Virus record (IMG/VR): IMGVR_UViG_3300045988_119787
Coordinates: 10,557 to 74,556 of that record
Reading direction: 5' to 3' (one strand)
Length of the DNA stretch: 64,000 nucleotides
DNA from: a virus
Shown: positions 1-64,000 of the stretch, piece after piece
Numbering within the stretch: the first letter of the stretch is position 1
How the letters are laid out: every line of letters starts with the position of its first letter
The notes under the pieces: generated by a model
Seen by the model: the letters and a program-made list of their open reading frames with translations, nothing else
The model's database searches: none
Told to the model about the DNA's origin: nothing
Position numbers and translations under genes: made by a program

Positions 1-2
1 CA

Positions 3-3000
3 TCCACCGGTGATGATACTTCATTGTCGGCATTGGGTCAGGCGGCATTGGGAGGATTCGAGCATGGTGCTACCACTGGTGCGATGTTCGGAGTATCGGG
101 TGCTATCATGGCTCCTTGGGTGTCAAAGTTCGGTATCACTGGCTTGGAGAAGAGCACAGGCGAGAAATGGCTGCATGGCACACAGAAACTTGGTGCTACC
201 GCCGCAGGTCTCGGCGTTGAGGCTGGGACCATGATGGTTGCCGACAATATCACTGGCGATAAGGACATTTCCTTTGGCACATGGCTTGAAGACGTGGTGA
301 TGGTGGGCGCATTCAAGGCAGGAGAGCCTAAGAATTACGCTCATATCGGAAATGCGTTGTATAATCTTACTCATAATAGCGGTGGTAATTTCGTGATTGG
401 AAAGAATACCAACGGCTCCCCTATCGCCGTGGATATTCGTCTGACTCCTGACGAGAAGAATGAATTGATTTCTTCTGCATCGGGCAAGAATCTGATGGAT
501 GCTTTCGTGAAGGTGGACCGTGCATCGAAGACAGCTCCAAGAGATTCGAAATACAAAACGGCATACACGGATTTTATGAACGACCCAGACGTTTCTCAGA
601 GCACCAAAGAGAAGGTGAATGCGGCCATGGGACTGTTTAACACGACAAGAGGTAAAAGCTACCGCAGCGTAAATGACGTGAAGAACAAACAGATTCTTGA
701 ATACACCAAGAACGGAACGCTGCTTACACGTACCTCTTATAAGAATGCCGATGAACGCCGTGCTATCCTTTACAAGCAGAAGCTTTATCGTGACAATGAC
801 GATATGATGTCGCTGATTGGCTATTCCAAGATGAAGGATATGCAGCTGACTGATGAGGACGGAAATGTTACCAGTCTGGCACTTGGCTTCCTCCGTAATA
901 ACGGCTATGACACAAGCAAGGATGTTACAGACCCGATAAACGCCCAGCTGATTAATGACTTGCGCAACCCGAAGAGTGCGCTCTATCTTGACTGGGAGAA
1001 GTATGTGGACGTTTACGGTTCGTATGGCGATCTTAAAGTAGAATCCGCAGACGTTGTTGGTGGTTTTATGGACACCTTGAAGAAGATGATCAACGACAAG
1101 GGAAACATGACGGTTGATATTGACAACATCATGCGCAAAGACCCGATGAAGCGCACCGACCAGGAGAACAAAATCTTCTATTATGTGAAGAAAGCACTCG
1201 AAGATGAGCTTTTCCCTAGCTGGAGGCCACACGCAGACCAGTCTGCCAGCCAAGGTAAGACGGTTGCCGAGGAGCATAGTCTGGGAACGGACGACCCGGA
1301 TAGCGGCGTGGTAGTTGATGAGTTGCGCAACCTTCGCAATGCCGAGCAAGCCCTTGATGCAGCGATGGATAGCAACGATGTGTTCAAGCAAACCTTTGAG
1401 AAATTGCACCAGCAGGGCTTGACACCGGCACAGATTTACGATGCACTCATTCAGAATGGATTGACCCAAGAAGAGTTAACCCCACTTGCCCAATATATCA
1501 ATGCGAACGCTAGAGTGCAGGGTATGCAGCAGGCTACTGCTGATGTCATAGAGGAAAACGTGAAGAGCTTTATTTCTGATTGGAGCTATCACGGAACATT
1601 GAACGGTCAGGCGATGAATGGCGAGCAAGCTTTGTACGTGCAAGACAGCAACGGAAGAACACTTCTTGTTGGTTCAGGTGATGTTGCCTTCGACCAGACT
1701 ACAGGTAGAGCCAAGGAAGGTAGCGGTGATATGCTTGTCTGCTTCGACCCTAACACCAGGGAAATGGTCTATGTGAAGGCAGATGAGGTTACTCTGTTTC
1801 AGAATCAGCCTATCGACCAGTTCGCTGCAGAATATCGTCAGAGATTGCAGATGAAGAACTCTGAGCCTTATAATCAGGCGGCACAGGAACAGGCGATGCA
1901 GGATGCTGCAAAGCCTCAGCAGGAGCAGGAGGCACCACAAGATAATACCACAAAATCGGAAGATAATACCACAAAAGAGGGTGATTTAACAAAAGATGAT
2001 ACCACTTTAACAAAAGTTAATACCACATCGGGCAAAGATAATACCACAAATGAGAACTTAGCACCACAAGAGCAGCCTCAACCTAGCAGAAAGTTTGCCG
2101 ATGGTTCAGATGTTCCTATGGCTACGGACAGCAAGGGAAGACCTACACCTGACTATGAGAAAATGACTCCTGAACAGAGTGCAGAGATTCTTACTGAGGA
2201 CTTCGGGGATAATGCCGAGAAGGTGGTGGACGGACAGATTCAGAAAGCAGAGAAGGCTTTGAAGGATGCCGAGAAGATGAAGGTGGACTATACCGCCGAA
2301 CCTAACGACATCATGGAGCAGGAGACTTTGAAGAACCAGACTATTGAAGCTGCCAAGAAGCAGTTGGATCACGCTCAGAATATCAAGAAGGCTATGACTG
2401 CCAAGAAGGTTGCAGAGACTGTTGGTAAGACAGAACAGACTGAGGGCGCACATGAAGCTGGTAGCGTGGCTGCACAGAAGTTTGTAAATGCACCTAGGCT
2501 TATAGGCAATAAGCGCACAAGAATGCTGCCTGACGGAGAGACCAAGATTAAGGGACACTATGAGATTGTTCCGGCTGAAAGTCTTACTCCTTCTCACGAT
2601 GTGAACAATGGTTACAAGAAATCTGAGGGATTCCCTACCGATGCTGAGGGCAGAACTGTGAATGATCGTGACTATGAACACGACAAGGCTGCTCAGCAGA
2701 ATACGGACCAGATTGCCAGGAAGTATAACGGTATGGCTATCGAGCAGGTGCCAGTGGTATCTGACGAGGGTATCGTATATGATGGCAACGGTAGAACGAT
2801 GGCAGGACAGAAGGCGGCAAAGGAAGGCACAGACGCTGAATACATCAACGACCTCTTGGAGAATGCCGAAAACTTCGGCTTCACAAGAGAACAGATTGAA
2901 CAAAGCGGTATCGAGCATCCACGTCTGGTAATGGTTACGGATGAGAGATTGCCATACGATGCGGCTACCTTCGCCAAGTTCAACCGAAACGAGAAGAAGA

Positions 3001-6000
3001 CACAGAGCAATACCGAACAGGCGGTAGCCAAGGCTAAGACCTTGACTTCTGACGAGGTAGGCGCGATTGTTGCCGAGATTGAGGGAAATGGTTCTCTTGA
3101 TGCATTCTTTAACAATTCCAAGGCAATAAATGACTTGGTAAAGACGTTAGTAGATAAAGGAATCATCGGACAGAACGAGGTGGCACAAATGATGGATAGC
3201 CCTGAGCGCCTTTCAGCACAAGGCAGGGAGTACGTGAAGAACCTTCTTTTGGGTTCAATCTTCAAGCCAGAGACTATCAGAATGCTGGGCATCGACTCTA
3301 CGGTGAAGAATAAGGCTATCAACGCTATCCGCTCGGTGATGGACAACATGAAGCTGGGCGAGTTCTCTCTTCGTGATGAGATTGATCAGGCTATCCAATT
3401 GCTCTATGAGGCAAGACGGGGTGGCAACAAGGTTGATACGCTGCTGAGGACACCATCCATGTTCGGTGAGGATGCAGCTAAGCGTTACTCTTCTATCTCT
3501 CAGATGATGGCTTTGGCCCTAGAAGGTAAGGTATCTGATTTCAGAGATTTGCTTGACGAGTACAACCGTATTGCTGCAGCAAGAAATACTGGCGAGGGCG
3601 ATGTATTCGGCGAAGCACCTACCAAACCAGAGTTGATAAAAGAATTTATGGACTTTAAAAAATGGCAAGATTATGGAACAGGACATTCAGAAAATGAAAG
3701 AGGCAATGATGTTTCAGGCATTGAAGAACCTCAACAAGAAGCATCAGGAGGAAATGAACCAGCAGAAGCAGAGCGACCAAGAGTAGAAGAACCAGAAGTA
3801 GGTTCTCTCCCACTCCTTCCAAAGGAAGAGAACCCAGACCCTCAGTTTAACCCGATTGAGGCAGCTGCAGCAGAGTTCAAGAAGGAGCATCCTTTAACCG
3901 AGGAAGAGATTATGAAGGCAGACGTGGACGATTTATCCAAGGATATGGCGCTTGACTATCAGAACGGAGAAGTGACAGACGATTTGCACCGTGCTATCTA
4001 CGAAAGCATCTATGCTAAACGCAAGGGATTGAAGGCTGAACCAAAGGTTGAGACTCCTAAATCTGAACCATCAGCTGACCCAATGGAAGCTTTCAAGAAT
4101 GCTGCAGAAGGGTTCGAGAAGGAGAAGAAGGGTAAAGCAGAACAGCCAAAGAAGCCTCAGCAGACTGCTGACGATGCAGCAGTAGCGGCTTCTAACAAGA
4201 AGGTTAATGACCTTTGGGATATGCTCAAGAATGCCGGCAAGGATGAAATGTCTGCTTCGTTTGTTGGTCTTAACTCTAGACAGCTGGAAGTATTGCCTAA
4301 GCTGGTGAGCGCCATGGCAGAGAATGCTTATCTGAGAATCAAGAGAGGTATGCACAATCTTGAAGACGTGGTGAAGGAAATGCGCAAGGAGTTTGCTCCT
4401 GCTTCCAAGATTTTCAAGAAGGAAGACGTGGATGCTATCTATGAGCAGATGATGAATATCCGCTATCGTGATGGTGAACAGCGCATGAGCTTGAAGGAGT
4501 GGGCTGACTACTACGAGAAGACTTCACCTAAGCATCAGGAAAATCTGGTGGGTGACTCCAAGAGTGCCGAGGAAAGAAAGATGGCTGAGAAGAAGTTTAT
4601 TGATGTCGTGAATCTACAGTTGGGCTTCAAACATAAGTTTAACGGTATTGTTGAGCTGAGAAAGATAGCTGAGAGACTCGGCTTGAAGGATATTAAGGAC
4701 ACAGACCTTCAGGAGCTTGCTGAAACTGCCATTGTTAAGCGTGCAAGAGGTATCGCTTCTTCTGAATCAACCAATAATGCCGAGAAGTTCAAACGCATCA
4801 AGACACTCTATGAGAATCAGCCGAGCCTCAACCAGCGTGATTCTGAGCGAGTGATGAAGCAGCAGTACTCTACCCCTGCCCCTTATGCTTTCCTTGCGGA
4901 TATGTATGTGAAGGGTAACGGTAAGGTGATTGAGAGTGCTCTGGAGCCAAGTGCCGGCAACGGTATGCTTACCATCGGTCTGCCAAAGGATAAAGTGCAT
5001 GTGAACGATATTGACGATACGAGATTGCTGAATCTTAACAGACAGGGCTTCGGAAAGGTGACCAGTCAGGACGGAACTCAGCCATTCAACGTAAAGCCTG
5101 TTGATATTGTGATTACCAACCCACCATTCGGTAGTGCTACCCCTAAGGAGTATGACGGCTATAAGATTTCTTCCTTGGAAGGACAGATGGCTATCAATGC
5201 CCTGGAGAGCATGAAGGACGATGGTCGTGCTGCCATTATTATCGGCGGCAAGACGGAATACGCCAAGAACGGAAGTCTGAATCCGAAAGATAAGGCTTTC
5301 CTTGGTTATCTCTATAGCCACTATAATGTGGAGGACGTGATTAATGTGGATGGCGGTCTCTATGCAAAGCAGGGAACCAGCTACCCTACACGTATTATAT
5401 TAATAAACGGAAGACGCTTGGACGAGAATGCCTTTCCACCAGTAAAGGATAAGGCTAGAGCGGAAGCCGTGAAAGATTATGACGAACTTTATAAACGAAT
5501 TGAAGATGATATACTACGAGGTGAACGGATGGATTCTTCCATCGGAGGAGAAACAAGAAGTGCTCAACCAGAACTTGATAAACAAGGCGCTGCTGGTACT
5601 CCTAAAGAGAGAGTACGAGCAGGAGAACGAGGAGGAAGCAAACCAGATGGTGAGCGAGAGTCTGACCTATTTGACTCCACTTCCGTATCAGGAACCCATG
5701 ATGACTTGGAGAATCAACGAGGAACCGAGCCAAGAGAAGATGGAGGACTTTCTGGTGGAGATACTGGAACAGACAGAACAGGGACAGAGCCTTCTCAGAG
5801 CGAAGGAGCAACCGCTGGAACCAATGAACAGCGAGGAGCTGGATCAGGAGGAGCTGGACGGAATGACGCTCAGCCAAGTACTGATGAACCTGCCAGCGCC
5901 GGGAGCGGAAGCGGACCACGGGGACAATTACAGCGAGTGGACAAATCCGTACGTGGACTAAGCACAGAGAAAGTTACCTATACCCCAAAGAGTGGAAACC

Positions 6001-9000
6001 CTTTCACTCTGAAAGCCGTGATGCCTGCCGATCAGCAGGAAGCGGTAAACAAGAACCTTGAAAAGCTGGGCGATGCCGACCAGTTCCTGGTTGATGAACT
6101 TGGCTATAATGACAAGGACGATTTGTATTCTCATCTTGCAGCAGAGCAAGTTGACTCTGTAGCTCTTGCCTTGCAGCAGGCAAAGAAGGGCAACGCCTTT
6201 ATTATCGGAGATATGACTGGTATCGGTAAGGGAAGACAGGCTGCTTCACTTATCAGATATGCCAAGAAGCAGGGGCAGGTTCCTGTATATTTCACTAAGA
6301 CCGCTGGCTTGCTGAGCGATGTTTACCGTGACTTAGTGGATATTGGAAGCCCAGAGCTGAGACCATTTGTATTCGGTAGTGCCAAGGAAGCTGCCATTAC
6401 CGACTCAGACGGAAACGTAGTATTCTCCTTGCCATCTAAGAGTGAGGTGAAGCGAGTGCTTGACTACATCGAAAAGAACGGCAAGCTGCCAGAGGAATAC
6501 GACTACGTATTGACTACCTACAGTCAGGTAAGCAATGGTGTATATGAGTTTGATGAGGACGGCAACCGCAAGGAGAGAAAGCTTGCAAAGGGTAAATCAT
6601 TCGGTGCTGCTGCTCTGAGCGGACAGAAAAGACGTGATGCTATTGAAAAACTGATGGGTAACGCCTATCTTATCCTTGACGAAAGCCACACGGCTGGTGG
6701 AAATAGCGGTCAGGGTAACTATTTCCAACACATTATTCAGAAGGCAAAGAACGTTACCTTCTTCTCTGCTACCTTTGCCAAGCGACCAGACAATATGCCT
6801 ATCTACGCTTTGCGTACTGCCATGAACGAGGGCGGTATGAAATCATCCGATTTGATTGATGCGGTGAAGCGTGGTGGTGCAACCTTGCAGGAGATTATGA
6901 GCCAGACCTTGACACAATGCGGTCAGATGATTCGCCGTGAGCGAGATATGACTGGCGTAACCATCGACTGGAAGGCTATTGATGATCCTGAGCGAGTTAA
7001 GGAGCAACGAGAACAGTATGATAGTATCATCGGATTGTTTAATGATATTATCAATTTCCAGAAGAAATATGTTTCAAGTTACGTTGATGAACGTAATATT
7101 GAATTGGCAGACATCCAATCTACGATGGATATCAAGAAGGGCACAGAATCTTTAGGTATCAAGAATCAGCCTTTTGCCAGCAAGGCATTCAATACCGTTC
7201 AGCAGGTACTTCTCTCCTTGAAAGCGAAGTCTGCTGCAGAACGTGCAATCGACTATTTGAAGCAGGGGATGAAGCCTGTGATTGCATTGAACAACACCAA
7301 TGAATCGCAGACAGGAAACCTTGCACTTGGTGAGGAAATGGACGCACCAGACTTGGGCACATCTTTGAAGAAGGGTCTGGAGGGTACACTTCGCTACACT
7401 CAGAAGGATGCCAAGGACAATAGCGAAAGCGGTTATTTCAAGCTTGAAGACTTGGGCGAAGAGGCTGTTAAGGCTTATCACGAACTGGAAAAGAAGATTG
7501 AGCAGACAAGTACCGGTCTTTCACTCTCCCCTATAGATGTTATCAAGAACGAGCTGCAGAAGGCAGGTTATAAGGTTGGCGAGCTGACAGGAAGACAGAC
7601 CGAGTTTGTTTATAACGACAACGGAACAGTTACCAAGGTAAAGCGTGCTGATACCGACAAGAAGAAACTCGCACGCGACTTTAACGATGGTAAGATTGAT
7701 GCGCTTATCCTCAACAAGAGTGCTGCAACCGGTATTTCCCTTCATGCTTCGAGCAAGTATAAGGACCAGAAGAAGCGTGTGATGATCGTGGCGCAGCAGC
7801 AGCTTGACGTGAATGACGAGGTTCAGATGCGTGGACGTATCGACCGAACCGGTCAGGTGGCTAGAGGTGCATACGAGTATGTGGTTTCCCTTATCCCTGC
7901 CGAGCAGCGACTGCTGATGATGTTTAAGGCTAAGTTGAAGTCACTTGATGCCAACACGACTTCTTCTCAGAAGAGTAAGTTCAACGAAATGGAAGTTGCC
8001 GATATTACCAATAAATATGGTGACAAGGTGGTTAAGGAATACATGGCAGAGCATCTTGACCTTTATGCACGCATGGCTGATCCATTCGGATGGGAAAAGA
8101 CTTACGGTGATGATTTGAGTAGAATCAACCCACAAAACCTTGTTGTCAGTGGTGGAGGTGTCGGTGATGGTGAAGCTGGTGCCGATGCAAGCAAGTTGCT
8201 TGGACGTATGGCTTTGCTGAGAGTAAACGAGCAGGAGAAGATGTTGCAGGAGATTGGCGAGCTTTACGCCAACGAGATTCAGCGACTCAACGAAATGGGC
8301 GAGAACGATTTGGAGATTACCGAGCTGCCACTGAAGGCTAAGACTATCCACAAGGAAGTATGGAAGCAGGGCGCTGAGCCGGGCGGCGATAACGCCTTTG
8401 CCGACAACACCTATATAGAAAAGGTGAACATGGCTATCTTGAAGAAACCGATGAAGGCTTCTGAGGTGAAAGCTTCGCAGGAAGGCTTGACTGGCGGCAA
8501 GACTTGGGATGAATACAAAACCGAAAAGAAGACTGCCGTGAAGGAATACTTCGGCCAGAAGATTGCGAACGAGACTCAGAGGTATGAGGAGCGTGCGGTG
8601 AAGGCTGCAACCAAGGCAAAAGAGAAGTATATCAAGGATGGAAAGAAGGGTCAGGAGAAATCGGGCATGACCGATGAGCAGATAGAAAAGAATGCTGAAT
8701 ATCAGTACGAGACTATCTACAAGCAGGAGAAGGATAAGCTGGATGATGTAGTGAAGAACTTGAAGGAGAAGGCAGAAATGTTTGACCGTGTTCTTGACAC
8801 CTTCGACACCAACCAGACTTTCGTTCTGCCTACGGACATGAACAATCCTAACGAGTTGAGCGGATTCGGCAACAGCTACGGTAGACTGATTGACATCAAG
8901 ATTACTGATAACTTCTCGCCTAACGCCTCTTCTGTTTCCTTTGCAACCTTGGATGGCAGAAGAAAGATTACCTTCCCTATCGCTGGCAAGGTTGGTGCAG

Positions 9001-12000
9001 GTGAAAACAAGGCAGACATTATCGGCGCCATCGACAACATGACTAAGCAGGCAATCGGTATGGGAGACAGCCATCTCAGAGTATTGAACCAAAACTTTGA
9101 TAACTGGGATAGACTGACTAGCAATGAGAGCCGCAAGAATGGCTATATCGTGACCGGTAATCTGATGCAGGCTTTGGTTGACAGTAAAGATCAGGGCTTG
9201 GGCGGTCAGTTGGTGAAATATACTACTGATACTGGCGAGGTGAAGACTGGTATCTTGATGCCAGACAGATTCGACCCTAAGGGCTTGACAACGGATGCGC
9301 CTATCAACAGCGTGACAGAGAAGTTTGAGCTTTCATCATGGCATGGTGGTATTGACGAGGTTACTTCATCGGATGGTGAAGTAAAGGTGAAGCGCATAGA
9401 CAACAATCGTGGCTACTTCTACGAGCTTCGTGTACCGAAGAGCAAGGCGAAGGGCGGCAAGTACTTCATGGATGAAGATTTGCTGAAACTGGTTAATGGC
9501 AATAACTTCGAGACCAGAGGCAACAATATGCTTGCTGAGTTTAAGCCAGAGCAGTTGAAGCCAGTACTGGACCGCCTGTCTAAAATGGGCGTGAAGGTGC
9601 AGGAGGAGCGCAAAACTTCTGAGGATGAAGGCACCCACTTCCGTGAGGACCGAGGCTTGCAGTATTCTAAAACAGATACAAAAGATGTTAAGAAAGGTAG
9701 AATCATTCCCGAAGATGTAGATAAAAATGTATCTTCGCAGATTGAAAAGAAGTTTGATTCTACCATTAAGGACATCGAAGAGCATACAGAAGACAGAGAT
9801 AAATCTTTGTTTGCTGATAATCTTGAATCTGCTCTGGATGAGTTTTCTGATCTTGGTAGAAGCGTTATTGAATATTACAAGAATGATTATGAACGAAAAG
9901 TTGAAAAGTTATCAGGACAGCATACCGGAGGACATCTTGGTGGTAAGAATGACGGTAAGGGAAATAAAGGCTCTTATCTACTGCAATATTATAAGACCGT
10001 TCTCGCCGTCGCTGACAGAGAACTTGCCTATAGAGACGCTAGAGCAAAGAATCTCAGAGAGACTTGGGGATTGCAGCCAGGAGGAGCGTTCACACTTGGA
10101 GCCGTTGAACGAATTTTTAAAGAAACAAATAGAGATAAAGGAAAGGCTGAACTCTTCCAAAGAGTTCTCGATATAAACAAGCGTCTTGGTGTAAACATCA
10201 AGGTAAGTGCCGAGAGTCCGAAGAAGAGATCTGGAGAAGCAGACACCAATAGAAACATTGATTTGTATATTGATGGTCTGACAAAAACAATGGCTCCAGA
10301 CTACGCTGCCCCTACTATTATGCTGCATGAAATGATTCATGAGGTAACAATGGGTGCTATCAATCTCGTTAAGAAAGGTAAGGCTGAGGGCATACTGACC
10401 CCTAAGCAGATAGAGGGCGTAAAGACTATCCTCAAAATCTATGACAAGGTAAAGGACGATAAGGAACGCTTCAAAGAAGAGCCTTACGGTCTGACTGATG
10501 CTTACGAGTTGACTGCTCAGATGGCAGATTCTAGACAGAGAAAGGCGATGGACTTGTCTATCTGGGATAGAGTTATGAATGCAGCACACGAATTTGCAAG
10601 AAGGGGCGATCGCTCTATCTTGCAGAGAGTGAAGGATGCCATCAAGAAACTGTTTGAGGTTTCTGACAAGGATAAGATGGATAAGGCTATCAACGACATC
10701 ATGGATGATTTCAATGAAACCATTGATGATATTTCCATGAATGAGATTGAACAGGATGGATTCGCCTACAAGGTTACAGACAAGGATGAGCTGGACCGCC
10801 TCAACAAGGAAAAGACTTTCAGAATGTATAGCGGAATGCAGGAGGTGGACGGAAAGTTGTACTCCCCTATGGCTGCGATCATTGACGGAAAGCGTACCGA
10901 TGCTACCGAGATTGGCGCTTGGATGGGCGCAGACGAGCGACCTGACCTTGTGAAGAACGGAAAGTTTACACTTGTGAAGACTGATAAGAATAAGGGTGTT
11001 GGCGAGGGTGATGTGCCTGCTGCCTACAATCCTTATATGCACACCTCCACTTCTATGATGAACGACCAGTTTACCGGTGCTTACGCTAGAGGCAACATCA
11101 AGGTTGTGGAATGGGAGATTCCTGAAAGCGAGAAGACCAGTGGCTATCGTGCTGAGGGTGCAAAGGATGCTGTGGGTCTTGTACCTTGGCATTCGGGTTC
11201 GGTTAATAGTTTGCTGCCGAAGGACAGACAGAGACAGGTGATGTTGTCACGCTGGAGAAAGGCGGTGAGAGTGGTTCCTGATTCAGAGGTGGCTGAGAGT
11301 ATCGCAGAACAGTTGAAGGGTACAGGCTTGGCTATCCCTTGGAATGTGGTTACTCCTAATCAGGTTAGGGAGTTGGCTAAGCTGGGCGTACCTATCACTA
11401 CCGTTGAATCGGGAAGACAGGCTCCTGAAACCAAGGAGAAGTTCTTGCAGCAGATGGCTGAACTGGAACAGGAGTTCCCTCAAGCTAAGTTCGTTAACGT
11501 GAAAATGTCAAAGGATGCCTTCAAGGTATGGGGCAAGGACGGAGGCACCAAGTTCCGCACGGACCATGGAGAAAGTAGCTACCCTACTTCATCGGTTGAG
11601 AGCCATGTGGAGAAGGTGGCTCAGAAGACTGGCGCAAAGGTGAACATGGTTTCATCAGTTGATGAAATCACCAACAAGGCTGCTAAGGCTGCTATTGAGG
11701 AAGGTAGAAAGATTACTGGCTGGTATGACGAGAAGACTGGCGAGGTACATCTTTATATGCCTAATATCCATGACAGATATACTGCCGAGAAGACTATCTG
11801 GCATGAGGTGGTTGGTCACAAGGGAATGAGAGAGTTGTTTGGTGAAGACCGATTCAACCAGTTCCTTCGTGATGTTTGGTACGACTTGGATAAGCCTGAG
11901 AATGCCGAATTGAAGAAGCTGGTGGATGAGGAGAGAAGATACAATCCTCTGAATATCTATGATGCCATAGAGGAAGGTATCGCCCGACTCGCCGAGGATG

Positions 12001-15000
12001 GCAAGGGTGAACCGGGCTTCTGGAATGGTATCAAAAACAAGGTATCTGATTTCCTTCATGAAATCGGTTATCGTATTGCTCCTAATACTAAAGATGTGAA
12101 GTATCTGCTCTGGTTGAGCAAGAACTTGCAGAAAAATCCGAATGACCCTTATTGGAAGCTGAGAGCCGAGGCGGTGAAATTCCGTCTCGACCATGATCGT
12201 GTGCCTGCTGTCGTGGCGCATGATGGTATGTTCTACGGAAATGACGGTAAGGTCCGCAGTATGGAGAGCATGACCAAGAGCGAATGGAACGAGGCTACAG
12301 ACGGACAGATTCACTTCCGTACTACCCCATCTGCCGGCACAGCACTTGACAGATACCACCGTTCGCTGGATGAGCACGGCTATATGTTCACCGAGAGCTA
12401 TATGGATAATATGCTTTCGTTGAAGAAGTTGATGAATGCGATTGTGCCAGATAAGAAGATTGAGGATATTGCTTCTTCGGAGAATCCTTATATACTGCAG
12501 AACACCATGCAGGGTGCGATGAGTGATGCGGCTCAGATGTTTGAGCGCAACGTAATGAAGCCGCTTGACAAGGCGATGGCTGGTGTGCTGGATGCCTTTG
12601 ATGGCAAGAAGGATGATGAGAAGATTAGAAACTTCAATCTCTACATGATTACCAAGCATGGTTTGGAGCGAAACAGAGTGTTCTTTGTTCGTGACTTCCT
12701 TAGACAGATGAGAATGTACGAGAAGAAGAAGCAGGATGCAGACATCTTGGAGAACCGCTGGAGTAACGAGAAGGAACGTCTGGATAACGAACTGAATGCT
12801 GGTAACATCGACCTGAAGGAGTACTACAGACAGATAGACGAGTTTATCAACAACGAAATCGACCCAGACTATAAGGCTGGCGAACACGACTATTCGGGTA
12901 TTCACGCTATACAAGAGGTAGCAAAGTCTTCTGACCCATACGATGATGCAGAGGCTATCGCTAGCGTGATGGATTCGGAAGCTAAGATGGAGAGCATCAA
13001 GAAGGGAGCTGTGAAGGACTATTGGGATAAGGTGAAGGCTGCAACCCAGTATTCGATTGACAGCGACTACAAGAATGGTATCATCAGCAAGGAGTTGCAC
13101 GGTCATGTATCTAATATGTTCAACTGGTATGTGCCTTTGAGAAAGTATGATGAGGCTACTGCAGAAGATACTTATGGCTACATTACTGAGCAGGGAGACC
13201 CGAAGAGTTACATCGGAAGCACCATCATGAGAGCAAGAGGACACAAATATCTGAGTGAGACAAATGTGCTGGCGCAGATTGGTGCGATGGGTAACAGAGC
13301 TATCAAGAACGGCGGTATGAATGCTATCCGTCAGGCTTTCGCAAGATTCGCGCGAAATAATTCGGGCAATAATCTGATTACAGAAACGAGTGTATGGTAT
13401 GAGAAGGACCCAATGACCGGTATTGTTTATGAGCGCTATCCTGATATTCCTGAGGACGCTACACCAGACGAAATCAACCAGATAGTTGCAGACTTCAATA
13501 CAGACATGAAGGCAAAGGCTGCACAGGGCTTGGCATCGAAGGTTTACCGCAGGGGCAGTATCGGCTATAAGTTCCAAAGAGCTGAGAATAAATCACAGCA
13601 TATCGTAGACGTGAAGATTGCCGGCAAGACTCATTCTTTTGTTATCAACGGAAATCCCAGAGCAGCGCAGGCATTGAATGGGTTGCTGGAGAACTCTAGC
13701 GCCAAGGGATTCATGAAACCTTTGAGCACTATTTCTAGAATGATGGCACAGCTCTGTACTTCATACAACCCTGAGTTCGTGATGAGAAACGCCTTCCGTG
13801 ATGCTGAGTTTGCTTCGAGCAACGTTACATCGAAGGAAGGTGCAAGATACGGGGCACTCTGGGCTAAGTACTACGCACAGCTGGGTCTGTATAAGGGCGC
13901 ATCGAATATCAGCTTGAAGGATTTCAGCGGTTCTACGGGTTTGGGATTGTTCGCAAAGTATCGTAACGGCACACTTGATATTTCTGACAAGGTTCAGAGA
14001 TACTTCAAGGAGTTCATGGAGAACGGCGGTGAGACTGGTTGGGTTCAGATCAAGAACATGAAGGATTGGACCAAGGAATACAAGAAAGACGTGAAGGACG
14101 AAAGAAGCAAGCTGAACAAGGGCGGTGAACTGGTACGTGATTTCTTCTTCGGTAACTTGGAGAACGTGAATGAGGTGGCAGAGAATATCGCCCGATTCAC
14201 TACTTACTGTACGAGTCGTGATTATGGACGTTCCGTTATCCGCTCTGTCTATGATGCCAAGGAAGTATCTACCAACTTCAACCGTCATGGTAGCGGTGAT
14301 GCCGTCAAGAGTTTCAAGAACGGTGAAATGACTGGAACCAAGGCTGCAAGAAGATGGGCATACGGATTTACTTCCGGCTATCTCAGACACTGCTCTATGT
14401 TCTTCAACGCTGGTATTCAGAGTACGAACCTTCTTGCGAAGAACTTGAAGAATCATCCTGTAGGAACTTCCATCAACATGCTTGCCATTCCTTTTGCACT
14501 CGGTGCGCTGGCTGCACTTGGAAACAATGTGCTGATTGCGAGTGAGGACGAAAAGGACAGAAAGGGAGTGAAGGACCCATACGGTGAACTGCCTGACTAC
14601 GTGAGAAGGAACAATCTCTGTATCTACAAGGGAGGCGGTCAGTTTATCACGATTCCGCTTGCCATCGAGTTAAGAGCTTTCTATGGCTTGGGTGACTTGG
14701 CTGCAGGCTTGACCTTCTCGCCAAACGTGAGCGGACAGAAGAATCCTTACTTAGATGCCGTGGGCTGTATGTCGCAGCTGGTTCCTGTGATGGACTATCT
14801 CGGTAACTCTTCGGCAGGCAAAGAACCGATTAACGAGACCATCAAGGCTATCTCTCCTTCTGCCCTATCTCCATTCGTTGAATGGGAGTTAAATACCGAC
14901 TGGAAGGGTGCGCCTATTGAGAGACGTGGCGACTGGAACGAAAATTCCCCTGCTTGGCAGAGAGCCTACAAGGGTATTCCTGACGGTTATATGGCTGTAA

Positions 15001-15551
15001 ACAAATGGGTGAATGCCCAGACAAACGATGTAGCCAAGGGTAACGAGGATATGCTGGGTAATAGTTTCCTGGATATGGTAACGAACCCTAGTATGCTGAA
15101 TCATTACATCGGCGGTCTTGGCGGTGGTGCTGCTACCTTTACTGAGCGTGCTATTGGTGTTGTGAAGCATGGAAATGATACGGAAACCAAGGATATTCCT
15201 TTCCTTCGCTCCCTACTCTATACGCCTAGCGAGCAAAGCAGCTTGCAGAGAACCAAGAGCAAGTGGTATAACTACAAGGACGAAATGGAAAAGACCATGG
15301 CAAATGTGGACCGTCTGAAATCCAAGAACGTTCCGATTGATAAGAGAATCACGAATATTGGGGAATATTATCACTTCCAAAACTCCAAGGAAGCTGCCAA
15401 GGTGAGAGTAATCGAGCTGGCAGAGAAACAGATGAAGCGCTGGAAGAAGATGAGGGATAAGGCTAGCGATACAGAAAGCATCAACTTCGCTAATCAGAAT
15501 ATTGATAGGATCATGATGGATGCGGTGGACGAACTGGATAGACTGGAATAA
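3..15551 (+). CDS. Giant multidomain 'polyvalent' protein (>=5175 aa; reading frame open to the window edge, so 5'-partial): ParB-like, N6-adenine MTase, Sno/SNF2-like helicase, two zincin modules, C-terminal TM segment
   Basis: Uninterrupted ORF in frame 3 ending TAA 15549-15551. No stop lies between position 3 and the TTG at 24 used by the ORF track. Catalytic motifs are listed as sub-features. Architecture matches polyvalent and DarB-like proteins of phages and conjugative elements. Confidence 0.85.
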   Translation, partial: STGDDTSLSALGQAALGGFEHGATTGAMFGVSGAIMAPWVSKFGITGLEKSTGEKWLHGTQKLGATAAGLGVEAGTMMVADNITGDKDISFGTWLEDVVMVGAFKAGEPKNYAHIGNALYNLTHNSGGNFVIGKNTNGSPIAVDIRLTPDEKNELISSASGKNLMDAFVKVDRASKTAPRDSKYKTAYTDFMNDPDVSQSTKEKVNAAMGLFNTTRGKSYRSVNDVKNKQILEYTKNGTLLTRTSYKNADERRAILYKQKLYRDNDDMMSLIGYSKMKDMQLTDEDGNVTSLALGFLRNNGYDTSKDVTDPINAQLINDLRNPKSALYLDWEKYVDVYGSYGDLKVESADVVGGFMDTLKKMINDKGNMTVDIDNIMRKDPMKRTDQENKIFYYVKKALEDELFPSWRPHADQSASQGKTVAEEHSLGTDDPDSGVVVDELRNLRNAEQALDAAMDSNDVFKQTFEKLHQQGLTPAQIYDALIQNGLTQEELTPLAQYINANARVQGMQQATADVIEENVKSFISDWSYHGTLNGQAMNGEQALYVQDSNGRTLLVGSGDVAFDQTTGRAKEGSGDMLVCFDPNTREMVYVKADEVTLFQNQPIDQFAAEYRQRLQMKNSEPYNQAAQEQAMQDAAKPQQEQEAPQDNTTKSEDNTTKEGDLTKDDTTLTKVNTTSGKDNTTNENLAPQEQPQPSRKFADGSDVPMATDSKGRPTPDYEKMTPEQSAEILTEDFGDNAEKVVDGQIQKAEKALKDAEKMKVDYTAEPNDIMEQETLKNQTIEAAKKQLDHAQNIKKAMTAKKVAETVGKTEQTEGAHEAGSVAAQKFVNAPRLIGNKRTRMLPDGETKIKGHYEIVPAESLTPSHDVNNGYKKSEGFPTDAEGRTVNDRDYEHDKAAQQNTDQIARKYNGMAIEQVPVVSDEGIVYDGNGRTMAGQKAAKEGTDAEYINDLLENAENFGFTREQIEQSGIEHPRLVMVTDERLPYDAATFAKFNRNEKKTQSNTEQAVAKAKTLTSDEVGAIVAEIEGNGSLDAFFNNSKAINDLVKTLVDKGIIGQNEVAQMMDSPERLSAQGREYVKNLLLGSIFKPETIRMLGIDSTVKNKAINAIRSVMDNMKLGEFSLRDEIDQAIQLLYEARRGGNKVDTLLRTPSMFGEDAAKRYSSISQMMALALEGKVSDFRDLLDEYNRIAAARNTGEGDVFGEAPTKPELIKEFMDFKKWQDYGTGHSENERGNDVSGIEEPQQEASGGNEPAEAERPRVEEPEVGSLPLLPKEENPDPQFNPIEAAAAEFKKEHPLTEEEIMKADVDDLSKDMALDYQNGEVTDDLHRAIYESIYAKRKGLKAEPKVETPKSEPSADPMEAFKNAAEGFEKEKKGKAEQPKKPQQTADDAAVAASNKKVNDLWDMLKNAGKDEMSASFVGLNSRQLEVLPKLVSAMAENAYLRIKRGMHNLEDVVKEMRKEFAPASKIFKKEDVDAIYEQMMNIRYRDGEQRMSLKEWADYYEKTSPKHQENLVGDSKSAEERKMAEKKFIDVVNLQLGFKHKFNGIVELRKIAERLGLKDIKDTDLQELAETAIVKRARGIASSESTNNAEKFKRIKTLYENQPSLNQRDSERVMKQQYSTPAPYAFLADMYVKGNGKVIESALEPSAGNGMLTIGLPKDKVHVNDIDDTRLLNLNRQGFGKVTSQDGTQPFNVKPVDIVITNPPFGSATPKEYDGYKISSLEGQMAINALESMKDDGRAAIIIGGKTEYAKNGSLNPKDKAFLGYLYSHYNVEDVINVDGGLYAKQGTSYPTRIILINGRRLDENAFPPVKDKARAEAVKDYDELYKRIEDDILRGERMDSSIGGETRSAQPELDKQGAAGTPKERVRAGERGGSKPDGERESDLFDSTSVSGTHDDLENQRGTEPREDGGLSGGDTGTDRTGTEPSQSEGATAGTNEQRGAGSGGAGRNDAQPSTDEPASAGSGSGPRGQLQRVDKSVRGLSTEKVTYTPKSGNPFTLKAVMPADQQEAVNKNLEKLGDADQFLVDELGYNDKDDLYSHLAAEQVDSVALALQQAKKGNAFIIGDMTGIGKGRQAASLIRYAKKQGQVPVYFTKTAGLLSDVYRDLVDIGSPELRPFVFGSAKEAAITDSDGNVVFSLPSKSEVKRVLDYIEKNGKLPEEYDYVLTTYSQVSNGVYEFDEDGNRKERKLAKGKSFGAAALSGQKRRDAIEKLMGNAYLILDESHTAGGNSGQGNYFQHIIQKAKNVTFFSATFAKRPDNMPIYALRTAMNEGGMKSSDLIDAVKRGGATLQEIMSQTLTQCGQMIRRERDMTGVTIDWKAIDDPERVKEQREQYDSIIGLFNDIINFQKKYVSSYVDERNIELADIQSTMDIKKGTESLGIKNQPFASKAFNTVQQVLLSLKAKSAAERAIDYLKQGMKPVIALNNTNESQTGNLALGEEMDAPDLGTSLKKGLEGTLRYTQKDAKDNSESGYFKLEDLGEEAVKAYHELEKKIEQTSTGLSLSPIDVIKNELQKAGYKVGELTGRQTEFVYNDNGTVTKVKRADTDKKKLARDFNDGKIDALILNKSAATGISLHASSKYKDQKKRVMIVAQQQLDVNDEVQMRGRIDRTGQVARGAYEYVVSLIPAEQRLLMMFKAKLKSLDANTTSSQKSKFNEMEVADITNKYGDKVVKEYMAEHLDLYARMADPFGWEKTYGDDLSRINPQNLVVSGGGVGDGEAGADASKLLGRMALLRVNEQEKMLQEIGELYANEIQRLNEMGENDLEITELPLKAKTIHKEVWKQGAEPGGDNAFADNTYIEKVNMAILKKPMKASEVKASQEGLTGGKTWDEYKTEKKTAVKEYFGQKIANETQRYEERAVKAATKAKEKYIKDGKKGQEKSGMTDEQIEKNAEYQYETIYKQEKDKLDDVVKNLKEKAEMFDRVLDTFDTNQTFVLPTDMNNPNELSGFGNSYGRLIDIKITDNFSPNASSVSFATLDGRRKITFPIAGKVGAGENKADIIGAIDNMTKQAIGMGDSHLRVLNQNFDNWDRLTSNESRKNGYIVTGNLMQALVDSKDQGLGGQLVKYTTDTGEVKTGILMPDRFDPKGLTTDAPINSVTEKFELSSWHGGIDEVTSSDGEVKVKRIDNNRGYFYELRVPKSKAKGGKYFMDEDLLKLVNGNNFETRGNNMLAEFKPEQLKPVLDRLSKMGVKVQEERKTSEDEGTHFREDRGLQYSKTDTKDVKKGRIIPEDVDKNVSSQIEKKFDSTIKDIEEHTEDRDKSLFADNLESALDEFSDLGRSVIEYYKNDYERKVEKLSGQHTGGHLGGKNDGKGNKGSYLLQYYKTVLAVADRELAYRDARAKNLRETWGLQPGGAFTLGAVERIFKETNRDKGKAELFQRVLDINKRLGVNIKVSAESPKKRSGEADTNRNIDLYIDGLTKTMAPDYAAPTIMLHEMIHEVTMGAINLVKKGKAEGILTPKQIEGVKTILKIYDKVKDDKERFKEEPYGLTDAYELTAQMADSRQRKAMDLSIWDRVMNAAHEFARRGDRSILQRVKDAIKKLFEVSDKDKMDKAINDIMDDFNETIDDISMNEIEQDGFAYKVTDKDELDRLNKEKTFRMYSGMQEVDGKLYSPMAAIIDGKRTDATEIGAWMGADERPDLVKNGKFTLVKTDKNKGVGEGDVPAAYNPYMHTSTSMMNDQFTGAYARGNIKVVEWEIPESEKTSGYRAEGAKDAVGLVPWHSGSVNSLLPKDRQRQVMLSRWRKAVRVVPDSEVAESIAEQLKGTGLAIPWNVVTPNQVRELAKLGVPITTVESGRQAPETKEKFLQQMAELEQEFPQAKFVNVKMSKDAFKVWGKDGGTKFRTDHGESSYPTSSVESHVEKVAQKTGAKVNMVSSVDEITNKAAKAAIEEGRKITGWYDEKTGEVHLYMPNIHDRYTAEKTIWHEVVGHKGMRELFGEDRFNQFLRDVWYDLDKPENAELKKLVDEERRYNPLNIYDAIEEGIARLAEDGKGEPGFWNGIKNKVSDFLHEIGYRIAPNTKDVKYLLWLSKNLQKNPNDPYWKLRAEAVKFRLDHDRVPAVVAHDGMFYGNDGKVRSMESMTKSEWNEATDGQIHFRTTPSAGTALDRYHRSLDEHGYMFTESYMDNMLSLKKLMNAIVPDKKIEDIASSENPYILQNTMQGAMSDAAQMFERNVMKPLDKAMAGVLDAFDGKKDDEKIRNFNLYMITKHGLERNRVFFVRDFLRQMRMYEKKKQDADILENRWSNEKERLDNELNAGNIDLKEYYRQIDEFINNEIDPDYKAGEHDYSGIHAIQEVAKSSDPYDDAEAIASVMDSEAKMESIKKGAVKDYWDKVKAATQYSIDSDYKNGIISKELHGHVSNMFNWYVPLRKYDEATAEDTYGYITEQGDPKSYIGSTIMRARGHKYLSETNVLAQIGAMGNRAIKNGGMNAIRQAFARFARNNSGNNLITETSVWYEKDPMTGIVYERYPDIPEDATPDEINQIVADFNTDMKAKAAQGLASKVYRRGSIGYKFQRAENKSQHIVDVKIAGKTHSFVINGNPRAAQALNGLLENSSAKGFMKPLSTISRMMAQLCTSYNPEFVMRNAFRDAEFASSNVTSKEGARYGALWAKYYAQLGLYKGASNISLKDFSGSTGLGLFAKYRNGTLDISDKVQRYFKEFMENGGETGWVQIKNMKDWTKEYKKDVKDERSKLNKGGELVRDFFFGNLENVNEVAENIARFTTYCTSRDYGRSVIRSVYDAKEVSTNFNRHGSGDAVKSFKNGEMTGTKAARRWAYGFTSGYLRHCSMFFNAGIQSTNLLAKNLKNHPVGTSINMLAIPFALGALAALGNNVLIASEDEKDRKGVKDPYGELPDYVRRNNLCIYKGGGQFITIPLAIELRAFYGLGDLAAGLTFSPNVSGQKNPYLDAVGCMSQLVPVMDYLGNSSAGKEPINETIKAISPSALSPFVEWELNTDWKGAPIERRGDWNENSPAWQRAYKGIPDGYMAVNKWVNAQTNDVAKGNEDMLGNSFLDMVTNPSMLNHYIGGLGGGAATFTERAIGVVKHGNDTETKDIPFLRSLLYTPSEQSSLQRTKSKWYNYKDEMEKTMANVDRLKSKNVPIDKRITNIGEYYHFQNSKEAAKVRVIELAEKQMKRWKKMRDKASDTESINFANQNIDRIMMDAVDELDRLE
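1941..2050 (+). repeat. Degenerate tandem repeat (GATAATACCACAAAA-like, about 5 copies) encoding DNTTK-type low-complexity linker
   Basis: gataataccacaaaa occurs at 1941-1955 and 1962-1976, with diverged copies to ~2050. Protein reads DNTTKSEDNTTKEGDLTKDDTTLTKVNTTSGKDNTTNE. Confidence 0.7.
2550..3000 (+). other. ParB/Srx-like N-terminal domain within giant ORF
   Basis: HYEIVPAESLTPSHDVN...VVSDEGIVYDGNGRTMAGQKAAKEG. The DGxxRxxA-type arginine motif is typical of ParB-like nuclease/NTPase domains. Confidence 0.6.
4860..5412 (+). other. N6-adenine DNA methyltransferase domain (gamma-type motif order) within giant ORF
   Basis: Motif I LEPSAGNGMLTIG (~4944). Motif IV NPPF at 5118-5129 (VITNPPFG). 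Confidence 0.8.
5520..5940 (+). other. Disordered Gly/Ser/Glu/Arg/Thr-rich linker between MTase and helicase
   Basis: GERMDSSIGGETRSAQ...GTDRTGTEPSQSEGATAGTNEQRGAGSGGAGRNDAQPSTDEPASAGSGSGPRG; no hydrophobic core. Confidence 0.6.
6150..7900 (+). other. Strawberry-notch/SNF2-like superfamily-2 helicase core within giant ORF
   Basis: P-loop GDMTGIGKGRQAA (GIGKGR 6219-6236). DExH box LILDESHTAGG (DESH 6678-6689). Motif V-like KSAATGISLHAS. Motif VI QMRGRIDRTGQ (~7824). Confidence 0.8.
10326..10340 (+). other. Zincin motif HEMIH (first metallopeptidase-like module of giant ORF)
   Basis: PTIMLHEMIHEVTMG; codons cat gaa atg att cat. Confidence 0.55.
11802..11819 (+). other. Zincin motif HEVVGH (second metallopeptidase-like module, polyvalent-protein type)
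   Basis: ITGWYDEKTGEVHLYMPNIHDRYTAEKTIWHEVVGHKGMRELFG. Confidence 0.6.
14470..14540 (+). other. Predicted transmembrane segment near C-terminus of giant ORF
   Basis: SINMLAIPFALGALAALGNNVLIA hydrophobic stretch flanked by charged residues. Confidence 0.45.
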
Positions 15552-15554
15552 TAT

Positions 15555-15590
15555 AAAAAAGGGAGTGGGCTTAGTGCTCACTCCTTCTTT
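15555..15590. terminator. Bidirectional intrinsic terminator between convergent giant ORF and the 15621-18629 operon
   Basis: aaaaaa-GGAGTGGGC-ttagt-GCTCACTCC-ttcttt. 9-bp stem (one G-U) with A-run upstream and T-rich run downstream. Confidence 0.7.
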
Positions 15591-15620
15591 GACTCAGCAT
15601 AGAATGCTGAGGAACGGGGG

Positions 15621-16007
15621 CTAGAGGGGGCTTTTCTTGCTTGTGGCGGCTTGACAGAGGGAGCCTAGGAGGTAGCAGGGTTCTTCGGTGTTCATATTTA
15701 TTAGGAACTGCTCGGATATGTGCTGAACTACATGGAGCATTTCGTGGGTGAGGCTGTTTGTATATTCCCCTTTTGAGGTGGTCCGGCCTATTACTACTAT
15801 CGTTTTTCTGGTTTCTATGTTGGAATAGGTTATCCCTTTGTTTGCTTCGCCTTCGAGCACGAGATTACAGGCATCTTCGAGAGGAATGCCTGTGCATCCC
15901 AAATCCCGAAGATGCCTTCTTACCTTCATGGCATCCTTTGAGTGAACATCATACATCACATGTACCATCCAGTCATACCTTTCCAAGTAAATCTCCTGCT
16001 CTGTCAT
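15621..16007 (-). CDS. Small HExxH (zincin-motif) protein, last gene of orphan operon
   Basis: 128-aa ORF with ATG start. Motif SLTHEMLHVVQH. Confidence 0.6.
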   Translation of the reverse strand: MTEQEIYLERYDWMVHVMYDVHSKDAMKVRRHLRDLGCTGIPLEDACNLVLEGEANKGITYSNIETRKTIVVIGRTTSKGEYTNSLTHEMLHVVQHISEQFLINMNTEEPCYLLGSLCQAATSKKSPL

Positions 16008-16010
16008 ATT

Positions 16011-16424
16011 TTACAAAATGTCTTCCCAAGGAATGCCAATACCATTGAACGATGTATCTGCATAGAAGCGGTTGAAGATGAAACCGTCCTGCTGATCCTC
16101 ATCATCTACGTAGTCTTTGATGAACTGGGCCATTTGCTTTTCCTCCGTGATAGACGAACCGTAAAAATCAGCCAGGCACATGTGTGCGATGTAAACCGCA
16201 TCGTAGCCCACATTATTCTCCAGCACGATATTGTTCTTCTTCAAGATGTCCTCAATATCATCCTTGCTCATCATGCGGATAGGCTTACCGTTCTTCCGCA
16301 TCTGCTTAACTGCCCACTCACACATCTTCTTATTGAAGTGCCAGCCGTTGTATCTCAGGTAAGCCTTCATTTCCTCTGGCTGGTAATCGTAGGCGTTCAA
16401 AGATTGTCTGTATTTTCTTTCCAT
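16011..16424 (-). CDS. Hypothetical protein
   Basis: ORF 16011-16475 begins with TTG. First ATG (MERKYRQ...) is at 16424. Tightly packed with neighbours. Confidence 0.55.
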   Translation of the reverse strand: MERKYRQSLNAYDYQPEEMKAYLRYNGWHFNKKMCEWAVKQMRKNGKPIRMMSKDDIEDILKKNNIVLENNVGYDAVYIAHMCLADFYGSSITEEKQMAQFIKDYVDDEDQQDGFIFNRFYADTSFNGIGIPWEDIL

Positions 16425-16480
16425 AATCTCAATCAATTTAAGAAAGGGGTATGCCCACTTTTGAGCACACCCCAAACTAG

Positions 16481-16756
16481 TTAGTAATCTTCTCCGTAAT
16501 CACTTCTGTAATCACGTCCACGGTCTTCACGTTGGCGCATGTCGTCGTACTCTTCATGCTCTCGCATACCGCTTCTACCTCCACGACCTCTATAATCGGG
16601 CATGCGGTTGCGCTCGCCGTATCGGTCACGTCTACCTTCACGCTTCATTTCATTAAGGCAGCTCATAGCCTTGCCAAAGTAGCGCAATCCCTTCTCCACG
16701 TTCTCATACAAGCCATCAAACTTGTCTTCTGTAATCTCAACCATTATCATAATCAT
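16481..16756 (-). CDS. Hypothetical protein with Arg/Asp/Glu/Tyr/Gly-rich disordered C-terminal tail
   Basis: Start trimmed to ATG run at 16744-16756 to avoid overlap with the upstream gene. Tail reads RRDRYGERNRMPDYRGRGGRSGMREHEEYDDMRQREDRGRDYRSDYGEDY. Confidence 0.5.
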   Translation of the reverse strand: MIMIMVEITEDKFDGLYENVEKGLRYFGKAMSCLNEMKREGRRDRYGERNRMPDYRGRGGRSGMREHEEYDDMRQREDRGRDYRSDYGEDY

Positions 16757-16788
16757 AAGATTTTTTAAGTGAATAGATAGGTAGGAGA

Positions 16789-17289
16789 TTACTTGCTCAT
16801 GGTCTGCTGGAGCCATCCCATCATCTTGTCAATCTTGCCCTCAATGCCTGAAACCTTGCCTTCCAGTTTATTGATTTTCTCGGTCTGTTCCTTCTCCTTG
16901 GCTATCTGGGGGTTGAGCTGCAGTAGCATTCCCTCACAAGATTTAACGACTCTCTCATGGTAATCTACGCTCTCCAGTATCGCCTTGGATTGTCTCAGCA
17001 TCGCATCGACCTCGGCACTCATGGCTTCCTTGTTGTCGCTCACCACAAGGTTCTTGTCGTTGGCTATCTGTCCGTTAGCAGGTAACTGTTTGAAATCCAC
17101 TTCCTCATCATTGATCTTCACCTTCACATCAACCACAGTTTCCATAGGCTGAGGCGTGAAGCCATTATTGAAAGAAGGATATCTCGTCTGAGGGTTGCTC
17201 ACCGAAACAACCTGACCGATCTTCAAGTTCGGGTTCTCGCCCTTGTCGAGCACATAGAATAAAGAATTTGTTCTTAAACCTTGAAACAT
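16789..17289 (-). CDS. Hypothetical protein (beta-rich N-terminus, coiled-coil C-terminus)
   Basis: 166-aa ORF. AGGAG 8 nt upstream of the ATG. Confidence 0.6.
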   Translation of the reverse strand: MFQGLRTNSLFYVLDKGENPNLKIGQVVSVSNPQTRYPSFNNGFTPQPMETVVDVKVKINDEEVDFKQLPANGQIANDKNLVVSDNKEAMSAEVDAMLRQSKAILESVDYHERVVKSCEGMLLQLNPQIAKEKEQTEKINKLEGKVSGIEGKIDKMMGWLQQTMSK

Positions 17290-17318
17290 AATGTAATCTC
17301 CTATTATCTATTCTGTTG

Positions 17319-17663
17319 TTAAACAATACCCGTCATAAGTTGAAGGGTGTTAGTGTCTCTCTCAAACCAGAGCTGAACAACTCCAGTTCCCGGCACGTCT
17401 GCAACCGTCAAAGCATCACCATTGAATTTGGTTACGGCTTGGGTTACTCCGTTGGTCTCGAAAAGGATAGGCAGCGTACCGGTCGTTCCAGTCGGAATAG
17501 CCTGACGCAGATTTACGAAAATCGTTCCTCTGTAGCTGGCATTCACGAAGGCGTGGTTTTTAAAGGTGAACACCACATTGGCAGTATTCACCGCCACGCC
17601 TGTAGAAGCGATAGCCGCCGAACCGTTACGATTCACCCATGTATAAGGTCTTAACCATAACAT
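17319..17663 (-). CDS. Small beta-rich hypothetical protein, probably highly expressed
   Basis: 114-aa ORF. GGAGG 5 nt upstream of the ATG (plus-strand cctcc 17669-17673). Confidence 0.6.
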   Translation of the reverse strand: MLWLRPYTWVNRNGSAAIASTGVAVNTANVVFTFKNHAFVNASYRGTIFVNLRQAIPTGTTGTLPILFETNGVTQAVTKFNGDALTVADVPGTGVVQLWFERDTNTLQLMTGIV

Positions 17664-17678
17664 AGCAGCCTCCTTTCT

Positions 17679-18629
17679 TTAACCCCAGAATCCTGCATTG
17701 TTAGCAGCATTCAAACCATACAATCCTGCCTGATAAGCCACGCAGTTAGGAACCGCAGTAAATGGGCTATAAGGAGTAGTTACTGTCTCCGGCAGCTTAC
17801 ATTTGATGCCAGCTACCTCGTTCTGCAATCCTGCCAATACAGCATTAATAGGTGCTACCGCCTGACCAACAATCTGTGAAGTCATAGCAGAAGACTTGAA
17901 GGTGCTGTTCTCCTCACGCAGAGAATCAATCTTGTTCTGCATCTCACGCATCTCAGCCTGCTTCTGACCGTCAACGATGGTCTGAGTGCTTTCCTTGATA
18001 GCGTTATGCAAATCGCAAGTCTGGCGCTGGGTTTCGTAAGCTACGTTAGAGAAGCCACGCTCCTGACCTACAGCCACGTTGTTGATGGCATTCTGTAAGG
18101 TACCAGTCTGCTGGCAGATAGCCAAGCGGTTCTCGCAGCAGCAGTTTGCAATCTGCTGAGCAATCTGCATGTTACCCTGCTGTAAAGCATTGATGGTCTG
18201 CATACCACTCATACCTACCTGATTACCTACACTCTGGACCTGAGAAGTCAAGGCAGAAATGGCATTCTGAATCTGACCTTCGGTACAGTTAAGCTGAGTT
18301 GCGAGATTACTGAGAGCGTTACGATTACCGCCGATGGCATCCATCAAGAGGCTACGACCGTAGTCATTGTTAATCTCGTTAGCGATACCGCCACGACCGT
18401 TACCGCCGAAGCCACCCCAGCCATTGCCGCCCCAACCCATAAGGAAGAAGAGGAAGATAACCCACATGAACCAACCACCTTCACCGCACATTCCATTGTT
18501 ACCCTTCATGGCGAGAAGCACATTTGGATCTACACCCTGCTTCTGGAGCAGAGGAGCAAGAAGTCCAAGCATTCCGTTTGAACCTCCGTTTTGGTTTTCA
18601 CCAAAGATGTATGTCTTAGATTCTGACAT
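17679..18629 (-). CDS. Gly/Trp-rich single-pass membrane protein with Gln/Asn-rich coiled-coil region
   Basis: 316-aa ORF. TM WFMWVIFLFFLMGW followed by GGNGWGGFGGNGRGG. Gln/Asn-rich helical heptad-like segment. First gene after promoter box 18672-18679. Confidence 0.6.
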   Translation of the reverse strand: MSESKTYIFGENQNGGSNGMLGLLAPLLQKQGVDPNVLLAMKGNNGMCGEGGWFMWVIFLFFLMGWGGNGWGGFGGNGRGGIANEINNDYGRSLLMDAIGGNRNALSNLATQLNCTEGQIQNAISALTSQVQSVGNQVGMSGMQTINALQQGNMQIAQQIANCCCENRLAICQQTGTLQNAINNVAVGQERGFSNVAYETQRQTCDLHNAIKESTQTIVDGQKQAEMREMQNKIDSLREENSTFKSSAMTSQIVGQAVAPINAVLAGLQNEVAGIKCKLPETVTTPYSPFTAVPNCVAYQAGLYGLNAANNAGFWG

Positions 18630-18671
18630 AATAAAATAGATTATTCGTTTCGTCCACTATTGAACTTGGTG

Positions 18672-18679
18672 CAAAGTTA
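18672..18679 (-). promoter_or_regulatory. Bacteroidota-type -7 box (TAACTTTG on minus strand)
   Basis: Plus-strand CAAAGTTA matches reverse complement of TAnnTTTG, 43-50 nt upstream of ATG 18629. Confidence 0.5.
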
Positions 18680-18846
18680 CGAAGGCCCAAGCGCTCTGCC
18701 TAACTATGCTCAAAATAAAGTTTTTAAGGGTTAGATGGTTGTTTTTCAGACGTTTATGATGAGTAAGATAATACTCACTTATTTAGATTCAACCTAAACT
18801 ACGAAGAAAGTAAGCTTTAGACTGTACAACCTATTGGATTTTTTCG

Positions 18847-18854
18847 TACTTTTG
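18847..18854 (+). promoter_or_regulatory. Bacteroidota-type -7 box TACTTTTG
   Basis: Matches TAnnTTTG, 30 nt upstream of ATG 18884. Confidence 0.5.
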
Positions 18855-18883
18855 TAGGAAAATAACGTTTTAGTATATTATCA

Positions 18884-19423
18884 ATGAAGAAATTATTGTT
18901 TTTGTTTTATTTAGTATGTTTCCCTATTGCTATACTTGCACAAGATTCAGTGTTAGGTATAAATTTCGGGAACAGTTATAGTTCCGTCAAGTCTTCCCTT
19001 GAAAATAGATATGGCACTTTGAGCGTGATGGAAGATAAAGGAACGCTAAGAGTCTTCGATATTTCTGTTGGTGACTACACGTTTAATATGGGAGAATTTG
19101 ATTTTCAGTATAGCGGAAGTGATTCATACTTTTATTATGCGGAATTTCAAAAAAACTTTTCTGTAAATGCTTCTCAACAGGCTAAAGACTTTAGAGAAAA
19201 CTTGCGGTTTACATTGAGCCGGAAATATACAGCAGGCTATATATGGACAAACGAACAAGGTTACAAATGCTATAATTTTGCAGAACCGGGAACAGATCCA
19301 AAAGAAAATCCTGCATGTACTTTAATAGTGCAAAAATCTAAAAGTAAGGGTGGATCAACTTATATATATGTTACTCTCTATTATGGTCCACATTATTATA
19401 TAAATGAGGCTAGCGATTTTTAA
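18884..19423 (+). CDS. Secreted hypothetical protein (signal peptide)
   Basis: MKKLLFLFYLVCFPIAILAQD signal-like N-terminus. 179 aa. Confidence 0.6.
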   Translation: MKKLLFLFYLVCFPIAILAQDSVLGINFGNSYSSVKSSLENRYGTLSVMEDKGTLRVFDISVGDYTFNMGEFDFQYSGSDSYFYYAEFQKNFSVNASQQAKDFRENLRFTLSRKYTAGYIWTNEQGYKCYNFAEPGTDPKENPACTLIVQKSKSKGGSTYIYVTLYYGPHYYINEASDF

Positions 19424-19425
19424 TC

Positions 19426-19644
19426 ATGAAAACATTTATACTTTTTGCGATACTGTTCTGTTCTTCCGTAGGAAGTCAAGGCGTTTATGTTTGTACTGGT
19501 CCAACAGCTTATGCTTATCACAAAACCAAAGCCTGCAGAGGTCTTAGACGATGCTCGGGAGAAATTAAGAAAATTAGTTTAGAACAAGCTAAAAAGGAAA
19601 ACCGAAAAGCTTGCAAATTATGTTATAAAAAGAAACAAATATGA
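19426..19644 (+). CDS. Small exported Cys-rich protein (C-x..YH..C..C-x..C-x2-C zinc-ribbon-like motif)
   Basis: MKTFILFAILFCSSVGS signal, then CTGPTAYAYHKTKACRGLRRC...CKLC. Confidence 0.5.
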   Translation: MKTFILFAILFCSSVGSQGVYVCTGPTAYAYHKTKACRGLRRCSGEIKKISLEQAKKENRKACKLCYKKKQI

Positions 19645-19919
19645 GATACTTACCATTAATATTTTGTATATTTCTCCTATCTTGTGGACCATCAAAGAAA
19701 GATATGCAAGAGGAGATAGAATCTAAAAACGATACAATTATGATTCTAAGGAGAGAAATCAACAAGCAGTCTGAGTATATAGATGAATTGCAAGAAAAGT
19801 TAGACAATGCAAGATCTTATGCGGAAGACGTTCAGGCCGCACTAGATGATGGAAGTTTTAGTGATGCTTACGATGCTGCATCAGATGCAGAATCGGAAGC
19901 TGATTATAATGATTATTAA
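19641..19919 (+). CDS. Small lipoprotein with coiled-coil and acidic tail
   Basis: Lipobox LLSC at residues 12-15. ATGA overlap with the upstream gene. Confidence 0.55.
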   Translation: MRYLPLIFCIFLLSCGPSKKDMQEEIESKNDTIMILRREINKQSEYIDELQEKLDNARSYAEDVQAALDDGSFSDAYDAASDAESEADYNDY

Positions 19920-19928
19920 TAGATAGTT

Positions 19929-20111
19929 ATGAAAACAGAAGAATGGGTTATTCTCATAGTATTTGTGTTGGTCGCCATTGAAAGATGCGGTGGTATGAAT
20001 AAAGATGGTTCCGATAGAGGCGATACTTGGTATGAAGATATAAGCCTGGGAGTGCCAAACAACACTCCCATTCTTCTTTATCTATATTCTGTTTACTATC
20101 CTATCCGTTAG
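19929..20111 (+). CDS. Small membrane protein
   Basis: 60 aa, TM WVILIVFVLVAI. Its end overlaps the convergent gene's stop. Confidence 0.4.
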   Translation: MKTEEWVILIVFVLVAIERCGGMNKDGSDRGDTWYEDISLGVPNNTPILLYLYSVYYPIR

Positions 20112-20974
20112 TCACCAGTTTGCTCCACACCTCCAATATTTATTGAAGAATAATTGCATTCTGATTTCAACTTCTTGATTGCAGCCTTTGCTGCTTCACT
20201 AGGAGTATAGGCAGATGATGTCCAAATCACAATATTCTTGTTTGAATCCTTGTTGCCTGTAAGATTTGACATATCTACCAACATGTTATTAACACTATCA
20301 TTGTTATCAATAAAAACTCCTGCGCCTATATCTAACATATTTCCTGACACTTTGGAATTTGGGGCCCATGATGTAATAGTTCCACTAATTGCTTTCAAAC
20401 TATTAGGAAGTGATGAAGGATTGTCTATTACCGTTCCTAGATATTTCTCCAGCTTAACCGTTTTCATCAAGATTTCATCTGGAAAAATAATCCAAGTAGT
20501 ATCTACAACATCTTCCGGATGAGCAAGTTTATCAATAGTAAATATTTCTTTACTTGCATTTCTAATCCTATATAAGTGAATATATTCGAAATCACTCGGA
20601 CTTTTGTATGGAGTAATGAAAACACCATCATAGTTTGGAAAATAGTATTTTCCCTTAATGGTGATAGTTGTTACTCCAGTATTAGGGAACTTGACAGCGT
20701 AATCTGAAATAGTCTCATCTTGAATATCTGCAAATCTAAGTGTAGTGTACTTTTTACCATTCGTTTCAAAATTACGCTGAAAGTAAGCCCCATTATCCAA
20801 GGTTGCCTCGAAATCTCCTCCTATGCTTTTTACAAAAGCTATCATTCTCATAGAAATATAGGAATACAAAGTTTCCTTGGATTCTTTTGACACAATGAAT
20901 TTAAATTCATTCAGTTTCGGAAGATTATCATTATCTACCGAACCATAAAGTTTTGATATTAAACACTTTACCAT
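20108..20974 (-). CDS. Hypothetical tail-associated protein
   Basis: 288-aa ORF immediately downstream of the tail-fibre gene on the same strand. Confidence 0.5.
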   Translation of the reverse strand: MVKCLISKLYGSVDNDNLPKLNEFKFIVSKESKETLYSYISMRMIAFVKSIGGDFEATLDNGAYFQRNFETNGKKYTTLRFADIQDETISDYAVKFPNTGVTTITIKGKYYFPNYDGVFITPYKSPSDFEYIHLYRIRNASKEIFTIDKLAHPEDVVDTTWIIFPDEILMKTVKLEKYLGTVIDNPSSLPNSLKAISGTITSWAPNSKVSGNMLDIGAGVFIDNNDSVNNMLVDMSNLTGNKDSNKNIVIWTSSAYTPSEAAKAAIKKLKSECNYSSINIGGVEQTGD

Positions 20975-20992
20975 ATTATTTATTTTTTTTAA

Positions 20993-23900
20993 TTATGATA
21001 ATGAATTAATTAAATTATCAACCAAAGGAAGTCGCTCCTCTAACCATTTCTTTACACGATATATGCTATCATAATGTCCAAGATAGAATGGTCTTTCTGA
21101 ATAGTATTTTGTTACAGGAGACACGTTGGTGCAATCCTTAATAACCTTAAATGCAAGATGCTCGAATACTACATAACTACCAGCAGTATAAGTTGTATCT
21201 TTATTCCATACCTTCTGACCAGAAGCTGTGATTCCTGCATCAGTATATGTACATGGGGTATAGTATTCTGTGTTTATGTTACTATCCCTATGACAAGGAG
21301 ATTGCTTCCATCTATCATACTCCTGCTTAAAATCATCTGTTCCAATTCTAGAACACCAATCAGTAAGAAGGTTAATGATGTTGTCAGCAGTAAGTATAGC
21401 CTTTCTGAGTTCAGAATATCTTTTCTTCAACTCTGTTGCAAAATACTTATATACCCAATATGTTCCACCATATCCCTTTTTGTTTCCCATCAAGCTGATT
21501 GGCTCCATAAAATTATCTTTTGGTGAGAAGCTGAAAGTGCCATCAAAGAAATCTCCAAACACACCATCTAGGTCATAAGGATATACACCAAATCTTACTC
21601 CATTCCAAGAACCAATTTGCCAATTCTTACCAAATCCATCATAGTTAGCTATAACGTTTGAGAAACAAAGATAATCAATAATGCCATCTACATCATATCT
21701 GTTATCAATTTCATTCTTTATATCATCTTTGGTCTTGCTGCCAGCTTCTATTTGTGCTTCTACTTCAGTAAGTTCTGTATCATATTTACTTAGGGCAATG
21801 ATATACTTTTTTACTTGAAATGATAGTTCCATATTCTTATTGGAAGCATCATAACTTTCAGATGTATCATCTATAAGCTCCTGCACTTTGTTTTTGTCTG
21901 CATCATATTTACTACCATCCATACAGATAAGAGACTTAGGGTTTCTTATCTCAAATCCCTGCTCACTCATCGGATTCCATGCAGTACTTGGCAATGTACC
22001 ATTTGCAGAAAATAGGTTTTGTCTAATAAAACCATCCAAGTGTATATTCTCAGCTTTATTCTTTGACATTTTCATATTGTCACGATGTTTCTTTAATTGC
22101 CAAGAAAAAACACCTAAGAACTCTCCTTCGAAATAGACTATGCAAGGAAATCCATCAGGAAAAGTTCTTGCTTCATCACCAAAGTCATAAGCAATTTCTG
22201 CATTTTGATTTATGCCATAAGATGCAGATGTGGAATCTTTATAGTATCTCTTATAAGCCCTGTCATTATGCAATCCACGACTTTTTGATATTTCATCAAA
22301 CAATTTATAGCAAACAACTCCTGCACCTCTAAAGGCATCAGTATAATATGCCTTAAAATGAAAACTGTCTTGTGATACCCAATTACCGATTTTTACTTTG
22401 CAGGTATCATCACCAATCCATTCATCATTGCATATAACTACTGCAAAATTCTTCTTTGCCAAATAGAGTGAACTACTTCCTTGCGCATTGAGAATTACAC
22501 GTTTCTTAAAGTATATGCCTTCTAATGTCCATACTTCTATCCATGCATGTAGATTCTGGGTTTTAGATGTTGGCATGTTTGATACTCCTGAAATGTTAAC
22601 TATAGCCTTTCTTGGTTGATTTGGGATTCTTATATGATCATCATTGCTCATGTCACAAGCATTGATGTTATATCCTTTACTTTTCAAATATTTAATGAAA
22701 TCATTTCCGTCTTCAACATGGAGGCTGGCAACACGCATTTTTTTCTCAACCTTTGTACCATCTTTTTCACGGAAACCAAGAATTTTATCATCAGAATCAG
22801 TTATCAATTCCATGCGTTCCTCTTGGTCTTCAAAGGATTTTTTTGAATTTGCTACATCTTCATTGATAAGTGTTTTACCTACCTCCTTATTAACCTTTGT
22901 ATCAAACGTTTCTGATTTCAAGTCATACACATAATGGCTTCCATCATTGTATGTAGCAGAAAGAATCCTTCCGTCTGCATCTTTCTCTACTGCAAGGTAC
23001 TCAGGATTCTCCTGCAAAGAGAAAATATCAAGAAGTTCTTGTAGATTGGTATCTATTGTACCTACCTTCTCCTGCAATGATGCAAGGTCTGATTGAAGCT
23101 GAGAGATAACTTTCTTCAAGGCATTGACTGCATGAATCTCACCAATGACCTCTCCGTCTCTTCTAAGACCAAGTAATACTTTATCGTCAGTAGTAACCCA
23201 AGCAGCAAAGTATTCTTCGCTCTGAATGACGTGATACATTTCATTAAGAGGATAATATGGCTTGCCAGTTGCTCTGTAGAAGCCAAACAGTACCTTATCA
23301 TCTGAATCCACTATAGCTTTGAGAAATTCTTCATTCTCAATTATTCTAAAGCACTCTTTTACTTCATCTTCAATGAGTGATTTGCCTTCTTCCTTGTCAA
23401 CCTTTGTATCTTGAAGATTCTTGATGTCCTCTCCAAACTTAGTATTGAGACTATTGAGGTTTGCAAGAATGCTTGTAAGGGTCTGCGTATTCTCAATCTC
23501 AGCAAAGAACTTCTTCAACTCATTCATGGTATCAATGACATTTGTTGTGTCCTCATCACCCATGATGGTTGCTACTCTCTCTGCAAGAAGAGTTACTTGT
23601 GACTGCAATCTGTCCTCTACAGCACTTGTCTTACCAAATACTGGAGTGGCATCCCATTGGATACCAAAGAGAAGCTTGTCCTCTGCGTCCACCTTGGCAA
23701 AGATGAACTCTTCATTCTGAATGTAGCGGAAAGGAGTTTCTACTACAGTTCCTTCCTCATCCTTGATAGCTACTTTATCTACTACTTCCTGCATTGTGCC
23801 AAGAGTCTGCTCTGTCTGCTCTCTAGAATCATCAGCCTTCTGGGCTGCTTCATTGGCTTTTAATGTAGCTTCTTCTGCCTTGGTTGTGGCAGCTTTAGCT

Positions 23901-24265
23901 TGCTCTGTAGCCTGAGCAGATGCTGTTGTTGCATTGGTTGCTAACTGGGTAGCATTGTCAGCCGCTTCCTTTGCTGCTGTGGCTGCTGCTGTAGCTTGCT
24001 TTGCATTTTCTGTAGCTTGATCAGCTTTGGCGGTAGCTTCTTTTGCCTTCTCGGTTGCCTCATTTGATGCAGTTACAGAATTATTTATCTCTTGCCGGAT
24101 AGACGGGGCAAGCTTTTGGGCTGTAACCGCACCGTCAGCCAACTTCTCGGAAGTAATATTGCCGTCACGAATCTTGTCTTTTGTAACAGATTGGTCATTA
24201 TAATCATCTGTTTTCATCATTGGCACCATACCACCTATTTTTGTATCTTGTCTAAATGTAGGCAT
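20993..24265 (-). CDS. Tail fibre protein: N-terminal fibre motif, Ala/Thr/Lys coiled coil, five internal repeats, CotH-like C-terminal domain
   Basis: ITSEKLADGAVTAQKLAPS fibre-type motif. ATEKAKEATAKADQATENAKQATAAATAAKEAADNATQ... coiled coil. C-terminus NYDGFGKNWQIGSWNGVRFGVYPYDLDGVFG resembles the CotH core. Confidence 0.7.
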   Translation of the reverse strand: MPTFRQDTKIGGMVPMMKTDDYNDQSVTKDKIRDGNITSEKLADGAVTAQKLAPSIRQEINNSVTASNEATEKAKEATAKADQATENAKQATAAATAAKEAADNATQLATNATTASAQATEQAKAATTKAEEATLKANEAAQKADDSREQTEQTLGTMQEVVDKVAIKDEEGTVVETPFRYIQNEEFIFAKVDAEDKLLFGIQWDATPVFGKTSAVEDRLQSQVTLLAERVATIMGDEDTTNVIDTMNELKKFFAEIENTQTLTSILANLNSLNTKFGEDIKNLQDTKVDKEEGKSLIEDEVKECFRIIENEEFLKAIVDSDDKVLFGFYRATGKPYYPLNEMYHVIQSEEYFAAWVTTDDKVLLGLRRDGEVIGEIHAVNALKKVISQLQSDLASLQEKVGTIDTNLQELLDIFSLQENPEYLAVEKDADGRILSATYNDGSHYVYDLKSETFDTKVNKEVGKTLINEDVANSKKSFEDQEERMELITDSDDKILGFREKDGTKVEKKMRVASLHVEDGNDFIKYLKSKGYNINACDMSNDDHIRIPNQPRKAIVNISGVSNMPTSKTQNLHAWIEVWTLEGIYFKKRVILNAQGSSSLYLAKKNFAVVICNDEWIGDDTCKVKIGNWVSQDSFHFKAYYTDAFRGAGVVCYKLFDEISKSRGLHNDRAYKRYYKDSTSASYGINQNAEIAYDFGDEARTFPDGFPCIVYFEGEFLGVFSWQLKKHRDNMKMSKNKAENIHLDGFIRQNLFSANGTLPSTAWNPMSEQGFEIRNPKSLICMDGSKYDADKNKVQELIDDTSESYDASNKNMELSFQVKKYIIALSKYDTELTEVEAQIEAGSKTKDDIKNEIDNRYDVDGIIDYLCFSNVIANYDGFGKNWQIGSWNGVRFGVYPYDLDGVFGDFFDGTFSFSPKDNFMEPISLMGNKKGYGGTYWVYKYFATELKKRYSELRKAILTADNIINLLTDWCSRIGTDDFKQEYDRWKQSPCHRDSNINTEYYTPCTYTDAGITASGQKVWNKDTTYTAGSYVVFEHLAFKVIKDCTNVSPVTKYYSERPFYLGHYDSIYRVKKWLEERLPLVDNLINSLS
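22741..23720 (-). repeat. Five copies of a ~28-aa motif EE[FY]xxAxxDxDDK[VIL]L.G....G inside the fibre gene
   Basis: NEEFIFAKVDAEDKLLFGIQWD; NEEFLKAIVDSDDKVLFGFYRATG; SEEYFAAWVTTDDKVLLGLRRDG; NPEYLAVEKDADGRILSATYNDG; ERMELITDSDDKILGFREKDG. Confidence 0.7.
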
Positions 24266-24554
24266 ATTTTATTTCTTTTGGTTCTGATGAAGTGAATATC
24301 TGAATTTTAACATTCTCCGGGATAATTCTCATCCTGAGATAGAACTTATCCATGTTTTTGTGCGCTCGGATGGGTGCTCTTGGCTTTTTGCCATCGCCAA
24401 TATCCTGACGAATGATAAGCTTGCCAGGGCTTTTGAGCTTAATCATCAAATAGATGTCTCGCTGCAAGGGAATATCCTTTGTTATCCACGCACGTTCCTC
24501 TTCGCTATATGTTGAAACTACGTATTCCATTGCTTTGTAAGATATTTCGTCCAA
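24252..24554 (-). CDS. Hypothetical protein
   Basis: 100-aa ORF that overlaps the fibre start by 14 nt. Alternative ATG at 24530. Confidence 0.45.
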   Translation of the reverse strand: MDEISYKAMEYVVSTYSEEERAWITKDIPLQRDIYLMIKLKSPGKLIIRQDIGDGKKPRAPIRAHKNMDKFYLRMRIIPENVKIQIFTSSEPKEIKYAYI

Positions 24555-24895
24555 CTGTAATGAGGTCTGTTATAAGGATAGACGGGGTATTGCTGATACG
24601 CACGTGCTTCCTGCTCGAAAGAGATTGCCCGATACGCCTTGTGAGGGTTGCGGATAACCAAGAGACGAATGAGCCATTCCAATACATACCAGAGATAGAA
24701 GAAGACATATAACATTTCCTGCATCTGCTTGGTATGGATTTGTTCATGAACTACCGTTTGCTGCGAGAGGGTTTTGTTTCCTCTGACAAACAACACTCCA
24801 AAGAGGTTTATTGCAATGAATCCCTTTGGAGGGATAAGGTTATTTCTAATTATCTTCATATCCTTATTATTTAATAATCCAGAAAGTTTGTCCAT
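24518..24895 (-). CDS. Small hydrophobic HExxH protein embedded in fibre module
   Basis: VVHEQIHTKQMQE motif flanked by hydrophobic segments (FIAINLFGVLFV, MLYVFFYLWYVLEWLIRLLVI). Confidence 0.5.
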   Translation of the reverse strand: MDKLSGLLNNKDMKIIRNNLIPPKGFIAINLFGVLFVRGNKTLSQQTVVHEQIHTKQMQEMLYVFFYLWYVLEWLIRLLVIRNPHKAYRAISFEQEARAYQQYPVYPYNRPHYSWTKYLTKQWNT

Positions 24896-26651
24896 TGTTA
24901 TAGAATCCTACTATGTCGTATGCACCATAGTCCAATTCCTTCTTTCCCGATTTCGGAAGTTCCGTCTTTTCGGAAGCCAACTGCAGAAACACATTTGTGC
25001 TTATGCATTGCAAGATAGGGGCAGGGCTGCTTCTGGTAATCAACGGTGCGTACAGTTTGAGATTCACGTAACCGTCTTCTGCCGTCAATGCCGGCATCGA
25101 GTAGGTTCCGCCACCCAACAACAAGGATCCACTGAGAATGTTGTCGTGGGAAGAAGAGATTTTGAGGCGAACAGTCTTGGCACGAATATCGCCAGCTACT
25201 TTCAGATTGCCCGAACTGTCCAATTTCAAGTTCTCGGAATCAATCTCAATCTGTCCGGAAGCGAATTTCATCGTCTTACCTTTCAGATTAATCTGGTCTG
25301 CTGAGACTACGGCACTGGAAATGCCATCCTGAACCATGGTACGTATCGTTGCCTCGGAAACAACCTTCCCATCAACATACTCTCTTGATGCAAGCGTTGC
25401 CTTATCTGCAGTAGTCATAAGACCCGACTTATTCTTTAGCGAACCGTCCTCGTTAAATCTGCTGTTTGCAATCTCAATACTATTAGCGTTCTGTGAAATT
25501 TTAGAACTCAGCTTTTCGAAGTTTCCATCAGCATCTTTCTTGTTTGCCTCAATGGTAGAAGAAAGAGAGCTGGAAGTGGCTTCAAGCTTGTTGGTTATAT
25601 TCTCAATAGAACCGTCTGCGTCCTGTTTGTTTGAGGATATTGTTGCCGACAAGCCTCTTGCTGTCTGCTGAAACTCGGAATAGTACTTTTCAAGCTTCAC
25701 GCCCTGCTCGTCAAGTGAATTGCTCAATTCCGTGAACGTCTGCTTGAACATCTTCTGATTGCTCACCAAGGTAGTATAGAAAGTCCGCGTATTCACGAAT
25801 ACACGAACAATCGTAGAGTATACCAAATCACTTCCACCGATTTTGCAATCTACAGCAACCTGTGCCTGCGTGACAGGAACCTTGATGGAATTGCCATCCA
25901 AATCTGTAGTATGGACCGTTTGAAGGTCGCTTCCCCTGAGATAGAATGATTTTCCATCAGATTCAGCTGACAAACCGTTGGTAAAATTGGTAGTGCTTAG
26001 ACCGACAATCGTAACATCATCAATCTCCTGACCGCCAAGATAGGCTTTCATTCGAATCAACTTATCTTGACTGGAAGAAATATTTCCCTTAGAATCGGTA
26101 TTGAATGTAACAGAAGCCGGATCGGCTGAGATTCCGTAACCACTCATACCATCATCACCGTTTGAGCCAGAAGGAATACCGAAGTCAAGAACTGCAGCAT
26201 TTGATGTTCCAGAATTGCGAACATAGGCAGCGGCTCCTGAATGCAGCGTTTTCACGTCACCAATCTCAATGGTAGCAGCCCTACCGATGGTGGAAGAATC
26301 ACGGTCGGTATTGAGAGTTACCACTTCAAGGGCAACATTAGGGTTGTCTGTACCCTGCTCTTCCTCGCTATGAGGGACCAGCTCGAAAGCTTCGGTCTTG
26401 TCAATTGTGCTCAGATTGCCGTTAGTTGTATCACGGCACACCAAGGTATAGACTCCACAATACTTCTGCTGAGAACCAGAAAACTCGAAAGAAATAATAT
26501 TCCCCTTGATGGTGAAATCTGGGATGGTTATCACCTTATTATATACGACAAGCTGCACTTGCAAGGTCTTTGCTTCAAGTGATTCCTGCTTGCCGTTGGT
26601 AGTGATTCCCCAACTAACATGAATGTCATTATGTAATCGAATCTTCTTCAT
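24867..26651 (-). CDS. Tail fibre / structural protein
   Basis: 594-aa ORF with a beta-rich N-terminus and a Ser/Thr/Asn/Gly-rich fibre-like composition, in the structural arm. Confidence 0.5.
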   Translation of the reverse strand: MKKIRLHNDIHVSWGITTNGKQESLEAKTLQVQLVVYNKVITIPDFTIKGNIISFEFSGSQQKYCGVYTLVCRDTTNGNLSTIDKTEAFELVPHSEEEQGTDNPNVALEVVTLNTDRDSSTIGRAATIEIGDVKTLHSGAAAYVRNSGTSNAAVLDFGIPSGSNGDDGMSGYGISADPASVTFNTDSKGNISSSQDKLIRMKAYLGGQEIDDVTIVGLSTTNFTNGLSAESDGKSFYLRGSDLQTVHTTDLDGNSIKVPVTQAQVAVDCKIGGSDLVYSTIVRVFVNTRTFYTTLVSNQKMFKQTFTELSNSLDEQGVKLEKYYSEFQQTARGLSATISSNKQDADGSIENITNKLEATSSSLSSTIEANKKDADGNFEKLSSKISQNANSIEIANSRFNEDGSLKNKSGLMTTADKATLASREYVDGKVVSEATIRTMVQDGISSAVVSADQINLKGKTMKFASGQIEIDSENLKLDSSGNLKVAGDIRAKTVRLKISSSHDNILSGSLLLGGGTYSMPALTAEDGYVNLKLYAPLITRSSPAPILQCISTNVFLQLASEKTELPKSGKKELDYGAYDIVGFYNNGQTFWIIK

Positions 26652-26656
26652 ATATT

Positions 26657-27313
26657 CTAGCTTTTAGAAGTTTGTGCTCCCAGCTGCTGCAAGGCGATGG
26701 TGTACATCTGGGTAGCTTTTGTATCATCGTAAGCAGAGAGCAACAGATAGGCGATATAGTAGATGAAAGCATTCTTTAGCATATCCGGAACGGCAATATC
26801 GGAAGAAGACTCAGTATTGATGTTCTTTGGAACGCCAACAAAAGAAACGGTTGCCTCTTCTGCCATTGGCTGTAGGAGAATCCGAATAGGATTTTCCCGA
26901 AGGATGGTAGCCTGGGGGCGGTCTTTGGTCCCCTTGGCGGTATCATCAAACATCATGAGTGCTTCATCGGAAGTATCTTCTACCGGCACTACAGCCTTGA
27001 ACCAGTCCTTGCCACGAATGCGAGAGACATTGATAATCTCTGTATTGGCATCCATTGAGACTACTCCAATGCCCAGTTGCTCATTGTAGGTAGAAACCTG
27101 CAAGGTAGAAGTAGTAGCGCCAATCTTCTTGGAATCAGCCAAGACAGCGGAAGAGGATGCCGTGATGGTAAGCCAATGCAAAGCATCATTAATCTTCGAC
27201 TTGATGATGTTATCCATATACAAATCGTCCTTCTCATCGGTGATTTCCGATGTGTTGTTGGATTCCTCGTCTATGCACCAACGTACTGCCTTTATGATTT
27301 CCTCTACACTCAT
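26657..27313 (-). CDS. Hypothetical structural protein
   Basis: 218-aa ORF between the putative capsid and the fibre genes. Confidence 0.5.
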   Translation of the reverse strand: MSVEEIIKAVRWCIDEESNNTSEITDEKDDLYMDNIIKSKINDALHWLTITASSSAVLADSKKIGATTSTLQVSTYNEQLGIGVVSMDANTEIINVSRIRGKDWFKAVVPVEDTSDEALMMFDDTAKGTKDRPQATILRENPIRILLQPMAEEATVSFVGVPKNINTESSSDIAVPDMLKNAFIYYIAYLLLSAYDDTKATQMYTIALQQLGAQTSKS

Positions 27314-27333
27314 TACACCTTATTATATATATG

Positions 27334-27813
27334 TTACTCGTTTTCGTTAAAGTCTGGGAAAACAAGACCAGCCTTAGAAGCATGCTTCATGGCAGTAGTA
27401 AGGGTCTTGCATTCCTTGTCAAAACGATTATTTACGTAATTGATAACCTCGTCTGCTGTGCGAATGTCTCTTACCTCTTCTTTCATTGGAGGCTGAGTTG
27501 TCTTCTTGACAGGCTCATTTGCGACTCCCGGCTCAACATTCGGCTCTAATGCCGCTTTCTTCTCCTCTTCAAGTTTAGCCTTTTCGCCAGGGAACTCTTC
27601 TTCCTCATGGTCGAGAACAATGGTGTTGCTGGCAAAAAGCAAGCTAGACTCAAGTAAATCCTGTGCGTAACGATTACGAAGCGTAATTGATGGATATTTG
27701 TTAGTTACCACATTGCCATTCGTAAAATTGTATCGCATTTGATTACCGTGCTTACCAAGAAGCAGATAGCTAATATTGTTGTTGTTTACTCTTGCTTTAT
27801 ATGTCTTAATCAT
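27334..27813 (-). CDS. Hypothetical structural protein
   Basis: 159-aa ORF downstream of the putative capsid gene. Confidence 0.5.
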   Translation of the reverse strand: MIKTYKARVNNNNISYLLLGKHGNQMRYNFTNGNVVTNKYPSITLRNRYAQDLLESSLLFASNTIVLDHEEEEFPGEKAKLEEEKKAALEPNVEPGVANEPVKKTTQPPMKEEVRDIRTADEVINYVNNRFDKECKTLTTAMKHASKAGLVFPDFNENE

Positions 27814-27820
27814 ATTTTCT

Positions 27821-27860
27821 AATTTTAAAACGGAGGCAGGGCATTTGAACCTCTGCCCCC
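27821..27860 (-). terminator. Hairpin plus T-rich run after putative capsid gene (attenuator/terminator)
   Basis: Minus strand GGGGGCAGAGG-TTCAAATG-CCCTGCCTCC followed by GTTTTAAAA. Confidence 0.45.
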
Positions 27861-27892
27861 GTGGATATATATTTGGATGATAGAGACTCCTG

Positions 27893-29587
27893 TTACTGAG
27901 CTACATCCTGACCTGTATAGACAGTCCAAGCGCTGCCGGTATAATAGTATACAGTACCAGCCTCGTACGTAACATCATCAGTAGGAGAATTAGTACCCTT
28001 CTTTACGTAGTCCTTTGTAAGAGCAACCTTCATGCCCTTTGCAGGAGTATCAGGAAGTTTATTCATTGAAATGATAGCATTGAGCGATTCAGTTGCAATC
28101 TTTGCGATTCTATCCTTTGGACCAACCAAGATAGAGTTGAAGCCACGAAGTGCAACAGAATCTGCCTCCTGATGAATCCAACGCTTAGCGTCACGAACTT
28201 CGCCACCACCCGTAGACATATCGTTGGTCTGTTCCTTCTTGCCAATCTTCACGTAACGTCGAGAAGCCTTAGGGTCAAAGATTACCATAAAGTCGGACAT
28301 ACCCACAAGGTCGAGATTCTGACACCAGACGAAATCAAGCGAGCCGAATGTATCCTTGAAACGTTTGAAGTTAAGATCAAACTCGTTATGATTGATGAAG
28401 TCATTCTGGTGGCTACCCTCCAGCTTGATATTCTCCAAACGCTCAATAGCATTCTTTCCGCAGAATGCGAAGCAGCGGTTGTTCTCTGAGAACTCAGTAA
28501 ACTGGAGCTTAGAAATTGCGATAAGGTCAGCCAATGTATAGGTATCGTCAATACCGTAGGTATTTGTCAACTGGTTAATGATACCCTCAGAGGTATAAAC
28601 GTCCTCTATCTGACCATCACCCGTTTCTACCTTGAAACGAGACTTACAGCCTAAGAGGTAAGTACGCTCTGCACGCAGATTATACTTGATGATTGCGTCT
28701 GTTTTAAGGTCGGCAACAGTAATAGGCTGCTCCTTCTTAACCTTCTCGTAATCATCGGTGAAGACAATGTTCAAAAGCTTCTTCTGAACATATACTTCCT
28801 TCTCACGTGGCTGATAGTTCTCTGGGGTAATTGTAAGCTGAGACTCGGATGCAGCAGAAGATGCAGCAAGGAATGTGGCGCCAACAGGAATCTCAGGACA
28901 GGTCATGTTGTCAAGATTCAAGCGTGTATCGCCGGCATTCTTTGGCTTACCATTAACCGCCTGAAGAGTAGCCTTCTTGCCGTTAGCTTCGATAACAAAG
29001 AGCATCAGATAACCCTCTCGCTTCTCCTGAGAGCCTTCTGCGTAACCAGCTACTTCCGGAACGATAACGGTAGTGCCCTTGTAGAATGGACGAATAGAGC
29101 CAGAGAAATTGGTTGAGTTAATCTCAATGGTGTCTCCAGTTTCGATTTTTACGGTAACCTGACCATCAAGAGTATCACCACCAACACGCATGTGCGAGAT
29201 TGACCAGTTACTGATTGTGACGGTCTTAGCCATACGGCGAACGATTGAAAGGATCGGTGTCTTATAAGGGTAGAACTGAACAATCTCCTTATCCCATTCC
29301 TTATCAAGCAAACCGCCCTCTTTAAGCTGAGTAGAAGAAGCCTGAGAGCCTGTAAGGTCTTGACCATCTTTATTGCCGCCTGGACTAAGGCGATCAGACT
29401 TGCCTGCCTCTACTGGTTCGGTAGCCTTAACGGTTGCATCGCTTGCAAGATTAGGACCTTCGTCACCAATCTGAGGTTCAACGAGATCTGCCATAGCCAT
29501 TGCGCCACCGCCTGTAACTACTGCAAGAATCATCAGAATCATCTTACAGATGAACTGAGTAGAAAAATAATTAATTACTTTCTTCAT
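27893..29587 (-). CDS. Putative major capsid protein
   Basis: 564-aa ORF directly after a scaffold-like gene and followed by a hairpin. Called by position and size only, no diagnostic motif. The hydrophobic N-terminus MILMILAVVTGGGAMAMA is atypical. Confidence 0.4.
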   Translation of the reverse strand: MKKVINYFSTQFICKMILMILAVVTGGGAMAMADLVEPQIGDEGPNLASDATVKATEPVEAGKSDRLSPGGNKDGQDLTGSQASSTQLKEGGLLDKEWDKEIVQFYPYKTPILSIVRRMAKTVTISNWSISHMRVGGDTLDGQVTVKIETGDTIEINSTNFSGSIRPFYKGTTVIVPEVAGYAEGSQEKREGYLMLFVIEANGKKATLQAVNGKPKNAGDTRLNLDNMTCPEIPVGATFLAASSAASESQLTITPENYQPREKEVYVQKKLLNIVFTDDYEKVKKEQPITVADLKTDAIIKYNLRAERTYLLGCKSRFKVETGDGQIEDVYTSEGIINQLTNTYGIDDTYTLADLIAISKLQFTEFSENNRCFAFCGKNAIERLENIKLEGSHQNDFINHNEFDLNFKRFKDTFGSLDFVWCQNLDLVGMSDFMVIFDPKASRRYVKIGKKEQTNDMSTGGGEVRDAKRWIHQEADSVALRGFNSILVGPKDRIAKIATESLNAIISMNKLPDTPAKGMKVALTKDYVKKGTNSPTDDVTYEAGTVYYYTGSAWTVYTGQDVAQ

Positions 29588-29607
29588 TTTATACTTATAT
29601 TTATGGA

Positions 29608-30393
29608 TTAATTACTTCTAATATCATCAAAGAAACTTTCACGTTTCTGTTTTCTGGCAGGCTTGTTTCCTGCACCCGAACTAGACAGCGAAGGAGGAAT
29701 GCCCTCTGCTGCAGAAGAGCGGACCTTATTCTGAATCTTCTCATTTCGGGCTTGCATGGCAGCCTCTTCACGTGCGGAAGAAATATCAGAATCGTAGTTG
29801 TAGGCATTCTTGAAGAGATTCCATGTCTCGGAAGAGATATTGCCCTCTTCTGCATCCTGAATGACGCCCCAAACCTTACCGTAAAGGTCGTTTGCCTCAT
29901 CATCGGAAAGACCTAACTTTAGCAAAGCCTCATAAGACTTTCTCATATTTTCATCCAACTGCTGGCTGTGCTTCTCCTGCTCGGCTACCTTCTCTTGGAA
30001 CTTGACAATCTGATCGGCAACCTTCTTGGAAAGCTCTTCATCTTCAAGAGCAGCCTTGATGTCAATACCCTGCGAAGCCATCCACTCCAATGGGTGCATG
30101 CCCTTGCGTGTAGCATCAAGAACCATGGCGCCAAGCCACTTGTTGTTGTCAAGCATCTTACTCAATGCCTGACCGTTCTTTTCATACTCGCCGAGTCTGT
30201 CAGCATCATCATTCATGGCAGCATAACGGGCTTCCTTGTCTTCGAAGTCGATGTCAGAATGGCGCTGCGAGAAACGCTTGGAGAAGGCTGTACGATTAGG
30301 TCGCTCGTCAACAGGTGGAGTCTCCTGCTCTGCTGGAGCTTCCTGCTGCGTAGCATCCTCTGCGTTCATTTTTTCTAATTCTTCTTTTGTCAT
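29608..30393 (-). CDS. Putative scaffolding protein
   Basis: Acidic, helix-rich 261-aa protein from ATG 30393 (the track's 30423 start is TTG), upstream of the putative capsid gene. Confidence 0.4.
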   Translation of the reverse strand: MTKEELEKMNAEDATQQEAPAEQETPPVDERPNRTAFSKRFSQRHSDIDFEDKEARYAAMNDDADRLGEYEKNGQALSKMLDNNKWLGAMVLDATRKGMHPLEWMASQGIDIKAALEDEELSKKVADQIVKFQEKVAEQEKHSQQLDENMRKSYEALLKLGLSDDEANDLYGKVWGVIQDAEEGNISSETWNLFKNAYNYDSDISSAREEAAMQARNEKIQNKVRSSAAEGIPPSLSSSGAGNKPARKQKRESFFDDIRSN

Positions 30394-30449
30394 AGTTATA
30401 ACTGTTTGAAAACTTTTCGGCAAAAATGCAAAGAAAACAAAGAAGTTTT

Positions 30450-30492
30450 GCGGTGTTCCAAATCAGTATATATCAGCCGATTGGAACACCGC
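30450..30492. promoter_or_regulatory. Perfect 12-bp inverted repeat GCGGTGTTCCAA-N19-TTGGAACACCGC in divergent late control region
   Basis: Read directly: arms at 30450-30461 and 30481-30492. Lies between the scaffold start (30393) and the portal start (30551). Confidence 0.6.
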
Positions 30493-30513
30493 AAAGAAAG
30501 CTTTGATTTTACC

Positions 30514-30521
30514 TATTTTTG
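30514..30521 (+). promoter_or_regulatory. Bacteroidota-type -7 box TATTTTTG
   Basis: Matches TAnnTTTG, 30 nt upstream of portal ATG 30551. Confidence 0.5.
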
Positions 30522-30550
30522 CGCCTATAATTAACAATGTGTAAATAAAT

Positions 30551-32569
30551 ATGGCAAAGGCAAAGTTATTAACACTTAGTAGAGTGATGCCTCGGCATAA
30601 CAAATATGATTCGGTCAAGGCTCGAAAGCGGAGACAGGAGCACGGCAAGGACTGGGAGCTTCTTACCCGATGTAAGAACGACTGGAATAACCTGAGTGGC
30701 GTAAGGGAGACGAGAGCAAGAACCATGAGATACTGTAACGGTGAACAATGGAGCGACACCATCAGAGTTTATCATCGTGGCTATTGGGAAGAAATGTCTG
30801 AGAAAACCTATATGCAGAAGCGAAATCAGACACCAATGAGCAACAACATCATGATAAGTATCTTGGAATCTATTGCCGGTCTCTACGCCAAGCAGGGCAC
30901 GGAACCCGTCTGCTTTGCAAGAGATAATGACTCCCGACAACTGAGCGACATGATGAGTGCTACGATGCAATGCAACTGGCAGACCACCGGCATGCAGGAT
31001 TTACTGAATCACCTTATCAAGGATTATCTGCAGGGCGGTCAGATGTTCGTGAGGGAAAGCTGGGAAGACCGAGAACTTGAAATGCCCGATGCTTGGACGG
31101 ACGCAATGGAACCGGACCACATGTTCTTTGAGTGCGGAAGCGACCCAAGACACAATGACGTTTGTCTGATAGGTTGTCTGCATGACGTAAGCAAGGAAGA
31201 CCTGTATCAGAAGTTTGCCAGAAGGGAATACGGACTGACGGTTGATGATCTGAATAGGATTTTTGACATTCATGATGTAGACGATAGCAGTTATGGCTAC
31301 GAGTTCAACGAGGAAAAGGCTTTGGACAATCTCAGCTTCGATTACACCAACAAGGGCAGACACTACGTAAGAGTGATTGAGGTATGGAGTACGGAAACCA
31401 AGCCTAGACTGCAATGCTTCGACCCTATTGCCAAGAACATGAACAACGCTTGGTTCCGTGTGGATTTGGAAGACACGGCTATGATAAACAAGCTGATTCA
31501 GGAAAACGAGAAGCGCAAGAAGCAGTATGATGAATACGGTGTGCCGGAAGAAGACCGTGCCTACATCACATCGGAAGATCTTTCTGATAAATACTGGTAC
31601 TATACCTTCATGGCTCCTGACGGTACGGTCCTCTGTCGTGGCGAATCTCCTTACGATTTCAAGAGTCACCCATACACCATGAAGCTTTATCCGTTCATCA
31701 ACGGAGAGATTCATCCTTTCATGACCAACGTGATAGACCAGCAGCGCTACATCAACCGCCTGATCGTGATGAACGACATGAGTATCAGAAGCAGCTTCAA
31801 GGGATTCAAGATGATTCCTACAACCGTACTGGGTGGAAGAACACCAGAGCAGTTCATGGAAGAGGCAATAGAATACGATGGATGGATATTCTACACACCA
31901 AAGAGAACGATGCCGAACGTGAAGCCAGAGATTATCACTTCGAATGCGGTAAACATCGGAACAAACGAACTCTTGCAGATAGAGCTGAACCTTATCAGAG
32001 AGGTGACCAACGTGAGCGGTGCCTTGCAGGGCAAGACTCCTTCGGCTGGTACATCGGCTGCAAGATATGCACAGGAGAGTCAGAACGCAACCACTTCGCT
32101 CTACACCATCCTATCCGATATGGAGATTTTTACGGAGAAGCTGGCAATGAAAAAGTGCTCAGTTATCCAACAGTTCTACGAGGACGGAAGAAAGATTTTC
32201 AACAAGGACGGTCTGAACACCTACAGCTATGACAGGCTATCAGCAAGAGACATTCATTTCAAGATAAGCATCAAGAATGCAGCTGCATCTGCTGCCTTCA
32301 ACACTTTGCAGAATGACGACTTGAAGGAGTTGCTGCAGATGGGTGCAATCAACCTGATTCAGTACTTGCAGAATGTAAACAAGCCTTATGCAGACAAGTT
32401 GCTTGCCAGCGTGCAGGAACAGCAGGCGCAGCTGGAACAGATGTATCAGCAACAACAGGCGATGGCTCAACAGCAAGGAGGCGGTCAGGTAGTAAATGGC
32501 GTGGTACAGGGTGCAGACCAGAACGCAGTGGCACAAGCTATGAATTTGTATAACAATCAAGCAGCATAA
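30551..32569 (+). CDS. Portal protein
   Basis: 672 aa. RYCNGEQW motif typical of portal N-termini. Gln-rich C-terminal tail. Sits in the packaging/head module. Confidence 0.6.
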   Translation: MAKAKLLTLSRVMPRHNKYDSVKARKRRQEHGKDWELLTRCKNDWNNLSGVRETRARTMRYCNGEQWSDTIRVYHRGYWEEMSEKTYMQKRNQTPMSNNIMISILESIAGLYAKQGTEPVCFARDNDSRQLSDMMSATMQCNWQTTGMQDLLNHLIKDYLQGGQMFVRESWEDRELEMPDAWTDAMEPDHMFFECGSDPRHNDVCLIGCLHDVSKEDLYQKFARREYGLTVDDLNRIFDIHDVDDSSYGYEFNEEKALDNLSFDYTNKGRHYVRVIEVWSTETKPRLQCFDPIAKNMNNAWFRVDLEDTAMINKLIQENEKRKKQYDEYGVPEEDRAYITSEDLSDKYWYYTFMAPDGTVLCRGESPYDFKSHPYTMKLYPFINGEIHPFMTNVIDQQRYINRLIVMNDMSIRSSFKGFKMIPTTVLGGRTPEQFMEEAIEYDGWIFYTPKRTMPNVKPEIITSNAVNIGTNELLQIELNLIREVTNVSGALQGKTPSAGTSAARYAQESQNATTSLYTILSDMEIFTEKLAMKKCSVIQQFYEDGRKIFNKDGLNTYSYDRLSARDIHFKISIKNAAASAAFNTLQNDDLKELLQMGAINLIQYLQNVNKPYADKLLASVQEQQAQLEQMYQQQQAMAQQQGGGQVVNGVVQGADQNAVAQAMNLYNNQAA

Positions 32570-32572
32570 GAT

Positions 32573-33064
32573 ATGGAATTACAGATAACGATAGACTGGA
32601 GTCATGTCAAGAATGCAGTAAAGAAGCATCTTGCCATCATGGGCAAAAGGCAGAAGAACCCGGAAGGGAACACTGCCTTTGCTGGAATCACCCTATCAAG
32701 TGCGGAAGAGGACGTGATGAAGCAATACATCAATGCTGCCGTGGAAACCTTTGTGGGAGAAATGGCGCAGCTGGTAACCTATTATGATAGTGGCGATTTT
32801 CTGATATTTAAGATAAACAATTCACGCTGGGCAGGGACAGAGACGAGCGTAACGGTTCCATTCGAAGGGAATCTGATAGGCTATGTTGTGGCTTACGTGG
32901 CAAACGCCGTACTGGGAATGAATTATCCGGAGCTGGCAAAGAAGTATGAGAGCGACATGAGCAATCACCTGAATGCCGCCATCAAGCTGGTTTTTCACAA
33001 GACCCCACCGGCAAGCAGCAACACAAGTTTGACAGACATGACTGGCGAAATAATAATTGACTAA
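32573..33064 (+). CDS. Hypothetical head-associated protein
   Basis: 163-aa ORF 3 nt after the portal stop. Confidence 0.5.
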   Translation: MELQITIDWSHVKNAVKKHLAIMGKRQKNPEGNTAFAGITLSSAEEDVMKQYINAAVETFVGEMAQLVTYYDSGDFLIFKINNSRWAGTETSVTVPFEGNLIGYVVAYVANAVLGMNYPELAKKYESDMSNHLNAAIKLVFHKTPPASSNTSLTDMTGEIIID

Positions 33065-33076
33065 AAAGGATAAGTT

Positions 33077-33868
33077 ATGATCATAAAATTTCAAATTATC
33101 AAATCGGTAGTGATGGAGGCAGTAAAGTCGACAACCTACCTGAAAGCAAAGATAGATACTGCGGCAGACGAAAAAGCAGCGAAAGTAAGCTTTAACGAGG
33201 CTGCCGGCGACGATGAGGTTCACGAAAGAACGCTGACCCACGACTTTGATACAGCATTGGAAGTATTGAAGACCATCTTCGTAGACTATCTTGTACCAAC
33301 GCCTCAAACTATTGGCGACAACGCCATCTACTACGGAAGCAGAACGGATGATATAGTGGAGTTCACCCTATCAGTATCAAGACGTTATAACGGAACGCTG
33401 ACCGACGCGCTGGCAAGGCTGTCAGCAAGATACGTGGAGGACTACATGATATACCAGTGGTGGCTGAAAACAACAAACCTGAAACAAGCGGAGCCATACC
33501 AAGCTACACTTGCATCAGATGAGATAGCCATCAGAAAGTGCTTCGTGATGAGTGGTCCGCTGGTCCCAAAGGTTCCTTATTCTTCCACATTGACCGCCAA
33601 GGTTGACGGAAGCGACACGGACGGTGGCGTTACAATAGCAGTAGAGAACGATGAAGTGACCCTATCCTACTCTATTGACGATGGGGCTATTGACGATATT
33701 GAGGCAAGAAGCAGCGACCCTTGTATCTTGGAAGTTCACAGAATGCAGGAGCCTCATACCTTTTGGCTGAAACCGCTGAACACTGGAGTGGCTTACGTGA
33801 CATTATTCTCACGTCACAGCGACAATCTGAAAAAGGAAATAGAAGTAACCATAGCAAAGGAGGTATAA
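33077..33868 (+). CDS. Hypothetical protein with C-terminal Ig-like (Big_2-like) domain
   Basis: C-terminus SSDPCILEVHRMQEPHTFWLKPLNTGVAYVTLFS...EIEVTI resembles bacterial Ig-like domains. Confidence 0.5.
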   Translation: MIIKFQIIKSVVMEAVKSTTYLKAKIDTAADEKAAKVSFNEAAGDDEVHERTLTHDFDTALEVLKTIFVDYLVPTPQTIGDNAIYYGSRTDDIVEFTLSVSRRYNGTLTDALARLSARYVEDYMIYQWWLKTTNLKQAEPYQATLASDEIAIRKCFVMSGPLVPKVPYSSTLTAKVDGSDTDGGVTIAVENDEVTLSYSIDDGAIDDIEARSSDPCILEVHRMQEPHTFWLKPLNTGVAYVTLFSRHSDNLKKEIEVTIAKEV

Positions 33869-33869
33869 G

Positions 33870-34478
33870 ATGGAGTTCAATTCATTACACCCTACGCATT
33901 TCCTCAGAGAGAAAGGATGGAAGCCTGAGCCAAATCCTTTCCTTCCGAAACCTCCACGTCCTGCCCATGTGTATTTCGACAAGCACATCTTTATCTATTC
34001 CAACCAACTTTGGTATGATATAGATGCAACAACCCACATGATGGGCAGAGTAAGACAGGAGAGCGACCCAAATATAGCGAATACCGTTCCGACAAGTGAG
34101 AACACGCAGGAAAGACCACTTTTCTATAGATGGTTCGACAAATACCTGAAAAAGGCAGAAGGTCTGCTTTCTGCCTACATCATGAAACCGCAGGGCGTGG
34201 TAAGAGACAATGCCTTGAAGGAATGGGATGAGAAGGAAATGTGGCTGAGGATGCCAGATTACTGGGACGATGCAAGACTAGACGAACTGGTGCAGGCAAT
34301 ACATCATTATATATCAACAGGCGCTCTGTATGAATACTTCCTGCTGACATTGACAAGCAAAGACCCGCTGACCGTTGACAAGGCTACACAGCTGGAAGAC
34401 GATGAGCTGGAGATTCTAGACGCAGCCAATGCCAGCAAGCCGGGTGGAATGATTCATACATTGAAGCCATTTGGATAA
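33870..34478 (+). CDS. Hypothetical protein preceded by perfect SD AAGGAGGT
   Basis: 202-aa ORF. AAGGAGGT at 33857-33864, 5 nt before the ATG. Confidence 0.55.
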   Translation: MEFNSLHPTHFLREKGWKPEPNPFLPKPPRPAHVYFDKHIFIYSNQLWYDIDATTHMMGRVRQESDPNIANTVPTSENTQERPLFYRWFDKYLKKAEGLLSAYIMKPQGVVRDNALKEWDEKEMWLRMPDYWDDARLDELVQAIHHYISTGALYEYFLLTLTSKDPLTVDKATQLEDDELEILDAANASKPGGMIHTLKPFG

Positions 34479-34495
34479 AAAGGAAAGGAAGGCTT

Positions 34496-34894
34496 ATGGA
34501 AGATTTGGAATATGACGAGTTTAAATCGGTAAGGGAATTTCAGAAGGAGAAGAAGGAAAAAGCCAAGACCATTCTTCCGGCAAGGAAGAGTGCGCAGAAA
34601 GAATATATCAGAGATTTCCTTGCAAGGAATCAGGAAAAGTTTGAAGAGTGCATGGATCAGCTGGCAGAATATGACCCTAAGACATACGTCACCATCTACA
34701 AGGACCTGACCAAACACATGATACCTAAGCAGAGTGAGGTAAGCGTGACGCATGGACTGGACGAAGACTTCAAGCAGCTGGCAGCACTGGCACAGACCAA
34801 GACAGACAACAATGCCTTGGACGTTACGCAAGTTCCGCAGATAATGGATGCGGATTTTGAAGAAATAAAGGAGTTGGGCGATGGCATTAGTTAG
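34496..34894 (+). CDS. Possible small terminase subunit
   Basis: 132-aa charged protein that overlaps the large terminase start. Called by position only. Confidence 0.3.
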   Translation: MEDLEYDEFKSVREFQKEKKEKAKTILPARKSAQKEYIRDFLARNQEKFEECMDQLAEYDPKTYVTIYKDLTKHMIPKQSEVSVTHGLDEDFKQLAALAQTKTDNNALDVTQVPQIMDADFEEIKELGDGIS

Positions 34895-37013
34895 AGAAGT
34901 AGATATTGATGAACTCGTTGCCGAGAACAAAAGACGGTATGATGAGATTTATGGCACCTACGACCCTTGGACGGGCGAAGGGTGTTATGATTTTGAACAT
35001 CGCGAACTGCTGGAACTTCCGGACTTCATGATTTCGAAGATGTGGGTCCCCAAAGAATGTATGCGTACCTTATTATATAGGGGACTGAAACAGCTGGGCA
35101 GCATGAAGGAATACATCATCAGAGTATGGGGCAAGCAGTATGAAGAGAAGAGTTATTACACCAGACAGCTTAAAATGTTGCTCACCTTCGAAATCATGAA
35201 AGTCAGATTCAGAGAAGACCCTGAATTTGCCCTTTATTCTACCGACAAGATTGAGGATAAGGTAAGCGGTGACATGATACCTTTTAAGCTGAACTATCCT
35301 CAGCGAAAACTCTTGAAGATTTTTGAGGACTTGAGAACCGGTGGCAGGGCTATCCGTGTAGTTATCCTAAAAGCTCGACAATGGGGTGGTTCTACCCTCA
35401 CCCAGCTTTACATCAAATGGTTGCAGGATTTCAGAAAGGACGGTTGGAATGCTATCGTACTTGCCCAGCAGAAGAACACAGCAAAGAAAATCAAGGCAAT
35501 GTATCGAAAGGCTTTGGAGAACCAACCGGGATGGACGATTGGCAGACCGGGAGCGAAGCTTCAATTCTCTCCTTACGAGAACTCGCCAGACGATTTCCAA
35601 GTTACAGACGGAATGAGGGCAATCCGAAGAAGTACACTGACTGTGGCTTCTTTCGAGAACTTCGATTCCGTGCGAGGTAGCAACTTCCACTGCGCTCACT
35701 ATTCCGAGGTTGCTTACTGGAAGAAGACTCCCGAGCATGATCCTGAGGGTGTGATTTCGTCAATATCGGGTGGTATCAGAAACCAAGAGGATAACCTAGA
35801 GGTATTCGAGAGTACCGGCAAGGGTAATTCGGGATTCTTCTATGACAAGTGCCAGTTGGCGATGGACCCAAAGAACAATGATGCCTATTCGTTCCTGTTC
35901 ATTCCTTGCTTCTTTATCGAGCATGATATGGAAGAGGTGAAGGATGAGCGTGCCTTTGCAAGATGGCTGCTGGAGAACAGAGACAAGAGTACCAACCCGA
36001 AGGGCTACCGAGAAACAGGAAAGTTCTTCTGGCGAATGTGGGAGAAGGGTGCTTGCTTCCAAGCCATTGAGTGGTACAGAAACTTCCGCAACAAGTTTAC
36101 CACCCATTCATTCTGTGCTACAGAGGCGCCAGTGGACGAAGAGGACGCTTTCAGAAACTCAGGTAACTTGGTATTCAATCCGTACAGTATTGATGATTTG
36201 CAGAAGAAGTACAAGCGTGAACCGCTCTATACGGCAGACATCATTGTTGACGGAAACAAGAATGACTCAACCATTGAGAAGTCGAAGGTGAGCATCAGAA
36301 CAGATGGTGACGGAGACTTGAAAATTTGGGCTGTTCCTAACGTCCTGCAGGTGGAGAACAGATACTTGGTGAGCGTGGATATTGGCGGTAAGAGTACCAC
36401 TTCTGACTATACCGTCATGACGGTGATAGACCGATTCGGAATGATTCCGACCGTCAAGGGCAAACCGAAGGTAGTAGCTAGATACAGAGGTCATGTAAGA
36501 CACGACAAGCTGGCGTGGATGGCTGCTGCCCTAGCCCATTACTATGATGATGCCCTGCTGGTGATTGAGAGTAATACGGCTGACCGAGAGAAGAACAACA
36601 ATACGGAAGGTGACCACTTCGGAAGCATCCTGAACGAGATTGCCGACTACTACGATAATCTTTATCAGCGAACCACAAGTCCGGAAGACGTGACCGATGA
36701 TGTGCTTGCTAAGTACGGTTTCCAAACCAACAAACTGACAAAGGGATGGATAATTGACAACTTGGAGCAGTTTGTGGATGATATGCTCTGGGATGAGCCA
36801 GACAAGGAAATGTATCATGAGCTGAGAATCTATGAGCGACATGATGATGGAAGTCTCGGCAACATCGTGGGCAACGGTAATCATGATGATGTTCTGATGA
36901 GTACGGCAATCGGTCTTTGGGTGAGTGCCAACGACATGGAGAAGCCTCAATGGAAGAAGAAAGAAAAAACAAGAAGCGGTGGTGACGGTGTGTATACTGC
37001 TGCAAAAATATAA
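34881..37013 (+). CDS. terL: Terminase large subunit
   Basis: VVILKARQWGGSTLTQ Walker-A-like terminase motif. 710 aa. Nuclease-like C-terminus. AAGGAG 7 nt upstream. Confidence 0.75.
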   Translation: MALVREVDIDELVAENKRRYDEIYGTYDPWTGEGCYDFEHRELLELPDFMISKMWVPKECMRTLLYRGLKQLGSMKEYIIRVWGKQYEEKSYYTRQLKMLLTFEIMKVRFREDPEFALYSTDKIEDKVSGDMIPFKLNYPQRKLLKIFEDLRTGGRAIRVVILKARQWGGSTLTQLYIKWLQDFRKDGWNAIVLAQQKNTAKKIKAMYRKALENQPGWTIGRPGAKLQFSPYENSPDDFQVTDGMRAIRRSTLTVASFENFDSVRGSNFHCAHYSEVAYWKKTPEHDPEGVISSISGGIRNQEDNLEVFESTGKGNSGFFYDKCQLAMDPKNNDAYSFLFIPCFFIEHDMEEVKDERAFARWLLENRDKSTNPKGYRETGKFFWRMWEKGACFQAIEWYRNFRNKFTTHSFCATEAPVDEEDAFRNSGNLVFNPYSIDDLQKKYKREPLYTADIIVDGNKNDSTIEKSKVSIRTDGDGDLKIWAVPNVLQVENRYLVSVDIGGKSTTSDYTVMTVIDRFGMIPTVKGKPKVVARYRGHVRHDKLAWMAAALAHYYDDALLVIESNTADREKNNNTEGDHFGSILNEIADYYDNLYQRTTSPEDVTDDVLAKYGFQTNKLTKGWIIDNLEQFVDDMLWDEPDKEMYHELRIYERHDDGSLGNIVGNGNHDDVLMSTAIGLWVSANDMEKPQWKKKEKTRSGGDGVYTAAKI

Positions 37014-37024
37014 ACAAAAGAGCT

Positions 37025-39688
37025 ATGGAGAGAAACTTGGAAAGAAAGACTTTGAGTTTTGGTAAGGGAATGACGAATGTGCCGAGTGACTTGCTTTCAG
37101 ACGATTCAGAATTACTGGAGTCTGACGGCTTTATCTTTCGTGATGGGGAAATGAAACCTATTCAGAATCCTGTCAAGATTGGTGAGATTGCGGGGCAGAA
37201 GATCATGTACGTTCACAAGATGGCAGACTATGAGAACATCATTGCTTACGATGAAGACCGGACTATCTACTGGTATATTAGAGGAAGCAACGGAATCGAA
37301 ATGCCGCCTAGTGGAGTTCCTGCAAGTTTTGAAGTTGGAAAGGTAAAGGACATCAAGAGTGTGGGCAATACGCTGGTTGTTGCTACAAAGGGTGGCTTGC
37401 ATTACCTTAAATATAAAGGGAACAGGTATAAGAACCTAGGAACGGAGTTGCCTAAGCCAGAAGTGCATTTCTATATGTTTTATGCAGGAAACGTAAAAGC
37501 TGATTCAAGCATTAAATATGAAGGGTTCGTAAATCGTAAAAAACTAACCATCCAATATGATGCCAATGGTAACGTGTGCAAAATCCAAAAGCTCCGCTAC
37601 ATAAACAATAGAGGTGATACAGGCTTGAACAATATTAATGTTACAACAAATCCCCCAATGAGCAAGGAAGAGTTTTGGGCGTATGGAGTGACCAACGATG
37701 AAGATAACAACAAGAACTTGTTTCAGTCAGCTGTAGTTGGTCATGTGTCTTCCATTATCAACAAAGCAGCAGAAGATAATATTTTCCTGTTTCCGTTTTT
37801 CGTAAGGTCTGCGCTTAAATTATTTGATGGAACGTACGCACGCATTTCAAATCCGGTTGTCTGCTATCCATGCGTCACAGCAAACTGCAATTCCTATGTT
37901 TACGAAAAGGAAGCGAGTATCAATCTGTACGGCTATACTCTTTCCTATTCCATTTCTATACCAAATAGTGATGATTGGAAGGATATCGTTAAGAATATCA
38001 GCCTGTTTGCTACCAAAGGCGTGCAACCATTCAAGCTGGATAAAGACTGGAAGTTTGCCTATCCCGACGAAGTGTACGGAAAAGCATTTAATGACTTCCT
38101 AAGTGGCGATGTTTATAAGAAATCTATATTTTCAAGAAATGGTGGTTCTACAGACGAGCCATGTATGAGAATCATGCCTGAATATAAAACGGAAGACGAT
38201 ATTAGGGAAGAACTACTTGACAGAAGCGTGTTTTATAAGATAGAACAGATAGGAATCAACTCTTCTAAGTTGAACGGCACAACACAGAAGGCAGAAATAA
38301 AGGACGGTGTTTTGTCCAATCTTGAGACACAGGAACAGCTGCAGAAAGATGATTACTACGGCTGGGCACACTACGTTTTTGACAAGATGTTTGCATACAA
38401 CGGGAGACTGAACTCTTTTGGCGCAAAGAGAAAGCCTTTCGATGGGTTTAATCATTTCACGGCTCTAGATGGTGAACCACGAAACGAATACAAATACTAC
38501 GTGAAGATTGAAGCAAACTCCATGTCAACATGGGTAGAATCAGAGGCGGGCATCGGAAGGACATGTGCGCTGACCGGTTGGTTCTATTATCCTGACCCTA
38601 ATGCGTCAGAGGTAATCATATATGATCCACAGCATCAGAGAGGAATCCGATTTGAGCTGCAACAGCATCCTCGTCTGAACGGTGCTTACCATTTCGGAAA
38701 ACTGGAAAATGATGTAAGTTGGGATACAAGCATAAGCATTCCTTCAACTGACAACGGTGCTCAGGAAGATTTGAACTCTCAGATATTTACGTCTGTCGTG
38801 AACAACCCGTTTGTGTTTGAAGCATCTGGAGACAATACAGTAGGCACCGGCAGAATATTGGGCATTGCAGCCAACACCGAGGCGGTAAGCCAAGGACAGT
38901 TCGGTCAATATCCATTGATTGTATTTACGGACGAAGGAATCTACGGCATGTCGGTAAATTCAGAAGGTTTGTATAGCGCCAGCCATCCAATTTCAAGAGA
39001 AGTATGTAATGAAGATTCACCATTTGTGCCTACAGACAGACTGGTATACTTTACGTCAAAGAGAGGATTGATGGCTTCTAGCGGTGGTCAGGTAGCGTGC
39101 ATGAGCGAACAGCTCAGAGGGCGCACACCAAGAAACTTCATATCCGTGGGTGATGGAAAGTTCCTGGAGTTTTTGGCGAATTGTCTTATCGCCTACGATT
39201 ATCGGGATTCCCTGTTGAGAATATTCAGCCAAGACAAGGACTACCAATATATATATAATATGGTAGACAAGACTTTCTCTATAGCGAACAGCGGAATAAT
39301 GGCAAAGGCTGTAGTGAATGATTATCCTGACAACCTGATTCAAGACATCGACGGAAATGTATATTCGCTCATGGCTAAGCCGGACATCAACGATGATACG
39401 GACAACTACAGAGGCTCCTTCACTACCCGACCATTGAAGCTGGGCGGTAGCATGAACTTGAAATCGCTCAGAGCAGTGAAGCATCTGTTTGATTCCGATA
39501 ACGGAAAGATTGCCATGGAGATTTACGGAAGCAACGACTGCAAGCACTGGTGCAAATTGATTTCGCTCGGTGGCAAGCCTTGGAAATACTTCACGTTCAA
39601 ATATGCGTTGACGAACTTCAAGGCAACAGATTCCTTTGCAGGAAGCATTGTTGAGGTACAGAACAGAAGAGAAGACAAAATAAGATAA
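37025..39688 (+). CDS. Large hypothetical structural protein
   Basis: 887-aa ORF, last gene of the rightward late operon, followed by a terminator. Confidence 0.5.
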   Translation: MERNLERKTLSFGKGMTNVPSDLLSDDSELLESDGFIFRDGEMKPIQNPVKIGEIAGQKIMYVHKMADYENIIAYDEDRTIYWYIRGSNGIEMPPSGVPASFEVGKVKDIKSVGNTLVVATKGGLHYLKYKGNRYKNLGTELPKPEVHFYMFYAGNVKADSSIKYEGFVNRKKLTIQYDANGNVCKIQKLRYINNRGDTGLNNINVTTNPPMSKEEFWAYGVTNDEDNNKNLFQSAVVGHVSSIINKAAEDNIFLFPFFVRSALKLFDGTYARISNPVVCYPCVTANCNSYVYEKEASINLYGYTLSYSISIPNSDDWKDIVKNISLFATKGVQPFKLDKDWKFAYPDEVYGKAFNDFLSGDVYKKSIFSRNGGSTDEPCMRIMPEYKTEDDIREELLDRSVFYKIEQIGINSSKLNGTTQKAEIKDGVLSNLETQEQLQKDDYYGWAHYVFDKMFAYNGRLNSFGAKRKPFDGFNHFTALDGEPRNEYKYYVKIEANSMSTWVESEAGIGRTCALTGWFYYPDPNASEVIIYDPQHQRGIRFELQQHPRLNGAYHFGKLENDVSWDTSISIPSTDNGAQEDLNSQIFTSVVNNPFVFEASGDNTVGTGRILGIAANTEAVSQGQFGQYPLIVFTDEGIYGMSVNSEGLYSASHPISREVCNEDSPFVPTDRLVYFTSKRGLMASSGGQVACMSEQLRGRTPRNFISVGDGKFLEFLANCLIAYDYRDSLLRIFSQDKDYQYIYNMVDKTFSIANSGIMAKAVVNDYPDNLIQDIDGNVYSLMAKPDINDDTDNYRGSFTTRPLKLGGSMNLKSLRAVKHLFDSDNGKIAMEIYGSNDCKHWCKLISLGGKPWKYFTFKYALTNFKATDSFAGSIVEVQNRREDKIR

Positions 39689-39720
39689 AATTCTTTTTCC
39701 ATAAGTTGATAACATAAAAG

Positions 39721-39751
39721 AAGGCGGCTACTCGTGATGAGCAGTCGCCTT
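39721..39751. terminator. Bidirectional intrinsic terminator
   Basis: AAGGCGGCTACTC-gtgat-GAGCAGTCGCCTT imperfect 13-bp stem. A/T-rich runs on both sides. Confidence 0.65.
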
Positions 39752-39770
39752 CGCAGTTAATAACTAAAAA

Positions 39771-40256
39771 TCAACTGAACCTATGAAACATTTTACGAAG
39801 AAATCCTATAGAATATCCTAACCAGAAGCAATATAGATGTAGAGTTCCATTGACATCATTCAACAGCATGGTAAAGAGAATGAACGGCATTGCCTTCTTG
39901 GTAGCCTCTTTCCACCTGCCGGTCTTTCCCCACATGATGCCGAGTGCGGAAAAGAGAAATCCCGACAACCCCATTGTCGGCTCTGTAACGAACATGGGCA
40001 GGAAGCTGGCTGCTACTGCTGTCACGAACGAAAGGGTTACATCTATCTTATTCTTTATACTCCAAAGCACCATCAGATTGATGAGCAGATGGAATAAGTT
40101 GACATGAAAGAAGCTGTAGACGAAATGATTTTCAATCGGGCAACCCTGATAGAAGCCTACGTGCTGCGTGCATAGAACCAGGCAGACAAGACTAAGAATC
40201 AGCTTGATCAGAAAGTTTCTTCTTGCGAAGGTCCATTTCCCTATAACTCTTTCCAT
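39771..40256 (-). CDS. Compact rhomboid-like intramembrane serine protease
   Basis: 161 aa, multi-TM. HxxxN (FHLLINLMVLW), GxSG (MGLSGFLFSALG) and a C-terminal His (GTLHLYCFWLGY) in the order of rhomboid TM2/TM4/TM6. Confidence 0.6.
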   Translation of the reverse strand: MERVIGKWTFARRNFLIKLILSLVCLVLCTQHVGFYQGCPIENHFVYSFFHVNLFHLLINLMVLWSIKNKIDVTLSFVTAVAASFLPMFVTEPTMGLSGFLFSALGIMWGKTGRWKEATKKAMPFILFTMLLNDVNGTLHLYCFWLGYSIGFLRKMFHRFS

Positions 40257-40647
40257 ATCTTTTGCAATAATTGAAGATGAACATCATGTTCTTTGGCTTG
40301 ATGAAGAATTCCGGTGCAGGCTCACTCACCAAGAACTGACAGATGAACCAGAGCGATTTCCCAAGGAACTCTTTTTTCTGTGACATTTCCATCAGCTTAT
40401 CATACAAGGAGTAATACATTCTCCTCTTGTTGGGCTTCATGTTGTCAACGGTTGAGAAATCGCCAACAACCATTTTTTCGAGCTTTCTGTACGCCTGCTT
40501 GGGAGATACATAATATCTCGGAGCTGGCGACTTCACCACCTTCTCGTATGCTTCCTGCTGCGAATGGCAGGTAGGGGCTATAGCACGATACGCCTTCATC
40601 AGGTCGTCCCTCTGTCTTTCAATCAGTTCGAAATTTGTCTTCGTCAT
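40192..40647 (-). CDS. Hypothetical protein, first gene of rhomboid cassette
   Basis: Start trimmed to ATG 40647 (MTKTNFE...) because a -7 box lies at 40670-40677, inside the longer ORF. Overlaps the rhomboid start by 65 nt. Confidence 0.5.
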   Translation of the reverse strand: MTKTNFELIERQRDDLMKAYRAIAPTCHSQQEAYEKVVKSPAPRYYVSPKQAYRKLEKMVVGDFSTVDNMKPNKRRMYYSLYDKLMEMSQKKEFLGKSLWFICQFLVSEPAPEFFIKPKNMMFIFNYCKRYGKSYREMDLRKKKLSDQADS

Positions 40648-40669
40648 AAACACGCTAGTTAAGATGGTG

Positions 40670-40677
40670 CAAATATA
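40670..40677 (-). promoter_or_regulatory. Bacteroidota-type -7 box (TATATTTG on minus strand)
   Basis: Plus-strand CAAATATA, 23-30 nt upstream of ATG 40647. Confidence 0.5.
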
Positions 40678-40769
40678 CAATTTATTTAGATTCTAACCAA
40701 ATAAGCGTATAAAGATTTAAATAAGTTTAATATTAGACCGATTTTCATGGCATTACGAAAGAAAAAGCT

Positions 40770-40777
40770 TAATTTTG
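40770..40777 (+). promoter_or_regulatory. Bacteroidota-type -7 box TAATTTTG
   Basis: Matches TAnnTTTG, about 70 nt upstream of ATG 40848. Back-to-back with the 40670 box. Confidence 0.5.
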
Positions 40778-40847
40778 CAACAAAATGAGATGCAAATCTC
40801 AGAAAAAGTTAGCAAAAAGTAAAATTAAACCATAAAATCATAACAAA

Positions 40848-41021
40848 ATGAGAACAAAACAGGAAACACCTCTCTCGGAAGAGGAGAAAGCCTTAGTTAT
40901 GGAAGGCTTATTGAGTAGGAAGATTTGGAGGTTCTATGAACTTCTAGCAAAGTGGGCACCCATACTGTTGATGCTTGGCCATTGGTATGGAGTATGGGAC
41001 TATGGGCGTTATCCCTAGACC
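40848..41021 (+). CDS. Small hypothetical protein (57 aa, below ORF-track cutoff)
   Basis: Hand translation gives MRTKQETPLSEEEKALVMEGLLSRKIWRFYELLAKWAPILLMLGHWYGVWDYGRYP*. First ORF after the promoter. Confidence 0.35.
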
Positions 41022-41334
41022 TACCATCACAGATACCGACTGCAACGGTAACTGCATCATCTGGATTTACGTGCTGTCGTATATCTATATGCCTTTATCC
41101 ATGATTCCCGTGAGTTTCTTTTTCAGATACTGCTGGATTTTCCGCATCCCATTCTTCTATTTCATTGGCATCAATGCCATCAGACTGTATTACCATCACT
41201 GGCTCATCACTCCAGAGCAACTGGAAATGCACCATGTGTTCATTATATTCACTTTAATGCTATACGCTTATGGATTTATCAAAATCGCTCTATCACGTAG
41301 CAAAATCTGCATTCCACATGCTACAAAACGATGA
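40987..41334 (+). CDS. Multi-TM hypothetical membrane protein
   Basis: The frame opens after TGA 40969-40971. Candidate starts are TTG 40975 and ATG 40987. Sequence is very hydrophobic. Confidence 0.4.
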   Translation: MEYGTMGVIPRPTITDTDCNGNCIIWIYVLSYIYMPLSMIPVSFFFRYCWIFRIPFFYFIGINAIRLYYHHWLITPEQLEMHHVFIIFTLMLYAYGFIKIALSRSKICIPHATKR

Positions 41335-41731
41335 ATGCGGATTCACAGAGGAAGAAGAGCAAATCGTTCAACGTAATCTCCTATACTGGATGGAGAGAAG
41401 ACATCACTTCGATGAGCACTCAGGAAGAGCCTGCATTGCGAACATCTACTACTTTGACAGTGATGTACACAAGGAGTATGCGCCTTACTTTGACTTTGAG
41501 GAGCTGAAGAAGGAGTATGATCGTTTGGCTTGGGACATTCCCGACTACAACTTCTGGGATTTTGCAGTGACGATGAATAAGATGTACGCTGACCACATTG
41601 ACGTGGTAGGTAGATGGTCCAAAAGCAAGGAAACAACAAGGAAAAGAATTTCTGAACTGTCTGTCAGTTTCCTTTGCGACGAGTCAACAAACCACCCTAC
41701 TGATAAAATCTGGTGGTACATGAATAGCTAG
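41270..41731 (+). CDS. Hypothetical protein
   Basis: 153-aa ORF. The alternative ATG at 41318 would reduce the overlap with the previous ORF. Confidence 0.5.
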   Translation: MDLSKSLYHVAKSAFHMLQNDECGFTEEEEQIVQRNLLYWMERRHHFDEHSGRACIANIYYFDSDVHKEYAPYFDFEELKKEYDRLAWDIPDYNFWDFAVTMNKMYADHIDVVGRWSKSKETTRKRISELSVSFLCDESTNHPTDKIWWYMNS

Positions 41732-41800
41732 TTTGGAATACCGCAAAACGTATTGGGAAGACCAGTAACTTTGTAGCCATTAATCAAAAATAAATGATAT

Positions 41801-42250
41801 ATGGCTGAAATAATTCATACATTCTTGCAAGAGCACCTGTATAGGTCGGCATTGATCATTGCCATCTGTATGGGTGCTCTTATCATTTCTATGGGCGTGG
41901 ACCTGTTCTTCGGCATCAAGAAAGCGAAAGAGAACGGACTGGCTACGACAAGTACAGGATTCAAGAAGACTTGCGACAAGGCAAGGAAGTATTTTTCGCC
42001 CTTCATGGTGACGGTCTGCATAGACCTGATTGCCTGTACGGTTCTCCCCTTCCCGATTTTCTCCATGATTTGGGTTGGCTATTGCGTGTTCTGTGAATTT
42101 GTAAGTGTAAGAGAAAAGAGCTGGCAGAAGGCTGAGATACGGAAACAAGAGAAGACGGTAAGCATTCTTCTGGAGAACAAAGAGGACCTTGCTAGGGCTT
42201 TTGCCGAGATTATGAAGGAACTGGAAAAGGAGAAGGAGGCAAAAGGATGA
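41801..42250 (+). CDS. Holin (LL-H/holin_4-like)
   Basis: TM segments plus VDLFFGIKKAKENGLATTSTGFKKT motif. Lies immediately upstream of the endolysin and overlaps it. Confidence 0.6.
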   Translation: MAEIIHTFLQEHLYRSALIIAICMGALIISMGVDLFFGIKKAKENGLATTSTGFKKTCDKARKYFSPFMVTVCIDLIACTVLPFPIFSMIWVGYCVFCEFVSVREKSWQKAEIRKQEKTVSILLENKEDLARAFAEIMKELEKEKEAKG

Positions 42251-42792
42251 AGATAACTAGAAAACAAATGGTGAATGCTGTAGGAAATGTTGATAAAATT
42301 GACATTCTCCTACATTATATCAACATCTATCTTGATGTCTTTGACATCAATACTCCTCTGAGAGCAGCACACTTTATGGCACAATGCTGTCACGAAACTG
42401 GCGGTCTGAAATTCCTGAAAGAGAAGGGCAATTCCAAGTATTTCAAGAAATATGAGCAGGGAAGACTCGGAAAGATTCTTGGCAATACTCAGACTGGAGA
42501 CGGTGAGAAGTACAAGGGTCGTGGCTTGCTGCACCTTACTGGCAGAGCCAACTACAAGGCTTATCAGAAGTCTGGATATTGCAAGGGCGACATCATGGAG
42601 AATCCGGAATTGCTGGAGCAACCGATTGGTGCTATCAAGAGTGGTATGTGGTGGTGGATGAAGCATAAACTGAATGCTCTTGCCGACAAGGATGCTTTCG
42701 AGGCGATTACGAGAAGAGTGAACGGTGGAACAAACGGACTGGAAGACCGAGGAAGATGGCTAAGAATTTGGAAAAAGGAGTTATGCGCATGA
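42247..42792 (+). CDS. Endolysin, GH19/chitinase-like (COG3179-type)
   Basis: AHFMAQCCHETGGLKFLKE...GNTQTGDGEKYKGRGLLHLTGRANY signature. Confidence 0.8.
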   Translation: MKITRKQMVNAVGNVDKIDILLHYINIYLDVFDINTPLRAAHFMAQCCHETGGLKFLKEKGNSKYFKKYEQGRLGKILGNTQTGDGEKYKGRGLLHLTGRANYKAYQKSGYCKGDIMENPELLEQPIGAIKSGMWWWMKHKLNALADKDAFEAITRRVNGGTNGLEDRGRWLRIWKKELCA

Positions 42793-43229
42793 AATGGTAT
42801 GATATTAGGTTTTGGAAATGGGCGTGTGTAGCCTTGGCTATTGGTGTTATCCTGCTAGCCTTTACTGGCTGCAAGACTAAGGAATACATCAAGATTCCAG
42901 AATATCACACGGAATACATCGTGAGAACCGACACAGTTGCCAAGACGGATAGTATATACATGAAGGATTCTGTACATGTCTTTCAGAAGGGTGATACGGT
43001 GGTGATTAGCAAGGTTGCTTATCGGGACCGCTACCATAATATATATAAGGTGAAGCTTGACACTATCTTTAGGCATGATTCTATTGAGGTTCCTGTGCCA
43101 TGTGAGCGGACGCTTACCAAGAGCGAGCAGAGACTCATGACGCTAGGAAGGTGCTATATAGCCTTTCTCTTCTTAGTGGTTGTTGTCGGAATTGGGTTTG
43201 CCTTCTGGTATCATAATAAAAAATGCTAG
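42756..43229 (+). CDS. Unimolecular spanin candidate (N-terminal lipobox plus C-terminal TM)
   Basis: LLAFTGC lipobox. C-terminal TM CYIAFLFLVVVVGIGFAFWY. Overlaps the endolysin stop (alternative ATG 42783 in ATGCGCATGA). Confidence 0.5.
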   Translation: MAKNLEKGVMRMKWYDIRFWKWACVALAIGVILLAFTGCKTKEYIKIPEYHTEYIVRTDTVAKTDSIYMKDSVHVFQKGDTVVISKVAYRDRYHNIYKVKLDTIFRHDSIEVPVPCERTLTKSEQRLMTLGRCYIAFLFLVVVVGIGFAFWYHNKKC

Positions 43230-43232
43230 CGT

Positions 43233-43544
43233 ATGGCTGAGATTAGTGAAGAACTCAAGATGATAGACTCGCTCCTGATGGAATTTCACGAGCGCATTCA
43301 AAGTGGAAGATGCTTGACCAACAAGCTCCAAAATAACATGATGTTGAAGTTCTTGCACGAAATCGCCAACAAGGATGAGCCGATCAGTAAAGCTGAGGCT
43401 TGCAGTTATGTCCGTGTTTCCAGGGCTACCTTTGACCGGTTGGTCAAGGAAGGAAGACTTCCAAAAGGACAGAAGCGCAAAGGATGGACCGAACTGATTT
43501 GGTACGAAAAGGATTTGGATAAATACATAGATAAGTTGATTTAA
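43233..43544 (+). CDS. HTH DNA-binding protein (excisionase/MerR-like HTH_17)
   Basis: ISKAEACSYVRVSRATFDRLVKEGRLPKGQKRKGW motif. Confidence 0.5.
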   Translation: MAEISEELKMIDSLLMEFHERIQSGRCLTNKLQNNMMLKFLHEIANKDEPISKAEACSYVRVSRATFDRLVKEGRLPKGQKRKGWTELIWYEKDLDKYIDKLI

Positions 43545-43601
43545 TTTTACTTTTTTAGTTTTTCATAGGGTTTAAATTTATTATGTTAATTGTCTTTGAC
43601 G

Positions 43602-43640
43602 AAAAAAATCCCCACTCGGCTGTGATAGCTGGGTGGGGAT
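43602..43640 (-). terminator. Intrinsic terminator ending the long leftward early operon
   Basis: Minus strand ATCCCCAC..CAGCT-atcac-AGCCG..GTGGGGAT followed by TTTTTTT. Confidence 0.7.
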
Positions 43641-43646
43641 TGTGGG

Positions 43647-43988
43647 TTAATCGCCAAGAATATCCTTGATTTTCTTTTCGATGAACTCATCAGAAGTACT
43701 CTCCTTTATTATGGCATCAATGTCTGGTAACTCTGCATCAACTTTGTCTTCTTTCATTTTTGAGGTAAGCATGCCAATTACCAGTTTCGTCCAAGGGCTA
43801 TTAACCATATTTGCCAATGAATCCTTTTGAAGCTCATAGGCTTTCTTTAACTCTCCGTTATCACGGAAATATCTGAGCACTTCCGTCAATGCAGTAACAA
43901 AGTTCTTGTCAGACATCGGGTTGCTCTTTGCCTCTTCCAGTTTAAGCATTAGGAAGAGTAATGATGAATGTAAATCTGTTTTGTTCAT
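43647..43988 (-). CDS. Hypothetical protein
   Basis: 113-aa ORF, last gene of the early operon. Confidence 0.55.
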   Translation of the reverse strand: MNKTDLHSSLLFLMLKLEEAKSNPMSDKNFVTALTEVLRYFRDNGELKKAYELQKDSLANMVNSPWTKLVIGMLTSKMKEDKVDAELPDIDAIIKESTSDEFIEKKIKDILGD

Positions 43989-43990
43989 AA

Positions 43991-44224
43991 CTACTTCTTT
44001 TTACGACAAGGACAACTCTCTGCGTGAACAACGCAAACACCATGTTTCGTGTCCACAATCAGATAATCATGTCCTTCCTCTGTGAATACTGACATACCAA
44101 TCTTCTTTGCAGGTGCATTGCTATTAGCCAACGAGCGAATGCCCTCAAATATCAATGCTCCTACAAGCAAACACAAGACGAACCAAACGGCTGACTTGAT
44201 TAAGTTTAAAATCTTATTCTTCAT
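43991..44224 (-). CDS. Small membrane protein
   Basis: 77 aa, TM AVWFVLCLLVGALIF. Confidence 0.5.
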   Translation of the reverse strand: MKNKILNLIKSAVWFVLCLLVGALIFEGIRSLANSNAPAKKIGMSVFTEEGHDYLIVDTKHGVCVVHAESCPCRKKK

Positions 44225-44236
44225 AAGCTATTTCTT

Positions 44237-44611
44237 TTAATCGAATTTATTACCAATTCTTTCTATCCTACAAACTTCTATAACATCGTGAAGCTTATAA
44301 GAATGTTTATTATAGCAGACCACCATAAAAGAGTATTTACCTTCCGACCAAATCACTTCGGCAGTATAGCTAAACCCTACGAAATGTATTAGGTCGTGCT
44401 CAAAGATTTCTTTTCCTTTGCAGTCTTTCAGTCCTGTGAACTGGCAGATTGTATCTGTATCAACTTCATAAGTGATATTTCTGTTCAACATACTTTCTTC
44501 TTGACGATTTTCGATGATGTAGGTATTACCACATTCGGCATAGAAGTAACCTTCAACCCACTTGCCATTATCAAGACGTTTAGCCTTGAACTTGATATTT
44601 TCTATTTTCAT
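44237..44611 (-). CDS. YopX-family protein
   Basis: KFKAKRLDNGKWVEGYF...ICQFTGLKDCKGKEIFEHDLI matches the YopX pattern. Confidence 0.6.
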   Translation of the reverse strand: MKIENIKFKAKRLDNGKWVEGYFYAECGNTYIIENRQEESMLNRNITYEVDTDTICQFTGLKDCKGKEIFEHDLIHFVGFSYTAEVIWSEGKYSFMVVCYNKHSYKLHDVIEVCRIERIGNKFD

Positions 44612-44614
44612 AAG

Positions 44615-44893
44615 CTATCTTAAAATCTTAATTTTGATACCTAAGTACTTTTCCATTTCTTTCAACCCATTTTCGTTTACACTATAATAATATATATCAC
44701 GAGGAGATCCACTACCATAAGGCTGAATACTTCTTTTAGCATATCCTTTTGACCATAAGGAATCCCATAATGTATCTGGCTCATCATAATACATCACTCC
44801 ATTGCGATAGGCTTCATAAACACCCTTTTTAGGGTCCTTCCAATCTAAGCCAATGCAATGTTTCATCTTGTATAATTCGTCTGATGTAAGCAT
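44615..44893 (-). CDS. Hypothetical protein
   Basis: 92-aa ORF, tightly packed in the operon. Confidence 0.5.
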   Translation of the reverse strand: MLTSDELYKMKHCIGLDWKDPKKGVYEAYRNGVMYYDEPDTLWDSLWSKGYAKRSIQPYGSGSPRDIYYYSVNENGLKEMEKYLGIKIKILR

Positions 44894-44898
44894 GGCTA

Positions 44899-45081
44899 TT
44901 ATTCTTTAAAATACGACTTTATTTTATTCCAAACTTCCTTTGGTGAATAATGGCACATGACGTATATTGCAACAATCCCAAAGGCTATTAAGAAAGCTGT
45001 CTCTATATCAAATCCTTCTCCTATCTGGCGTATTATATGATATGAGCCATCACTTCCATAAGATATATAACTGTCATTCAT
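44899..45081 (-). CDS. Small membrane protein
   Basis: 60 aa, TM AFLIAFGIVAIYVM. Confidence 0.4.
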   Translation of the reverse strand: MNDSYISYGSDGSYHIIRQIGEGFDIETAFLIAFGIVAIYVMCHYSPKEVWNKIKSYFKE

Positions 45082-45083
45082 AA

Positions 45084-45497
45084 CTATTCATCAATTTTTA
45101 CACCGAACGGAGTTCCGTCGGCAAATAACAAATTCTTAAAGCTACTTTCAAATGTCTCATCTTCATATCCACGGAAGTGACAGCCATTAGTAACTAAGCA
45201 TGTAAATGCACGATGTGTTTGATAATTAGCAAAGTACTTATCTTTAACAACACCAAACGGCTGATGCTTCATCATTTCCTCCCAGCACTCTTCTGCTTGG
45301 CAAAAAGGGCGGTACTTTTGTTCTGGCTTAATGCGATACTCTGTATTATTCCAAAACACAATCTCTTTCATTTCCGTCCAATCATTCGGAACATCTGTAC
45401 CTTCTATGAAACTTGGTTTTGTCCTACACTCAATTACCTTTCCTTCTGCAAAAGCTTTCATGATAGGATAAAATTCTTTAGCTTGATTTCTGTCCAT
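45084..45497 (-). CDS. Hypothetical protein
   Basis: 137-aa ORF. Confidence 0.5.
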   Translation of the reverse strand: MDRNQAKEFYPIMKAFAEGKVIECRTKPSFIEGTDVPNDWTEMKEIVFWNNTEYRIKPEQKYRPFCQAEECWEEMMKHQPFGVVKDKYFANYQTHRAFTCLVTNGCHFRGYEDETFESSFKNLLFADGTPFGVKIDE

Positions 45498-45510
45498 ATT
45501 ACTTTACTTA

Positions 45511-45618
45511 TTAATTATCATCATTATTTGCAGGGCAATTGGAATACTCTGGGCAATAGTCACAAGACTGCCCATCTTTAAGTCTCCAACACGTATAGCC
45601 TTCGTAAGGTTCTGTCAT
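45511..45618 (-). CDS. Small Cys-rich hypothetical protein (35 aa)
   Basis: Trimmed to ATG 45618 (MTEPYEGYTCWRLKDGQSCDYCPEYSNCP), adjacent to the upstream stop at 45620. Confidence 0.3.
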   Translation of the reverse strand: MTEPYEGYTCWRLKDGQSCDYCPEYSNCPANNDDN

Positions 45619-45619
45619 A

Positions 45620-45964
45620 TCAATCCTCCAATTTCTTAATAGGTTTCCAATGAGTGATACGAGCCATTCTCCCTTCCCATAAGATGATGAAGTCATTACC
45701 ATCTTTTGGGACGGTAGTGCTTTCCACTCTTCTGTTTTTAAAAACATTATCAGGTGACATCTTACTTGTTACAAAGACTTCTTCTCCATAAGGTGGCAAC
45801 CCATCCTCAACAGATACCCAGTCAGACTTGGAGATTTCCTTCAAGACTACCTGCAATGTGTTTATGATGTAACTTTTTACATTTCCTTGTATGTAGTCAT
45901 CATCTGTAACTTTTGTAAAACGGATAGTTTTCTCTATCAGCTTTTCAACTTTCTTCTTATCCAT
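45620..45964 (-). CDS. DUF551-like protein
   Basis: DWVSVEDGLPPYGEEVFV...ITHWKPI resembles the DUF551 pattern. Confidence 0.45.
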   Translation of the reverse strand: MDKKKVEKLIEKTIRFTKVTDDDYIQGNVKSYIINTLQVVLKEISKSDWVSVEDGLPPYGEEVFVTSKMSPDNVFKNRRVESTTVPKDGNDFIILWEGRMARITHWKPIKKLED

Positions 45965-45966
45965 AG

Positions 45967-46272
45967 TTATAAATTAAAATATTCACGTATCTGCTCACCT
46001 GTCATGCGATATACCTCAGATATTCGGCAGTCTCTAATTGGGCTATCCCATGCACTGATATATTCATCATTACAACTACCATCAGCAACACGCTCTACGG
46101 CTTCTTCTAATCCTGTTGCAAAGCAAACGCTTAAAAGTTCCTTTTCCTCGTCACTAAGCCCTTTTCCTTCCAAAGCAATATTTAGAGCGATTTGCAACTC
46201 GTCATGAGCCTTATCTGAATAGCCTATAGCCTTATCAATATGACTATTGATTGATTTCTCTTTCTTATCCAT
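45967..46272 (-). CDS. Hypothetical protein
   Basis: 101-aa ORF. Confidence 0.5.
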   Translation of the reverse strand: MDKKEKSINSHIDKAIGYSDKAHDELQIALNIALEGKGLSDEEKELLSVCFATGLEEAVERVADGSCNDEYISAWDSPIRDCRISEVYRMTGEQIREYFNL

Positions 46273-46296
46273 AGTTCTATATTGTTTCTTGTTTAA

Positions 46297-46425
46297 TCAC
46301 TTCGTCAAGCCTTGCCCCATCTTCTGAATGATGTTGTCAATAGTTTTGCCTTGATAGTCGGCAGCTATCTCTTGGAGGATGCGAGTTGGCTTGTTAGTCT
46401 GAATCTGTTTGATACTGTTATACAT
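46297..46425 (-). CDS. Small hypothetical protein (42 aa, below cutoff)
   Basis: Hand translation gives MYNSIKQIQTNKPTRILQEIAADYQGKTIDNIIQKMGQGLTK*. ATGTATAA overlap with the upstream stop. Confidence 0.3.
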   Translation of the reverse strand: MYNSIKQIQTNKPTRILQEIAADYQGKTIDNIIQKMGQGLTK

Positions 46426-46870
46426 TAATTCTTTCTCTCATTTTCAGTGCTTCCTCAAAAGGTATATAACGACCATTCTTTGCAAGTATAAACACTTTAC
46501 TCATATCCATTTCTGTAAAATTGCAAGAAGTAGTATCATATCTATTACAAATACAATGTTGCTCTTTATCATATTCTTTTGGTGGCATCCATAGCGTATG
46601 GCACAGTTTACTCATCTCTGAGTCTTCCCCACCACCACATAAGACGCAACCACCCTTGCCTAGAAAGCACACCTGTTTAGTGTCTTCTTCTTTTTTATTG
46701 AAAGAAACTATAAGTTTTGTTGAACTATACAAGTCCGTAGTCTCATGAGGATAGAACGAGCATTTTTTACCTTCTTTGTCTATGCCTTTAACGAGATAGT
46801 AGCCATTATCAATCTCGTCCATATAAGCATCATATAAAATTTCTCCTGTCTTTTTTACTTTTGCGTACAT
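46418..46870 (-). CDS. Cys-rich hypothetical protein
   Basis: 150-aa ORF with CVLCGGG and CICN clusters. Confidence 0.5.
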   Translation of the reverse strand: MYAKVKKTGEILYDAYMDEIDNGYYLVKGIDKEGKKCSFYPHETTDLYSSTKLIVSFNKKEEDTKQVCFLGKGGCVLCGGGEDSEMSKLCHTLWMPPKEYDKEQHCICNRYDTTSCNFTEMDMSKVFILAKNGRYIPFEEALKMRERINV

Positions 46871-46916
46871 ATTCTTCTTAATTATCCCTCTCCCTTTTAC
46901 AGAAGAGGGCGGTTAG

Positions 46917-47093
46917 TTACTTTTTATGATGGTCAACACCAGTTGTTTGCCATCTAATATAATTTATAAATTTCGGTGTTAGGCTATCATCCTGCGACCA
47001 AAATAAAACTATGAATATCCATATAAATGGTAATAAGAGTACCGTTATTAACATGAATAATAATGGGTATCTTTTACCTTTGCATTCAAACAT
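46917..47093 (-). CDS. Small membrane protein (58 aa, below cutoff)
   Basis: Hand translation gives MFECKGKRYPLLFMLITVLLLPFIWIFIVLFWSQDD.... Confidence 0.35.
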   Translation of the reverse strand: MFECKGKRYPLLFMLITVLLLPFIWIFIVLFWSQDDSLTPKFINYIRWQTTGVDHHKK

Positions 47094-47104
47094 AATCTAT
47101 CTAT

Positions 47105-47119
47105 TTATGCCCGAAGGCG
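47105..47119 (-). repeat. Intercistronic cUUCGg hairpin element, copy 1 (identical 15-mer at 51989-52003)
   Basis: Plus strand ttatgcccgaaggcg. Minus strand CGCCTTCGGGCATAA (GCC-UUCG-GGC). Confidence 0.5.
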
Positions 47120-47120
47120 G

Positions 47121-47267
47121 TTAATCACCTAATCTTCTATCTATTGCTTTTATCACTTCTTGTATGGAAGCTGCCTCATCGTTGGTTTTTGTATATCGTC
47201 TTTTAAATATCATCAACATATTTTTAAGGCGAATAAAATCCGTTCTCAACAACTTATCATTTCCCAT
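47121..47267 (-). CDS. Small hypothetical protein (48 aa, below cutoff)
   Basis: Hand translation gives MGNDKLLRTDFIRLKNMLMIFKRRYTKTNDEAASIQEVIKAIDRRLGD*. Confidence 0.3.
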   Translation of the reverse strand: MGNDKLLRTDFIRLKNMLMIFKRRYTKTNDEAASIQEVIKAIDRRLGD

Positions 47268-47269
47268 AC

Positions 47270-47524
47270 CTACACCTCCATTTCTGAGTTAAGTCCTAGA
47301 CCGAAGAGAAGGTGCTGGAGTTCGTGGATATAATGTATCTCCATTATAAAGATTCTGTTAATAGCAACGTATATATTTTCGCTAAGCTCTATTGTTAAGG
47401 GAATATCGTTAACGTTCTTCTCAAAGAATTTCTCATATAATTTCTTCCACCCATTCTTCTCTAGAATCTCTGGAGTAAGAGGAATTTGGTACAATATCCT
47501 TGACACAAGCGTAGCAATTTCCAT
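47270..47524 (-). CDS. Hypothetical protein
   Basis: 84-aa ORF. Confidence 0.45.
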   Translation of the reverse strand: MEIATLVSRILYQIPLTPEILEKNGWKKLYEKFFEKNVNDIPLTIELSENIYVAINRIFIMEIHYIHELQHLLFGLGLNSEMEV

Positions 47525-47729
47525 AATAAAGATAACCTCTATCTCCTAATTCTGCACCTTCGATGTTCTCTAAGCAGACAACACCTTTCAGAACCGTTCC
47601 ATCGTCCAACTCCAAAGTCTTTGATGTGTCTGATGATGTTACTCGGTAAACGACATTTTGTGCTGTACCACAAGGTATTTCGTTTGTCATTACCAAATCA
47701 CCTGGAATATATTCTAATTTATTGTCCAT
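47433..47729 (-). CDS. Hypothetical protein
   Basis: 98-aa ORF. Its 3' end overlaps the next gene by 92 nt. Confidence 0.45.
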   Translation of the reverse strand: MDNKLEYIPGDLVMTNEIPCGTAQNVVYRVTSSDTSKTLELDDGTVLKGVVCLENIEGAELGDRGYLYYGNCYACVKDIVPNSSYSRDSREEWVEEII

Positions 47730-47742
47730 ACTCTTTACTTCA

Positions 47743-47895
47743 TTAAACTAAGTTCTTTCTAGCCCAAGCTTCTGCCTTTGGCTTAGTCTTGAACTGTTTG
47801 TTTTTTACTTCATGCCAAACTCCATAAGGAGCGGTCTTATACTCAATGAGAAACAAACCTTTCTCAATCTTTACGATTCTATATTCAAAACACAT
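47743..47895 (-). CDS. Small hypothetical protein (50 aa, below cutoff)
   Basis: Hand translation gives MCFEYRIVKIEKGLFLIEYKTAPYGVWHEVKNKQFKTKPKAEAWARKNLV*. Confidence 0.3.
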   Translation of the reverse strand: MCFEYRIVKIEKGLFLIEYKTAPYGVWHEVKNKQFKTKPKAEAWARKNLV

Positions 47896-47897
47896 AA

Positions 47898-48059
47898 TCA
47901 AAACGCAATTCTATAGTCTTTACCTTTCAAAGTAGGTCTCTTTTTGAGGATGAACTTTGTTAAATCTTCAAAATCTATCGGGAAGAGTGCGCAATATTTA
48001 TACTTTAATGTGCAGATGAATCTTCCGTTGAGCATAACATCAAATACAAATGTCTTCAT
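47898..48059 (-). CDS. Small hypothetical protein (53 aa, below cutoff)
   Basis: Hand translation gives MKTFVFDVMLNGRFICTLKYKYCALFPIDFEDLTKFILKKRPTLKGKDYRIAF*. Confidence 0.3.
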   Translation of the reverse strand: MKTFVFDVMLNGRFICTLKYKYCALFPIDFEDLTKFILKKRPTLKGKDYRIAF

Positions 48060-48073
48060 TGCTTACATCCTCA

Positions 48074-48511
48074 TTAATTCTTAAAGATTTCATCAAGAAT
48101 ACTTCTGAAATTTGGATTATCAATTACAGCTTGTGCATCTTCTTCGTTTCGAAAATAGACGCAGCCATAATCTGCTTCTAATCTAGAATCCACTAACAAA
48201 CGTCCGGGTCTGTAAGGCTTTACGATAAAGTATTTCTTTTCTCCTACATTACCCCAGTCTGGCTTCCAATCACCGTTATAATAACTAGCGATGTTCATGA
48301 GCTTGTTTATTGCATCTAGCTTATTCTGACTCTTTATGAAAAGAGTCACTTCAGAACAACAATCTTTCGCTAATAGGGTAGACCACACATCGTTATAATT
48401 GATTAATTTCTTTTTGAACATTATAACGCCAGCCTTCAAGTCGCTTTTCTCAACATCTATCTCCATTCCTATAGGAATATTAATAGTTATCTTTTTGCCT
48501 ATGATTTCCAT
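48074..48511 (-). CDS. Hypothetical protein
   Basis: 145-aa ORF. Confidence 0.5.
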   Translation of the reverse strand: MEIIGKKITINIPIGMEIDVEKSDLKAGVIMFKKKLINYNDVWSTLLAKDCCSEVTLFIKSQNKLDAINKLMNIASYYNGDWKPDWGNVGEKKYFIVKPYRPGRLLVDSRLEADYGCVYFRNEEDAQAVIDNPNFRSILDEIFKN

Positions 48512-48513
48512 AA

Positions 48514-48897
48514 TTATCCCTCCTCGTTAATTCCATACTCCTGCTTGAGTTTCTTAACTTCGCTAATAAACATGCCGACATTATCGCACTCTATAACTTT
48601 CATGTGATGCTTACGGGCATCCTCGATAAGATGAGTGCATTCTTCCGTGAAACCGCAGATACGGTCACCTTCGGTGGTGAAGAGATAACGGTTTGTGTTG
48701 AAGTAGGCGCACTGGCATAGATTAAAACCTTGCTCTTCCAATGCCTTTCTTGCGGTAAAGTCATTGAAGCGAAGGACGATCAGCTTACCTTGGCTTGAAT
48801 AATATTTATTATACTTGATACGGTCGTATACTACGACTGCTATTGCTGCCAGCCACAAGACTGCCAGCGTGATAACTGTGATGTTATTTGCATTCAT
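48514..48897 (-). CDS. Membrane-anchored hypothetical protein
   Basis: Trimmed to ATG 48897 (MNANNITVITLAVLWLAAIAVVVY) to avoid overlap with the upstream gene. Confidence 0.5.
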   Translation of the reverse strand: MNANNITVITLAVLWLAAIAVVVYDRIKYNKYYSSQGKLIVLRFNDFTARKALEEQGFNLCQCAYFNTNRYLFTTEGDRICGFTEECTHLIEDARKHHMKVIECDNVGMFISEVKKLKQEYGINEEG

Positions 48898-48925
48898 GAT
48901 TTCTTCGTTTTTCTGTTTAACTATT

Positions 48926-49642
48926 CTATTGTTGTTTACGTAGGTCCTTGCGATAGAACTTCTTTTCTGCCACCTTTCTCTCTTCTTCATCCTTGTAGAG
49001 CACCTGATTAACATCATGCTTGCTCATATCTACGGTGTGAATGCGATGAGTGGATTGGTCAAGGTTGTTCTTCTCGCAATAAATCTTCCAAGCTTCCATG
49101 CCATGCGGCTTCTTGGAGTCTTCGGCTGCCTTTCTTGCCTCTTCCTGCTTCTTGCGCTCGTCCTCTATCCTGCCACGCTCTGCCAGCAGGTCTTTTTGGT
49201 AGGAATCGAGCGCAATGATTATCTCCTGTGGATTGATGGTAGTGTTGTTTTCTCCGTGCTTGTGCTGATAGATCTTGCCATAATCACCCTGCATGAAGGA
49301 GATAAATGCGTAGTCGAGTTCGGCGGTGGTCCAATAGAAGTATTTGGCGCAGATTCTTGTAGCAAGCATCTGTATTTGGAACTCAGTAACGATGTCGAAG
49401 ACTCCAAGAAAGGTGAAGAGTTCTATCAGTCTGCCCTTGACCCATCCGACCAGAGAGCGTAGCCCACCCTGCTTCTGAATGTCGAGCAAGGTGGTTTTAC
49501 TCTTTGTGATAGCATCTGTGTAGGAGACTGGGCGAACGTAACCCGGCTTATCCTTGATAATCGGAACCAAGGATTCTTGCTGCCTTGGCTGTGAGGTTGA
49601 TAGCTCGTTGTTGTTCATGATTCTGTACTGGATAAATTTCAT
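48926..49642 (-). CDS. Hypothetical replication-region protein
   Basis: ORF 48926-49705 trimmed to internal ATG 49642. Still overlaps the upstream gene. Confidence 0.45.
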   Translation of the reverse strand: MKFIQYRIMNNNELSTSQPRQQESLVPIIKDKPGYVRPVSYTDAITKSKTTLLDIQKQGGLRSLVGWVKGRLIELFTFLGVFDIVTEFQIQMLATRICAKYFYWTTAELDYAFISFMQGDYGKIYQHKHGENNTTINPQEIIIALDSYQKDLLAERGRIEDERKKQEEARKAAEDSKKPHGMEAWKIYCEKNNLDQSTHRIHTVDMSKHDVNQVLYKDEEERKVAEKKFYRKDLRKQQ

Positions 49643-50063
49643 CTTCCCATCTTGCTCCGTTGAGATAAGTAAGTGGGTGCATTCTGTATTGTTTTCTGGT
49701 TCCATCTGATGTGAAACCTGGAATAACCGTGTTTGCTACATAAGCAGGAACGGCTCTCATGCAGGCTACCTTCTCTTTCTGCTTTAGCTTATTCCACTTC
49801 TCTTCGGCTTTTTTGCGCCCCTTCTTGTAGGCATAGGCGTCCCAAAAGTCTTGGAAGGTTGGAACGATGATGCCATCTTCTATAGGAACCGTTATCTGCA
49901 AGTCCACGGTCTCCACCTCGTTCTCTTTCGGGAACATCGGCTTCTCCTTGTAATACTTGCCGGTTGCCATGAATCTTGCGCCATTCACGAATGCTTCACG
50001 CAAGGCTTCGTTGTCGGGGGCATATCTGTTTGCCTCGGCATGGATTTCCTTTAATGTTTTCAT
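49548..50063 (-). CDS. Possible replisome-organizer/DnaD-related protein
   Basis: C-terminus FQDFWDAYAYKKGRKKAEEKWNKL...HPLTYLNGARWEDE resembles phage replication-organizer N-domains. Confidence 0.35.
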   Translation of the reverse strand: MKTLKEIHAEANRYAPDNEALREAFVNGARFMATGKYYKEKPMFPKENEVETVDLQITVPIEDGIIVPTFQDFWDAYAYKKGRKKAEEKWNKLKQKEKVACMRAVPAYVANTVIPGFTSDGTRKQYRMHPLTYLNGARWEDEIYPVQNHEQQRAINLTAKAARILGSDYQG

Positions 50064-50083
50064 AAGCTTTCAAGTTTAAATTT

Positions 50084-50512
50084 TTATACCCAACCATCTG
50101 CACTTTCCAGTTCCTTCTTGCAGTAAGCCAAGCCAACCTTGTCGTCAATTTCCGGAATAGGTGTTCCGTTCATGCCAGCAAAGTCGAGAAAGTTGCGGAT
50201 AACGCTGCTTGCTTCTGCTGTAGTAAGGGAAGAAAGCGGCTTAAAGACATCGTTGCCCTGCTTGTCTTTCTCTCCGGTATAGAAAGGTACCGGCGCTATG
50301 TGAAGCTGAATCTTATGCAAAGTATCATAGAAGGTTTCCCCATTCTTCCATGCCCAATAGCTGATCATGAAGTGGATATATCGGGCTTGCTTGTCAGATT
50401 GCTGAGGATGGAACTTCTTTACTTCGATAACCTGCTTGTTGTCCTTGTATCTTTCAATGTCTTTGAAGAAACGCAGATAGTCGTTTGGATTGTTGAGATT
50501 GTATACACTCAT
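50084..50512 (-). CDS. Hypothetical protein (weak NinB/Orf-like resemblance)
   Basis: 142 aa. QQSDKQARYIHFMISYWA is loosely like the NinB RSxxQN segment. Confidence 0.3.
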   Translation of the reverse strand: MSVYNLNNPNDYLRFFKDIERYKDNKQVIEVKKFHPQQSDKQARYIHFMISYWAWKNGETFYDTLHKIQLHIAPVPFYTGEKDKQGNDVFKPLSSLTTAEASSVIRNFLDFAGMNGTPIPEIDDKVGLAYCKKELESADGWV

Positions 50513-50526
50513 ATTTATTCTTATAA

Positions 50527-51243
50527 TTACGTTAGATTTACTACAAGTCCTGCCTTGGCGTAATAGGTTGGAACGCCTAGAACTTGCTGGAACTTACTTA
50601 CTGCTGCATTCGGGATGAGGTGTCGGGCAGAACCGTGGATGAGGATGATTTTGCGGGCACAGTGCTCTACGTCACAGTCATGCAGCCAAGAAATGGCGTG
50701 CTCCATACTCATGTGGGATAACCGAATGCGGTCCGCTTGTCTTTTAGGAGTTAAGCCATCTGCTGTAGCCTTGTCTAGCATACTGTCCGAATAGTTGCAC
50801 TCTGCAAGATAGGTTTTGCAACCTCTGATAACAAAATTCAGATTGTAGCAATCCGTAGCAAAGAAGATGGTGCCATAGGATGATTCATGAATCAGATACC
50901 CGAAGTTTTTTGCGTCATGCTCTACTGGGAATGGGGTTACACCAAACTTTCCAAAACGGAAAGTGATGTTCTCATACATCGTATCAACACCCGGATATTT
51001 CTCTGCCACTTCATCGTTTGAAGAAACATTGATTCCTGCCCTCAGATATTCGGGAATGTGCTTGGCATGATCGCCATGAACGTGGCTTATAATGCACCCT
51101 ACCACCTTGCTCGTCTTGTACCCGATAGCCTTTTTCACCTCTTTCAAGGGTACGCCTGCTTCAATCAGCAGGATTTCTCCCGAATCTGATTGAAGGGCAT
51201 ACGAATTGCCTTGCGATGAAGAACCGATAATGATTAGCTTCAT
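50527..51243 (-). CDS. Metallo-beta-lactamase-fold hydrolase
   Basis: Start at ATG 51243 (MKLIIIGSSSQGNSY). HxHxDH motif IISHVHGDHAKH. Confidence 0.7.
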   Translation of the reverse strand: MKLIIIGSSSQGNSYALQSDSGEILLIEAGVPLKEVKKAIGYKTSKVVGCIISHVHGDHAKHIPEYLRAGINVSSNDEVAEKYPGVDTMYENITFRFGKFGVTPFPVEHDAKNFGYLIHESSYGTIFFATDCYNLNFVIRGCKTYLAECNYSDSMLDKATADGLTPKRQADRIRLSHMSMEHAISWLHDCDVEHCARKIILIHGSARHLIPNAAVSKFQQVLGVPTYYAKAGLVVNLT

Positions 51244-51244
51244 A

Positions 51245-51484
51245 CTACAACAAGTTAAGGCTAATAGCAGTACGTCTCTTAAAATCAAGATTCATATCTG
51301 CCATACGATACTCCAGAGCTTCAAGGTAGGTGGTCATGCCTACCGACTGCTTCACCATTAGCTTATACTGGTACTCGCCAACTTTCTGCAAGAAACCTTC
51401 CTTTTTCAAGGCAGCGTTCAACTTGCTTAAACGCTCTACTAGCTCATCGTGCTCTTCGCACATTCTTTTCTGAAAATCTTCCAT
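51245..51484 (-). CDS. Hypothetical protein
   Basis: Trimmed to ATG 51484 (MEDFQKRMCEEHDELVERLSKL...), just after the upstream stop at 51489. Confidence 0.45.
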   Translation of the reverse strand: MEDFQKRMCEEHDELVERLSKLNAALKKEGFLQKVGEYQYKLMVKQSVGMTTYLEALEYRMADMNLDFKRRTAISLNLL

Positions 51485-51488
51485 ATTA

Positions 51489-51974
51489 TTAATCTTTTTT
51501 CGGTTTAATACCCCAAGCAATACATCCAAATCTAACGTCTGTGTCAATATTTGAACCATTAAATACAATCGCGTCTCCTCCAATAGATGTTAGGGTAATA
51601 CCGATTGGTAATGAAGGATAGAGATATAGCGGAATCAAACGAAGTCCAAGAGTATTTTTCTCGTTGGCAACCTTTTTATCAAATTCATCCTTTGTAAGAT
51701 GCCCCTTGTCTAATGCAGATTGTAAGCAAGAAATTTCTTCCTCAATATCTTCCTCAGATTGCCAACGTCCAAAGTGCAAAGCTTTACATTGACTTTCCGT
51801 AAGAGTATTCCAATCAATGTCTTTCTTAAACTGTTCTTGAACTTTTTGCCAAGCATCATTGAGACTTTTGTTTTTATAATCTTCATCCCAATGATATACC
51901 TGAATGCATGCAATTTGATTTGCAAGCCATTTCAAAGTATTGTTAACCTTTTCTTCTAATGAAATTTGTTTCAT
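51489..51974 (-). CDS. Hypothetical protein
   Basis: 161-aa ORF. Confidence 0.5.
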   Translation of the reverse strand: MKQISLEEKVNNTLKWLANQIACIQVYHWDEDYKNKSLNDAWQKVQEQFKKDIDWNTLTESQCKALHFGRWQSEEDIEEEISCLQSALDKGHLTKDEFDKKVANEKNTLGLRLIPLYLYPSLPIGITLTSIGGDAIVFNGSNIDTDVRFGCIAWGIKPKKD

Positions 51975-51988
51975 ATTATTAAATAATA

Positions 51989-52003
51989 TTATGCCCGAAG
52001 GCG
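51989..52003 (-). repeat. Intercistronic cUUCGg hairpin element, copy 2
   Basis: Plus strand ttatgcccgaaggcg, identical to 47105-47119. Lies between the RecT stop and the next ATG. Confidence 0.5.
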
Positions 52004-52009
52004 TTCTTA

Positions 52010-52939
52010 CTAGATCAATTTACGATGTGATGATGCTGGTGCGGCTGCTGAAGAAGCAGCGATGACAGGCTGAGCGTTGCTTTCACCTGCCGGCTGATCA
52101 ATCTCACCAGTCTCAGCATCAACCACGATTACCTTCTTATCCTCAGCAAATTCCTCGTCTCGCTGCTGCTCAGCAGATGGAGCTTCGTCAATGTTGAGAA
52201 TATCATTGTTCTCAATGGAAAGCTCACCCCACTTGGAGAGGAGTCTTCTCAGCACGGTCTTCAATGCCATACTCTCGAAGTTGGAATACCAGCCCACTCC
52301 ATCGCTTACTCCCGATGCAGCCTGCTTTAATGCCAAATTCTTCAAGGTTTCCGATGTAACACTGTCCTTAAACTTGACGGTAGGGCTATACTGCTTGGCG
52401 TAAAGGCAAACTTCATCGAGCGACATGTAGAGAAGCTTGGAAAATCCGTTCTTCATCTTCATGTATGCAAAGTATCCGATTGGCACATTTGATGTGCGAA
52501 TACCCGACAAGTCGAGATTACCGGTCACCTTGTCATAGCCTTTCAGCTCGCCCTCATACACCACATCAGAGTTGATGGTCTCGTATTTACCAGTTCGCAT
52601 TGCCAACTGGAGATAGCCCTTTGTACCCACCACGAGCGTAGGAGTCAATACTCCATGATTCTTGAAAGGCAGGATATAACACTGACCCAACTGCTTGTTG
52701 AGCGGAAGATGCAGGGATGCTGCTTTCAGAGCTTCTGCCATCAAAGCATTCGGGTTGCACTGGAGAAGGCTTTCGTCCGATGTGGCAAGCTCCATCAAGC
52801 TTGTTGTGAAAGTTCCCTTATTCTCCTTCAATGTGTTCTGCAACAAGGTCTGGTAATAGCTGTTGTTCATTACCGCCTGAAAGTTCTTTACTGCCAGCGC
52901 CTTCTGTGAAGGCTGCTTTGCTACTGCTGTTTCTGCCAT
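52010..52939 (-). CDS. recT: RecT-family single-strand annealing protein
   Basis: LLQCNPNALMAEALKAASLHLPLNKQLGQCYILPF...VVGTKGYLQLAMRTGKY matches the RecT core. Confidence 0.75.
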   Translation of the reverse strand: MAETAVAKQPSQKALAVKNFQAVMNNSYYQTLLQNTLKENKGTFTTSLMELATSDESLLQCNPNALMAEALKAASLHLPLNKQLGQCYILPFKNHGVLTPTLVVGTKGYLQLAMRTGKYETINSDVVYEGELKGYDKVTGNLDLSGIRTSNVPIGYFAYMKMKNGFSKLLYMSLDEVCLYAKQYSPTVKFKDSVTSETLKNLALKQAASGVSDGVGWYSNFESMALKTVLRRLLSKWGELSIENNDILNIDEAPSAEQQRDEEFAEDKKVIVVDAETGEIDQPAGESNAQPVIAASSAAAPASSHRKLI

Positions 52940-52994
52940 GATTGTAAATTTATTTTTTTATTTACTAAAGTATTACACATTATTTACTAAAGTA

Positions 52995-55022
52995 TTATTC
53001 CATAACCGCAAGGGATGGATATTCAAACTTCAACTCGTCGTCTGTTGTCACGTTCAACCGAATCTGCTGACCGCCATGATACAGTGGTCTGTTCACGCTC
53101 TCGCATTCATCGAGCAGCATTGGAACTGAGATTTCATTGTATCTTGCGAAGGTGTAGGCGATGTCGATTCCAGCATTCACCTTTGCAGCGGTGTTGAGTC
53201 GGCTGTAAGGTACACCAACATGGTAGCACTCGCAGAACGGCTTCTTCTCTCCATCAAGCGTAGTCTTGAACAAACTCCACTTCACATAAGCGAAATGTCC
53301 GTTTACCCGGTCTTCGAGCAACTGACAAGATTTCTGATTGTATTCGTTTGCGATGTCAAGTTCCTCATCGAGTGCGTCAAGCTGAGTCTGATAGGTCTCC
53401 TTATCCTTGTTTATATCCTCAATGCGGGTGCTGATACGGTCAAACGTTTCCTTTGTCGCAAGGAGTTCCAACACCTCATTGTATCTGATTCCGATAGGCT
53501 CACGCTCCTTTTCGAGTTCGGCTAGCATCTTGGCGGTTTCTTCCGAACTGGTCTCGGATGGCTTGTCGAGTTCTGCCTGCAAGTCTGCAAGTTCCTTCAC
53601 GACCTGCTGATATTCTTCCTTCTTGGCAAGAATCTGCTCGTAGGTATCCGGAACCTCAGCATCAACCTCCAGCTTGTGATATTCAGCTTCTTTGAGAACC
53701 TTGTGAGCTTCCACTAACTGGTTGGTAGTTATCTTGCGCTCCTCGTCGGTCTTCTCCAGCAGATTCTTCAACTCCGTATAGGTGTGCTGAAGCTTGGTGA
53801 AGTCTTCATCAAGAGCCTTCAAATCGTCAGCCTTTCTGTCATTGAAGCGCTTCTCTGATTCATTCTTGATTCTCTCAACGTCTTCTGCAGGGAGAGCCTG
53901 ACCGCAATGCGGACAAATTCCGTCTTCTGCGTTCCAAACCCATGAGCGTTTTGTGGCATCATCTATCTTGTCGTTGATTTCATCTGCCTTCTTCTCGCAT
54001 TCTTCCTTCTGCTGCTTGGCGTGTATATCGGTCTCGGTGTAACCGCTCATCTTCTGTTTCAGATCGTCCACTGTGCTCTGAGCCTTCTTGACGGCAACGT
54101 CCGATGTGATCACGTCACTCTGATGCTTGGTAGCCTGCTCGGTGGCGAGATTCATGGCTCCCTGCTCCATATTGTGCTTGCGCTTCTCGGCAAATTCTAT
54201 TTTCTTACGGATTCCATCAAGTCTTACCTTGTCAGCACCGCCAGTGCGAATGTCCTGAATCTTGTTGGCAAGGTCCACCAGCTTTACGTTGAGCTGGGTC
54301 TTCTCGTCAGTCAATGCTTCCCAGTCCTGCGCTTCGGGCAGTGACTTATTCAGCTCTTCCAAGCGGATAGGCACGGCATCCAACTGCTCCTGCACCTCCT
54401 TGCGCTTGTACTTGATGTGGTGGACCAGCTTGTCAATATCCTGCTTCTTCAAGGCTTCAACAACAAAATCATATTTGCTGTTGCCTTCCGTAATATCCTC
54501 GGTGGTAATATCGCCTACAAGTGCCTGCAACTTATTGCGCTGCTCCTGCCATGTGCGGTAAACGAAATCCTTTGTTGACGAGCAGAGACGGAAAACGTCT
54601 TCCGGACAGATAGCATCCACCGCTTTCTTATACTCGCCAGCAGTAACAACTTCATCATTCACATAATACTTGAAGGTGTTTCTGCACTCGTCGCCCTTCC
54701 ATGAATCCGTGAGTGTACGCTTCAAGATGATTACTTGATTTGAAGCTCCTTCGCTTTCAGTGCAGTGGACTCTAACAGTAAGCTCCACCTCATGAGGAAT
54801 CTCCTTGATGATGTTGTGGTCCTTGTCGAATGTCTTGATGTCGAGCGAATTGCCGCTGATGTCCTTGCCGAAGAGCGCATACATGATAGCGTTGACTATC
54901 GTACTCTTTCCTAATCCGTTTTTGCCCGATATGACGGTGATGTCTTCACAGAACTCATATTCCGCATTGCGGATTCCGCAAAAGTTGAGAAGTCTAAGCT
55001 TCTTGAACTGGATTTTCTTCAT
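52995..55022 (-). CDS. SMC/Rad50/SbcC-like ABC ATPase with CxxC hook
   Basis: Walker A GKNGLGKST. Long coiled coil with central CPHCGQ. Walker B/D-loop PMLLDECESV. Confidence 0.7.
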   Translation of the reverse strand: MKKIQFKKLRLLNFCGIRNAEYEFCEDITVISGKNGLGKSTIVNAIMYALFGKDISGNSLDIKTFDKDHNIIKEIPHEVELTVRVHCTESEGASNQVIILKRTLTDSWKGDECRNTFKYYVNDEVVTAGEYKKAVDAICPEDVFRLCSSTKDFVYRTWQEQRNKLQALVGDITTEDITEGNSKYDFVVEALKKQDIDKLVHHIKYKRKEVQEQLDAVPIRLEELNKSLPEAQDWEALTDEKTQLNVKLVDLANKIQDIRTGGADKVRLDGIRKKIEFAEKRKHNMEQGAMNLATEQATKHQSDVITSDVAVKKAQSTVDDLKQKMSGYTETDIHAKQQKEECEKKADEINDKIDDATKRSWVWNAEDGICPHCGQALPAEDVERIKNESEKRFNDRKADDLKALDEDFTKLQHTYTELKNLLEKTDEERKITTNQLVEAHKVLKEAEYHKLEVDAEVPDTYEQILAKKEEYQQVVKELADLQAELDKPSETSSEETAKMLAELEKEREPIGIRYNEVLELLATKETFDRISTRIEDINKDKETYQTQLDALDEELDIANEYNQKSCQLLEDRVNGHFAYVKWSLFKTTLDGEKKPFCECYHVGVPYSRLNTAAKVNAGIDIAYTFARYNEISVPMLLDECESVNRPLYHGGQQIRLNVTTDDELKFEYPSLAVME

Positions 55023-55308
55023 CTTTATTTTCTTTTATATTTTCTTTTTCTCTTAACTCCTTATCGTACTGTTCGAATGCCATTGCTGTAGCGTAAGTGA
55101 ATTGGTCGCTGTTGCGCATGGCGTTCAAGATAAGGTTTTTCAGGTCTTCGGGTGACGCATGAAGGAAGGAGTAAGCCTTCGGAACGTTTCTGTCACCCAT
55201 CAAGACAATGCACCGGAAGTGCTTGGAGTTGTCTCCTGCCTTATCAACTTCATCAAGTTCCTTCTTGATTCGGTTGAAGTGATTCTGTCTGATGTTCTTG
55301 TTGCTCAT
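54994..55308 (-). CDS. Hypothetical protein
   Basis: 104-aa ORF. Confidence 0.45.
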   Translation of the reverse strand: MSNKNIRQNHFNRIKKELDEVDKAGDNSKHFRCIVLMGDRNVPKAYSFLHASPEDLKNLILNAMRNSDQFTYATAMAFEQYDKELREKENIKENKDEENPVQEA

Positions 55309-55504
55309 TGTCGTTTATGTTTATTAAAATATCATTTAGCGTTCTGTTGTACTTTATCTTTCCTGCCTTGAACAGACGGGAAATAATAGAAGACACGTCC
55401 TGCTGTATTGCCAGCTTCAACCTTGTATAAAGCACTCCGCTGGGCTTGTGGTGTTCATCGGGCATCATTTCTCTGATTTTACCGATGATATACTGCTCGT
55501 CCAT
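55253..55504 (-). CDS. Hypothetical protein
   Basis: 83-aa ORF. Confidence 0.45.
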   Translation of the reverse strand: MDEQYIIGKIREMMPDEHHKPSGVLYTRLKLAIQQDVSSIISRLFKAGKIKYNRTLNDILININDNEQQEHQTESLQPNQEGT

Positions 55505-55507
55505 AAG

Positions 55508-56020
55508 CTAATCGGTAGAGCCTAGACCGCTGCGAGTTCCGTTGACTGGTCCTGCTTCCAGGTTAGTGTCGGGGGCATAAGTAAAAGCGCCTTGGCAGAT
55601 GCGTGAGCCAGAAGCAATATAGAACTTGAAGCCAAGCAGTCGCATGATGCGGTGCTTCAATTTCCATCTGCCCGACTTGACAATAGCATGGGCTTCTTCG
55701 CCATAGCCGCAATCCACCAACCCGACTACCTCGTCAAGGTTTTCTCTTACCTTGCCTAAGTAATCATGCCCTAGCCATTTCGGGAAATATACTTCCAGTA
55801 GCATTCCCTTGCCCGACTGTCCGCTTCTTGGTTGAATCAGCATCTTCATGTTGGAAGGAAGCTGTATTCTGAAACCAAGCGGAACAAAGAAACGGCTGTG
55901 AGGATAGACCTCAACACTCTGTCGAACAAAGAAATCATAAGCTGCAACTGTAGGATGCGCTTTTGTCGGGAAGCAGTAAAGTTCTGCATCCACATTAATT
56001 CTTGTGCCTAATTTACTCAT
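55508..56020 (-). CDS. dut: Trimeric-type dUTPase with an insertion between motifs II and III
   Basis: Motif I AAYDFF, II QPRSGQS, III GLVDCGYGEE, IV RICQGAF, V TRSGLGSTD. Insertion is roughly GKGMLLEVYFPKWLGHDYLGKVRENLDEV. Confidence 0.6.
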   Translation of the reverse strand: MSKLGTRINVDAELYCFPTKAHPTVAAYDFFVRQSVEVYPHSRFFVPLGFRIQLPSNMKMLIQPRSGQSGKGMLLEVYFPKWLGHDYLGKVRENLDEVVGLVDCGYGEEAHAIVKSGRWKLKHRIMRLLGFKFYIASGSRICQGAFTYAPDTNLEAGPVNGTRSGLGSTD

Positions 56021-56040
56021 AATATATTATGTTTATTGAT

Positions 56041-56799
56041 TTATCTCTCGATTAGTGGCAATACGTTATGCTTCTTCAACTCCTCATACAGAAAGAGTCT
56101 TCCTTTCTGAGTCCACTTAGTGTGCATAACAGAGCCGGAAGAACCATCTTTGTGTTCAATGGGGATGGTATCTGACTGAACATAGCCATTGGGAAGGTAT
56201 TTTGCATAAAGAATCCACTGACCGCCAACCTTATGCTGAATGCCAAAGTTTCTGAGAAGAATATTGAATGCCTTTGCAGATTGTCCGTAGTCTTGCGCTA
56301 TCTGAGTAGTAGTTACGGTCTCCTTACTGGCAAGAATCTTATCAACATAGGTGACCTTTGGCTGCATGGTAGCGATTGTACCACTCAGTTCAACAATCTC
56401 CTTTGAACTGGCTTCAAGCATTTTCTCTTGCGCTTCAAGTTTCTCTGCTTGGTCTGCTGCCAGTCTCAATGCTTCAGCGAATGTTGTAGGTACCTTGATG
56501 AGGGATACTTCTTTGGTTTCCAGCTCTTCCCAGCGGAGAATCAGCTTTGCCCTTGCCTCATCGTTAAACTTGGTAGCGATGTACAAACATTCAGTCTTAT
56601 TCAGAACGTAGCAAGGTCTGCCTTGGTTGTTGGCATCCGTGTAAGTGCCGAGCGGAAATTTCCGTTGGGCTATTTTCTGCCAAGCTGGTTCCATTTTTCT
56701 GATAGCTTCAAGTACATCAGAGTGTCGCTTGCCGGTAACCTCAGCTATCTCTAGTGAGGTCATCGTTTCATTCTTAAAGATTTCACTTCCATTCGTCAT
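56041..56799 (-). CDS. Rha-family regulator / KilAC-domain antirepressor
   Basis: MTSLEIAEVTGKRHSDVLEAIRKME (Rha N-domain). C-terminus TTTQIAQDYGQSAKAFNILLRNFGIQHKVGGQW (KilAC-like). Confidence 0.7.
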   Translation of the reverse strand: MTNGSEIFKNETMTSLEIAEVTGKRHSDVLEAIRKMEPAWQKIAQRKFPLGTYTDANNQGRPCYVLNKTECLYIATKFNDEARAKLILRWEELETKEVSLIKVPTTFAEALRLAADQAEKLEAQEKMLEASSKEIVELSGTIATMQPKVTYVDKILASKETVTTTQIAQDYGQSAKAFNILLRNFGIQHKVGGQWILYAKYLPNGYVQSDTIPIEHKDGSSGSVMHTKWTQKGRLFLYEELKKHNVLPLIER

Positions 56800-57295
56800 A
56801 GTTCTTTTCTATTTTAAGTTTTTCTACTTCCTTCGTGTAGTAGTCTATGAGAGTCTGAAGTTCGAAGATTGAGTATTGTTTGGTGGAGTGCTTAGTGTTC
56901 TCCAGCCATTCCACGTTGTCTTCTCCCAGTTTCTTAACCAAGGCTTTGCGGTAGTCCAGCAGATTTCCATTCAGCATACGGTTACAGTAACGGCATTGTC
57001 CGAACACATTAGATTCGCAATACCGTAGTGACATCGAAGCTCTGCCGATGAAATGACCGGCATCCATCTGGCTGAACGGCTTGTATTTTCCACAAGATAT
57101 ACATCTGAATGCCCCTTGATTGTTTACATCACGGAGTCTTATGTATAACTGAAAGATTCTATCGAGCTTCTTCACCAAGGCTTGTTTGGATGGAATGCCC
57201 TTCGCCTTCTTCCTTTCTTGTTTCTTCTTGGCTTTATCCCAAGGAGTTTTCTTTATTGGAGTCCTTTTTAGGGGAGTTTTTCTTTTCAGAACCAT
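56783..57295 (-). CDS. ninG: NinG/Rap-like recombination endonuclease
   Basis: FRCISCGKYKPFSQMDAGHFIGRASMSLRYCESNVFGQCRYCN Cys/His pattern. Confidence 0.6.
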   Translation of the reverse strand: MVLKRKTPLKRTPIKKTPWDKAKKKQERKKAKGIPSKQALVKKLDRIFQLYIRLRDVNNQGAFRCISCGKYKPFSQMDAGHFIGRASMSLRYCESNVFGQCRYCNRMLNGNLLDYRKALVKKLGEDNVEWLENTKHSTKQYSIFELQTLIDYYTKEVEKLKIEKNYDEWK

Positions 57296-57305
57296 ACCTT
57301 ATTAT

Positions 57306-57497
57306 TTATAATGTATCATACTCGCCTTCCTCTCTTCCCATATCTGCTGAGAGATTCTTGATTCGAGAGTTAAGCATATTGATTTTTCGTAGACACAGCT
57401 CGAAGTGCCTTAGTGGGCACCACGGATTGTGCTCCAGTTCTTTATATATTTCGTTCACCCGATCTTGATAGGACTGGGTTGAGAATAATTTCAGCAT
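57306..57497 (-). CDS. Small hypothetical protein, first ORF after noncoding island
   Basis: 63-aa ORF. Confidence 0.4.
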   Translation of the reverse strand: MLKLFSTQSYQDRVNEIYKELEHNPWCPLRHFELCLRKINMLNSRIKNLSADMGREEGEYDTL

Positions 57498-57525
57498 ACG
57501 CTATTGTTTTTGAAGTTAAGATAAA

Positions 57526-57551
57526 CCTGCCTATCCTCACGGACCAGCAGG
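57526..57551 (-). promoter_or_regulatory. Conserved-loop hairpin, copy 3 (CCTGC-UGGUCCGUGAGGAUAG-GCAGG on minus strand)
   Basis: Read directly. Loop differs from copy 1 at two transitions. The stem sequence is different but still complementary. Confidence 0.55.
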
Positions 57552-57640
57552 AGAGTAAAACTTTCAATTTATGTACAATAATAGTTGCCGCTGCAACAAT
57601 TTTCAGATTTCATGGAAAAAACCAACTAAACAAATAGAGT

Positions 57641-57748
57641 TGCAGAAGTGGGACTCGAACCCACGACTAGTTGCACGGTTTGATAAGAATATGCTAAGGA
57701 TTTATACATCTGTTACGTGCTTGCTCTAACCAACTGAGCTATTCTGCA
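57641..57748 (-). tRNA. tRNA-like gene with a 58-nt expanded arm replacing the anticodon arm and variable loop (108 nt, no encoded CCA)
   Basis: Minus strand TGCAGAA-TA-GCTC-AGTTGGTTA-GAGC-[58 nt]-GTGGG-TTCGAGT-CCCAC-TTCTGCA. Perfect 7-bp acceptor stem with canonical D and T arms. No 5-bp/7-nt anticodon stem-loop fits anywhere in the 58 nt. Confidence 0.6.
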
Positions 57749-58127
57749 AAGTTGCGGCATCATGCGCTACCATGAATTTAAGAGCCATGCTCACCGCTAG
57801 AAATGCAACAAAATTTGTTTCAACTATCAATTATGGCTAATCAACATCACACACGTGCGTTGCATTTCCTATATAAGAACTTAAATATATTCGCCTTTTT
57901 CCAATATGTCAAAGAACAAATGCCCACAAACTGGCAATGGGATTGTTTGAGAATCTGTTACATATTTAAAATGAAGGTGTTGGTAGAATGCTCGACCACA
58001 ACATTTCCTTATGGTTCGTGGCGCCTGAAAAGTATCAACGCAAACAACTATATTTCGCCACTGGTCTTTACCGCTCTTTTGTCACCGTTTCATTCGGATT
58101 TAATATAATAACAATATTTCAAAACTA

Positions 58128-58203
58128 TGGAGGCGCCAAGCGGAATCGAACCGCCGACCTCTGCAAACCTCCTTGCAGCGCTCTACCACTGAGCTAAGGC
58201 GCC
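58128..58203 (-). tRNA. tRNA-like gene with encoded CCA whose 'anticodon' hairpin displays the SD sequence (CUGCAA-GGAGGU-UUGCAG)
   Basis: Minus strand GGCGCCT-TA-GCTC-AGTGGTA-GAGC-G-CTGCAAGGAGGTTTGCAG-AGGTC-GGCGG-TTCGATT-CCGCT-TGGCGCC-T-CCA. The loop is 6 nt (6-bp stem) or 8 nt (5-bp stem), never 7, and has no U33. Confidence 0.65.
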
Positions 58204-58207
58204 AAGA

Positions 58208-58235
58208 TCACTCCTATTCTCACGAACCAGAGTGA
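58208..58235 (-). promoter_or_regulatory. Conserved-loop hairpin, copy 1 (UCACUC-UGGUUCGUGAGAAUAG-GAGUGA), 4 nt upstream of tRNA-like 2
   Basis: Read directly from the sequence. Confidence 0.55.
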
Positions 58236-58297
58236 AGTGTAATAACTAAAATACATTTTTTAAGAATGAAATAAAATTGTATATTATGCTTTGAACC

Positions 58298-58334
58298 CAC
58301 TCTTTCAAAACCTCCACCCTGCTCACGCAGAGTG
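58298..58334 (-). promoter_or_regulatory. Diverged hairpin copy 2 (CACUC-27-nt loop containing CGUGAG and GGUGGAGGUU-GAGUG)
   Basis: Shares GTTATT..TTCACTCTG..CGTGAG with copy 1 on the minus strand. Confidence 0.4.
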
Positions 58335-58382
58335 AAGGAAAATAACGCTTAGAATTTTTATCTAAAAGCCTAACGGCTGTCA

Positions 58383-58595
58383 TCATTGCTCTTCTACCAG
58401 TTCGGGGTACTTCTTTACGAGGATTCCCCCATATCGGTTGGTTGCAACATCACGTATATTAACAGCCAACTCACTGTTCGTTTTGAATGCTATTGCAGCA
58501 TAAACTGCCGCATCGCAGCAGCCTACCGTCTTTGCTATTTTAGCTATTTTTGATTTTCTTATCAAAATTTTCGGCTTAAAAACTATTTTATCCAT
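58383..58595 (-). CDS. Cro-like small HTH protein
   Basis: 70 aa. SKIAKIAKTVGCCDAAVYAAIAF is HTH-like. Divergent from the CI-like gene. Confidence 0.5.
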   Translation of the reverse strand: MDKIVFKPKILIRKSKIAKIAKTVGCCDAAVYAAIAFKTNSELAVNIRDVATNRYGGILVKKYPELVEEQ

Positions 58596-58605
58596 ACTTT
58601 TTTAT

Positions 58606-58613
58606 TATCTTTG
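58606..58613 (+). promoter_or_regulatory. -7 box TATCTTTG (rightward), left arm of 11-bp inverted repeat TATCTTTGCAC
   Basis: Matches TAnnTTTG. 11 nt from the Cro-like ATG and about 150 nt upstream of the CI-like ATG. Confidence 0.5.
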
Positions 58614-58670
58614 CACACGTAAACTATTCGATGATAAGGAAACGAAGATTCGTTGTCCAAATCACGAGTG

Positions 58671-58678
58671 CAAAGATA
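58671..58678 (-). promoter_or_regulatory. -7 box TATCTTTG (leftward), right arm of inverted repeat
   Basis: Plus-strand CAAAGATA. The arm GTGCAAAGATA spans 58668-58678. Confidence 0.5.
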
Positions 58679-58762
58679 CATAATTATAGACACACAACCA
58701 AGAATATAGGCAATATTTTATATTATATTTATCTATTTACACATTTATAAACATTAAGAGAT

Positions 58763-59134
58763 ATGGAAGGATTAAGGGATAGAATCAATGAAATAAAAGA
58801 CTATTACAGACTGTCTAACAGAGGGTTTGCAGAAGCTGTAGGTGGCAAACCAGCTGCTACAAACAACTATCTGAACGGTACAAAGGAACCTTCTCTAGAG
58901 TTTGTAGACAGAATATTGTCTACCTATGTAGACATTTCTGCAGAATGGCTTCTTCGAGGTGAAGGTTCGATGTTTAAGGAAGACAAACCAACCGATGAAG
59001 CACTCTTGAAAGAGTTGTCAGAAGCCAAGGTCAAGCTGCTGGTACAAGAGGGCATCACCAAAGAGTTGCGTGATATGCTCCTGGAGAAGAACAACGGCAA
59101 GATTGCAGATGAGCGCAAGAGTCTTGTAGAATAA
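58763..59134 (+). CDS. XRE/CI-like HTH transcriptional regulator
   Basis: RLSNRGFAEAVGGKPAATNNYLNGTKEPSLEFVDRILSTYVDISAEWLLRGEG is a typical Bacteroidales XRE-type repressor. Coiled-coil C-terminus. Confidence 0.65.
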   Translation: MEGLRDRINEIKDYYRLSNRGFAEAVGGKPAATNNYLNGTKEPSLEFVDRILSTYVDISAEWLLRGEGSMFKEDKPTDEALLKELSEAKVKLLVQEGITKELRDMLLEKNNGKIADERKSLVE

Positions 59135-59149
59135 TACCTATATATACGA

Positions 59150-59178
59150 AAAAAGCAGAGCCTAGTGCCCTGCTTTTT
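59150..59178. terminator. Bidirectional intrinsic terminator
   Basis: aaaaa-GCAGAGC-ctagt-GCCCTGC-ttttt between convergent genes. Confidence 0.6.
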
Positions 59179-59181
59179 CTG

Positions 59182-59520
59182 TTACCATGTTATCATTCGG
59201 TCGTATTGCCTATGCCACATATAGGCAAGTTGTCTCTTATATTCTTTTATAAGTTTAAAACATGCCTTTACTTTCCATTTGGTACGCCTACCTAATATTA
59301 CATACTTAACATTCTCGGTATAGATGTATGCATGATCAACGGCTGTTTTCTTCTCTTCAGTCTTTTGGTATACACGTCTTTCTATACCAAACTTCGCAGC
59401 CTTCTTTAGCTTGCGAGGAATGCGAGCCTTAAAACCTCTAAAGAATCTTCTTCTCATGCTTACCTCGCTTTCTCTTTGATTTTGTCCGGATATGTATATC
59501 GAGAAGAAACATGCTACCAT
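59182..59520 (-). CDS. Basic hypothetical protein
   Basis: 112-aa ORF. An alternative ATG at 59457 gives MRRRFFRGFKARIPRKLKK.... Confidence 0.45.
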   Translation of the reverse strand: MVACFFSIYISGQNQRESEVSMRRRFFRGFKARIPRKLKKAAKFGIERRVYQKTEEKKTAVDHAYIYTENVKYVILGRRTKWKVKACFKLIKEYKRQLAYMWHRQYDRMITW

Positions 59521-59659
59521 CGCAACTAACCAAAGTGTAAACGTGAAATTCGCGGGACTTATATCGTGTTTTGAGCCTTTTACGCCACCTCACATCATAC
59601 CATCCTCTCAAAAGGAACGACTTCTTTATCTTCTTGATTTATTTAATACTAGTCATACG

Positions 59660-59956
59660 CTACTCCTTTCTTACGTATTCAATATCCTTGTATGATAACC
59701 GCTCCTTGCACCATGTAACCTCGTCCAACTCGTCGAAGTCGGAACCATCGGGTACGTCTTCTCCTATGATGAGGAAGATACGATCAGGAACGTTGGTCAT
59801 TTCGTTCTCACCCTCAAACTCTCGGATGGTGGTATCTAGGAGGTCGTAGAGGTCTTCTGCTTCGCCCTCGAAAAGAATCTTCTTTATATCACCCTTCCGG
59901 TTTTTGAGTTTCTTTCTAGCATCCTTCAATGCTTCGTAAGTCTCTTGTGTAATCAT
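59660..59956 (-). CDS. Acidic hypothetical protein
   Basis: Trimmed to ATG 59956, adjacent to the upstream stop at 59958. Confidence 0.5.
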   Translation of the reverse strand: MITQETYEALKDARKKLKNRKGDIKKILFEGEAEDLYDLLDTTIREFEGENEMTNVPDRIFLIIGEDVPDGSDFDELDEVTWCKERLSYKDIEYVRKE

Positions 59957-59957
59957 A

Positions 59958-60386
59958 TCACTTAAATTTAATAATAAAAAACTCAGTATCAAGCCATTTG
60001 TCGGGGCATAAGCCTTTCTTTGGCTTGCCGATGCTGATACTCTCAATCTCCTTCACAACCTTTGGGCTATCGTCATAGTAGCCATTTTTGAAGAGTACGT
60101 AGGTAAAGGGTACGAACTTCATAGTACCATCATCCAACCATTTCTTGATAGTGTCGGTATCTATAAGTATTTCCTCGCTCTTTCCTATGTGGAGTTTTTT
60201 GTACTTATCGAAATCTTTGCACTCCTCATCCTTGATAAGGAGGAGACGACTCATCCAAAAACCTTTAATCACCCGATACTCCTCTGTTTTCTCGCCTGAT
60301 AGGATCATATCAAACCATTCCTTGCTGACGGTGAGGGTAAGAACTTTCTTCAAATACTTATCCATTACCTTTGTCAGTCTGTCCAT
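59958..60386 (-). CDS. ASCH-domain-like protein
   Basis: LTVSKEWFDMILSGEKTEEYRVIK pattern. Confidence 0.45.
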   Translation of the reverse strand: MDRLTKVMDKYLKKVLTLTVSKEWFDMILSGEKTEEYRVIKGFWMSRLLLIKDEECKDFDKYKKLHIGKSEEILIDTDTIKKWLDDGTMKFVPFTYVLFKNGYYDDSPKVVKEIESISIGKPKKGLCPDKWLDTEFFIIKFK

Positions 60387-61054
60387 ACGCTAGTGCCACT
60401 TGTTGAATACCTAATAATGTCATTCGCTAGCTTTATGGCTAGCTTTGGCTTGAAGAAGCGAATCTTAGTCAACTCATCACGTAAGTCAGTAGCCATAGAA
60501 GCAATATTCGGAAGCTTGTTGAAAACACGGTTTTTCTCGGTTTCAAAGTCACCGGTCATACGGGCGTACTTCTCTTCCAAGTCCCTTGCCTTTTTCTTGT
60601 ACTCCTCTTCGAGGTCACCTTTTCTTACGATTTGCTCGTTTATAAGCTTCCTCTCCTTTTTCTTGTACTCGTTGTCAAGCTTATTCTTCTTGTCGGCATA
60701 GGATTGTTTTTCCATGTTTCTGTCGTGGATGCTACGATTAACCTCATCTTGCATAGCCTGTTCGACTTTCAAGCGAACGTCCCCGAAGTTAACGAAAGAT
60801 TCAGAAGATTCGATGGTACGTCTAACATTTCTAGGTTTACATATTTCTCCTAATCCTCCAATTCCACGAACTTGTCGATATGGGCTTTGTTCAATTTCAT
60901 AATATTCTACAACTGTCTCCTTGCGAAGAATAACCTTTGAGCCACCTTTCAAGGACTCATTCATTTTTTTGAGTTCCTTTACCTGCTCTTCCAACTCTGA
61001 GTTGCGCTTGCGTATTTCATCGTACTCAGATAAATCTACGTTTACTATTGCCAT
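60374..61054 (-). CDS. Coiled-coil hypothetical protein
   Basis: 226-aa Lys/Glu-rich ORF. Confidence 0.5.
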   Translation of the reverse strand: MAIVNVDLSEYDEIRKRNSELEEQVKELKKMNESLKGGSKVILRKETVVEYYEIEQSPYRQVRGIGGLGEICKPRNVRRTIESSESFVNFGDVRLKVEQAMQDEVNRSIHDRNMEKQSYADKKNKLDNEYKKKERKLINEQIVRKGDLEEEYKKKARDLEEKYARMTGDFETEKNRVFNKLPNIASMATDLRDELTKIRFFKPKLAIKLANDIIRYSTSGTSVWTD

Positions 61055-61057
61055 ATA

Positions 61058-61180
61058 CTACTTCTTTTCAAATTTCTTTTTCCACTCTTCGAAAGGCAAG
61101 ATTTCCTTGCTCTTTCCAAACACTCTCATGTGTCGCTTGTAGCTGTTGTATGCTCCAAGCTCTTCATTTACTTCTGTCAT
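61058..61180 (-). CDS. Small hypothetical protein (40 aa, below cutoff)
   Basis: ATGA overlap with the upstream stop. MTEVNEELGAYNSYKRHMRVFGKSKEILPFEEWKKKFEKK*. Confidence 0.3.
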   Translation of the reverse strand: MTEVNEELGAYNSYKRHMRVFGKSKEILPFEEWKKKFEKK

Positions 61181-61464
61181 ACGTCTTCCTCCTCAATCTT
61201 TTTTACGCCCAAGTTTCTTCTTCCTAACTCCATAATGAGCGAATCGGTATCAGCATAGTTTATATGCTCGTTCACAAACTTCTCTACATTGCTGAACGAT
61301 TTTTCATCAGGACCCTCACGGAATGTGTACTTGCGCAATTCAACTTCTATTTGACGAATATTCTGACGAAATAAGTCATACGTAATACAACCTATCTTTC
61401 CTTCTGCACGCAAAACTTGAGCAATAAGGATTGCCTTTTCTATCAGTTGAAATACTTTTTCCAT
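61177..61464 (-). CDS. Hypothetical protein
   Basis: 95-aa ORF. Confidence 0.5.
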   Translation of the reverse strand: MEKVFQLIEKAILIAQVLRAEGKIGCITYDLFRQNIRQIEVELRKYTFREGPDEKSFSNVEKFVNEHINYADTDSLIMELGRRNLGVKKIEEEDV

Positions 61465-61476
61465 AAGCTATAAATT

Positions 61477-61689
61477 TTAACGGATAACTCTTTTTCTGAA
61501 CTCAGCAAGCGTAGTTGGATATTTCGCTTTTGTCTTGTGATAATGCCTATAGCGGTGTATCTTCAAAAAAGAATTTACGAAGTGCTTACATTTCTTGAAG
61601 GTGTAACAACAAGTACAATCCTTACATCTACCTGTCGAATGCGTCCAGCAGTATGCAAAAATAAGACGCTCTAAAATAAAACTTCCCAT
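61477..61689 (-). CDS. Small Cys-rich basic protein
   Basis: Trimmed to ATG 61689 because a hairpin occupies 61708-61725. CWTHSTGRCKDCTCCYTFKKCKH. Confidence 0.4.
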   Translation of the reverse strand: MGSFILERLIFAYCWTHSTGRCKDCTCCYTFKKCKHFVNSFLKIHRYRHYHKTKAKYPTTLAEFRKRVIR

Positions 61690-61707
61690 AAGCCTATATT
61701 TAAAAGC

Positions 61708-61725
61708 CCCCCTCCGAAGAGAGGG
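61708..61725 (-). repeat. Intercistronic cUUCGg hairpin (CCCUCUC-UUCG-GAGGGGG)
   Basis: 7-bp stem with one G-U, followed by CTTTTAAA. Lies between the HNH stop and the next ATG. Confidence 0.5.
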
Positions 61726-61732
61726 CAATTAG

Positions 61733-62257
61733 TTATAATTGTATTTTTTGATTAAGCAAATTGCTCTTCGGAAACATCTTTGCTCTTTCTCTGTCGGCTA
61801 CAGAAATCGCTTCTTCCAAAGTATCGTATGACTTAAAAGAAACACCATTTATTCTAACTCTATATCGTTTACCTTCAATGGTCACATTTCTGTGCTTCGT
61901 TGTAGAAGCTAGAGCGGTAGAAATATTCTGAGCATTTTCTTTTCGAGTAACCTCTCTAAGATTACACTTTCTATTATTGAGAGTATTATGGTCTATGTGA
62001 TCTACAACATTGCTTGGATTTGTCTTTTTAAAAACAACATTATGCAACCACACTTGTTTGCGCTCCAACAATTTTTGCACTTTGGTCCTCACACCATCAA
62101 TATGTCCACTACGATTGACCGCAAGATTCCAAGTTCCCTTTATAGAGGAAACAATATCTAAATCTTGCTTATCAATATAGCAAAATATCTCGTCACCTTT
62201 GTATCGAATAACCAAGGCTATAGTTTCTCCATCTATTTCTATCGCTCTATTCTTCAT
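61733..62257 (-). CDS. HNH endonuclease with AP2-like DNA-binding domain
   Basis: VDHIDHNTLNNRKCNLREVTRKENAQN (HNH_3). KRYRVRINGVSFKSYDTLEEAI (AP2-like). Confidence 0.75.
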   Translation of the reverse strand: MKNRAIEIDGETIALVIRYKGDEIFCYIDKQDLDIVSSIKGTWNLAVNRSGHIDGVRTKVQKLLERKQVWLHNVVFKKTNPSNVVDHIDHNTLNNRKCNLREVTRKENAQNISTALASTTKHRNVTIEGKRYRVRINGVSFKSYDTLEEAISVADRERAKMFPKSNLLNQKIQL

Positions 62258-62258
62258 T

Positions 62259-63065
62259 CTACTTTAGCTTGCTAATATCCAAAAATGTACTACTATTACC
62301 ACTAGTTATAACTTGTGGAATTTCACCATTCCACTTCTCAATCCACATCTTCTGCAAGATAGCAGGAGTAAGAGAAGCGGTCTTCAATTCATTCGCTTCA
62401 CGCTCAGCCTTTGCCTGCACAAGCATCTTCTCTGCTTCTGCTTTCTTCACGGCTACCTCGTTGAGAGCACGCTGCGCTTCCTGAATGGCTTTATTCTTCT
62501 GATTGACAGCTTCGACTATCGAACTTGGATATTTCAAACCAGAAGTAAGCTGCTCTAGATGGAAATGTTCATTGGCGAGAGCCTTGCTGAGCTGAGCTTC
62601 GATGGCTTTCTCCACCAAATCACGATTGCTGACGATTTGGTCGGTTGTGTATTTGTTCAGCTGAATGCGGAAAGCATCCTTCACATAGTTGAACAGAGTA
62701 CCATTCACAATATCGTCCAGCCCCTTGCGGTACTTCTTGAATACTCTTGGAGCATTGCCGTCAACCATCTTCAGTGATACGGTAGGATCCACGGTGAACT
62801 CCGAGCCATCCTTGGCATTGATGGTGAATGCAGGATAGTCGATTGTCTGAACATAGGTAGGGTACTCGTACACCTCCTCAGTGAAAGGATTGTACCACAC
62901 ACGACCAGTGACAAGACTCACATCATCCACACCCTTCTCAGAACCATAGAGGTTGACCAAGATACCCTCAGAGCCAGCATCTACACGCTCGCTACAAGAG
63001 GTAGTTGAAAACAATGCTGAACCGAGCAGCATAAACAAACACAACTGATTAATCTTTCTTTTCAT
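62259..63065 (-). CDS. SPFH/Band-7 (HflC/prohibitin-like) lipoprotein
   Basis: Signal peptide with Cys24 (LFSTTSC). SPFH-like core followed by an Ala/Glu/Lys-rich helix AIQEAQRALNEVAVKKAEAEKMLVQAKAEREANE. Confidence 0.55.
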   Translation of the reverse strand: MKRKINQLCLFMLLGSALFSTTSCSERVDAGSEGILVNLYGSEKGVDDVSLVTGRVWYNPFTEEVYEYPTYVQTIDYPAFTINAKDGSEFTVDPTVSLKMVDGNAPRVFKKYRKGLDDIVNGTLFNYVKDAFRIQLNKYTTDQIVSNRDLVEKAIEAQLSKALANEHFHLEQLTSGLKYPSSIVEAVNQKNKAIQEAQRALNEVAVKKAEAEKMLVQAKAEREANELKTASLTPAILQKMWIEKWNGEIPQVITSGNSSTFLDISKLK

Positions 63066-63258
63066 TGTCTTTCTTATTTTTAAACGTTAAACAATTTGTT
63101 GCTATTGAGAACAATATCCAAAGAACAAAACCTAGCACTCCCACAAGGTTTAAGATGGTGTCTGCCTTGCTTACTGCCCTAAGGGTTAGGTTAAGAATCA
63201 TAAGCGTTGAGAGTAGCCACGCTACAAACAACATCACTTTCCATTTAATTTTCTTCAT
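63049..63258 (-). CDS. Small two-TM membrane protein upstream of SPFH gene
   Basis: 69 aa. VMLFVAWLLSTLMILNL and LVGVLGFVLWILFSIA. Confidence 0.45.
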   Translation of the reverse strand: MKKIKWKVMLFVAWLLSTLMILNLTLRAVSKADTILNLVGVLGFVLWILFSIATNCLTFKNKKDNEKKD

Positions 63259-63597
63259 AAGCTATCTTTTTTAGTTCGACTTTCATTTAAGGGTACACCC
63301 CAACCTTTTCCGCACACCACTATGGAGCGAGGACTGACCGACTTGAAATTTGGTTTTATATAATTATATATTTACCTACTCAAAGAGTACCAAATATCAA
63401 AATCTTACCTAGATATAGAAAAACCATTCCGCAAGCCTTCTTCGTCCCAGTGGAAACCTTTCGGTTCGTGCGTTGCCTGTTGAGGTTGGTCGCTCAGAGC
63501 AGGACTAGAGGGATATATCTTCCTAAGTTAGGGCCGTTTTATATATCGGCAGGTAAACCGAAGAGGACGGTACTGATGAAACCTCGTATGTTTTGCC

Positions 63598-63725
63598 AAA
63601 AAACTCGGGGAAAATAAAAATCCCCAAGTCGTGTGACGCCGACCTAGGGATTTCGTGATTGTATATATTGAACCTATTGAAGCAGGTTTATATATCGAAG
63701 TTCTCAACATCAATCGTCACATTGA
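63598..63725 (-). ncRNA. Candidate ~130-nt small RNA with own -7 box and intrinsic terminator
   Basis: -7 box TACTTTTG (63732-63739). Closing helix UGUGACG/CGUCACA (63715-63721 with 63632-63638). Internal AU-rich hairpin 63661-63696. Terminator CUUGGGGA-U5AU3-UCCCCGAG + U6 (63598-63628). Confidence 0.45.
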
Positions 63726-63731
63726 CGGATG

Positions 63732-63739
63732 CAAAAGTA
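63732..63739 (-). promoter_or_regulatory. -7 box (TACTTTTG on minus strand) for candidate sRNA
   Basis: Plus-strand CAAAAGTA. Confidence 0.45.
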
Positions 63740-63884
63740 CACAATCATAGACAATTATCCAAGCATTTATACACTCTTTAACCAACATAATCTAAAGAAA
63801 GCTTGTAACTGTCTGATACTAAATTACTTATAACGCTTTTCTTATTTTAAAACCGTATAAACATCAAAGAAAATTACCAAAAAA

Positions 63885-63916
63885 TTTGTGTTATAAAAAA
63901 GTTATCATTATCTTTG
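63885..63916 (+). promoter_or_regulatory. Rightward promoter: -33 TTTG (63885-63888) and -7 TATCTTTG (63909-63916)
   Basis: 20-nt spacing fits the Bacteroides consensus. Third copy of TATCTTTGCA. The target gene lies beyond the window. Confidence 0.55.
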
Positions 63917-64000
63917 CATTAGTAAAATAAGTGACTGATAATTAGACTGTAAGATAATTTTCAGTGTGACCCCAACGGAATCACTAAGTCGTTATCAAAT

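Follow-up and report, generated by a model that had tools for sequence, protein, structure and literature searches.

The window analysed here is a 64,000-nt stretch of viral DNA (IMG/VR record IMGVR_UViG_3300045988_119787, positions 10,557 to 74,556). Its minus strand carries a tRNA-shaped gene, hereafter tRNA-like gene 1, within a 900-nt segment of the phage early operon that forms a mosaic of conserved, structured RNA modules. This mosaic lies between a cro-like gene and the ORF63/NinG/Ant genes, and holds hairpins, a three-way junction and a second, upstream tRNA-like element (tRNA-like 2). What the preliminary description of the locus overlooked is that the structured non-coding region is long and built of many modules, of which the gene is one. 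From upstream to downstream on the minus strand, the features are as follows:

57884-57912, minus: promoter-like site TTGACA-17-TATATT, from a consensus scan (11 of 12 matches; a pattern match only)
57800-57869, minus: long hairpin HpA, GGAAAUGCAAC...GUUGCAUUUC, upstream of the three-way junction
57754-57797, minus: three-way junction, 5 nt upstream of the tRNA-like 5' end, outer stem GCGG/CCGC
57640-57748, minus: tRNA-like gene 1, 109 nt including discriminator A73, a candidate cargo-bearing tRNA-shaped RNA (from RF00005, a cloverleaf MFE fold, conservation and covariation)
57742-57748, minus: 5' strand of its acceptor stem, UGCAGAA, pairing with UUCUGCA at 57641-57647 (7 bp)
57723-57739, minus: D arm GCUC-AGUUGGUUA-GAGC, with G18 G19 (from the sequence)
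57716-57720, minus: 5' strand of the closing helix, GCACG, forming 5 bp with CGUGC at 57673-57677
57678-57715, minus: 38-nt putative cargo loop, UAACAGAUGUAUAAAUCCUUAGCAUAUUCUUAUCAAAC (from conserved blocks and identity across scaffolds)
57648-57664, minus: T arm GUGGG-UUCGAGU-CCCAC (from the sequence)
57584-57597, minus: hairpin HpB, GUUGC-AGCG-GCAAC, downstream of the tRNA-like gene, terminator-like
57526-57551, minus: hairpin HpC, CCUGCUGGUCC-GUGA-GGAUAGGCAGG, with a GUGA tetraloop, just upstream of ORF63
57306-57497, minus: ORF63, a small conserved protein (..EIYK.LE.NPWC.L.HFEL..), always downstream of the cargo RNA

Several of the flanking modules vary among relatives in a way that preserves pairing. 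The three-way junction, whose hairpins are GAGC-AUG-GCUC and UCAUG-GUAGCG-CAUGA, has compensatory changes at 3 pairs (RNAalifold, 10 sequences) and precedes every type of tRNA-like scaffold for which upstream sequence was read (S1-S5, see below). The HpA stem is kept with altered sequence in variants (GCGAGGA...UCCUUCGC), again through compensatory changes, and HpB shows wobble or compensatory variants (GUUGU, GUAAC, and GUGC/GCAC in relatives L166 and L220). HpC is conserved in all relatives and is one of three copies in the region of the motif CUSGUYC-GNGA-GRAUAGG. Rfam searches of the insert of tRNA-like gene 1, the three-way junction and the 115-nt module returned sub-threshold noise only. 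In the promoter-like site, relatives keep the TTGAC box but not the second hexamer. This site may serve HpA, the junction and the tRNA-like gene as a promoter of their own, although Bacteroides-like hosts such as this one use another promoter consensus.

ORF63, for which we obtained no match in Pfam, PHROGs or NCBIfam, has the cargo loop upstream in all 27 of the 27 viral loci that encode a relative of it, and the antirepressor (Ant) gene lies ~850 nt downstream of tRNA-like gene 1. A PF21825 (“Sequestin”) protein is encoded in the window at 51245-51583, and relatives carry Tad2-like and PF21825 genes a few kb off. The upstream element tRNA-like 2 keeps its body and has an anticodon loop that varies freely, even among near-identical phages; in the L016 group its slot is occupied by a different, unrelated element.

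tRNA-like gene 1 is recognized end to end by the Rfam tRNA model (RF00005, model positions 1-71) with a score of 47.6 bits (gathering score 29; E = 4.5e-7 for the window), the alignment placing a 51-nt insertion in the anticodon arm. The letters of the acceptor, D and T arms on the minus strand are exactly those reported in the preliminary description, and the 58 nt that separate the D and T arms are found where it had placed them (57665-57722). The proposed gene at 57641-57748 is likewise real, with the discriminator A at 57640 extending it 1 base past the boundary first drawn. Like a canonical tRNA, it has a 7-bp acceptor stem followed by discriminator A73, and the expected D- and T-loop nucleotides (G18 G19; U54 U55 C56 .. 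A58) within its AGUUGGUUA and UUCGAGU loops. One relative, L166, even encodes A73-CCA in its genome. Of the acceptor determinants, A73 alone is conserved, and aminoacylation would plausibly be reached by one route, a LeuRS-type recognition that needs no anticodon.

The MFE fold of the gene is a cloverleaf, with GCACG (57720-57716) paired to CGUGC (57677-57673). Its folding energy gives a modest signal (z = -1.84 for the complete RNA; z = -0.88 when the insert is taken by itself), and the case for a real feature therefore stands on the covariance-model score and the comparative data. Across 13 distinct sequences, the acceptor stem is paired in 100% of cells, with compensatory double changes at 6 of its 7 pairs, and acceptors as different as CGCAACA/UGUUGCG (L166) and CCUCGCA/UGCGAGG (L220) occur among relatives. 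The T stem adds one compensatory pair (G:C to U:A in L220), and the D arm is invariant across scaffolds S1-S3, except for a mismatch variant in L216. None of 500 shuffles equalled the observed covariation (0/500), and slid controls dropped to 27-49% paired.

Overall, the gene is kept at the same position in 28 viral and 21 metagenome contigs (~50 related phage contigs); these relatives are syntenic phages, so that the counts are not independent events. A blastn search with the region detected no cultured-phage homologue among 50,697 phage records. A tractable analogue in a cultured phage is an unannotated 87-nt tRNA-like RNA of Bacteroides phage BS-TP4 (PQ571277.1, 58380-58466, minus strand). 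The preliminary description had considered that the locus might prove absent or decayed in close relatives, as a pseudogene would be. It is present and intact in them, and a tRNA pseudogene was rejected on the grounds that all helices are intact and compensated and that the gene occurs in every syntenic relative examined. A relic of mobile-element or homing-endonuclease recombination, with no function of its own, would fit the arrangement in L234, where an HNH-like ORF directly follows the element as an insertion and a remnant of the 3' part of the S1 gene survives, so the site is recombinationally active. Such a relic would not be expected to hold its helices through compensatory change in every relative, nor to keep an S1 body that is otherwise invariant next to flanking DNA only 70-80% identical (i.e., 20-30% diverged), and we consider a decaying or functionless remnant extremely improbable.

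The departure from a tRNA lies in the anticodon arm. When the 58 nt were scanned exhaustively, no 5-bp stem (G-U allowed) with a 6-9-nt loop was retrieved, in agreement with the search by hand that had preceded the scan; the best candidates reach 4 of 5 pairs, and the canonical arm (5 bp, 7-nt loop, U33, anticodon) is absent. Decoding is impossible because a 38-nt loop replaces the anticodon loop. The covariation and the missing anticodon loop thus bear out the earlier view of a preserved tRNA body without decoding capacity: the body is under selection, and a non-decoding role is the best reading of the gene.

Within the expanded arm, the preliminary drawing was right about the closing helix and wrong about everything inside it. 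The GCACG/CGUGC helix is present in the MFE fold and invariant in S1-S3; it is replaced by CCCG/CGGG in S4 and CCGAU/AUCGG in S5 with pairing intact, and is therefore a helix kept with different sequence. Position 27 pairs with the U immediately 5' of AGUC (A:U or G:U in 13/13 sequences), which leaves a 3'-side bulge, AAC, of 1-4 nt among relatives. A 4-bp GAUG/UAUC helix further in, closing a 21-nt loop and also drawn earlier, does appear in the MFE fold, but is broken without compensation at 2 of its 4 pairs in relatives (84.6% of cells paired). Both this helix and the alternative AUGU/GCAU were rejected, the two being 81-85% paired with zero compensation, and no conserved helix was found within the loop, where the consensus fold leaves 39 alignment columns (38 nt in the window) unpaired.

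The loop is conserved at the level of primary sequence, with invariant blocks in S1-S3 (GUAA just past the closing helix, AAA, CCUUA and AUUCUUAUCAA) and a 3' edge of variable length (UCAAAC, UCAAC or UCAACC). A coding reading of this segment was rejected for both strands: an indel in L061 breaks the frame and the plus-strand frame meets a stop inside the D arm. The AUG of the loop becomes GCG or ACG in other members, and synonymous-looking changes in its complement (UAU/UAC, CUA/UUA) are too few to count.

The same loop occurs in the same syntenic slot on five different scaffolds (S1-S5). Its sequence (AACAGAUGUGUAAAUCCUUAAC..AUUCUUAUCAAA) is retained at ~80% identity on at least five scaffolds, and is 77-87% identical across scaffolds that are themselves 52-79% identical. 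The extreme cases are S4 (12 contigs) and S5, in which acceptor, D arm, T arm and closing helix are all different: there, loop identity is 77-85% and identity to the window scaffold ~52%. These two scaffolds are called tRNA-like from a manual parse and the MFE fold of S4, the S5-region fold not being a cloverleaf and neither scaffold being recognized by the Rfam tRNA model at E <= 0.1. The S1 group reverses the order (scaffold 94% vs. loop 82% identity), so either the body sequence matters too, or recombination homogenizes the body. Since the primary sequence of the loop survives replacement of the entire tRNA scaffold, the expanded arm is no unconstrained filler and is likely to be the functional part of tRNA-like gene 1, a point overlooked in the preliminary description; the tRNA shape seems to serve as a carrier, and the loop as the part that does the work.

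We also weighed an intron-containing tRNA, from which an as yet unrecognized splicing route, like that proposed for the Lak megaphage tRNAs discussed below, would remove the insert to give a decoding tRNA, e.g., Leu-CAA. ARAGORN does not call the gene with default settings and, with intron models, returns “tRNA-Leu(CAA), intron at 35, 31 nt”. However, the anticodon predicted in this way switches between relatives (CAA in the window, L011, L014 and L061; UCA in L016, L030 and L059), and the putative loop reads UUCAAAC, then is 1 base short, then UUCAACC, so that this call was rejected; the “novel short intron” suggested earlier falls with it, as no conserved anticodon loop can be reconstituted across relatives. 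An insert-free allele was absent from the viral contigs scanned, from all relatives and from every collection scanned. Exons should be at least as conserved as introns, whereas in S4 and S5 the “intron” is conserved better than the “exons”, and the closing helix directly abuts the conserved loop. No bulge-helix-bulge (two 3-nt bulges with 4 bp between) was seen by eye, the sole bulge (AAC) flanking a 5-bp helix. At 38-51 nt, the insert is too short for self-splicing and, as noted at the outset, for a group I intron (catalytic core ~200 nt or more), and Rfam intron and ribozyme families gave no match in it even at E <= 10.

The closest published precedent is found in the Lak megaphages of Prevotella, which carry tRNAs with “enigmatic introns” of 79-141 nt (Devoto et al., 2019; PMC6784885, bioRxiv 10.1101/356790). 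Both are gut Bacteroidota phages with tRNA-shaped genes whose anticodon arm bears a sizeable and highly conserved insertion, for which Rfam has no match; a weak sequence resemblance also exists at the 5' edge of the insert (UAACAG...), the start UAACAGA..UGUAU.AAAUC being similar to that of the Lak tRNA-Phe intron, UAACAGAGUAAACUGUAUUAAAUC. Lak inserts, however, follow an intact canonical anticodon at 37/38, contain a hexaloop hairpin and a T-arm-like hairpin, and have insert-free alleles (PMC6784885), whereas here a 38-nt insert is preceded by no anticodon-loop nucleotides, has no insert-free allele that we could find, and belongs to a temperate phage of ~75 kb. tRNA-like gene 1 is thus probably not an intron-containing tRNA, and removal of the insert to yield a decoding tRNA strikes us as very unlikely.

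Returning to a non-decoding role, we propose with middling confidence, from comparative sequence analysis, that the gene, which belongs to a temperate gut phage of Bacteroides type, encodes a small RNA that is functional, does not decode and is built on a tRNA scaffold. This RNA would be transcribed either as part of the extended structured non-coding region on the cro side of the early operon, or from a promoter inside it, and its acceptor, D and T arms would adopt the tRNA L-shape. This shape could make it a substrate of RNase P at the 5' end (a prediction from the tRNA-like body, together with the genomic CCA of L166) and of RNase Z or exonucleases, with CCA addition, at the 3' end; the RNA would then be excised from the longer transcript and might have tRNA-like stability. 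The 5-bp helix in place of the anticodon arm would display the largely unstructured 38-nt loop as a putative effector, which may act in trans and sequence-specifically on a host RNA (by base pairing) or a protein. The parts of this scheme with direct support are the body with its covariation, the lack of a conserved anticodon loop, the persistence of the loop across scaffolds and the fixed position of the gene in a conserved multi-module RNA locus. As the locus adjoins the lysis-lysogeny switch of a temperate phage, such an effector could bear on prophage control.

The genomic context would also suit an element acting in cis only: its tRNA shape would draw RNase P and RNase Z to the early polycistronic transcript for cleavage (tRNA punctuation), or it would take part in termination or antitermination with the neighboring hairpins, the excised RNA being functionless. 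The gene is embedded in the mosaic of conserved hairpins, junction and second tRNA-like element, HpB is terminator-like, and tRNA-like 2, with its body kept and its loop free, is what a pure processing signal is expected to look like. Processing, however, needs no 38-nt loop, and the survival of that loop through scaffold replacement would go unexplained; we therefore regard a cis role alone as unlikely.

The preliminary description had favored, among other roles, a decoy for tRNA-targeting defense nucleases. In a broader form, a tRNA-shaped RNA could act as a sponge that titrates a tRNA-targeting immune effector or a tRNA-binding host factor, and several observations are consistent with this: the early-region context, the PF21825 gene in the window and the Tad2-like and PF21825 genes near the locus in relatives, and the anticodon loop of tRNA-like 2, which differs among near-identical phages. 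tRNA-cleaving defenses and phage tRNA counter-measures are established, and the Schlafen and PARIS AriB defenses cleave the anticodon arm (PMC13056530). A study cited there (van den Berg et al., 2023) concerns phage tRNAs that escape anticodon nucleases through changes in the anticodon loop; these tRNAs resemble the present elements, and tRNA-like 2 in particular, in being phage-encoded with an anticodon region unlike the host's, but they still decode, whereas tRNA-like 1 and 2 both have no standard 7-nt loop with U33. A decoy for an anticodon nuclease is unlikely because tRNA-like gene 1 offers no anticodon loop to recognize, and the part that is conserved is the non-tRNA loop, with acceptor and scaffold sequences varying freely. 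A partner that reads the acceptor is unlikely as well, acceptor identity not being conserved (three acceptors). Taken together, we find a decoy or sponge of any kind quite doubtful.

Small effector RNAs are known from the immunity regions of other temperate elements. The c4 RNA of P1 and P7 and the CI RNA of P4 are RNase P-processed antisense immunity RNAs, i.e., small structured RNAs that a tRNA-processing enzyme releases from an early or immunity transcript, whose exposed loops mediate their action and which are encoded upstream of an antirepressor gene. The Ant gene ~850 nt downstream is a point in common with the window. The c4 and CI RNAs are not full tRNA look-alikes, however, and their loops are complementary to targets in the same operon, whereas no complementary site for the cargo loop was conserved in the phage genomes, operon included, the candidates being limited to subgroups and at chance frequency. 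Those rejected in this way were an 11-nt match in the cro-like mRNA (58556-58566), an 8-nt match (AGGAUUUA) just past HpC and a two-site match within the Ant gene. Across the window, no ORF stood out at its translation-start region. Pairing of the tRNA 3' end (CUGCAAC) with HpB (GUUGCAG) is gone in L166 and is therefore attributed to chance, and pairing of the purine-rich loop of tRNA-like 2 with UCCUU of the cargo is not conserved.

Non-decoding tRNA mimicry serves processing or partner recruitment in the tRNA-like domain of tmRNA, the bacterial Y RNA YrlA, mascRNA and the gammaherpesvirus tRNA-miRNA transcripts, and tRNA-like gene 1 has no Rfam match to any of these types. tmRNA requires G3:U70, a tag reading frame and pseudoknots; it was rejected here, pair 3:70 being C:G (U:A in L220) and ARAGORN giving no tmRNA. 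A 12.9-bit permuted-tmRNA match lies elsewhere in the region (E = 3.8). YrlA has the opposite topology, its ends lying in the Ro-binding stem, whereas the ends of tRNA-like gene 1 form a normal acceptor stem.

The architecture itself is identical to that of the engineered “tRNA scaffold” for recombinant RNA attributed to Ponchon and Dardel (2007), in which acceptor, D and T arms are kept and a cargo-bearing helix stands in for the anticodon arm, and which reportedly gives correct processing and nuclease resistance. That scaffold is a laboratory design, of which tRNA-like gene 1 would be a natural counterpart. It is thus tempting to speculate that phages use the tRNA fold as an exchangeable display scaffold, in which an effector RNA replaces the anticodon loop, host tRNA-processing enzymes excise and stabilize the product, and the scaffold swaps or drifts while the cargo stays, tRNA-like gene 1 being a member of a broad, largely unannotated class. 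We advance this generalization tentatively, as one that is somewhat more apt to fail than to hold. When standard finders refuse a tRNA-shaped gene, it usually ends up labelled a pseudogene or “tRNA-???” and receives no further attention; in tRNA-like gene 1, selection acts on the tRNA fold and on a non-tRNA loop alike. The suggested principle of a cargo RNA on a tRNA scaffold, invented independently in engineering, may be in wide use among phages. If confirmed, it would add a new class of regulatory or counter-defense RNAs to what abundant gut phages encode, suggest how the megaphage “enigmatic introns” might be read, and provide naturally optimized scaffolds for RNA expression in Bacteroides.

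Beyond the syntenic relatives, a single D-arm/T-arm signature combined with a 45-75-nt insert was found in at least 119 viral contigs, which together with several distinct families hints at a broad class. The same signature and insert gave 38 matches in 185,579 species genomes, many of which are archaeal intron tRNAs or tandem tRNA genes. Viral contigs with the same D and T arms and a middle of normal length yielded just ordinary Asn, Lys, Ile, Met and suppressor tRNAs. One family of cargo-type tRNA-shaped RNAs displays a covarying pseudoknot, formed between a CCA-containing loop and UGG of the variable region.

tRNA-like gene 1 lies on the minus strand of the window:

57640-57748, minus strand: tRNA-like gene 1, UGCAGAA-UA-GCUC-AGUUGGUUA-GAGC-[58 nt]-GUGGG-UUCGAGU-CCCAC-UUCUGCA-A

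The preliminary description of this gene and its coordinates proved correct, the sole addition being the discriminator base at 57640. Its canonical acceptor, D and T arms and its expanded arm were confirmed in the sequence and by the Rfam tRNA covariance model, which aligned over model positions 1 to 71 (47.6 bits, E=4.5e-7; gathering score 29) with a 51-nt insertion within the anticodon arm. Full enumeration of the 58-nt middle returned zero 5-bp stems closing a 6-9-nt loop, which bears out the claim that a 5-bp/7-nt anticodon hairpin is missing at any register, and default ARAGORN made no call at this gene. In the minimum-free-energy fold, a cloverleaf, GCACG (57720-57716) is joined to CGUGC (57677-57673), and folding z-scores are unremarkable (-1.84 for the entire RNA, -0.88 for the insert). 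The inner 4-bp helix originally drawn in the expanded arm did not hold, being broken in several relatives without compensation. An alternative inner helix (AUGU/GCAU), likewise disrupted in several relatives and uncompensated, was rejected.

The window covers the greater part of a temperate phage genome of about 75 kb. Its portal is P22-like and shares 32-36% identity with those of three temperate Bacteroides phages (BS-TP4, BKO1-TP3 and BF1-TP2), and an identical RecT protein is carried by gut-metagenome contigs of 74-77 kb. tRNA-like gene 1 sits in a minus-strand early operon, divergent from a cI-like repressor gene and ordered as a cro-like gene, ~900 nt without ORF, ORF63 (a small conserved protein gene), NinG, antirepressor (Ant), a dUTPase-like gene, an SbcC-like gene and RecT. 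Two hairpins, HpB and HpC, come after the gene, and the surrounding features include:

57884-57912, minus strand: promoter-like TTGACA-17-TATATT, a pattern match (a Bacteroides-like host has another promoter consensus)
57800-57869, minus strand: long hairpin upstream of tRNA-like gene 1
57754-57797, minus strand: covarying three-way junction, 5 nt upstream of tRNA-like gene 1
51245-51583, minus strand: PF21825 (crAss001_48/'Sequestin') protein of the early operon; Tad2-like genes neighbour it in relatives
61733-62257, minus strand: HNH_3 endonuclease
62259-63065, minus strand: SPFH/Band-7 protein
20993-24265, minus strand: CotH kinase domain protein, 1,090 aa
24-15551, plus strand: giant ORF of at least 5,175 codons, continuing past the window start, counterpart of BS-TP4 gp3

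BS-TP4 gp3 (5,391 aa, 'hypothetical protein') is directly upstream of the portal gene, unlike the giant ORF of the window, which is 15 kb from the portal.

A search pattern combining the D and T arms of tRNA-like gene 1 with a middle of 45-75 nt picked out 11 viral contigs in synteny with the window among the matches listed, their flanks sharing 70-95% identity with it. A scan of metagenomes contributed 21 further contigs with the gene, and still more relatives came from a loop-motif scan and a search for ORF63 relatives. Among 13 distinct sequences, pairing in the acceptor stem is complete (100%) and 6/7 pairs show compensatory double changes, a level of covariation reached by no shuffle, and pairing falls to 27-49% in a control with the 3' partners slid. 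The acceptor differs in two divergent members, reading CGCAACA/UGUUGCG in L166, followed by a genomically encoded A-CCA, and CCUCGCA/UGCGAGG in L220, where a T-stem G:C is replaced by U:A; acceptor-stem pairs are variable, and the constant part is A73 alone. This comparative evidence indicates that tRNA-like gene 1 is a real tRNA-shaped RNA under selection. A pseudogene is disfavoured both by the acceptor compensation and by the tRNA body of the main group, which is invariant despite a 20-30% difference in intergenic flanks; far from being decayed or absent in close relatives, the locus is kept in syntenic contigs and its helices covary.

An intron-containing tRNA is what ARAGORN with intron models does return here ('tRNA-Leu(CAA), intron 31 nt'), but this reading is disfavoured, as the anticodon becomes UCA in the L016 subgroup and the putative 3' half of the anticodon loop varies among relatives (UCAAAC, UCAAC or UCAACC). 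The specific tRNA-Leu(CAA) candidate was rejected on these differences in anticodon and loop-edge length. Neither an insert-free allele nor an ancestral tRNA with the same acceptor was found in the viral collection, and Rfam returned zero matches of the insert to intron, ribozyme or any other family at E<=10; the novel short intron proposed earlier is on these grounds unlikely, and the non-decoding reading is supported. RNAalifold left all 39 loop columns unpaired.

The loop occurs on several tRNA-like bodies, here called scaffolds S1 to S5, the window belonging to the S1 group. Its sequence lies upstream of the ORF63 relative in 27/27 viral loci, 13 of which lack the S1 tRNA body. Scaffold S4, present at twelve loci, immediately follows the conserved three-way junction and reads CCGCCUA-UG-GUGU-AACGGAA-GCAC-G-CCCG-[loop]-CGGG-..-UAGG-UUCGACU-CCUA-..GGUGG; its minimum-free-energy fold is a different, more degenerate cloverleaf, Rfam makes no tRNA call on it, and its closing helix is CCCG/CGGG, versus GCACG/CGUGC in S1. 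In scaffold S5, from a single contig, the D arm, the T arm and the closing helix (CCGAU/AUCGG) are of yet a third kind. Through all these scaffold changes the loop is kept as AACAGA(A)UGUGUAAAUCCUUAAC(1-4 nt)A(U/A)UCUUAUCAAA, S4 and S5 being 77-85% identical to the window in the loop and ~52% in the scaffold, and this better conservation of loop than body also speaks against an intron-containing tRNA. Because the scaffold is more conserved than the loop within the S1 group (94% vs. 82% identity), constraint acts on both. Most simply read, the fold would be a carrier and the loop its sequence-specific working part; the new point is that selection appears to keep the arm's sequence, besides the tRNA body.

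680-1360 of L234 (IMGVR_UViG_3300045988_121257): cargo RNA on the fifth scaffold

Directly after this cargo RNA comes an ORF of 167 aa, weakly matching HNH_3 (E=0.0017), that runs into what remains of the usual S1 gene, a 3' fragment (..AGAGTCCCACTTCTGCAAC). The arrangement resembles what a homing endonuclease would leave behind on inserting and co-converting the tRNA-like gene, and such insertions might drive the scaffold swaps.

RNase P, RNase Z and the CCA-adding enzyme act on the tRNA L-shape when its acceptor end is free, and the CCA encoded in L166 is consistent with tRNA-type maturation. The RNA would be excised from a structured transcript, with the junction, long hairpin, HpB (57584-57597) and HpC around it, would be stable once excised, and would display its 38-nt, pyrimidine- and A-rich loop to a partner. 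Complementary sites for the loop in phage genomes were each restricted to one subgroup, at chance level. The loop complement (57678-57715, complement strand) reads ..AAGAAU AUG CUA AGG AUU UAU ACA UCU GUU..., and differences between the window, L011 and L014 fall at synonymous positions of this frame (UAU/UAC, CUA/UUA), as would be expected if an antisense RNA followed the sequence at the beginning of a coding target; counter to this idea, GCG in L166 and L220 and ACG in L160 replace AUG.

A role in processing or antitermination alone would account for the tRNA body and for tRNA-like 2, a second, upstream gene whose loop varies freely, but is unlikely, leaving retention of the cargo loop unexplained. 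Still more doubtful is a decoy for tRNA-targeting defences, which the early-region context and the nearby PF21825 and Tad2-like genes would suit: reviewed effectors target the anticodon arm (PMC13056530), and the conserved part of tRNA-like gene 1 is not tRNA-like. The specific roles first suggested found no support.

Other structured RNAs accompany the gene:

58131-58203, minus strand: tRNA-like 2 (Rfam tRNA 52.4 bits), 383 nt upstream of tRNA-like gene 1
58311-58338, 58208-58235 and 57526-57551, minus strand: three copies of the conserved hairpin motif CUSGUYC-GNGA-GRAUAGG (GNRA tetraloop, internal G-A mismatch)
57973-58086, minus strand: conserved structured module of ~115 nt between the two tRNA-like genes

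tRNA-like 2 has an intact body, an encoded U73-CCA and an 8-nt anticodon loop without U33 (AGGAGGUU; 'tRNA-???', anticodon gagg, by ARAGORN), the loop being AGGAGGU, ACAAAGGU, AGUAGGUU or AGGAUGCU in near-identical relatives with ~200 nt either side nearly invariant. In other subgroups its slot is occupied differently: by another tRNA-like element, whose anticodon stem is mismatched, in L166 and L220, and by an acceptor/T-arm element enclosing ~75 nt in L030 and L160. The hairpin copies stand after the cro-like gene, just 5' of tRNA-like 2 and just 5' of ORF63, a placement that recalls nut/boxB-type sites. The module, for which Rfam holds no family, comprises, in order, GGUGAYAAAAGAGCGGUA.., a variable hairpin whose base covaries (GUGGCG/CGCCAC or GUGGCA/UGCCAC), GAACCAUAAGGAAA, a 7-nt loop closed by a 5-bp stem (AUGUU-GUGGUCG-AGCAU; variants AUAGC-UUUGGCG-GCUAU) and UUCUACCAACACCUU.

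A full-text literature search returned no description of the tRNA-like gene 1 element, which belongs among tRNA-like non-coding RNAs, outside every named family. By analogy, its nearest functional counterparts would be the c4 and CI immunity RNAs, reportedly RNase P-processed, and the engineered tRNA scaffold. Among published cases, the Lak megaphages of Prevotella come closest, with tRNAs that carry 'enigmatic introns' (PMC6784885). Those inserts include one hexaloop and one T-arm-like hairpin and have insert-free alleles, but are longer than the loop and follow an intact anticodon. The loop's 5' edge (UAACAGA..UGUAU.AAAUC; UAACA..GAGUAAAC in L016) resembles the beginning of the Lak tRNA-Phe intron, a likeness that is no more than suggestive, because the window and L016 matches are not independent.

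A single D/T-arm signature with a long middle occurs in at least 119 viral contigs and in only 38 stretches of 185,579 species genomes, many of the latter being archaeal tRNA-Asn introns or tandem tRNA genes. Since the viral matches listed include several unrelated families, and given a further gene in a cultured relative, Bacteroides phage BS-TP4, cargo-bearing tRNA-shaped genes may be common in phages:

L209 8380-8466 (PQ571277.1 58380-58466), minus strand: 87-nt BS-TP4 tRNA-like gene, Rfam tRNA 50.5 bits
L035 8225-8333 and ~70 other viral loci (L002, L003, L007-L010 etc.), among the matches listed: ACCCAAG... family
L004, L023, L027, L066, L076, L082, L113, L057; L039, L107, L112, L120; L135-L137, L152, L136: further families with 50-75-nt middles

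The BS-TP4 gene, unannotated and without an ARAGORN call, lies in the equivalent early operon (gp54 to SbcC-like gene) and has normal acceptor, D and T arms around a middle of 37 nt (GGCGGUACGUACCCAAAUGGCCAAGAUGCAGCAGGAC) versus the usual 23; elsewhere in that genome, an RT-3 RNA adjoins a reverse transcriptase gene. Members of the ACCCAAG... family lie between a 200-aa ORF (phrog_17745, function unknown) and a 258-aa ORF preceding the tape-measure gene of siphovirus-like gut phages. In them the anticodon-arm helix is GACCAA/UUGGUC, the 21-nt loop ends in AAAUCCAG, and the variable region is likewise 21 nt long. Loop CCAG and variable-region CUGG form an H-type pseudoknot, the pair being CCAU/AUGG (compensatory) in L043, and the constant CCA/UGG core recalls an anticodon paired with the codon it reads. 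Among the 50-75-nt-middle families, one has the acceptor GGGGAAG/CUUCUCC, with the alanine identity set G3:U70 and A73; one lies within large phage tRNA arrays (20 tRNAs in L039, including a CUA suppressor); and one, in Cytophagales/Flavobacteria genomes, has a covarying AAAUUUU/AAAAUUU pseudoknot-like pairing. Phage tRNA-Ile(UAU) genes in L022, L031, L037, L065, L108 and L111 have a normal anticodon arm and a long variable-region hairpin (e.g., GCGUCUGAUAAGCGC), a class-II-like architecture unusual for isoleucine tRNAs.

Follow-up and report, generated by a model that had tools for sequence, protein, structure and literature searches.

The element that we call tRNA-like 2 is best explained as a selectively maintained, non-decoding tRNA mimic on an ordinary Ala/Val-type scaffold, and as one interchangeable cassette in a fixed slot made up of a GUGA hairpin, 3–6 nt, the tRNA-shaped RNA and a U-rich trailer. 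The slot lies within an accessory non-coding block of ~0.85 kb, between a cro-like gene and the genes for NinG, Rha/KilAC and dUTPase of a phage early operon. In the reading that we prefer, and to which we give about an even chance, the tRNA shape is used for the excision or stabilisation of a small RNA, for the separation of transcripts, or for both, with the loop as a variable payload. Host tRNA-processing enzymes (RNase P and RNase Z) would cut the element out of the early transcript, which would yield a stable small RNA and part the message upstream of it from the non-coding RNA that follows. The 'anticodon' loop, which changes fast among near-identical phages, would be an exposed payload, and the Shine-Dalgarno (SD) octamer AAGGAGGU that it presents here would be one allele rather than the purpose of the gene.

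Genomic setting and structure of the element

The window, by which we mean the whole stretch of 64,000 nucleotides that was analysed, derives from a tailed phage encoding a portal protein, a terminase, RecT, an SbcC-like protein, NinG, a Rha/KilAC antirepressor and a dUTPase. By portal protein its closest cultured relatives are the temperate Bacteroides phages BS-TP4, BKO1-TP3 and BF1-TP2 (32–36% identity), and we take the source to be a temperate Bacteroides phage of the gut. Among GenBank phages, megablast and blastn returned no match to the locus except generic tRNA similarity. The early operon runs from the cro-like ORF through the ~0.85-kb non-coding block to a 63-aa ORF, NinG, Rha/KilAC, dUTPase, the SbcC-like gene and RecT; tRNA-like 2 lies in this apparent operon, on the strand opposite to a divergent 123-aa gene (58763-59134) with weak resemblance to HTH/RstR-like repressors. 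In BS-TP4 the repressor/early-operon layout is the same, without the block, NinG, Rha or the tRNA-like genes, and we regard the non-coding block as accessory because this phage shares the layout and yet lacks the block.

Elsewhere in the window, a giant ORF (24-15551, plus strand; 5175 aa or more) may extend past the window start, and may be compared with gp3 of BS-TP4, a protein of 5391 aa whose gene adjoins the portal gene. Downstream of RecT lies the gene for an MBL-fold protein (50527-51288, minus strand), whose BS-TP4 homologue in the same position is termed a 'metal-dependent hydrolase'. Against RNase Z and cyclic-nucleotide-degrading phosphodiesterase this protein scores ~25–28 bits, with cutoffs of 293–400, and by sequence it has no match among solved structures; its candidacy as a phage-encoded RNase Z was rejected, the match being one to the generic fold (28 bits against a 293-bit cutoff).

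The original prediction had described a 76-nt tRNA-shaped element with an encoded CCA and canonical arms, and every one of these features is present by sequence, ARAGORN, Rfam and folding. On the minus strand, 58128-58203 reads GGCGCCU-UA-GCUC-AGUGGUA-GAGC-G-CUGCA-AGGAGGUU-UGCAG-AGGUC-GGCGG-UUCGAUU-CCGCU-UGGCGCC-U-CCA. ARAGORN returns exactly these coordinates as 'tRNA-???, anticodon (gagg)', an undetermined identity with a four-base anticodon; covariance-model scoring, which had been proposed as a check, gives 52.4 bits against the Rfam tRNA model RF00005, above its gathering score of 29; and the minimum-free-energy fold is the cloverleaf. U8, A14, G18-G19, G53-U54-U55-C56 and A58 can all be read from the sequence, the variable loop has 5 nt, and a U7/U66 mismatch marks the body clade of the window. 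With G1, U-1 and a full acceptor/T-arm, the sequence is compatible with RNase P cleavage. Among Rfam families only the generic tRNA model passes in the block, all others, including tmRNA and the DUF2693 RNA, being sub-threshold.

The loop at the anticodon position has 8 nt, or 6 nt if A31-U38 is paired; U33 is missing from it, a pyrimidine stands at position 37, and the earlier statement that it offers no usable anticodon geometry is borne out. Together with the A before it, AGGAGGUU makes up the SD octamer AAGGAGGU at 58167-58174 (minus strand), where it had been placed. The possibility that this SD serves a downstream ORF was rejected, there being no start codon at a usable spacing. The features of the locus are collected in Table 1.

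Table 1. Features of the non-coding block and its surroundings, in window coordinates
Feature	Position	Strand	Description	Evidence
cro-like ORF, 70 aa	58383..58595	-	first gene of the early operon that holds the non-coding block	ORF list
Hairpin hp1	58310..58339	-	GUGA-capped; ~45 nt past the stop codon of the cro-like gene	
Hairpin hp2	58208..58235	-	GUGA-capped; ends 4-5 nt before G1 of tRNA-like 2	
tRNA-like 2	58128..58203	-	76-nt cloverleaf, Ala/Val-type class I scaffold, apparently non-decoding; U73 discriminator, encoded CCA	ARAGORN, Rfam, fold, covariation
Anticodon-arm hairpin CUGCA-AGGAGGUU-UGCAG	58161..58178	-	stem compensated (G-C to A-U) in L050/L054	
'Anticodon' loop AGGAGGUU, 8 nt	58166..58173	-	variable position of the family	
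U-rich trailer UAGUUUUGAAAUAUUGUUAUUAUAUU	58102..58127	-		from sequence
Conserved block GGUGAGCAUGGCUCUUAAAUUCAUGGUAGCGCAUGAUGCC	57756..57795	-	directly upstream of tRNA-like 1	
tRNA-like 1	57640..57748	-	cloverleaf with conserved ~38-nt insert (57678-57715) in the anticodon arm	Rfam 47.6 bits, alignment, fold
Hairpin hp3	57526..57551	-	GUGA-capped; shortly before the next ORF (start ~57497)	

Relatives, loop alleles and cassettes

A database search for tRNA shapes with a GGAGG loop, as suggested earlier, found 2 loci in viral and 12 in metagenome sequences, and none in bacterial genomes. Since a pattern with fixed GGAGG yields a loop-biased sample, three loop-free retrievals were made: 1) by the neighbouring NinG protein, 2) by the 3' half of the element, and 3) by its 5' half with the anticodon stem. 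Together with the window, the combined set comprises 29 distinct contigs and 20 distinct sequences (34 loci, five of them re-fetches). The bodies fall into two clades, GGCGCCU...UGGCGCC-UCCA and GGCAUCU...GGGUGCC-UCAUU, the latter without an encoded CCA, which differ in the acceptor stem and the T stem by changes that are compensated; the anticodon stem of L050 and L054 supplies a third such change (G-C to A-U). In a 17-sequence alignment 96.6% of cells are paired, as against 35–53% with the partners slid, and double changes occur at three pairs. The pairing and the compensated stem changes indicate that the cloverleaf is under selection and that tRNA-like 2 is real, and for this reason we do not regard it as a decaying pseudogene.

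A functionless tRNA pseudogene in decay might account for the U7.U66 mismatch and for the occasional defects of relatives, namely U55C in L006 and L009 and D-stem defects in L043 and L052. We nevertheless consider it very improbable: changes are compensated in three stems, the element is kept at a fixed slot in 29 contigs and two body clades, and all alleles are non-canonical rather than a mixture of intact and broken copies. The earlier view of the element as something other than a decayed pseudogene is thereby upheld.

The loop is highly variable. Across the 29 contigs it reads AGGAUGCU in ten, AGGAGGUU in nine, the 7-nt AGGAGGU in five, which are independent assemblies, ACAAAGGU in three, and AGGAGGUA and AGGAUGGU in one each. 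GGAGG-type loops thus occur in 15 contigs and in both body clades; in the loop-unbiased viral sample of 16 contigs, AGGAUGCU is the commonest (10/16) and GGAGG is found in 2/16. Alleles of 7 and 8 nt sit on the same body, and relatives carrying AGGAUGCU, AGGAUGGU or ACAAAGGU have near-identical bodies and flanks. A canonical loop (7 nt, U33, purine at 37) is seen in none of the 29 contigs; the relatives with 7-nt loops, which might have pointed to decay had those loops been ordinary, read AGGAGGU with G33.

Close comparisons place the variation in the anticodon arm. Between the window and L050, 6 of 18 positions of the arm are changed, against 5.6% of the ~600 nt around it (p=5e-4); between L002 and L042 the changes number 2 of 18 in the arm, both in the loop, and 0 of 462 outside it (p=1e-3; ~480 nt). 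Most alleles retain the anticodon stem together with the 5' part of the loop (CUGCA-AGGA). The alignments show at least allelic replacement at the loop, not necessarily positive selection, which the clustering test overstates because the flanks are constrained RNA too; the statistical support as a whole derives from few independent events, namely ~3 compensated pairs and 2 informative close comparisons. An origin of the variability in a diversity-generating retroelement (DGR) was rejected, with no template copy in the window and changes that are not adenine-specific, as was an attP or integration site, since the arm with a AGGAGGUU-type loop is found in no bacterial genome. In the AGGAUGCU and AGGAUGGU alleles (L015/L016/L035/L042-type; e.g. 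L015 3056-3130) the AUG of the loop opens a frame of 17 codons, ML/VAEVGGSSPLGASFVA, that spans the 3' half of the element, with a UGA just beyond; it is probably meaningless, because the GGAGG alleles are without it.

Whole cassettes are exchanged in the slot as well. A hairpin homologous to hp2 precedes every cassette type at a spacing of 3–6 nt across the family, every type begins with G, and a U-rich TTGTTATTATA motif lies downstream of all of them. L018-L020 and L026 have, after the GUGA hairpin, an RNA of ~100 nt whose acceptor stem measures 7 bp and whose T arm reads GGGYG-UUCAACU-CGCCC, on a branched body of an unrelated kind; in L021-L033 a ~72-nt cloverleaf follows the hairpin, and its 'anticodon arm' is CGGG-GAAA-CCCG. 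In type iv cassettes a GAAA tetraloop replaces the anticodon loop. Cassette types i, iii and iv have only the acceptor stem and the T arm in common, and because nothing else is common to all cassettes, we suggest that it is the tRNA shape that the phage uses. The acceptor stem with the T arm is the substrate unit for RNase P, RNase Z and the CCA-adding enzyme. Transcription of the element, its cleavage by RNase P/Z and whatever role its loop may have are inferred. Against the processing reading stand the retention of CUGCA-AGGA and the clustering of changes in the loop, which a pure processing signal leaves unexplained, and the hairpin 3–6 nt upstream of the cleavage site, which is unusual for an RNase P leader.

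The second tRNA-shaped element of the block, tRNA-like 1, is not called by ARAGORN. Its insert UAACAGAUGUAUAAAUCCUUAGCAUAUUCUUAUCAAAC is identical in two unrelated tRNA scaffolds, L002 being an example from the other clade, and this conservation of an insert with the scaffold swapped would fit tRNA bodies serving as carriers. The three hairpins hp1, hp2 and hp3 have a common design (10–12 bp, a common G.A mismatch, a GUNC/GNAU inner helix and a GUGA tetraloop) and are the only ones of such design in the 64 kb; standing after the cro-like gene, before tRNA-like 2 and before an ORF, respectively, they are nut/boxB-like by position. Inside the block there is also a sigma-70-type promoter sequence (57884-57912, minus strand; TTGACA, 17 nt, TATATT; 11/12 matches), the TTCTTTGACATATTGGAAAAG part of which is conserved across all cassette types. 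The main sigma factor of Bacteroides has a consensus unlike the sigma-70 type, and a TTGACA/TATATT promoter is odd there. The DUF2693 RNA, which we take to be a Bacteroidales phage-associated motif, matches 57859-57917 (minus strand) with 19.8 bits, far below its gathering score of 81.3, and this match may reflect a distant kinship of the block or noise.

Competing interpretations of the loop

The original prediction proposed that the element may serve to display an SD. As an anti-SD sponge or SD mimic, the RNA would pair through AAGGAGGU with the 3' tail of 16S rRNA and modulate SD-dependent translation, a role open to the GGAGG allele only. The complementarity is perfect over 8 nt: with a Bacteroidia-type tail, whose letters outside the CCUCC core are our assumption, the loop of the window forms 8 bp at -11.9 kcal/mol, in the top 0.1% of 8-nt loops, and GGAGG is found across both body clades. 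The handful of SD-led genes noted earlier is also real, with GGAGG or AAGGAG at -20..-4 in 5 of 68 crude gene calls where 0.8 are expected. The best of them, 33870-34478 (plus strand), has AAAGGAGGU in 33852-33869, 5–6 nt before its ATG, and other strong SDs stand before the gene starts at 17663 (minus), 34881 (plus, terminase), 42247 (plus) and 48511 (minus). Upstream of 33870, AAAGGAGGU is kept in ~70 of 80 relatives (L183-L262), down to 68% protein identity. The anti-SD of Bacteroidia is normally sequestered, in agreement with what had been supposed (PMC7797042, PMC9976891), and bS21 has been described as a route by which SD use is regulated in these bacteria (PMC9976891). SD use in the related phages is real and conserved, which fits this literature; so extended a conserved SD is unusual given the sequestered anti-SD of a Bacteroidia host.

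The homologues, however, do not conserve the anti-SD complementarity. AGGAUGCU reaches -4.5 against the 16S tail (top 12% of random loops), ACAAAGGU -3.9 (top 17%) and AGGAUGGU an intermediate -8.1 (top 1.6%); GGAGG is a minority allele in the loop-unbiased contigs; and GAAA-capped or other cassettes may occupy the slot instead. AAAGGAGGU is kept with GGAGG, AGGAUGC, AGGAUGG and ACAAAGG loops and with cassettes of types iii and iv, and among ~80 relatives the SD-led gene at 33870 shows no co-variation with loop allele or cassette. Because it is kept with every allele and cassette, SD use by the phage is independent of the GGAGG loop. An 8-bp helix within a closed hairpin loop of 6–8 nt would, moreover, need the stem to open. 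The sponge is on balance improbable, and the same low standing goes to a reading in which the tRNA body is a display scaffold and the loop a swappable address, so that the GGAGG allele would dock on the 30S subunit, perhaps one free of bS21, via the 16S 3' tail and tune the AAAGGAGGU-led genes, while other alleles would have other partners. SD display as the purpose of the element is not supported by these comparisons: it belongs to one loop allele, the loop varies in length, the cassettes are swapped and the AAAGGAGGU gene is indifferent to all of this. As the SD-like loop is one of several interchangeable versions, tRNA-like 2 is probably not a dedicated ribosome decoy. In the literature we found no description of a tRNA-shaped RNA with an SD loop. 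The loop resembles a CsrA/RsmE-type site (CANGGANG); this candidate was rejected, for it fits the GGAGG and GGAUG alleles and not ACAAAGGU, and no CsrA is present among the ORFs scanned. We know of no CsrA in Bacteroidales.

A decoding tRNA with an expanded loop, that is a quadruplet reader or +1 frameshift suppressor whose GAGG would read CCUC, deserves mention because ARAGORN proposes a four-base anticodon and the element has canonical T and D arms and an encoded CCA. Yet in the loop AG-GAGG-UU there is no U33, the base 3' of the putative anticodon is a pyrimidine, 7-nt and 8-nt versions share one body, and GAGG, GAUG and AAAG would all be anticodons on one acceptor identity. As a control, bacterial genomes were scanned for an identical D arm and anticodon stem and the same start of the variable loop, with 6–9 loop bases left free: all 120 of the 120 cellular tRNAs recovered have canonical 7-nt loops (tRNA-Ala CGC/GGC and tRNA-Val CAC/GAC), and it is because these same-arm tRNAs are tRNA-Ala and tRNA-Val that we call the scaffold Ala/Val-like. 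The acceptor of tRNA-like 2 has C3-G70 in place of G3.U70, together with G2-C71 and U73. The combination of G2-C71, C3-G70 and U73 does not fit the E. coli identity rules for Gly, Cys or Thr, no aaRS identity set familiar to us is matched, and variants with U55C occur. Decoding is accordingly scarcely credible: with canonical loops in 0/29 contigs as against 120/120 cellular tRNAs, no G3.U70, and U55C and D-stem defects tolerated, the RNA appears to be non-decoding.

Partner searches bear on a further reading, in which the tRNA scaffold would carry a regulator that base-pairs in trans and whose switchable seed is the loop, like the C4 RNA of P1/P7. The immunity-like region upstream of the Rha/KilAC antirepressor, the discrete loop alleles on identical bodies, and an 11-nt complement of the 38-nt insert of tRNA-like 1 in the cro-like gene would all suit it. 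This complement, UUUGAUAAGAA (58556-58566, minus strand), matches UUCUUAUCAAA of the insert perfectly; it is kept in all relatives with a cro-like gene of the 58383-58595 type, in which the neighbouring codons vary, and is missing where the upstream gene differs, although the pairing may be coincidence, since the site lies within a conserved peptide motif. For the loop of tRNA-like 2 itself, complementary 7–12-mers occur at chance level, 7-mers included, the window has no 8-nt complement on a plausible transcript, and covariation with the loop allele is seen at no column between -380 and +1000. A GCATCCT target in the cro-like gene was discarded, as it follows the gene haplotype and mismatches the loop of L042; so were a second AAGGATGCT in L015, which is same-sense and coding, and a pairing of the loop with UCCUU of the tRNA-like 1 insert, which has 4–6 bp only and no covariation. 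Such a regulator is, on these results, quite unlikely.

The main rival to the processing reading is a decoy or inhibitor of a tRNA-targeting host defence, in which an abundant, early, uncleavable look-alike would soak up an anticodon nuclease or immune effector. We judge it unlikely, its support being circumstantial throughout, and grant the same modest chance to its corollary that loop alleles and whole-cassette swaps record an arms race. It would explain why a non-decoding RNA keeps the canonical tRNA core nucleotides, why changes are concentrated in the anticodon arm with several cassette types per slot, and why the element sits in an early operon, in an accessory module missing from BS-TP4; defences that target tRNAs, and the tRNAs with which phages counter them, are well documented (PMC10264068, PMC11464382, PMC11555353). 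On the other hand, the loops are unlike any canonical host anticodon loop, and the counter-measures described in phages are functional tRNAs that decode rather than mimics.

Implications and known systems

If the processing reading is true, temperate Bacteroides phages of the human gut carry an undescribed non-coding module, with no Rfam match beyond generic tRNA, in which tRNA bodies do not decode but serve as carriers or as handles for processing, with a fast-changing anticodon position. Such a module would match, in nature, the tRNA scaffolds known from engineering, and it would be a new candidate for a part in the conflict between phage and host, or in the control of early genes, in a major lineage of the gut. 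The case also counsels caution, in that a perfect SD in the anticodon loop of one genome can be a single allele, as relatives reveal. The conserved extended SD before a gene of the structural region makes SD-dependent translation in Bacteroides phages directly testable.

In its cloverleaf, its U8/A14/G18G19/T-loop core, its 5-nt variable loop and its encoded CCA, tRNA-like 2 resembles class I tRNAs (RF00005), and its D arm and CUGCA/UGCAG stem are identical to those of real tRNA-Ala, tRNA-Val and tRNA-Thr genes. It departs from them in a variable loop at the anticodon position, of 7–8 nt and without U33 or purine 37, in the absence of the Ala identity pair, and in its place in an early-operon non-coding block rather than a tRNA array. 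With sufD-type suppressors it shares an 8-nt loop on a normal tRNA body; in contrast, these keep U33, a 3' purine and a fixed four-base anticodon, none of which tRNA-like 2 has, and its loop is polymorphic in length.

The C4 antisense RNA of P1/P7 is cut by RNase P from a tRNA-like precursor and represses antirepressor synthesis, and differences in its loops lead to heteroimmunity. The likeness consists in a small structured RNA in an early or immunity operon upstream of an antirepressor gene, whose tRNA-like shape suits RNase P and whose loop sets similar phages apart by short differences. Here, however, the cloverleaf is complete, no complementary target in the operon co-varies, and neither the host phylum nor the phage family is related. 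Altered anticodon loops let phage tRNAs escape the anticodon nucleases of the host (PMC10264068), and a T5 tRNA neutralises PARIS (PMC11464382). These share with tRNA-like 2 an anticodon loop off the host norm, plausibly shaped by conflict; they are nonetheless functional decoders with 7-nt loops and real anticodons, whereas tRNA-like 2 apparently cannot decode.

The remaining parallel is with mascRNA, which RNase P and RNase Z cut from MALAT1, and with engineered tRNA scaffolds, which carry an insert in the anticodon arm. In all of these the acceptor/T-arm 'top half' is conserved and the anticodon arm is free for a payload, the payloads here being 8-nt loops, the 38-nt insert of tRNA-like 1, a GAAA mini-hairpin and a long branched arm. 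What sets tRNA-like 2 apart is that it would be a natural case from a bacterial virus, with processing that is presumed.
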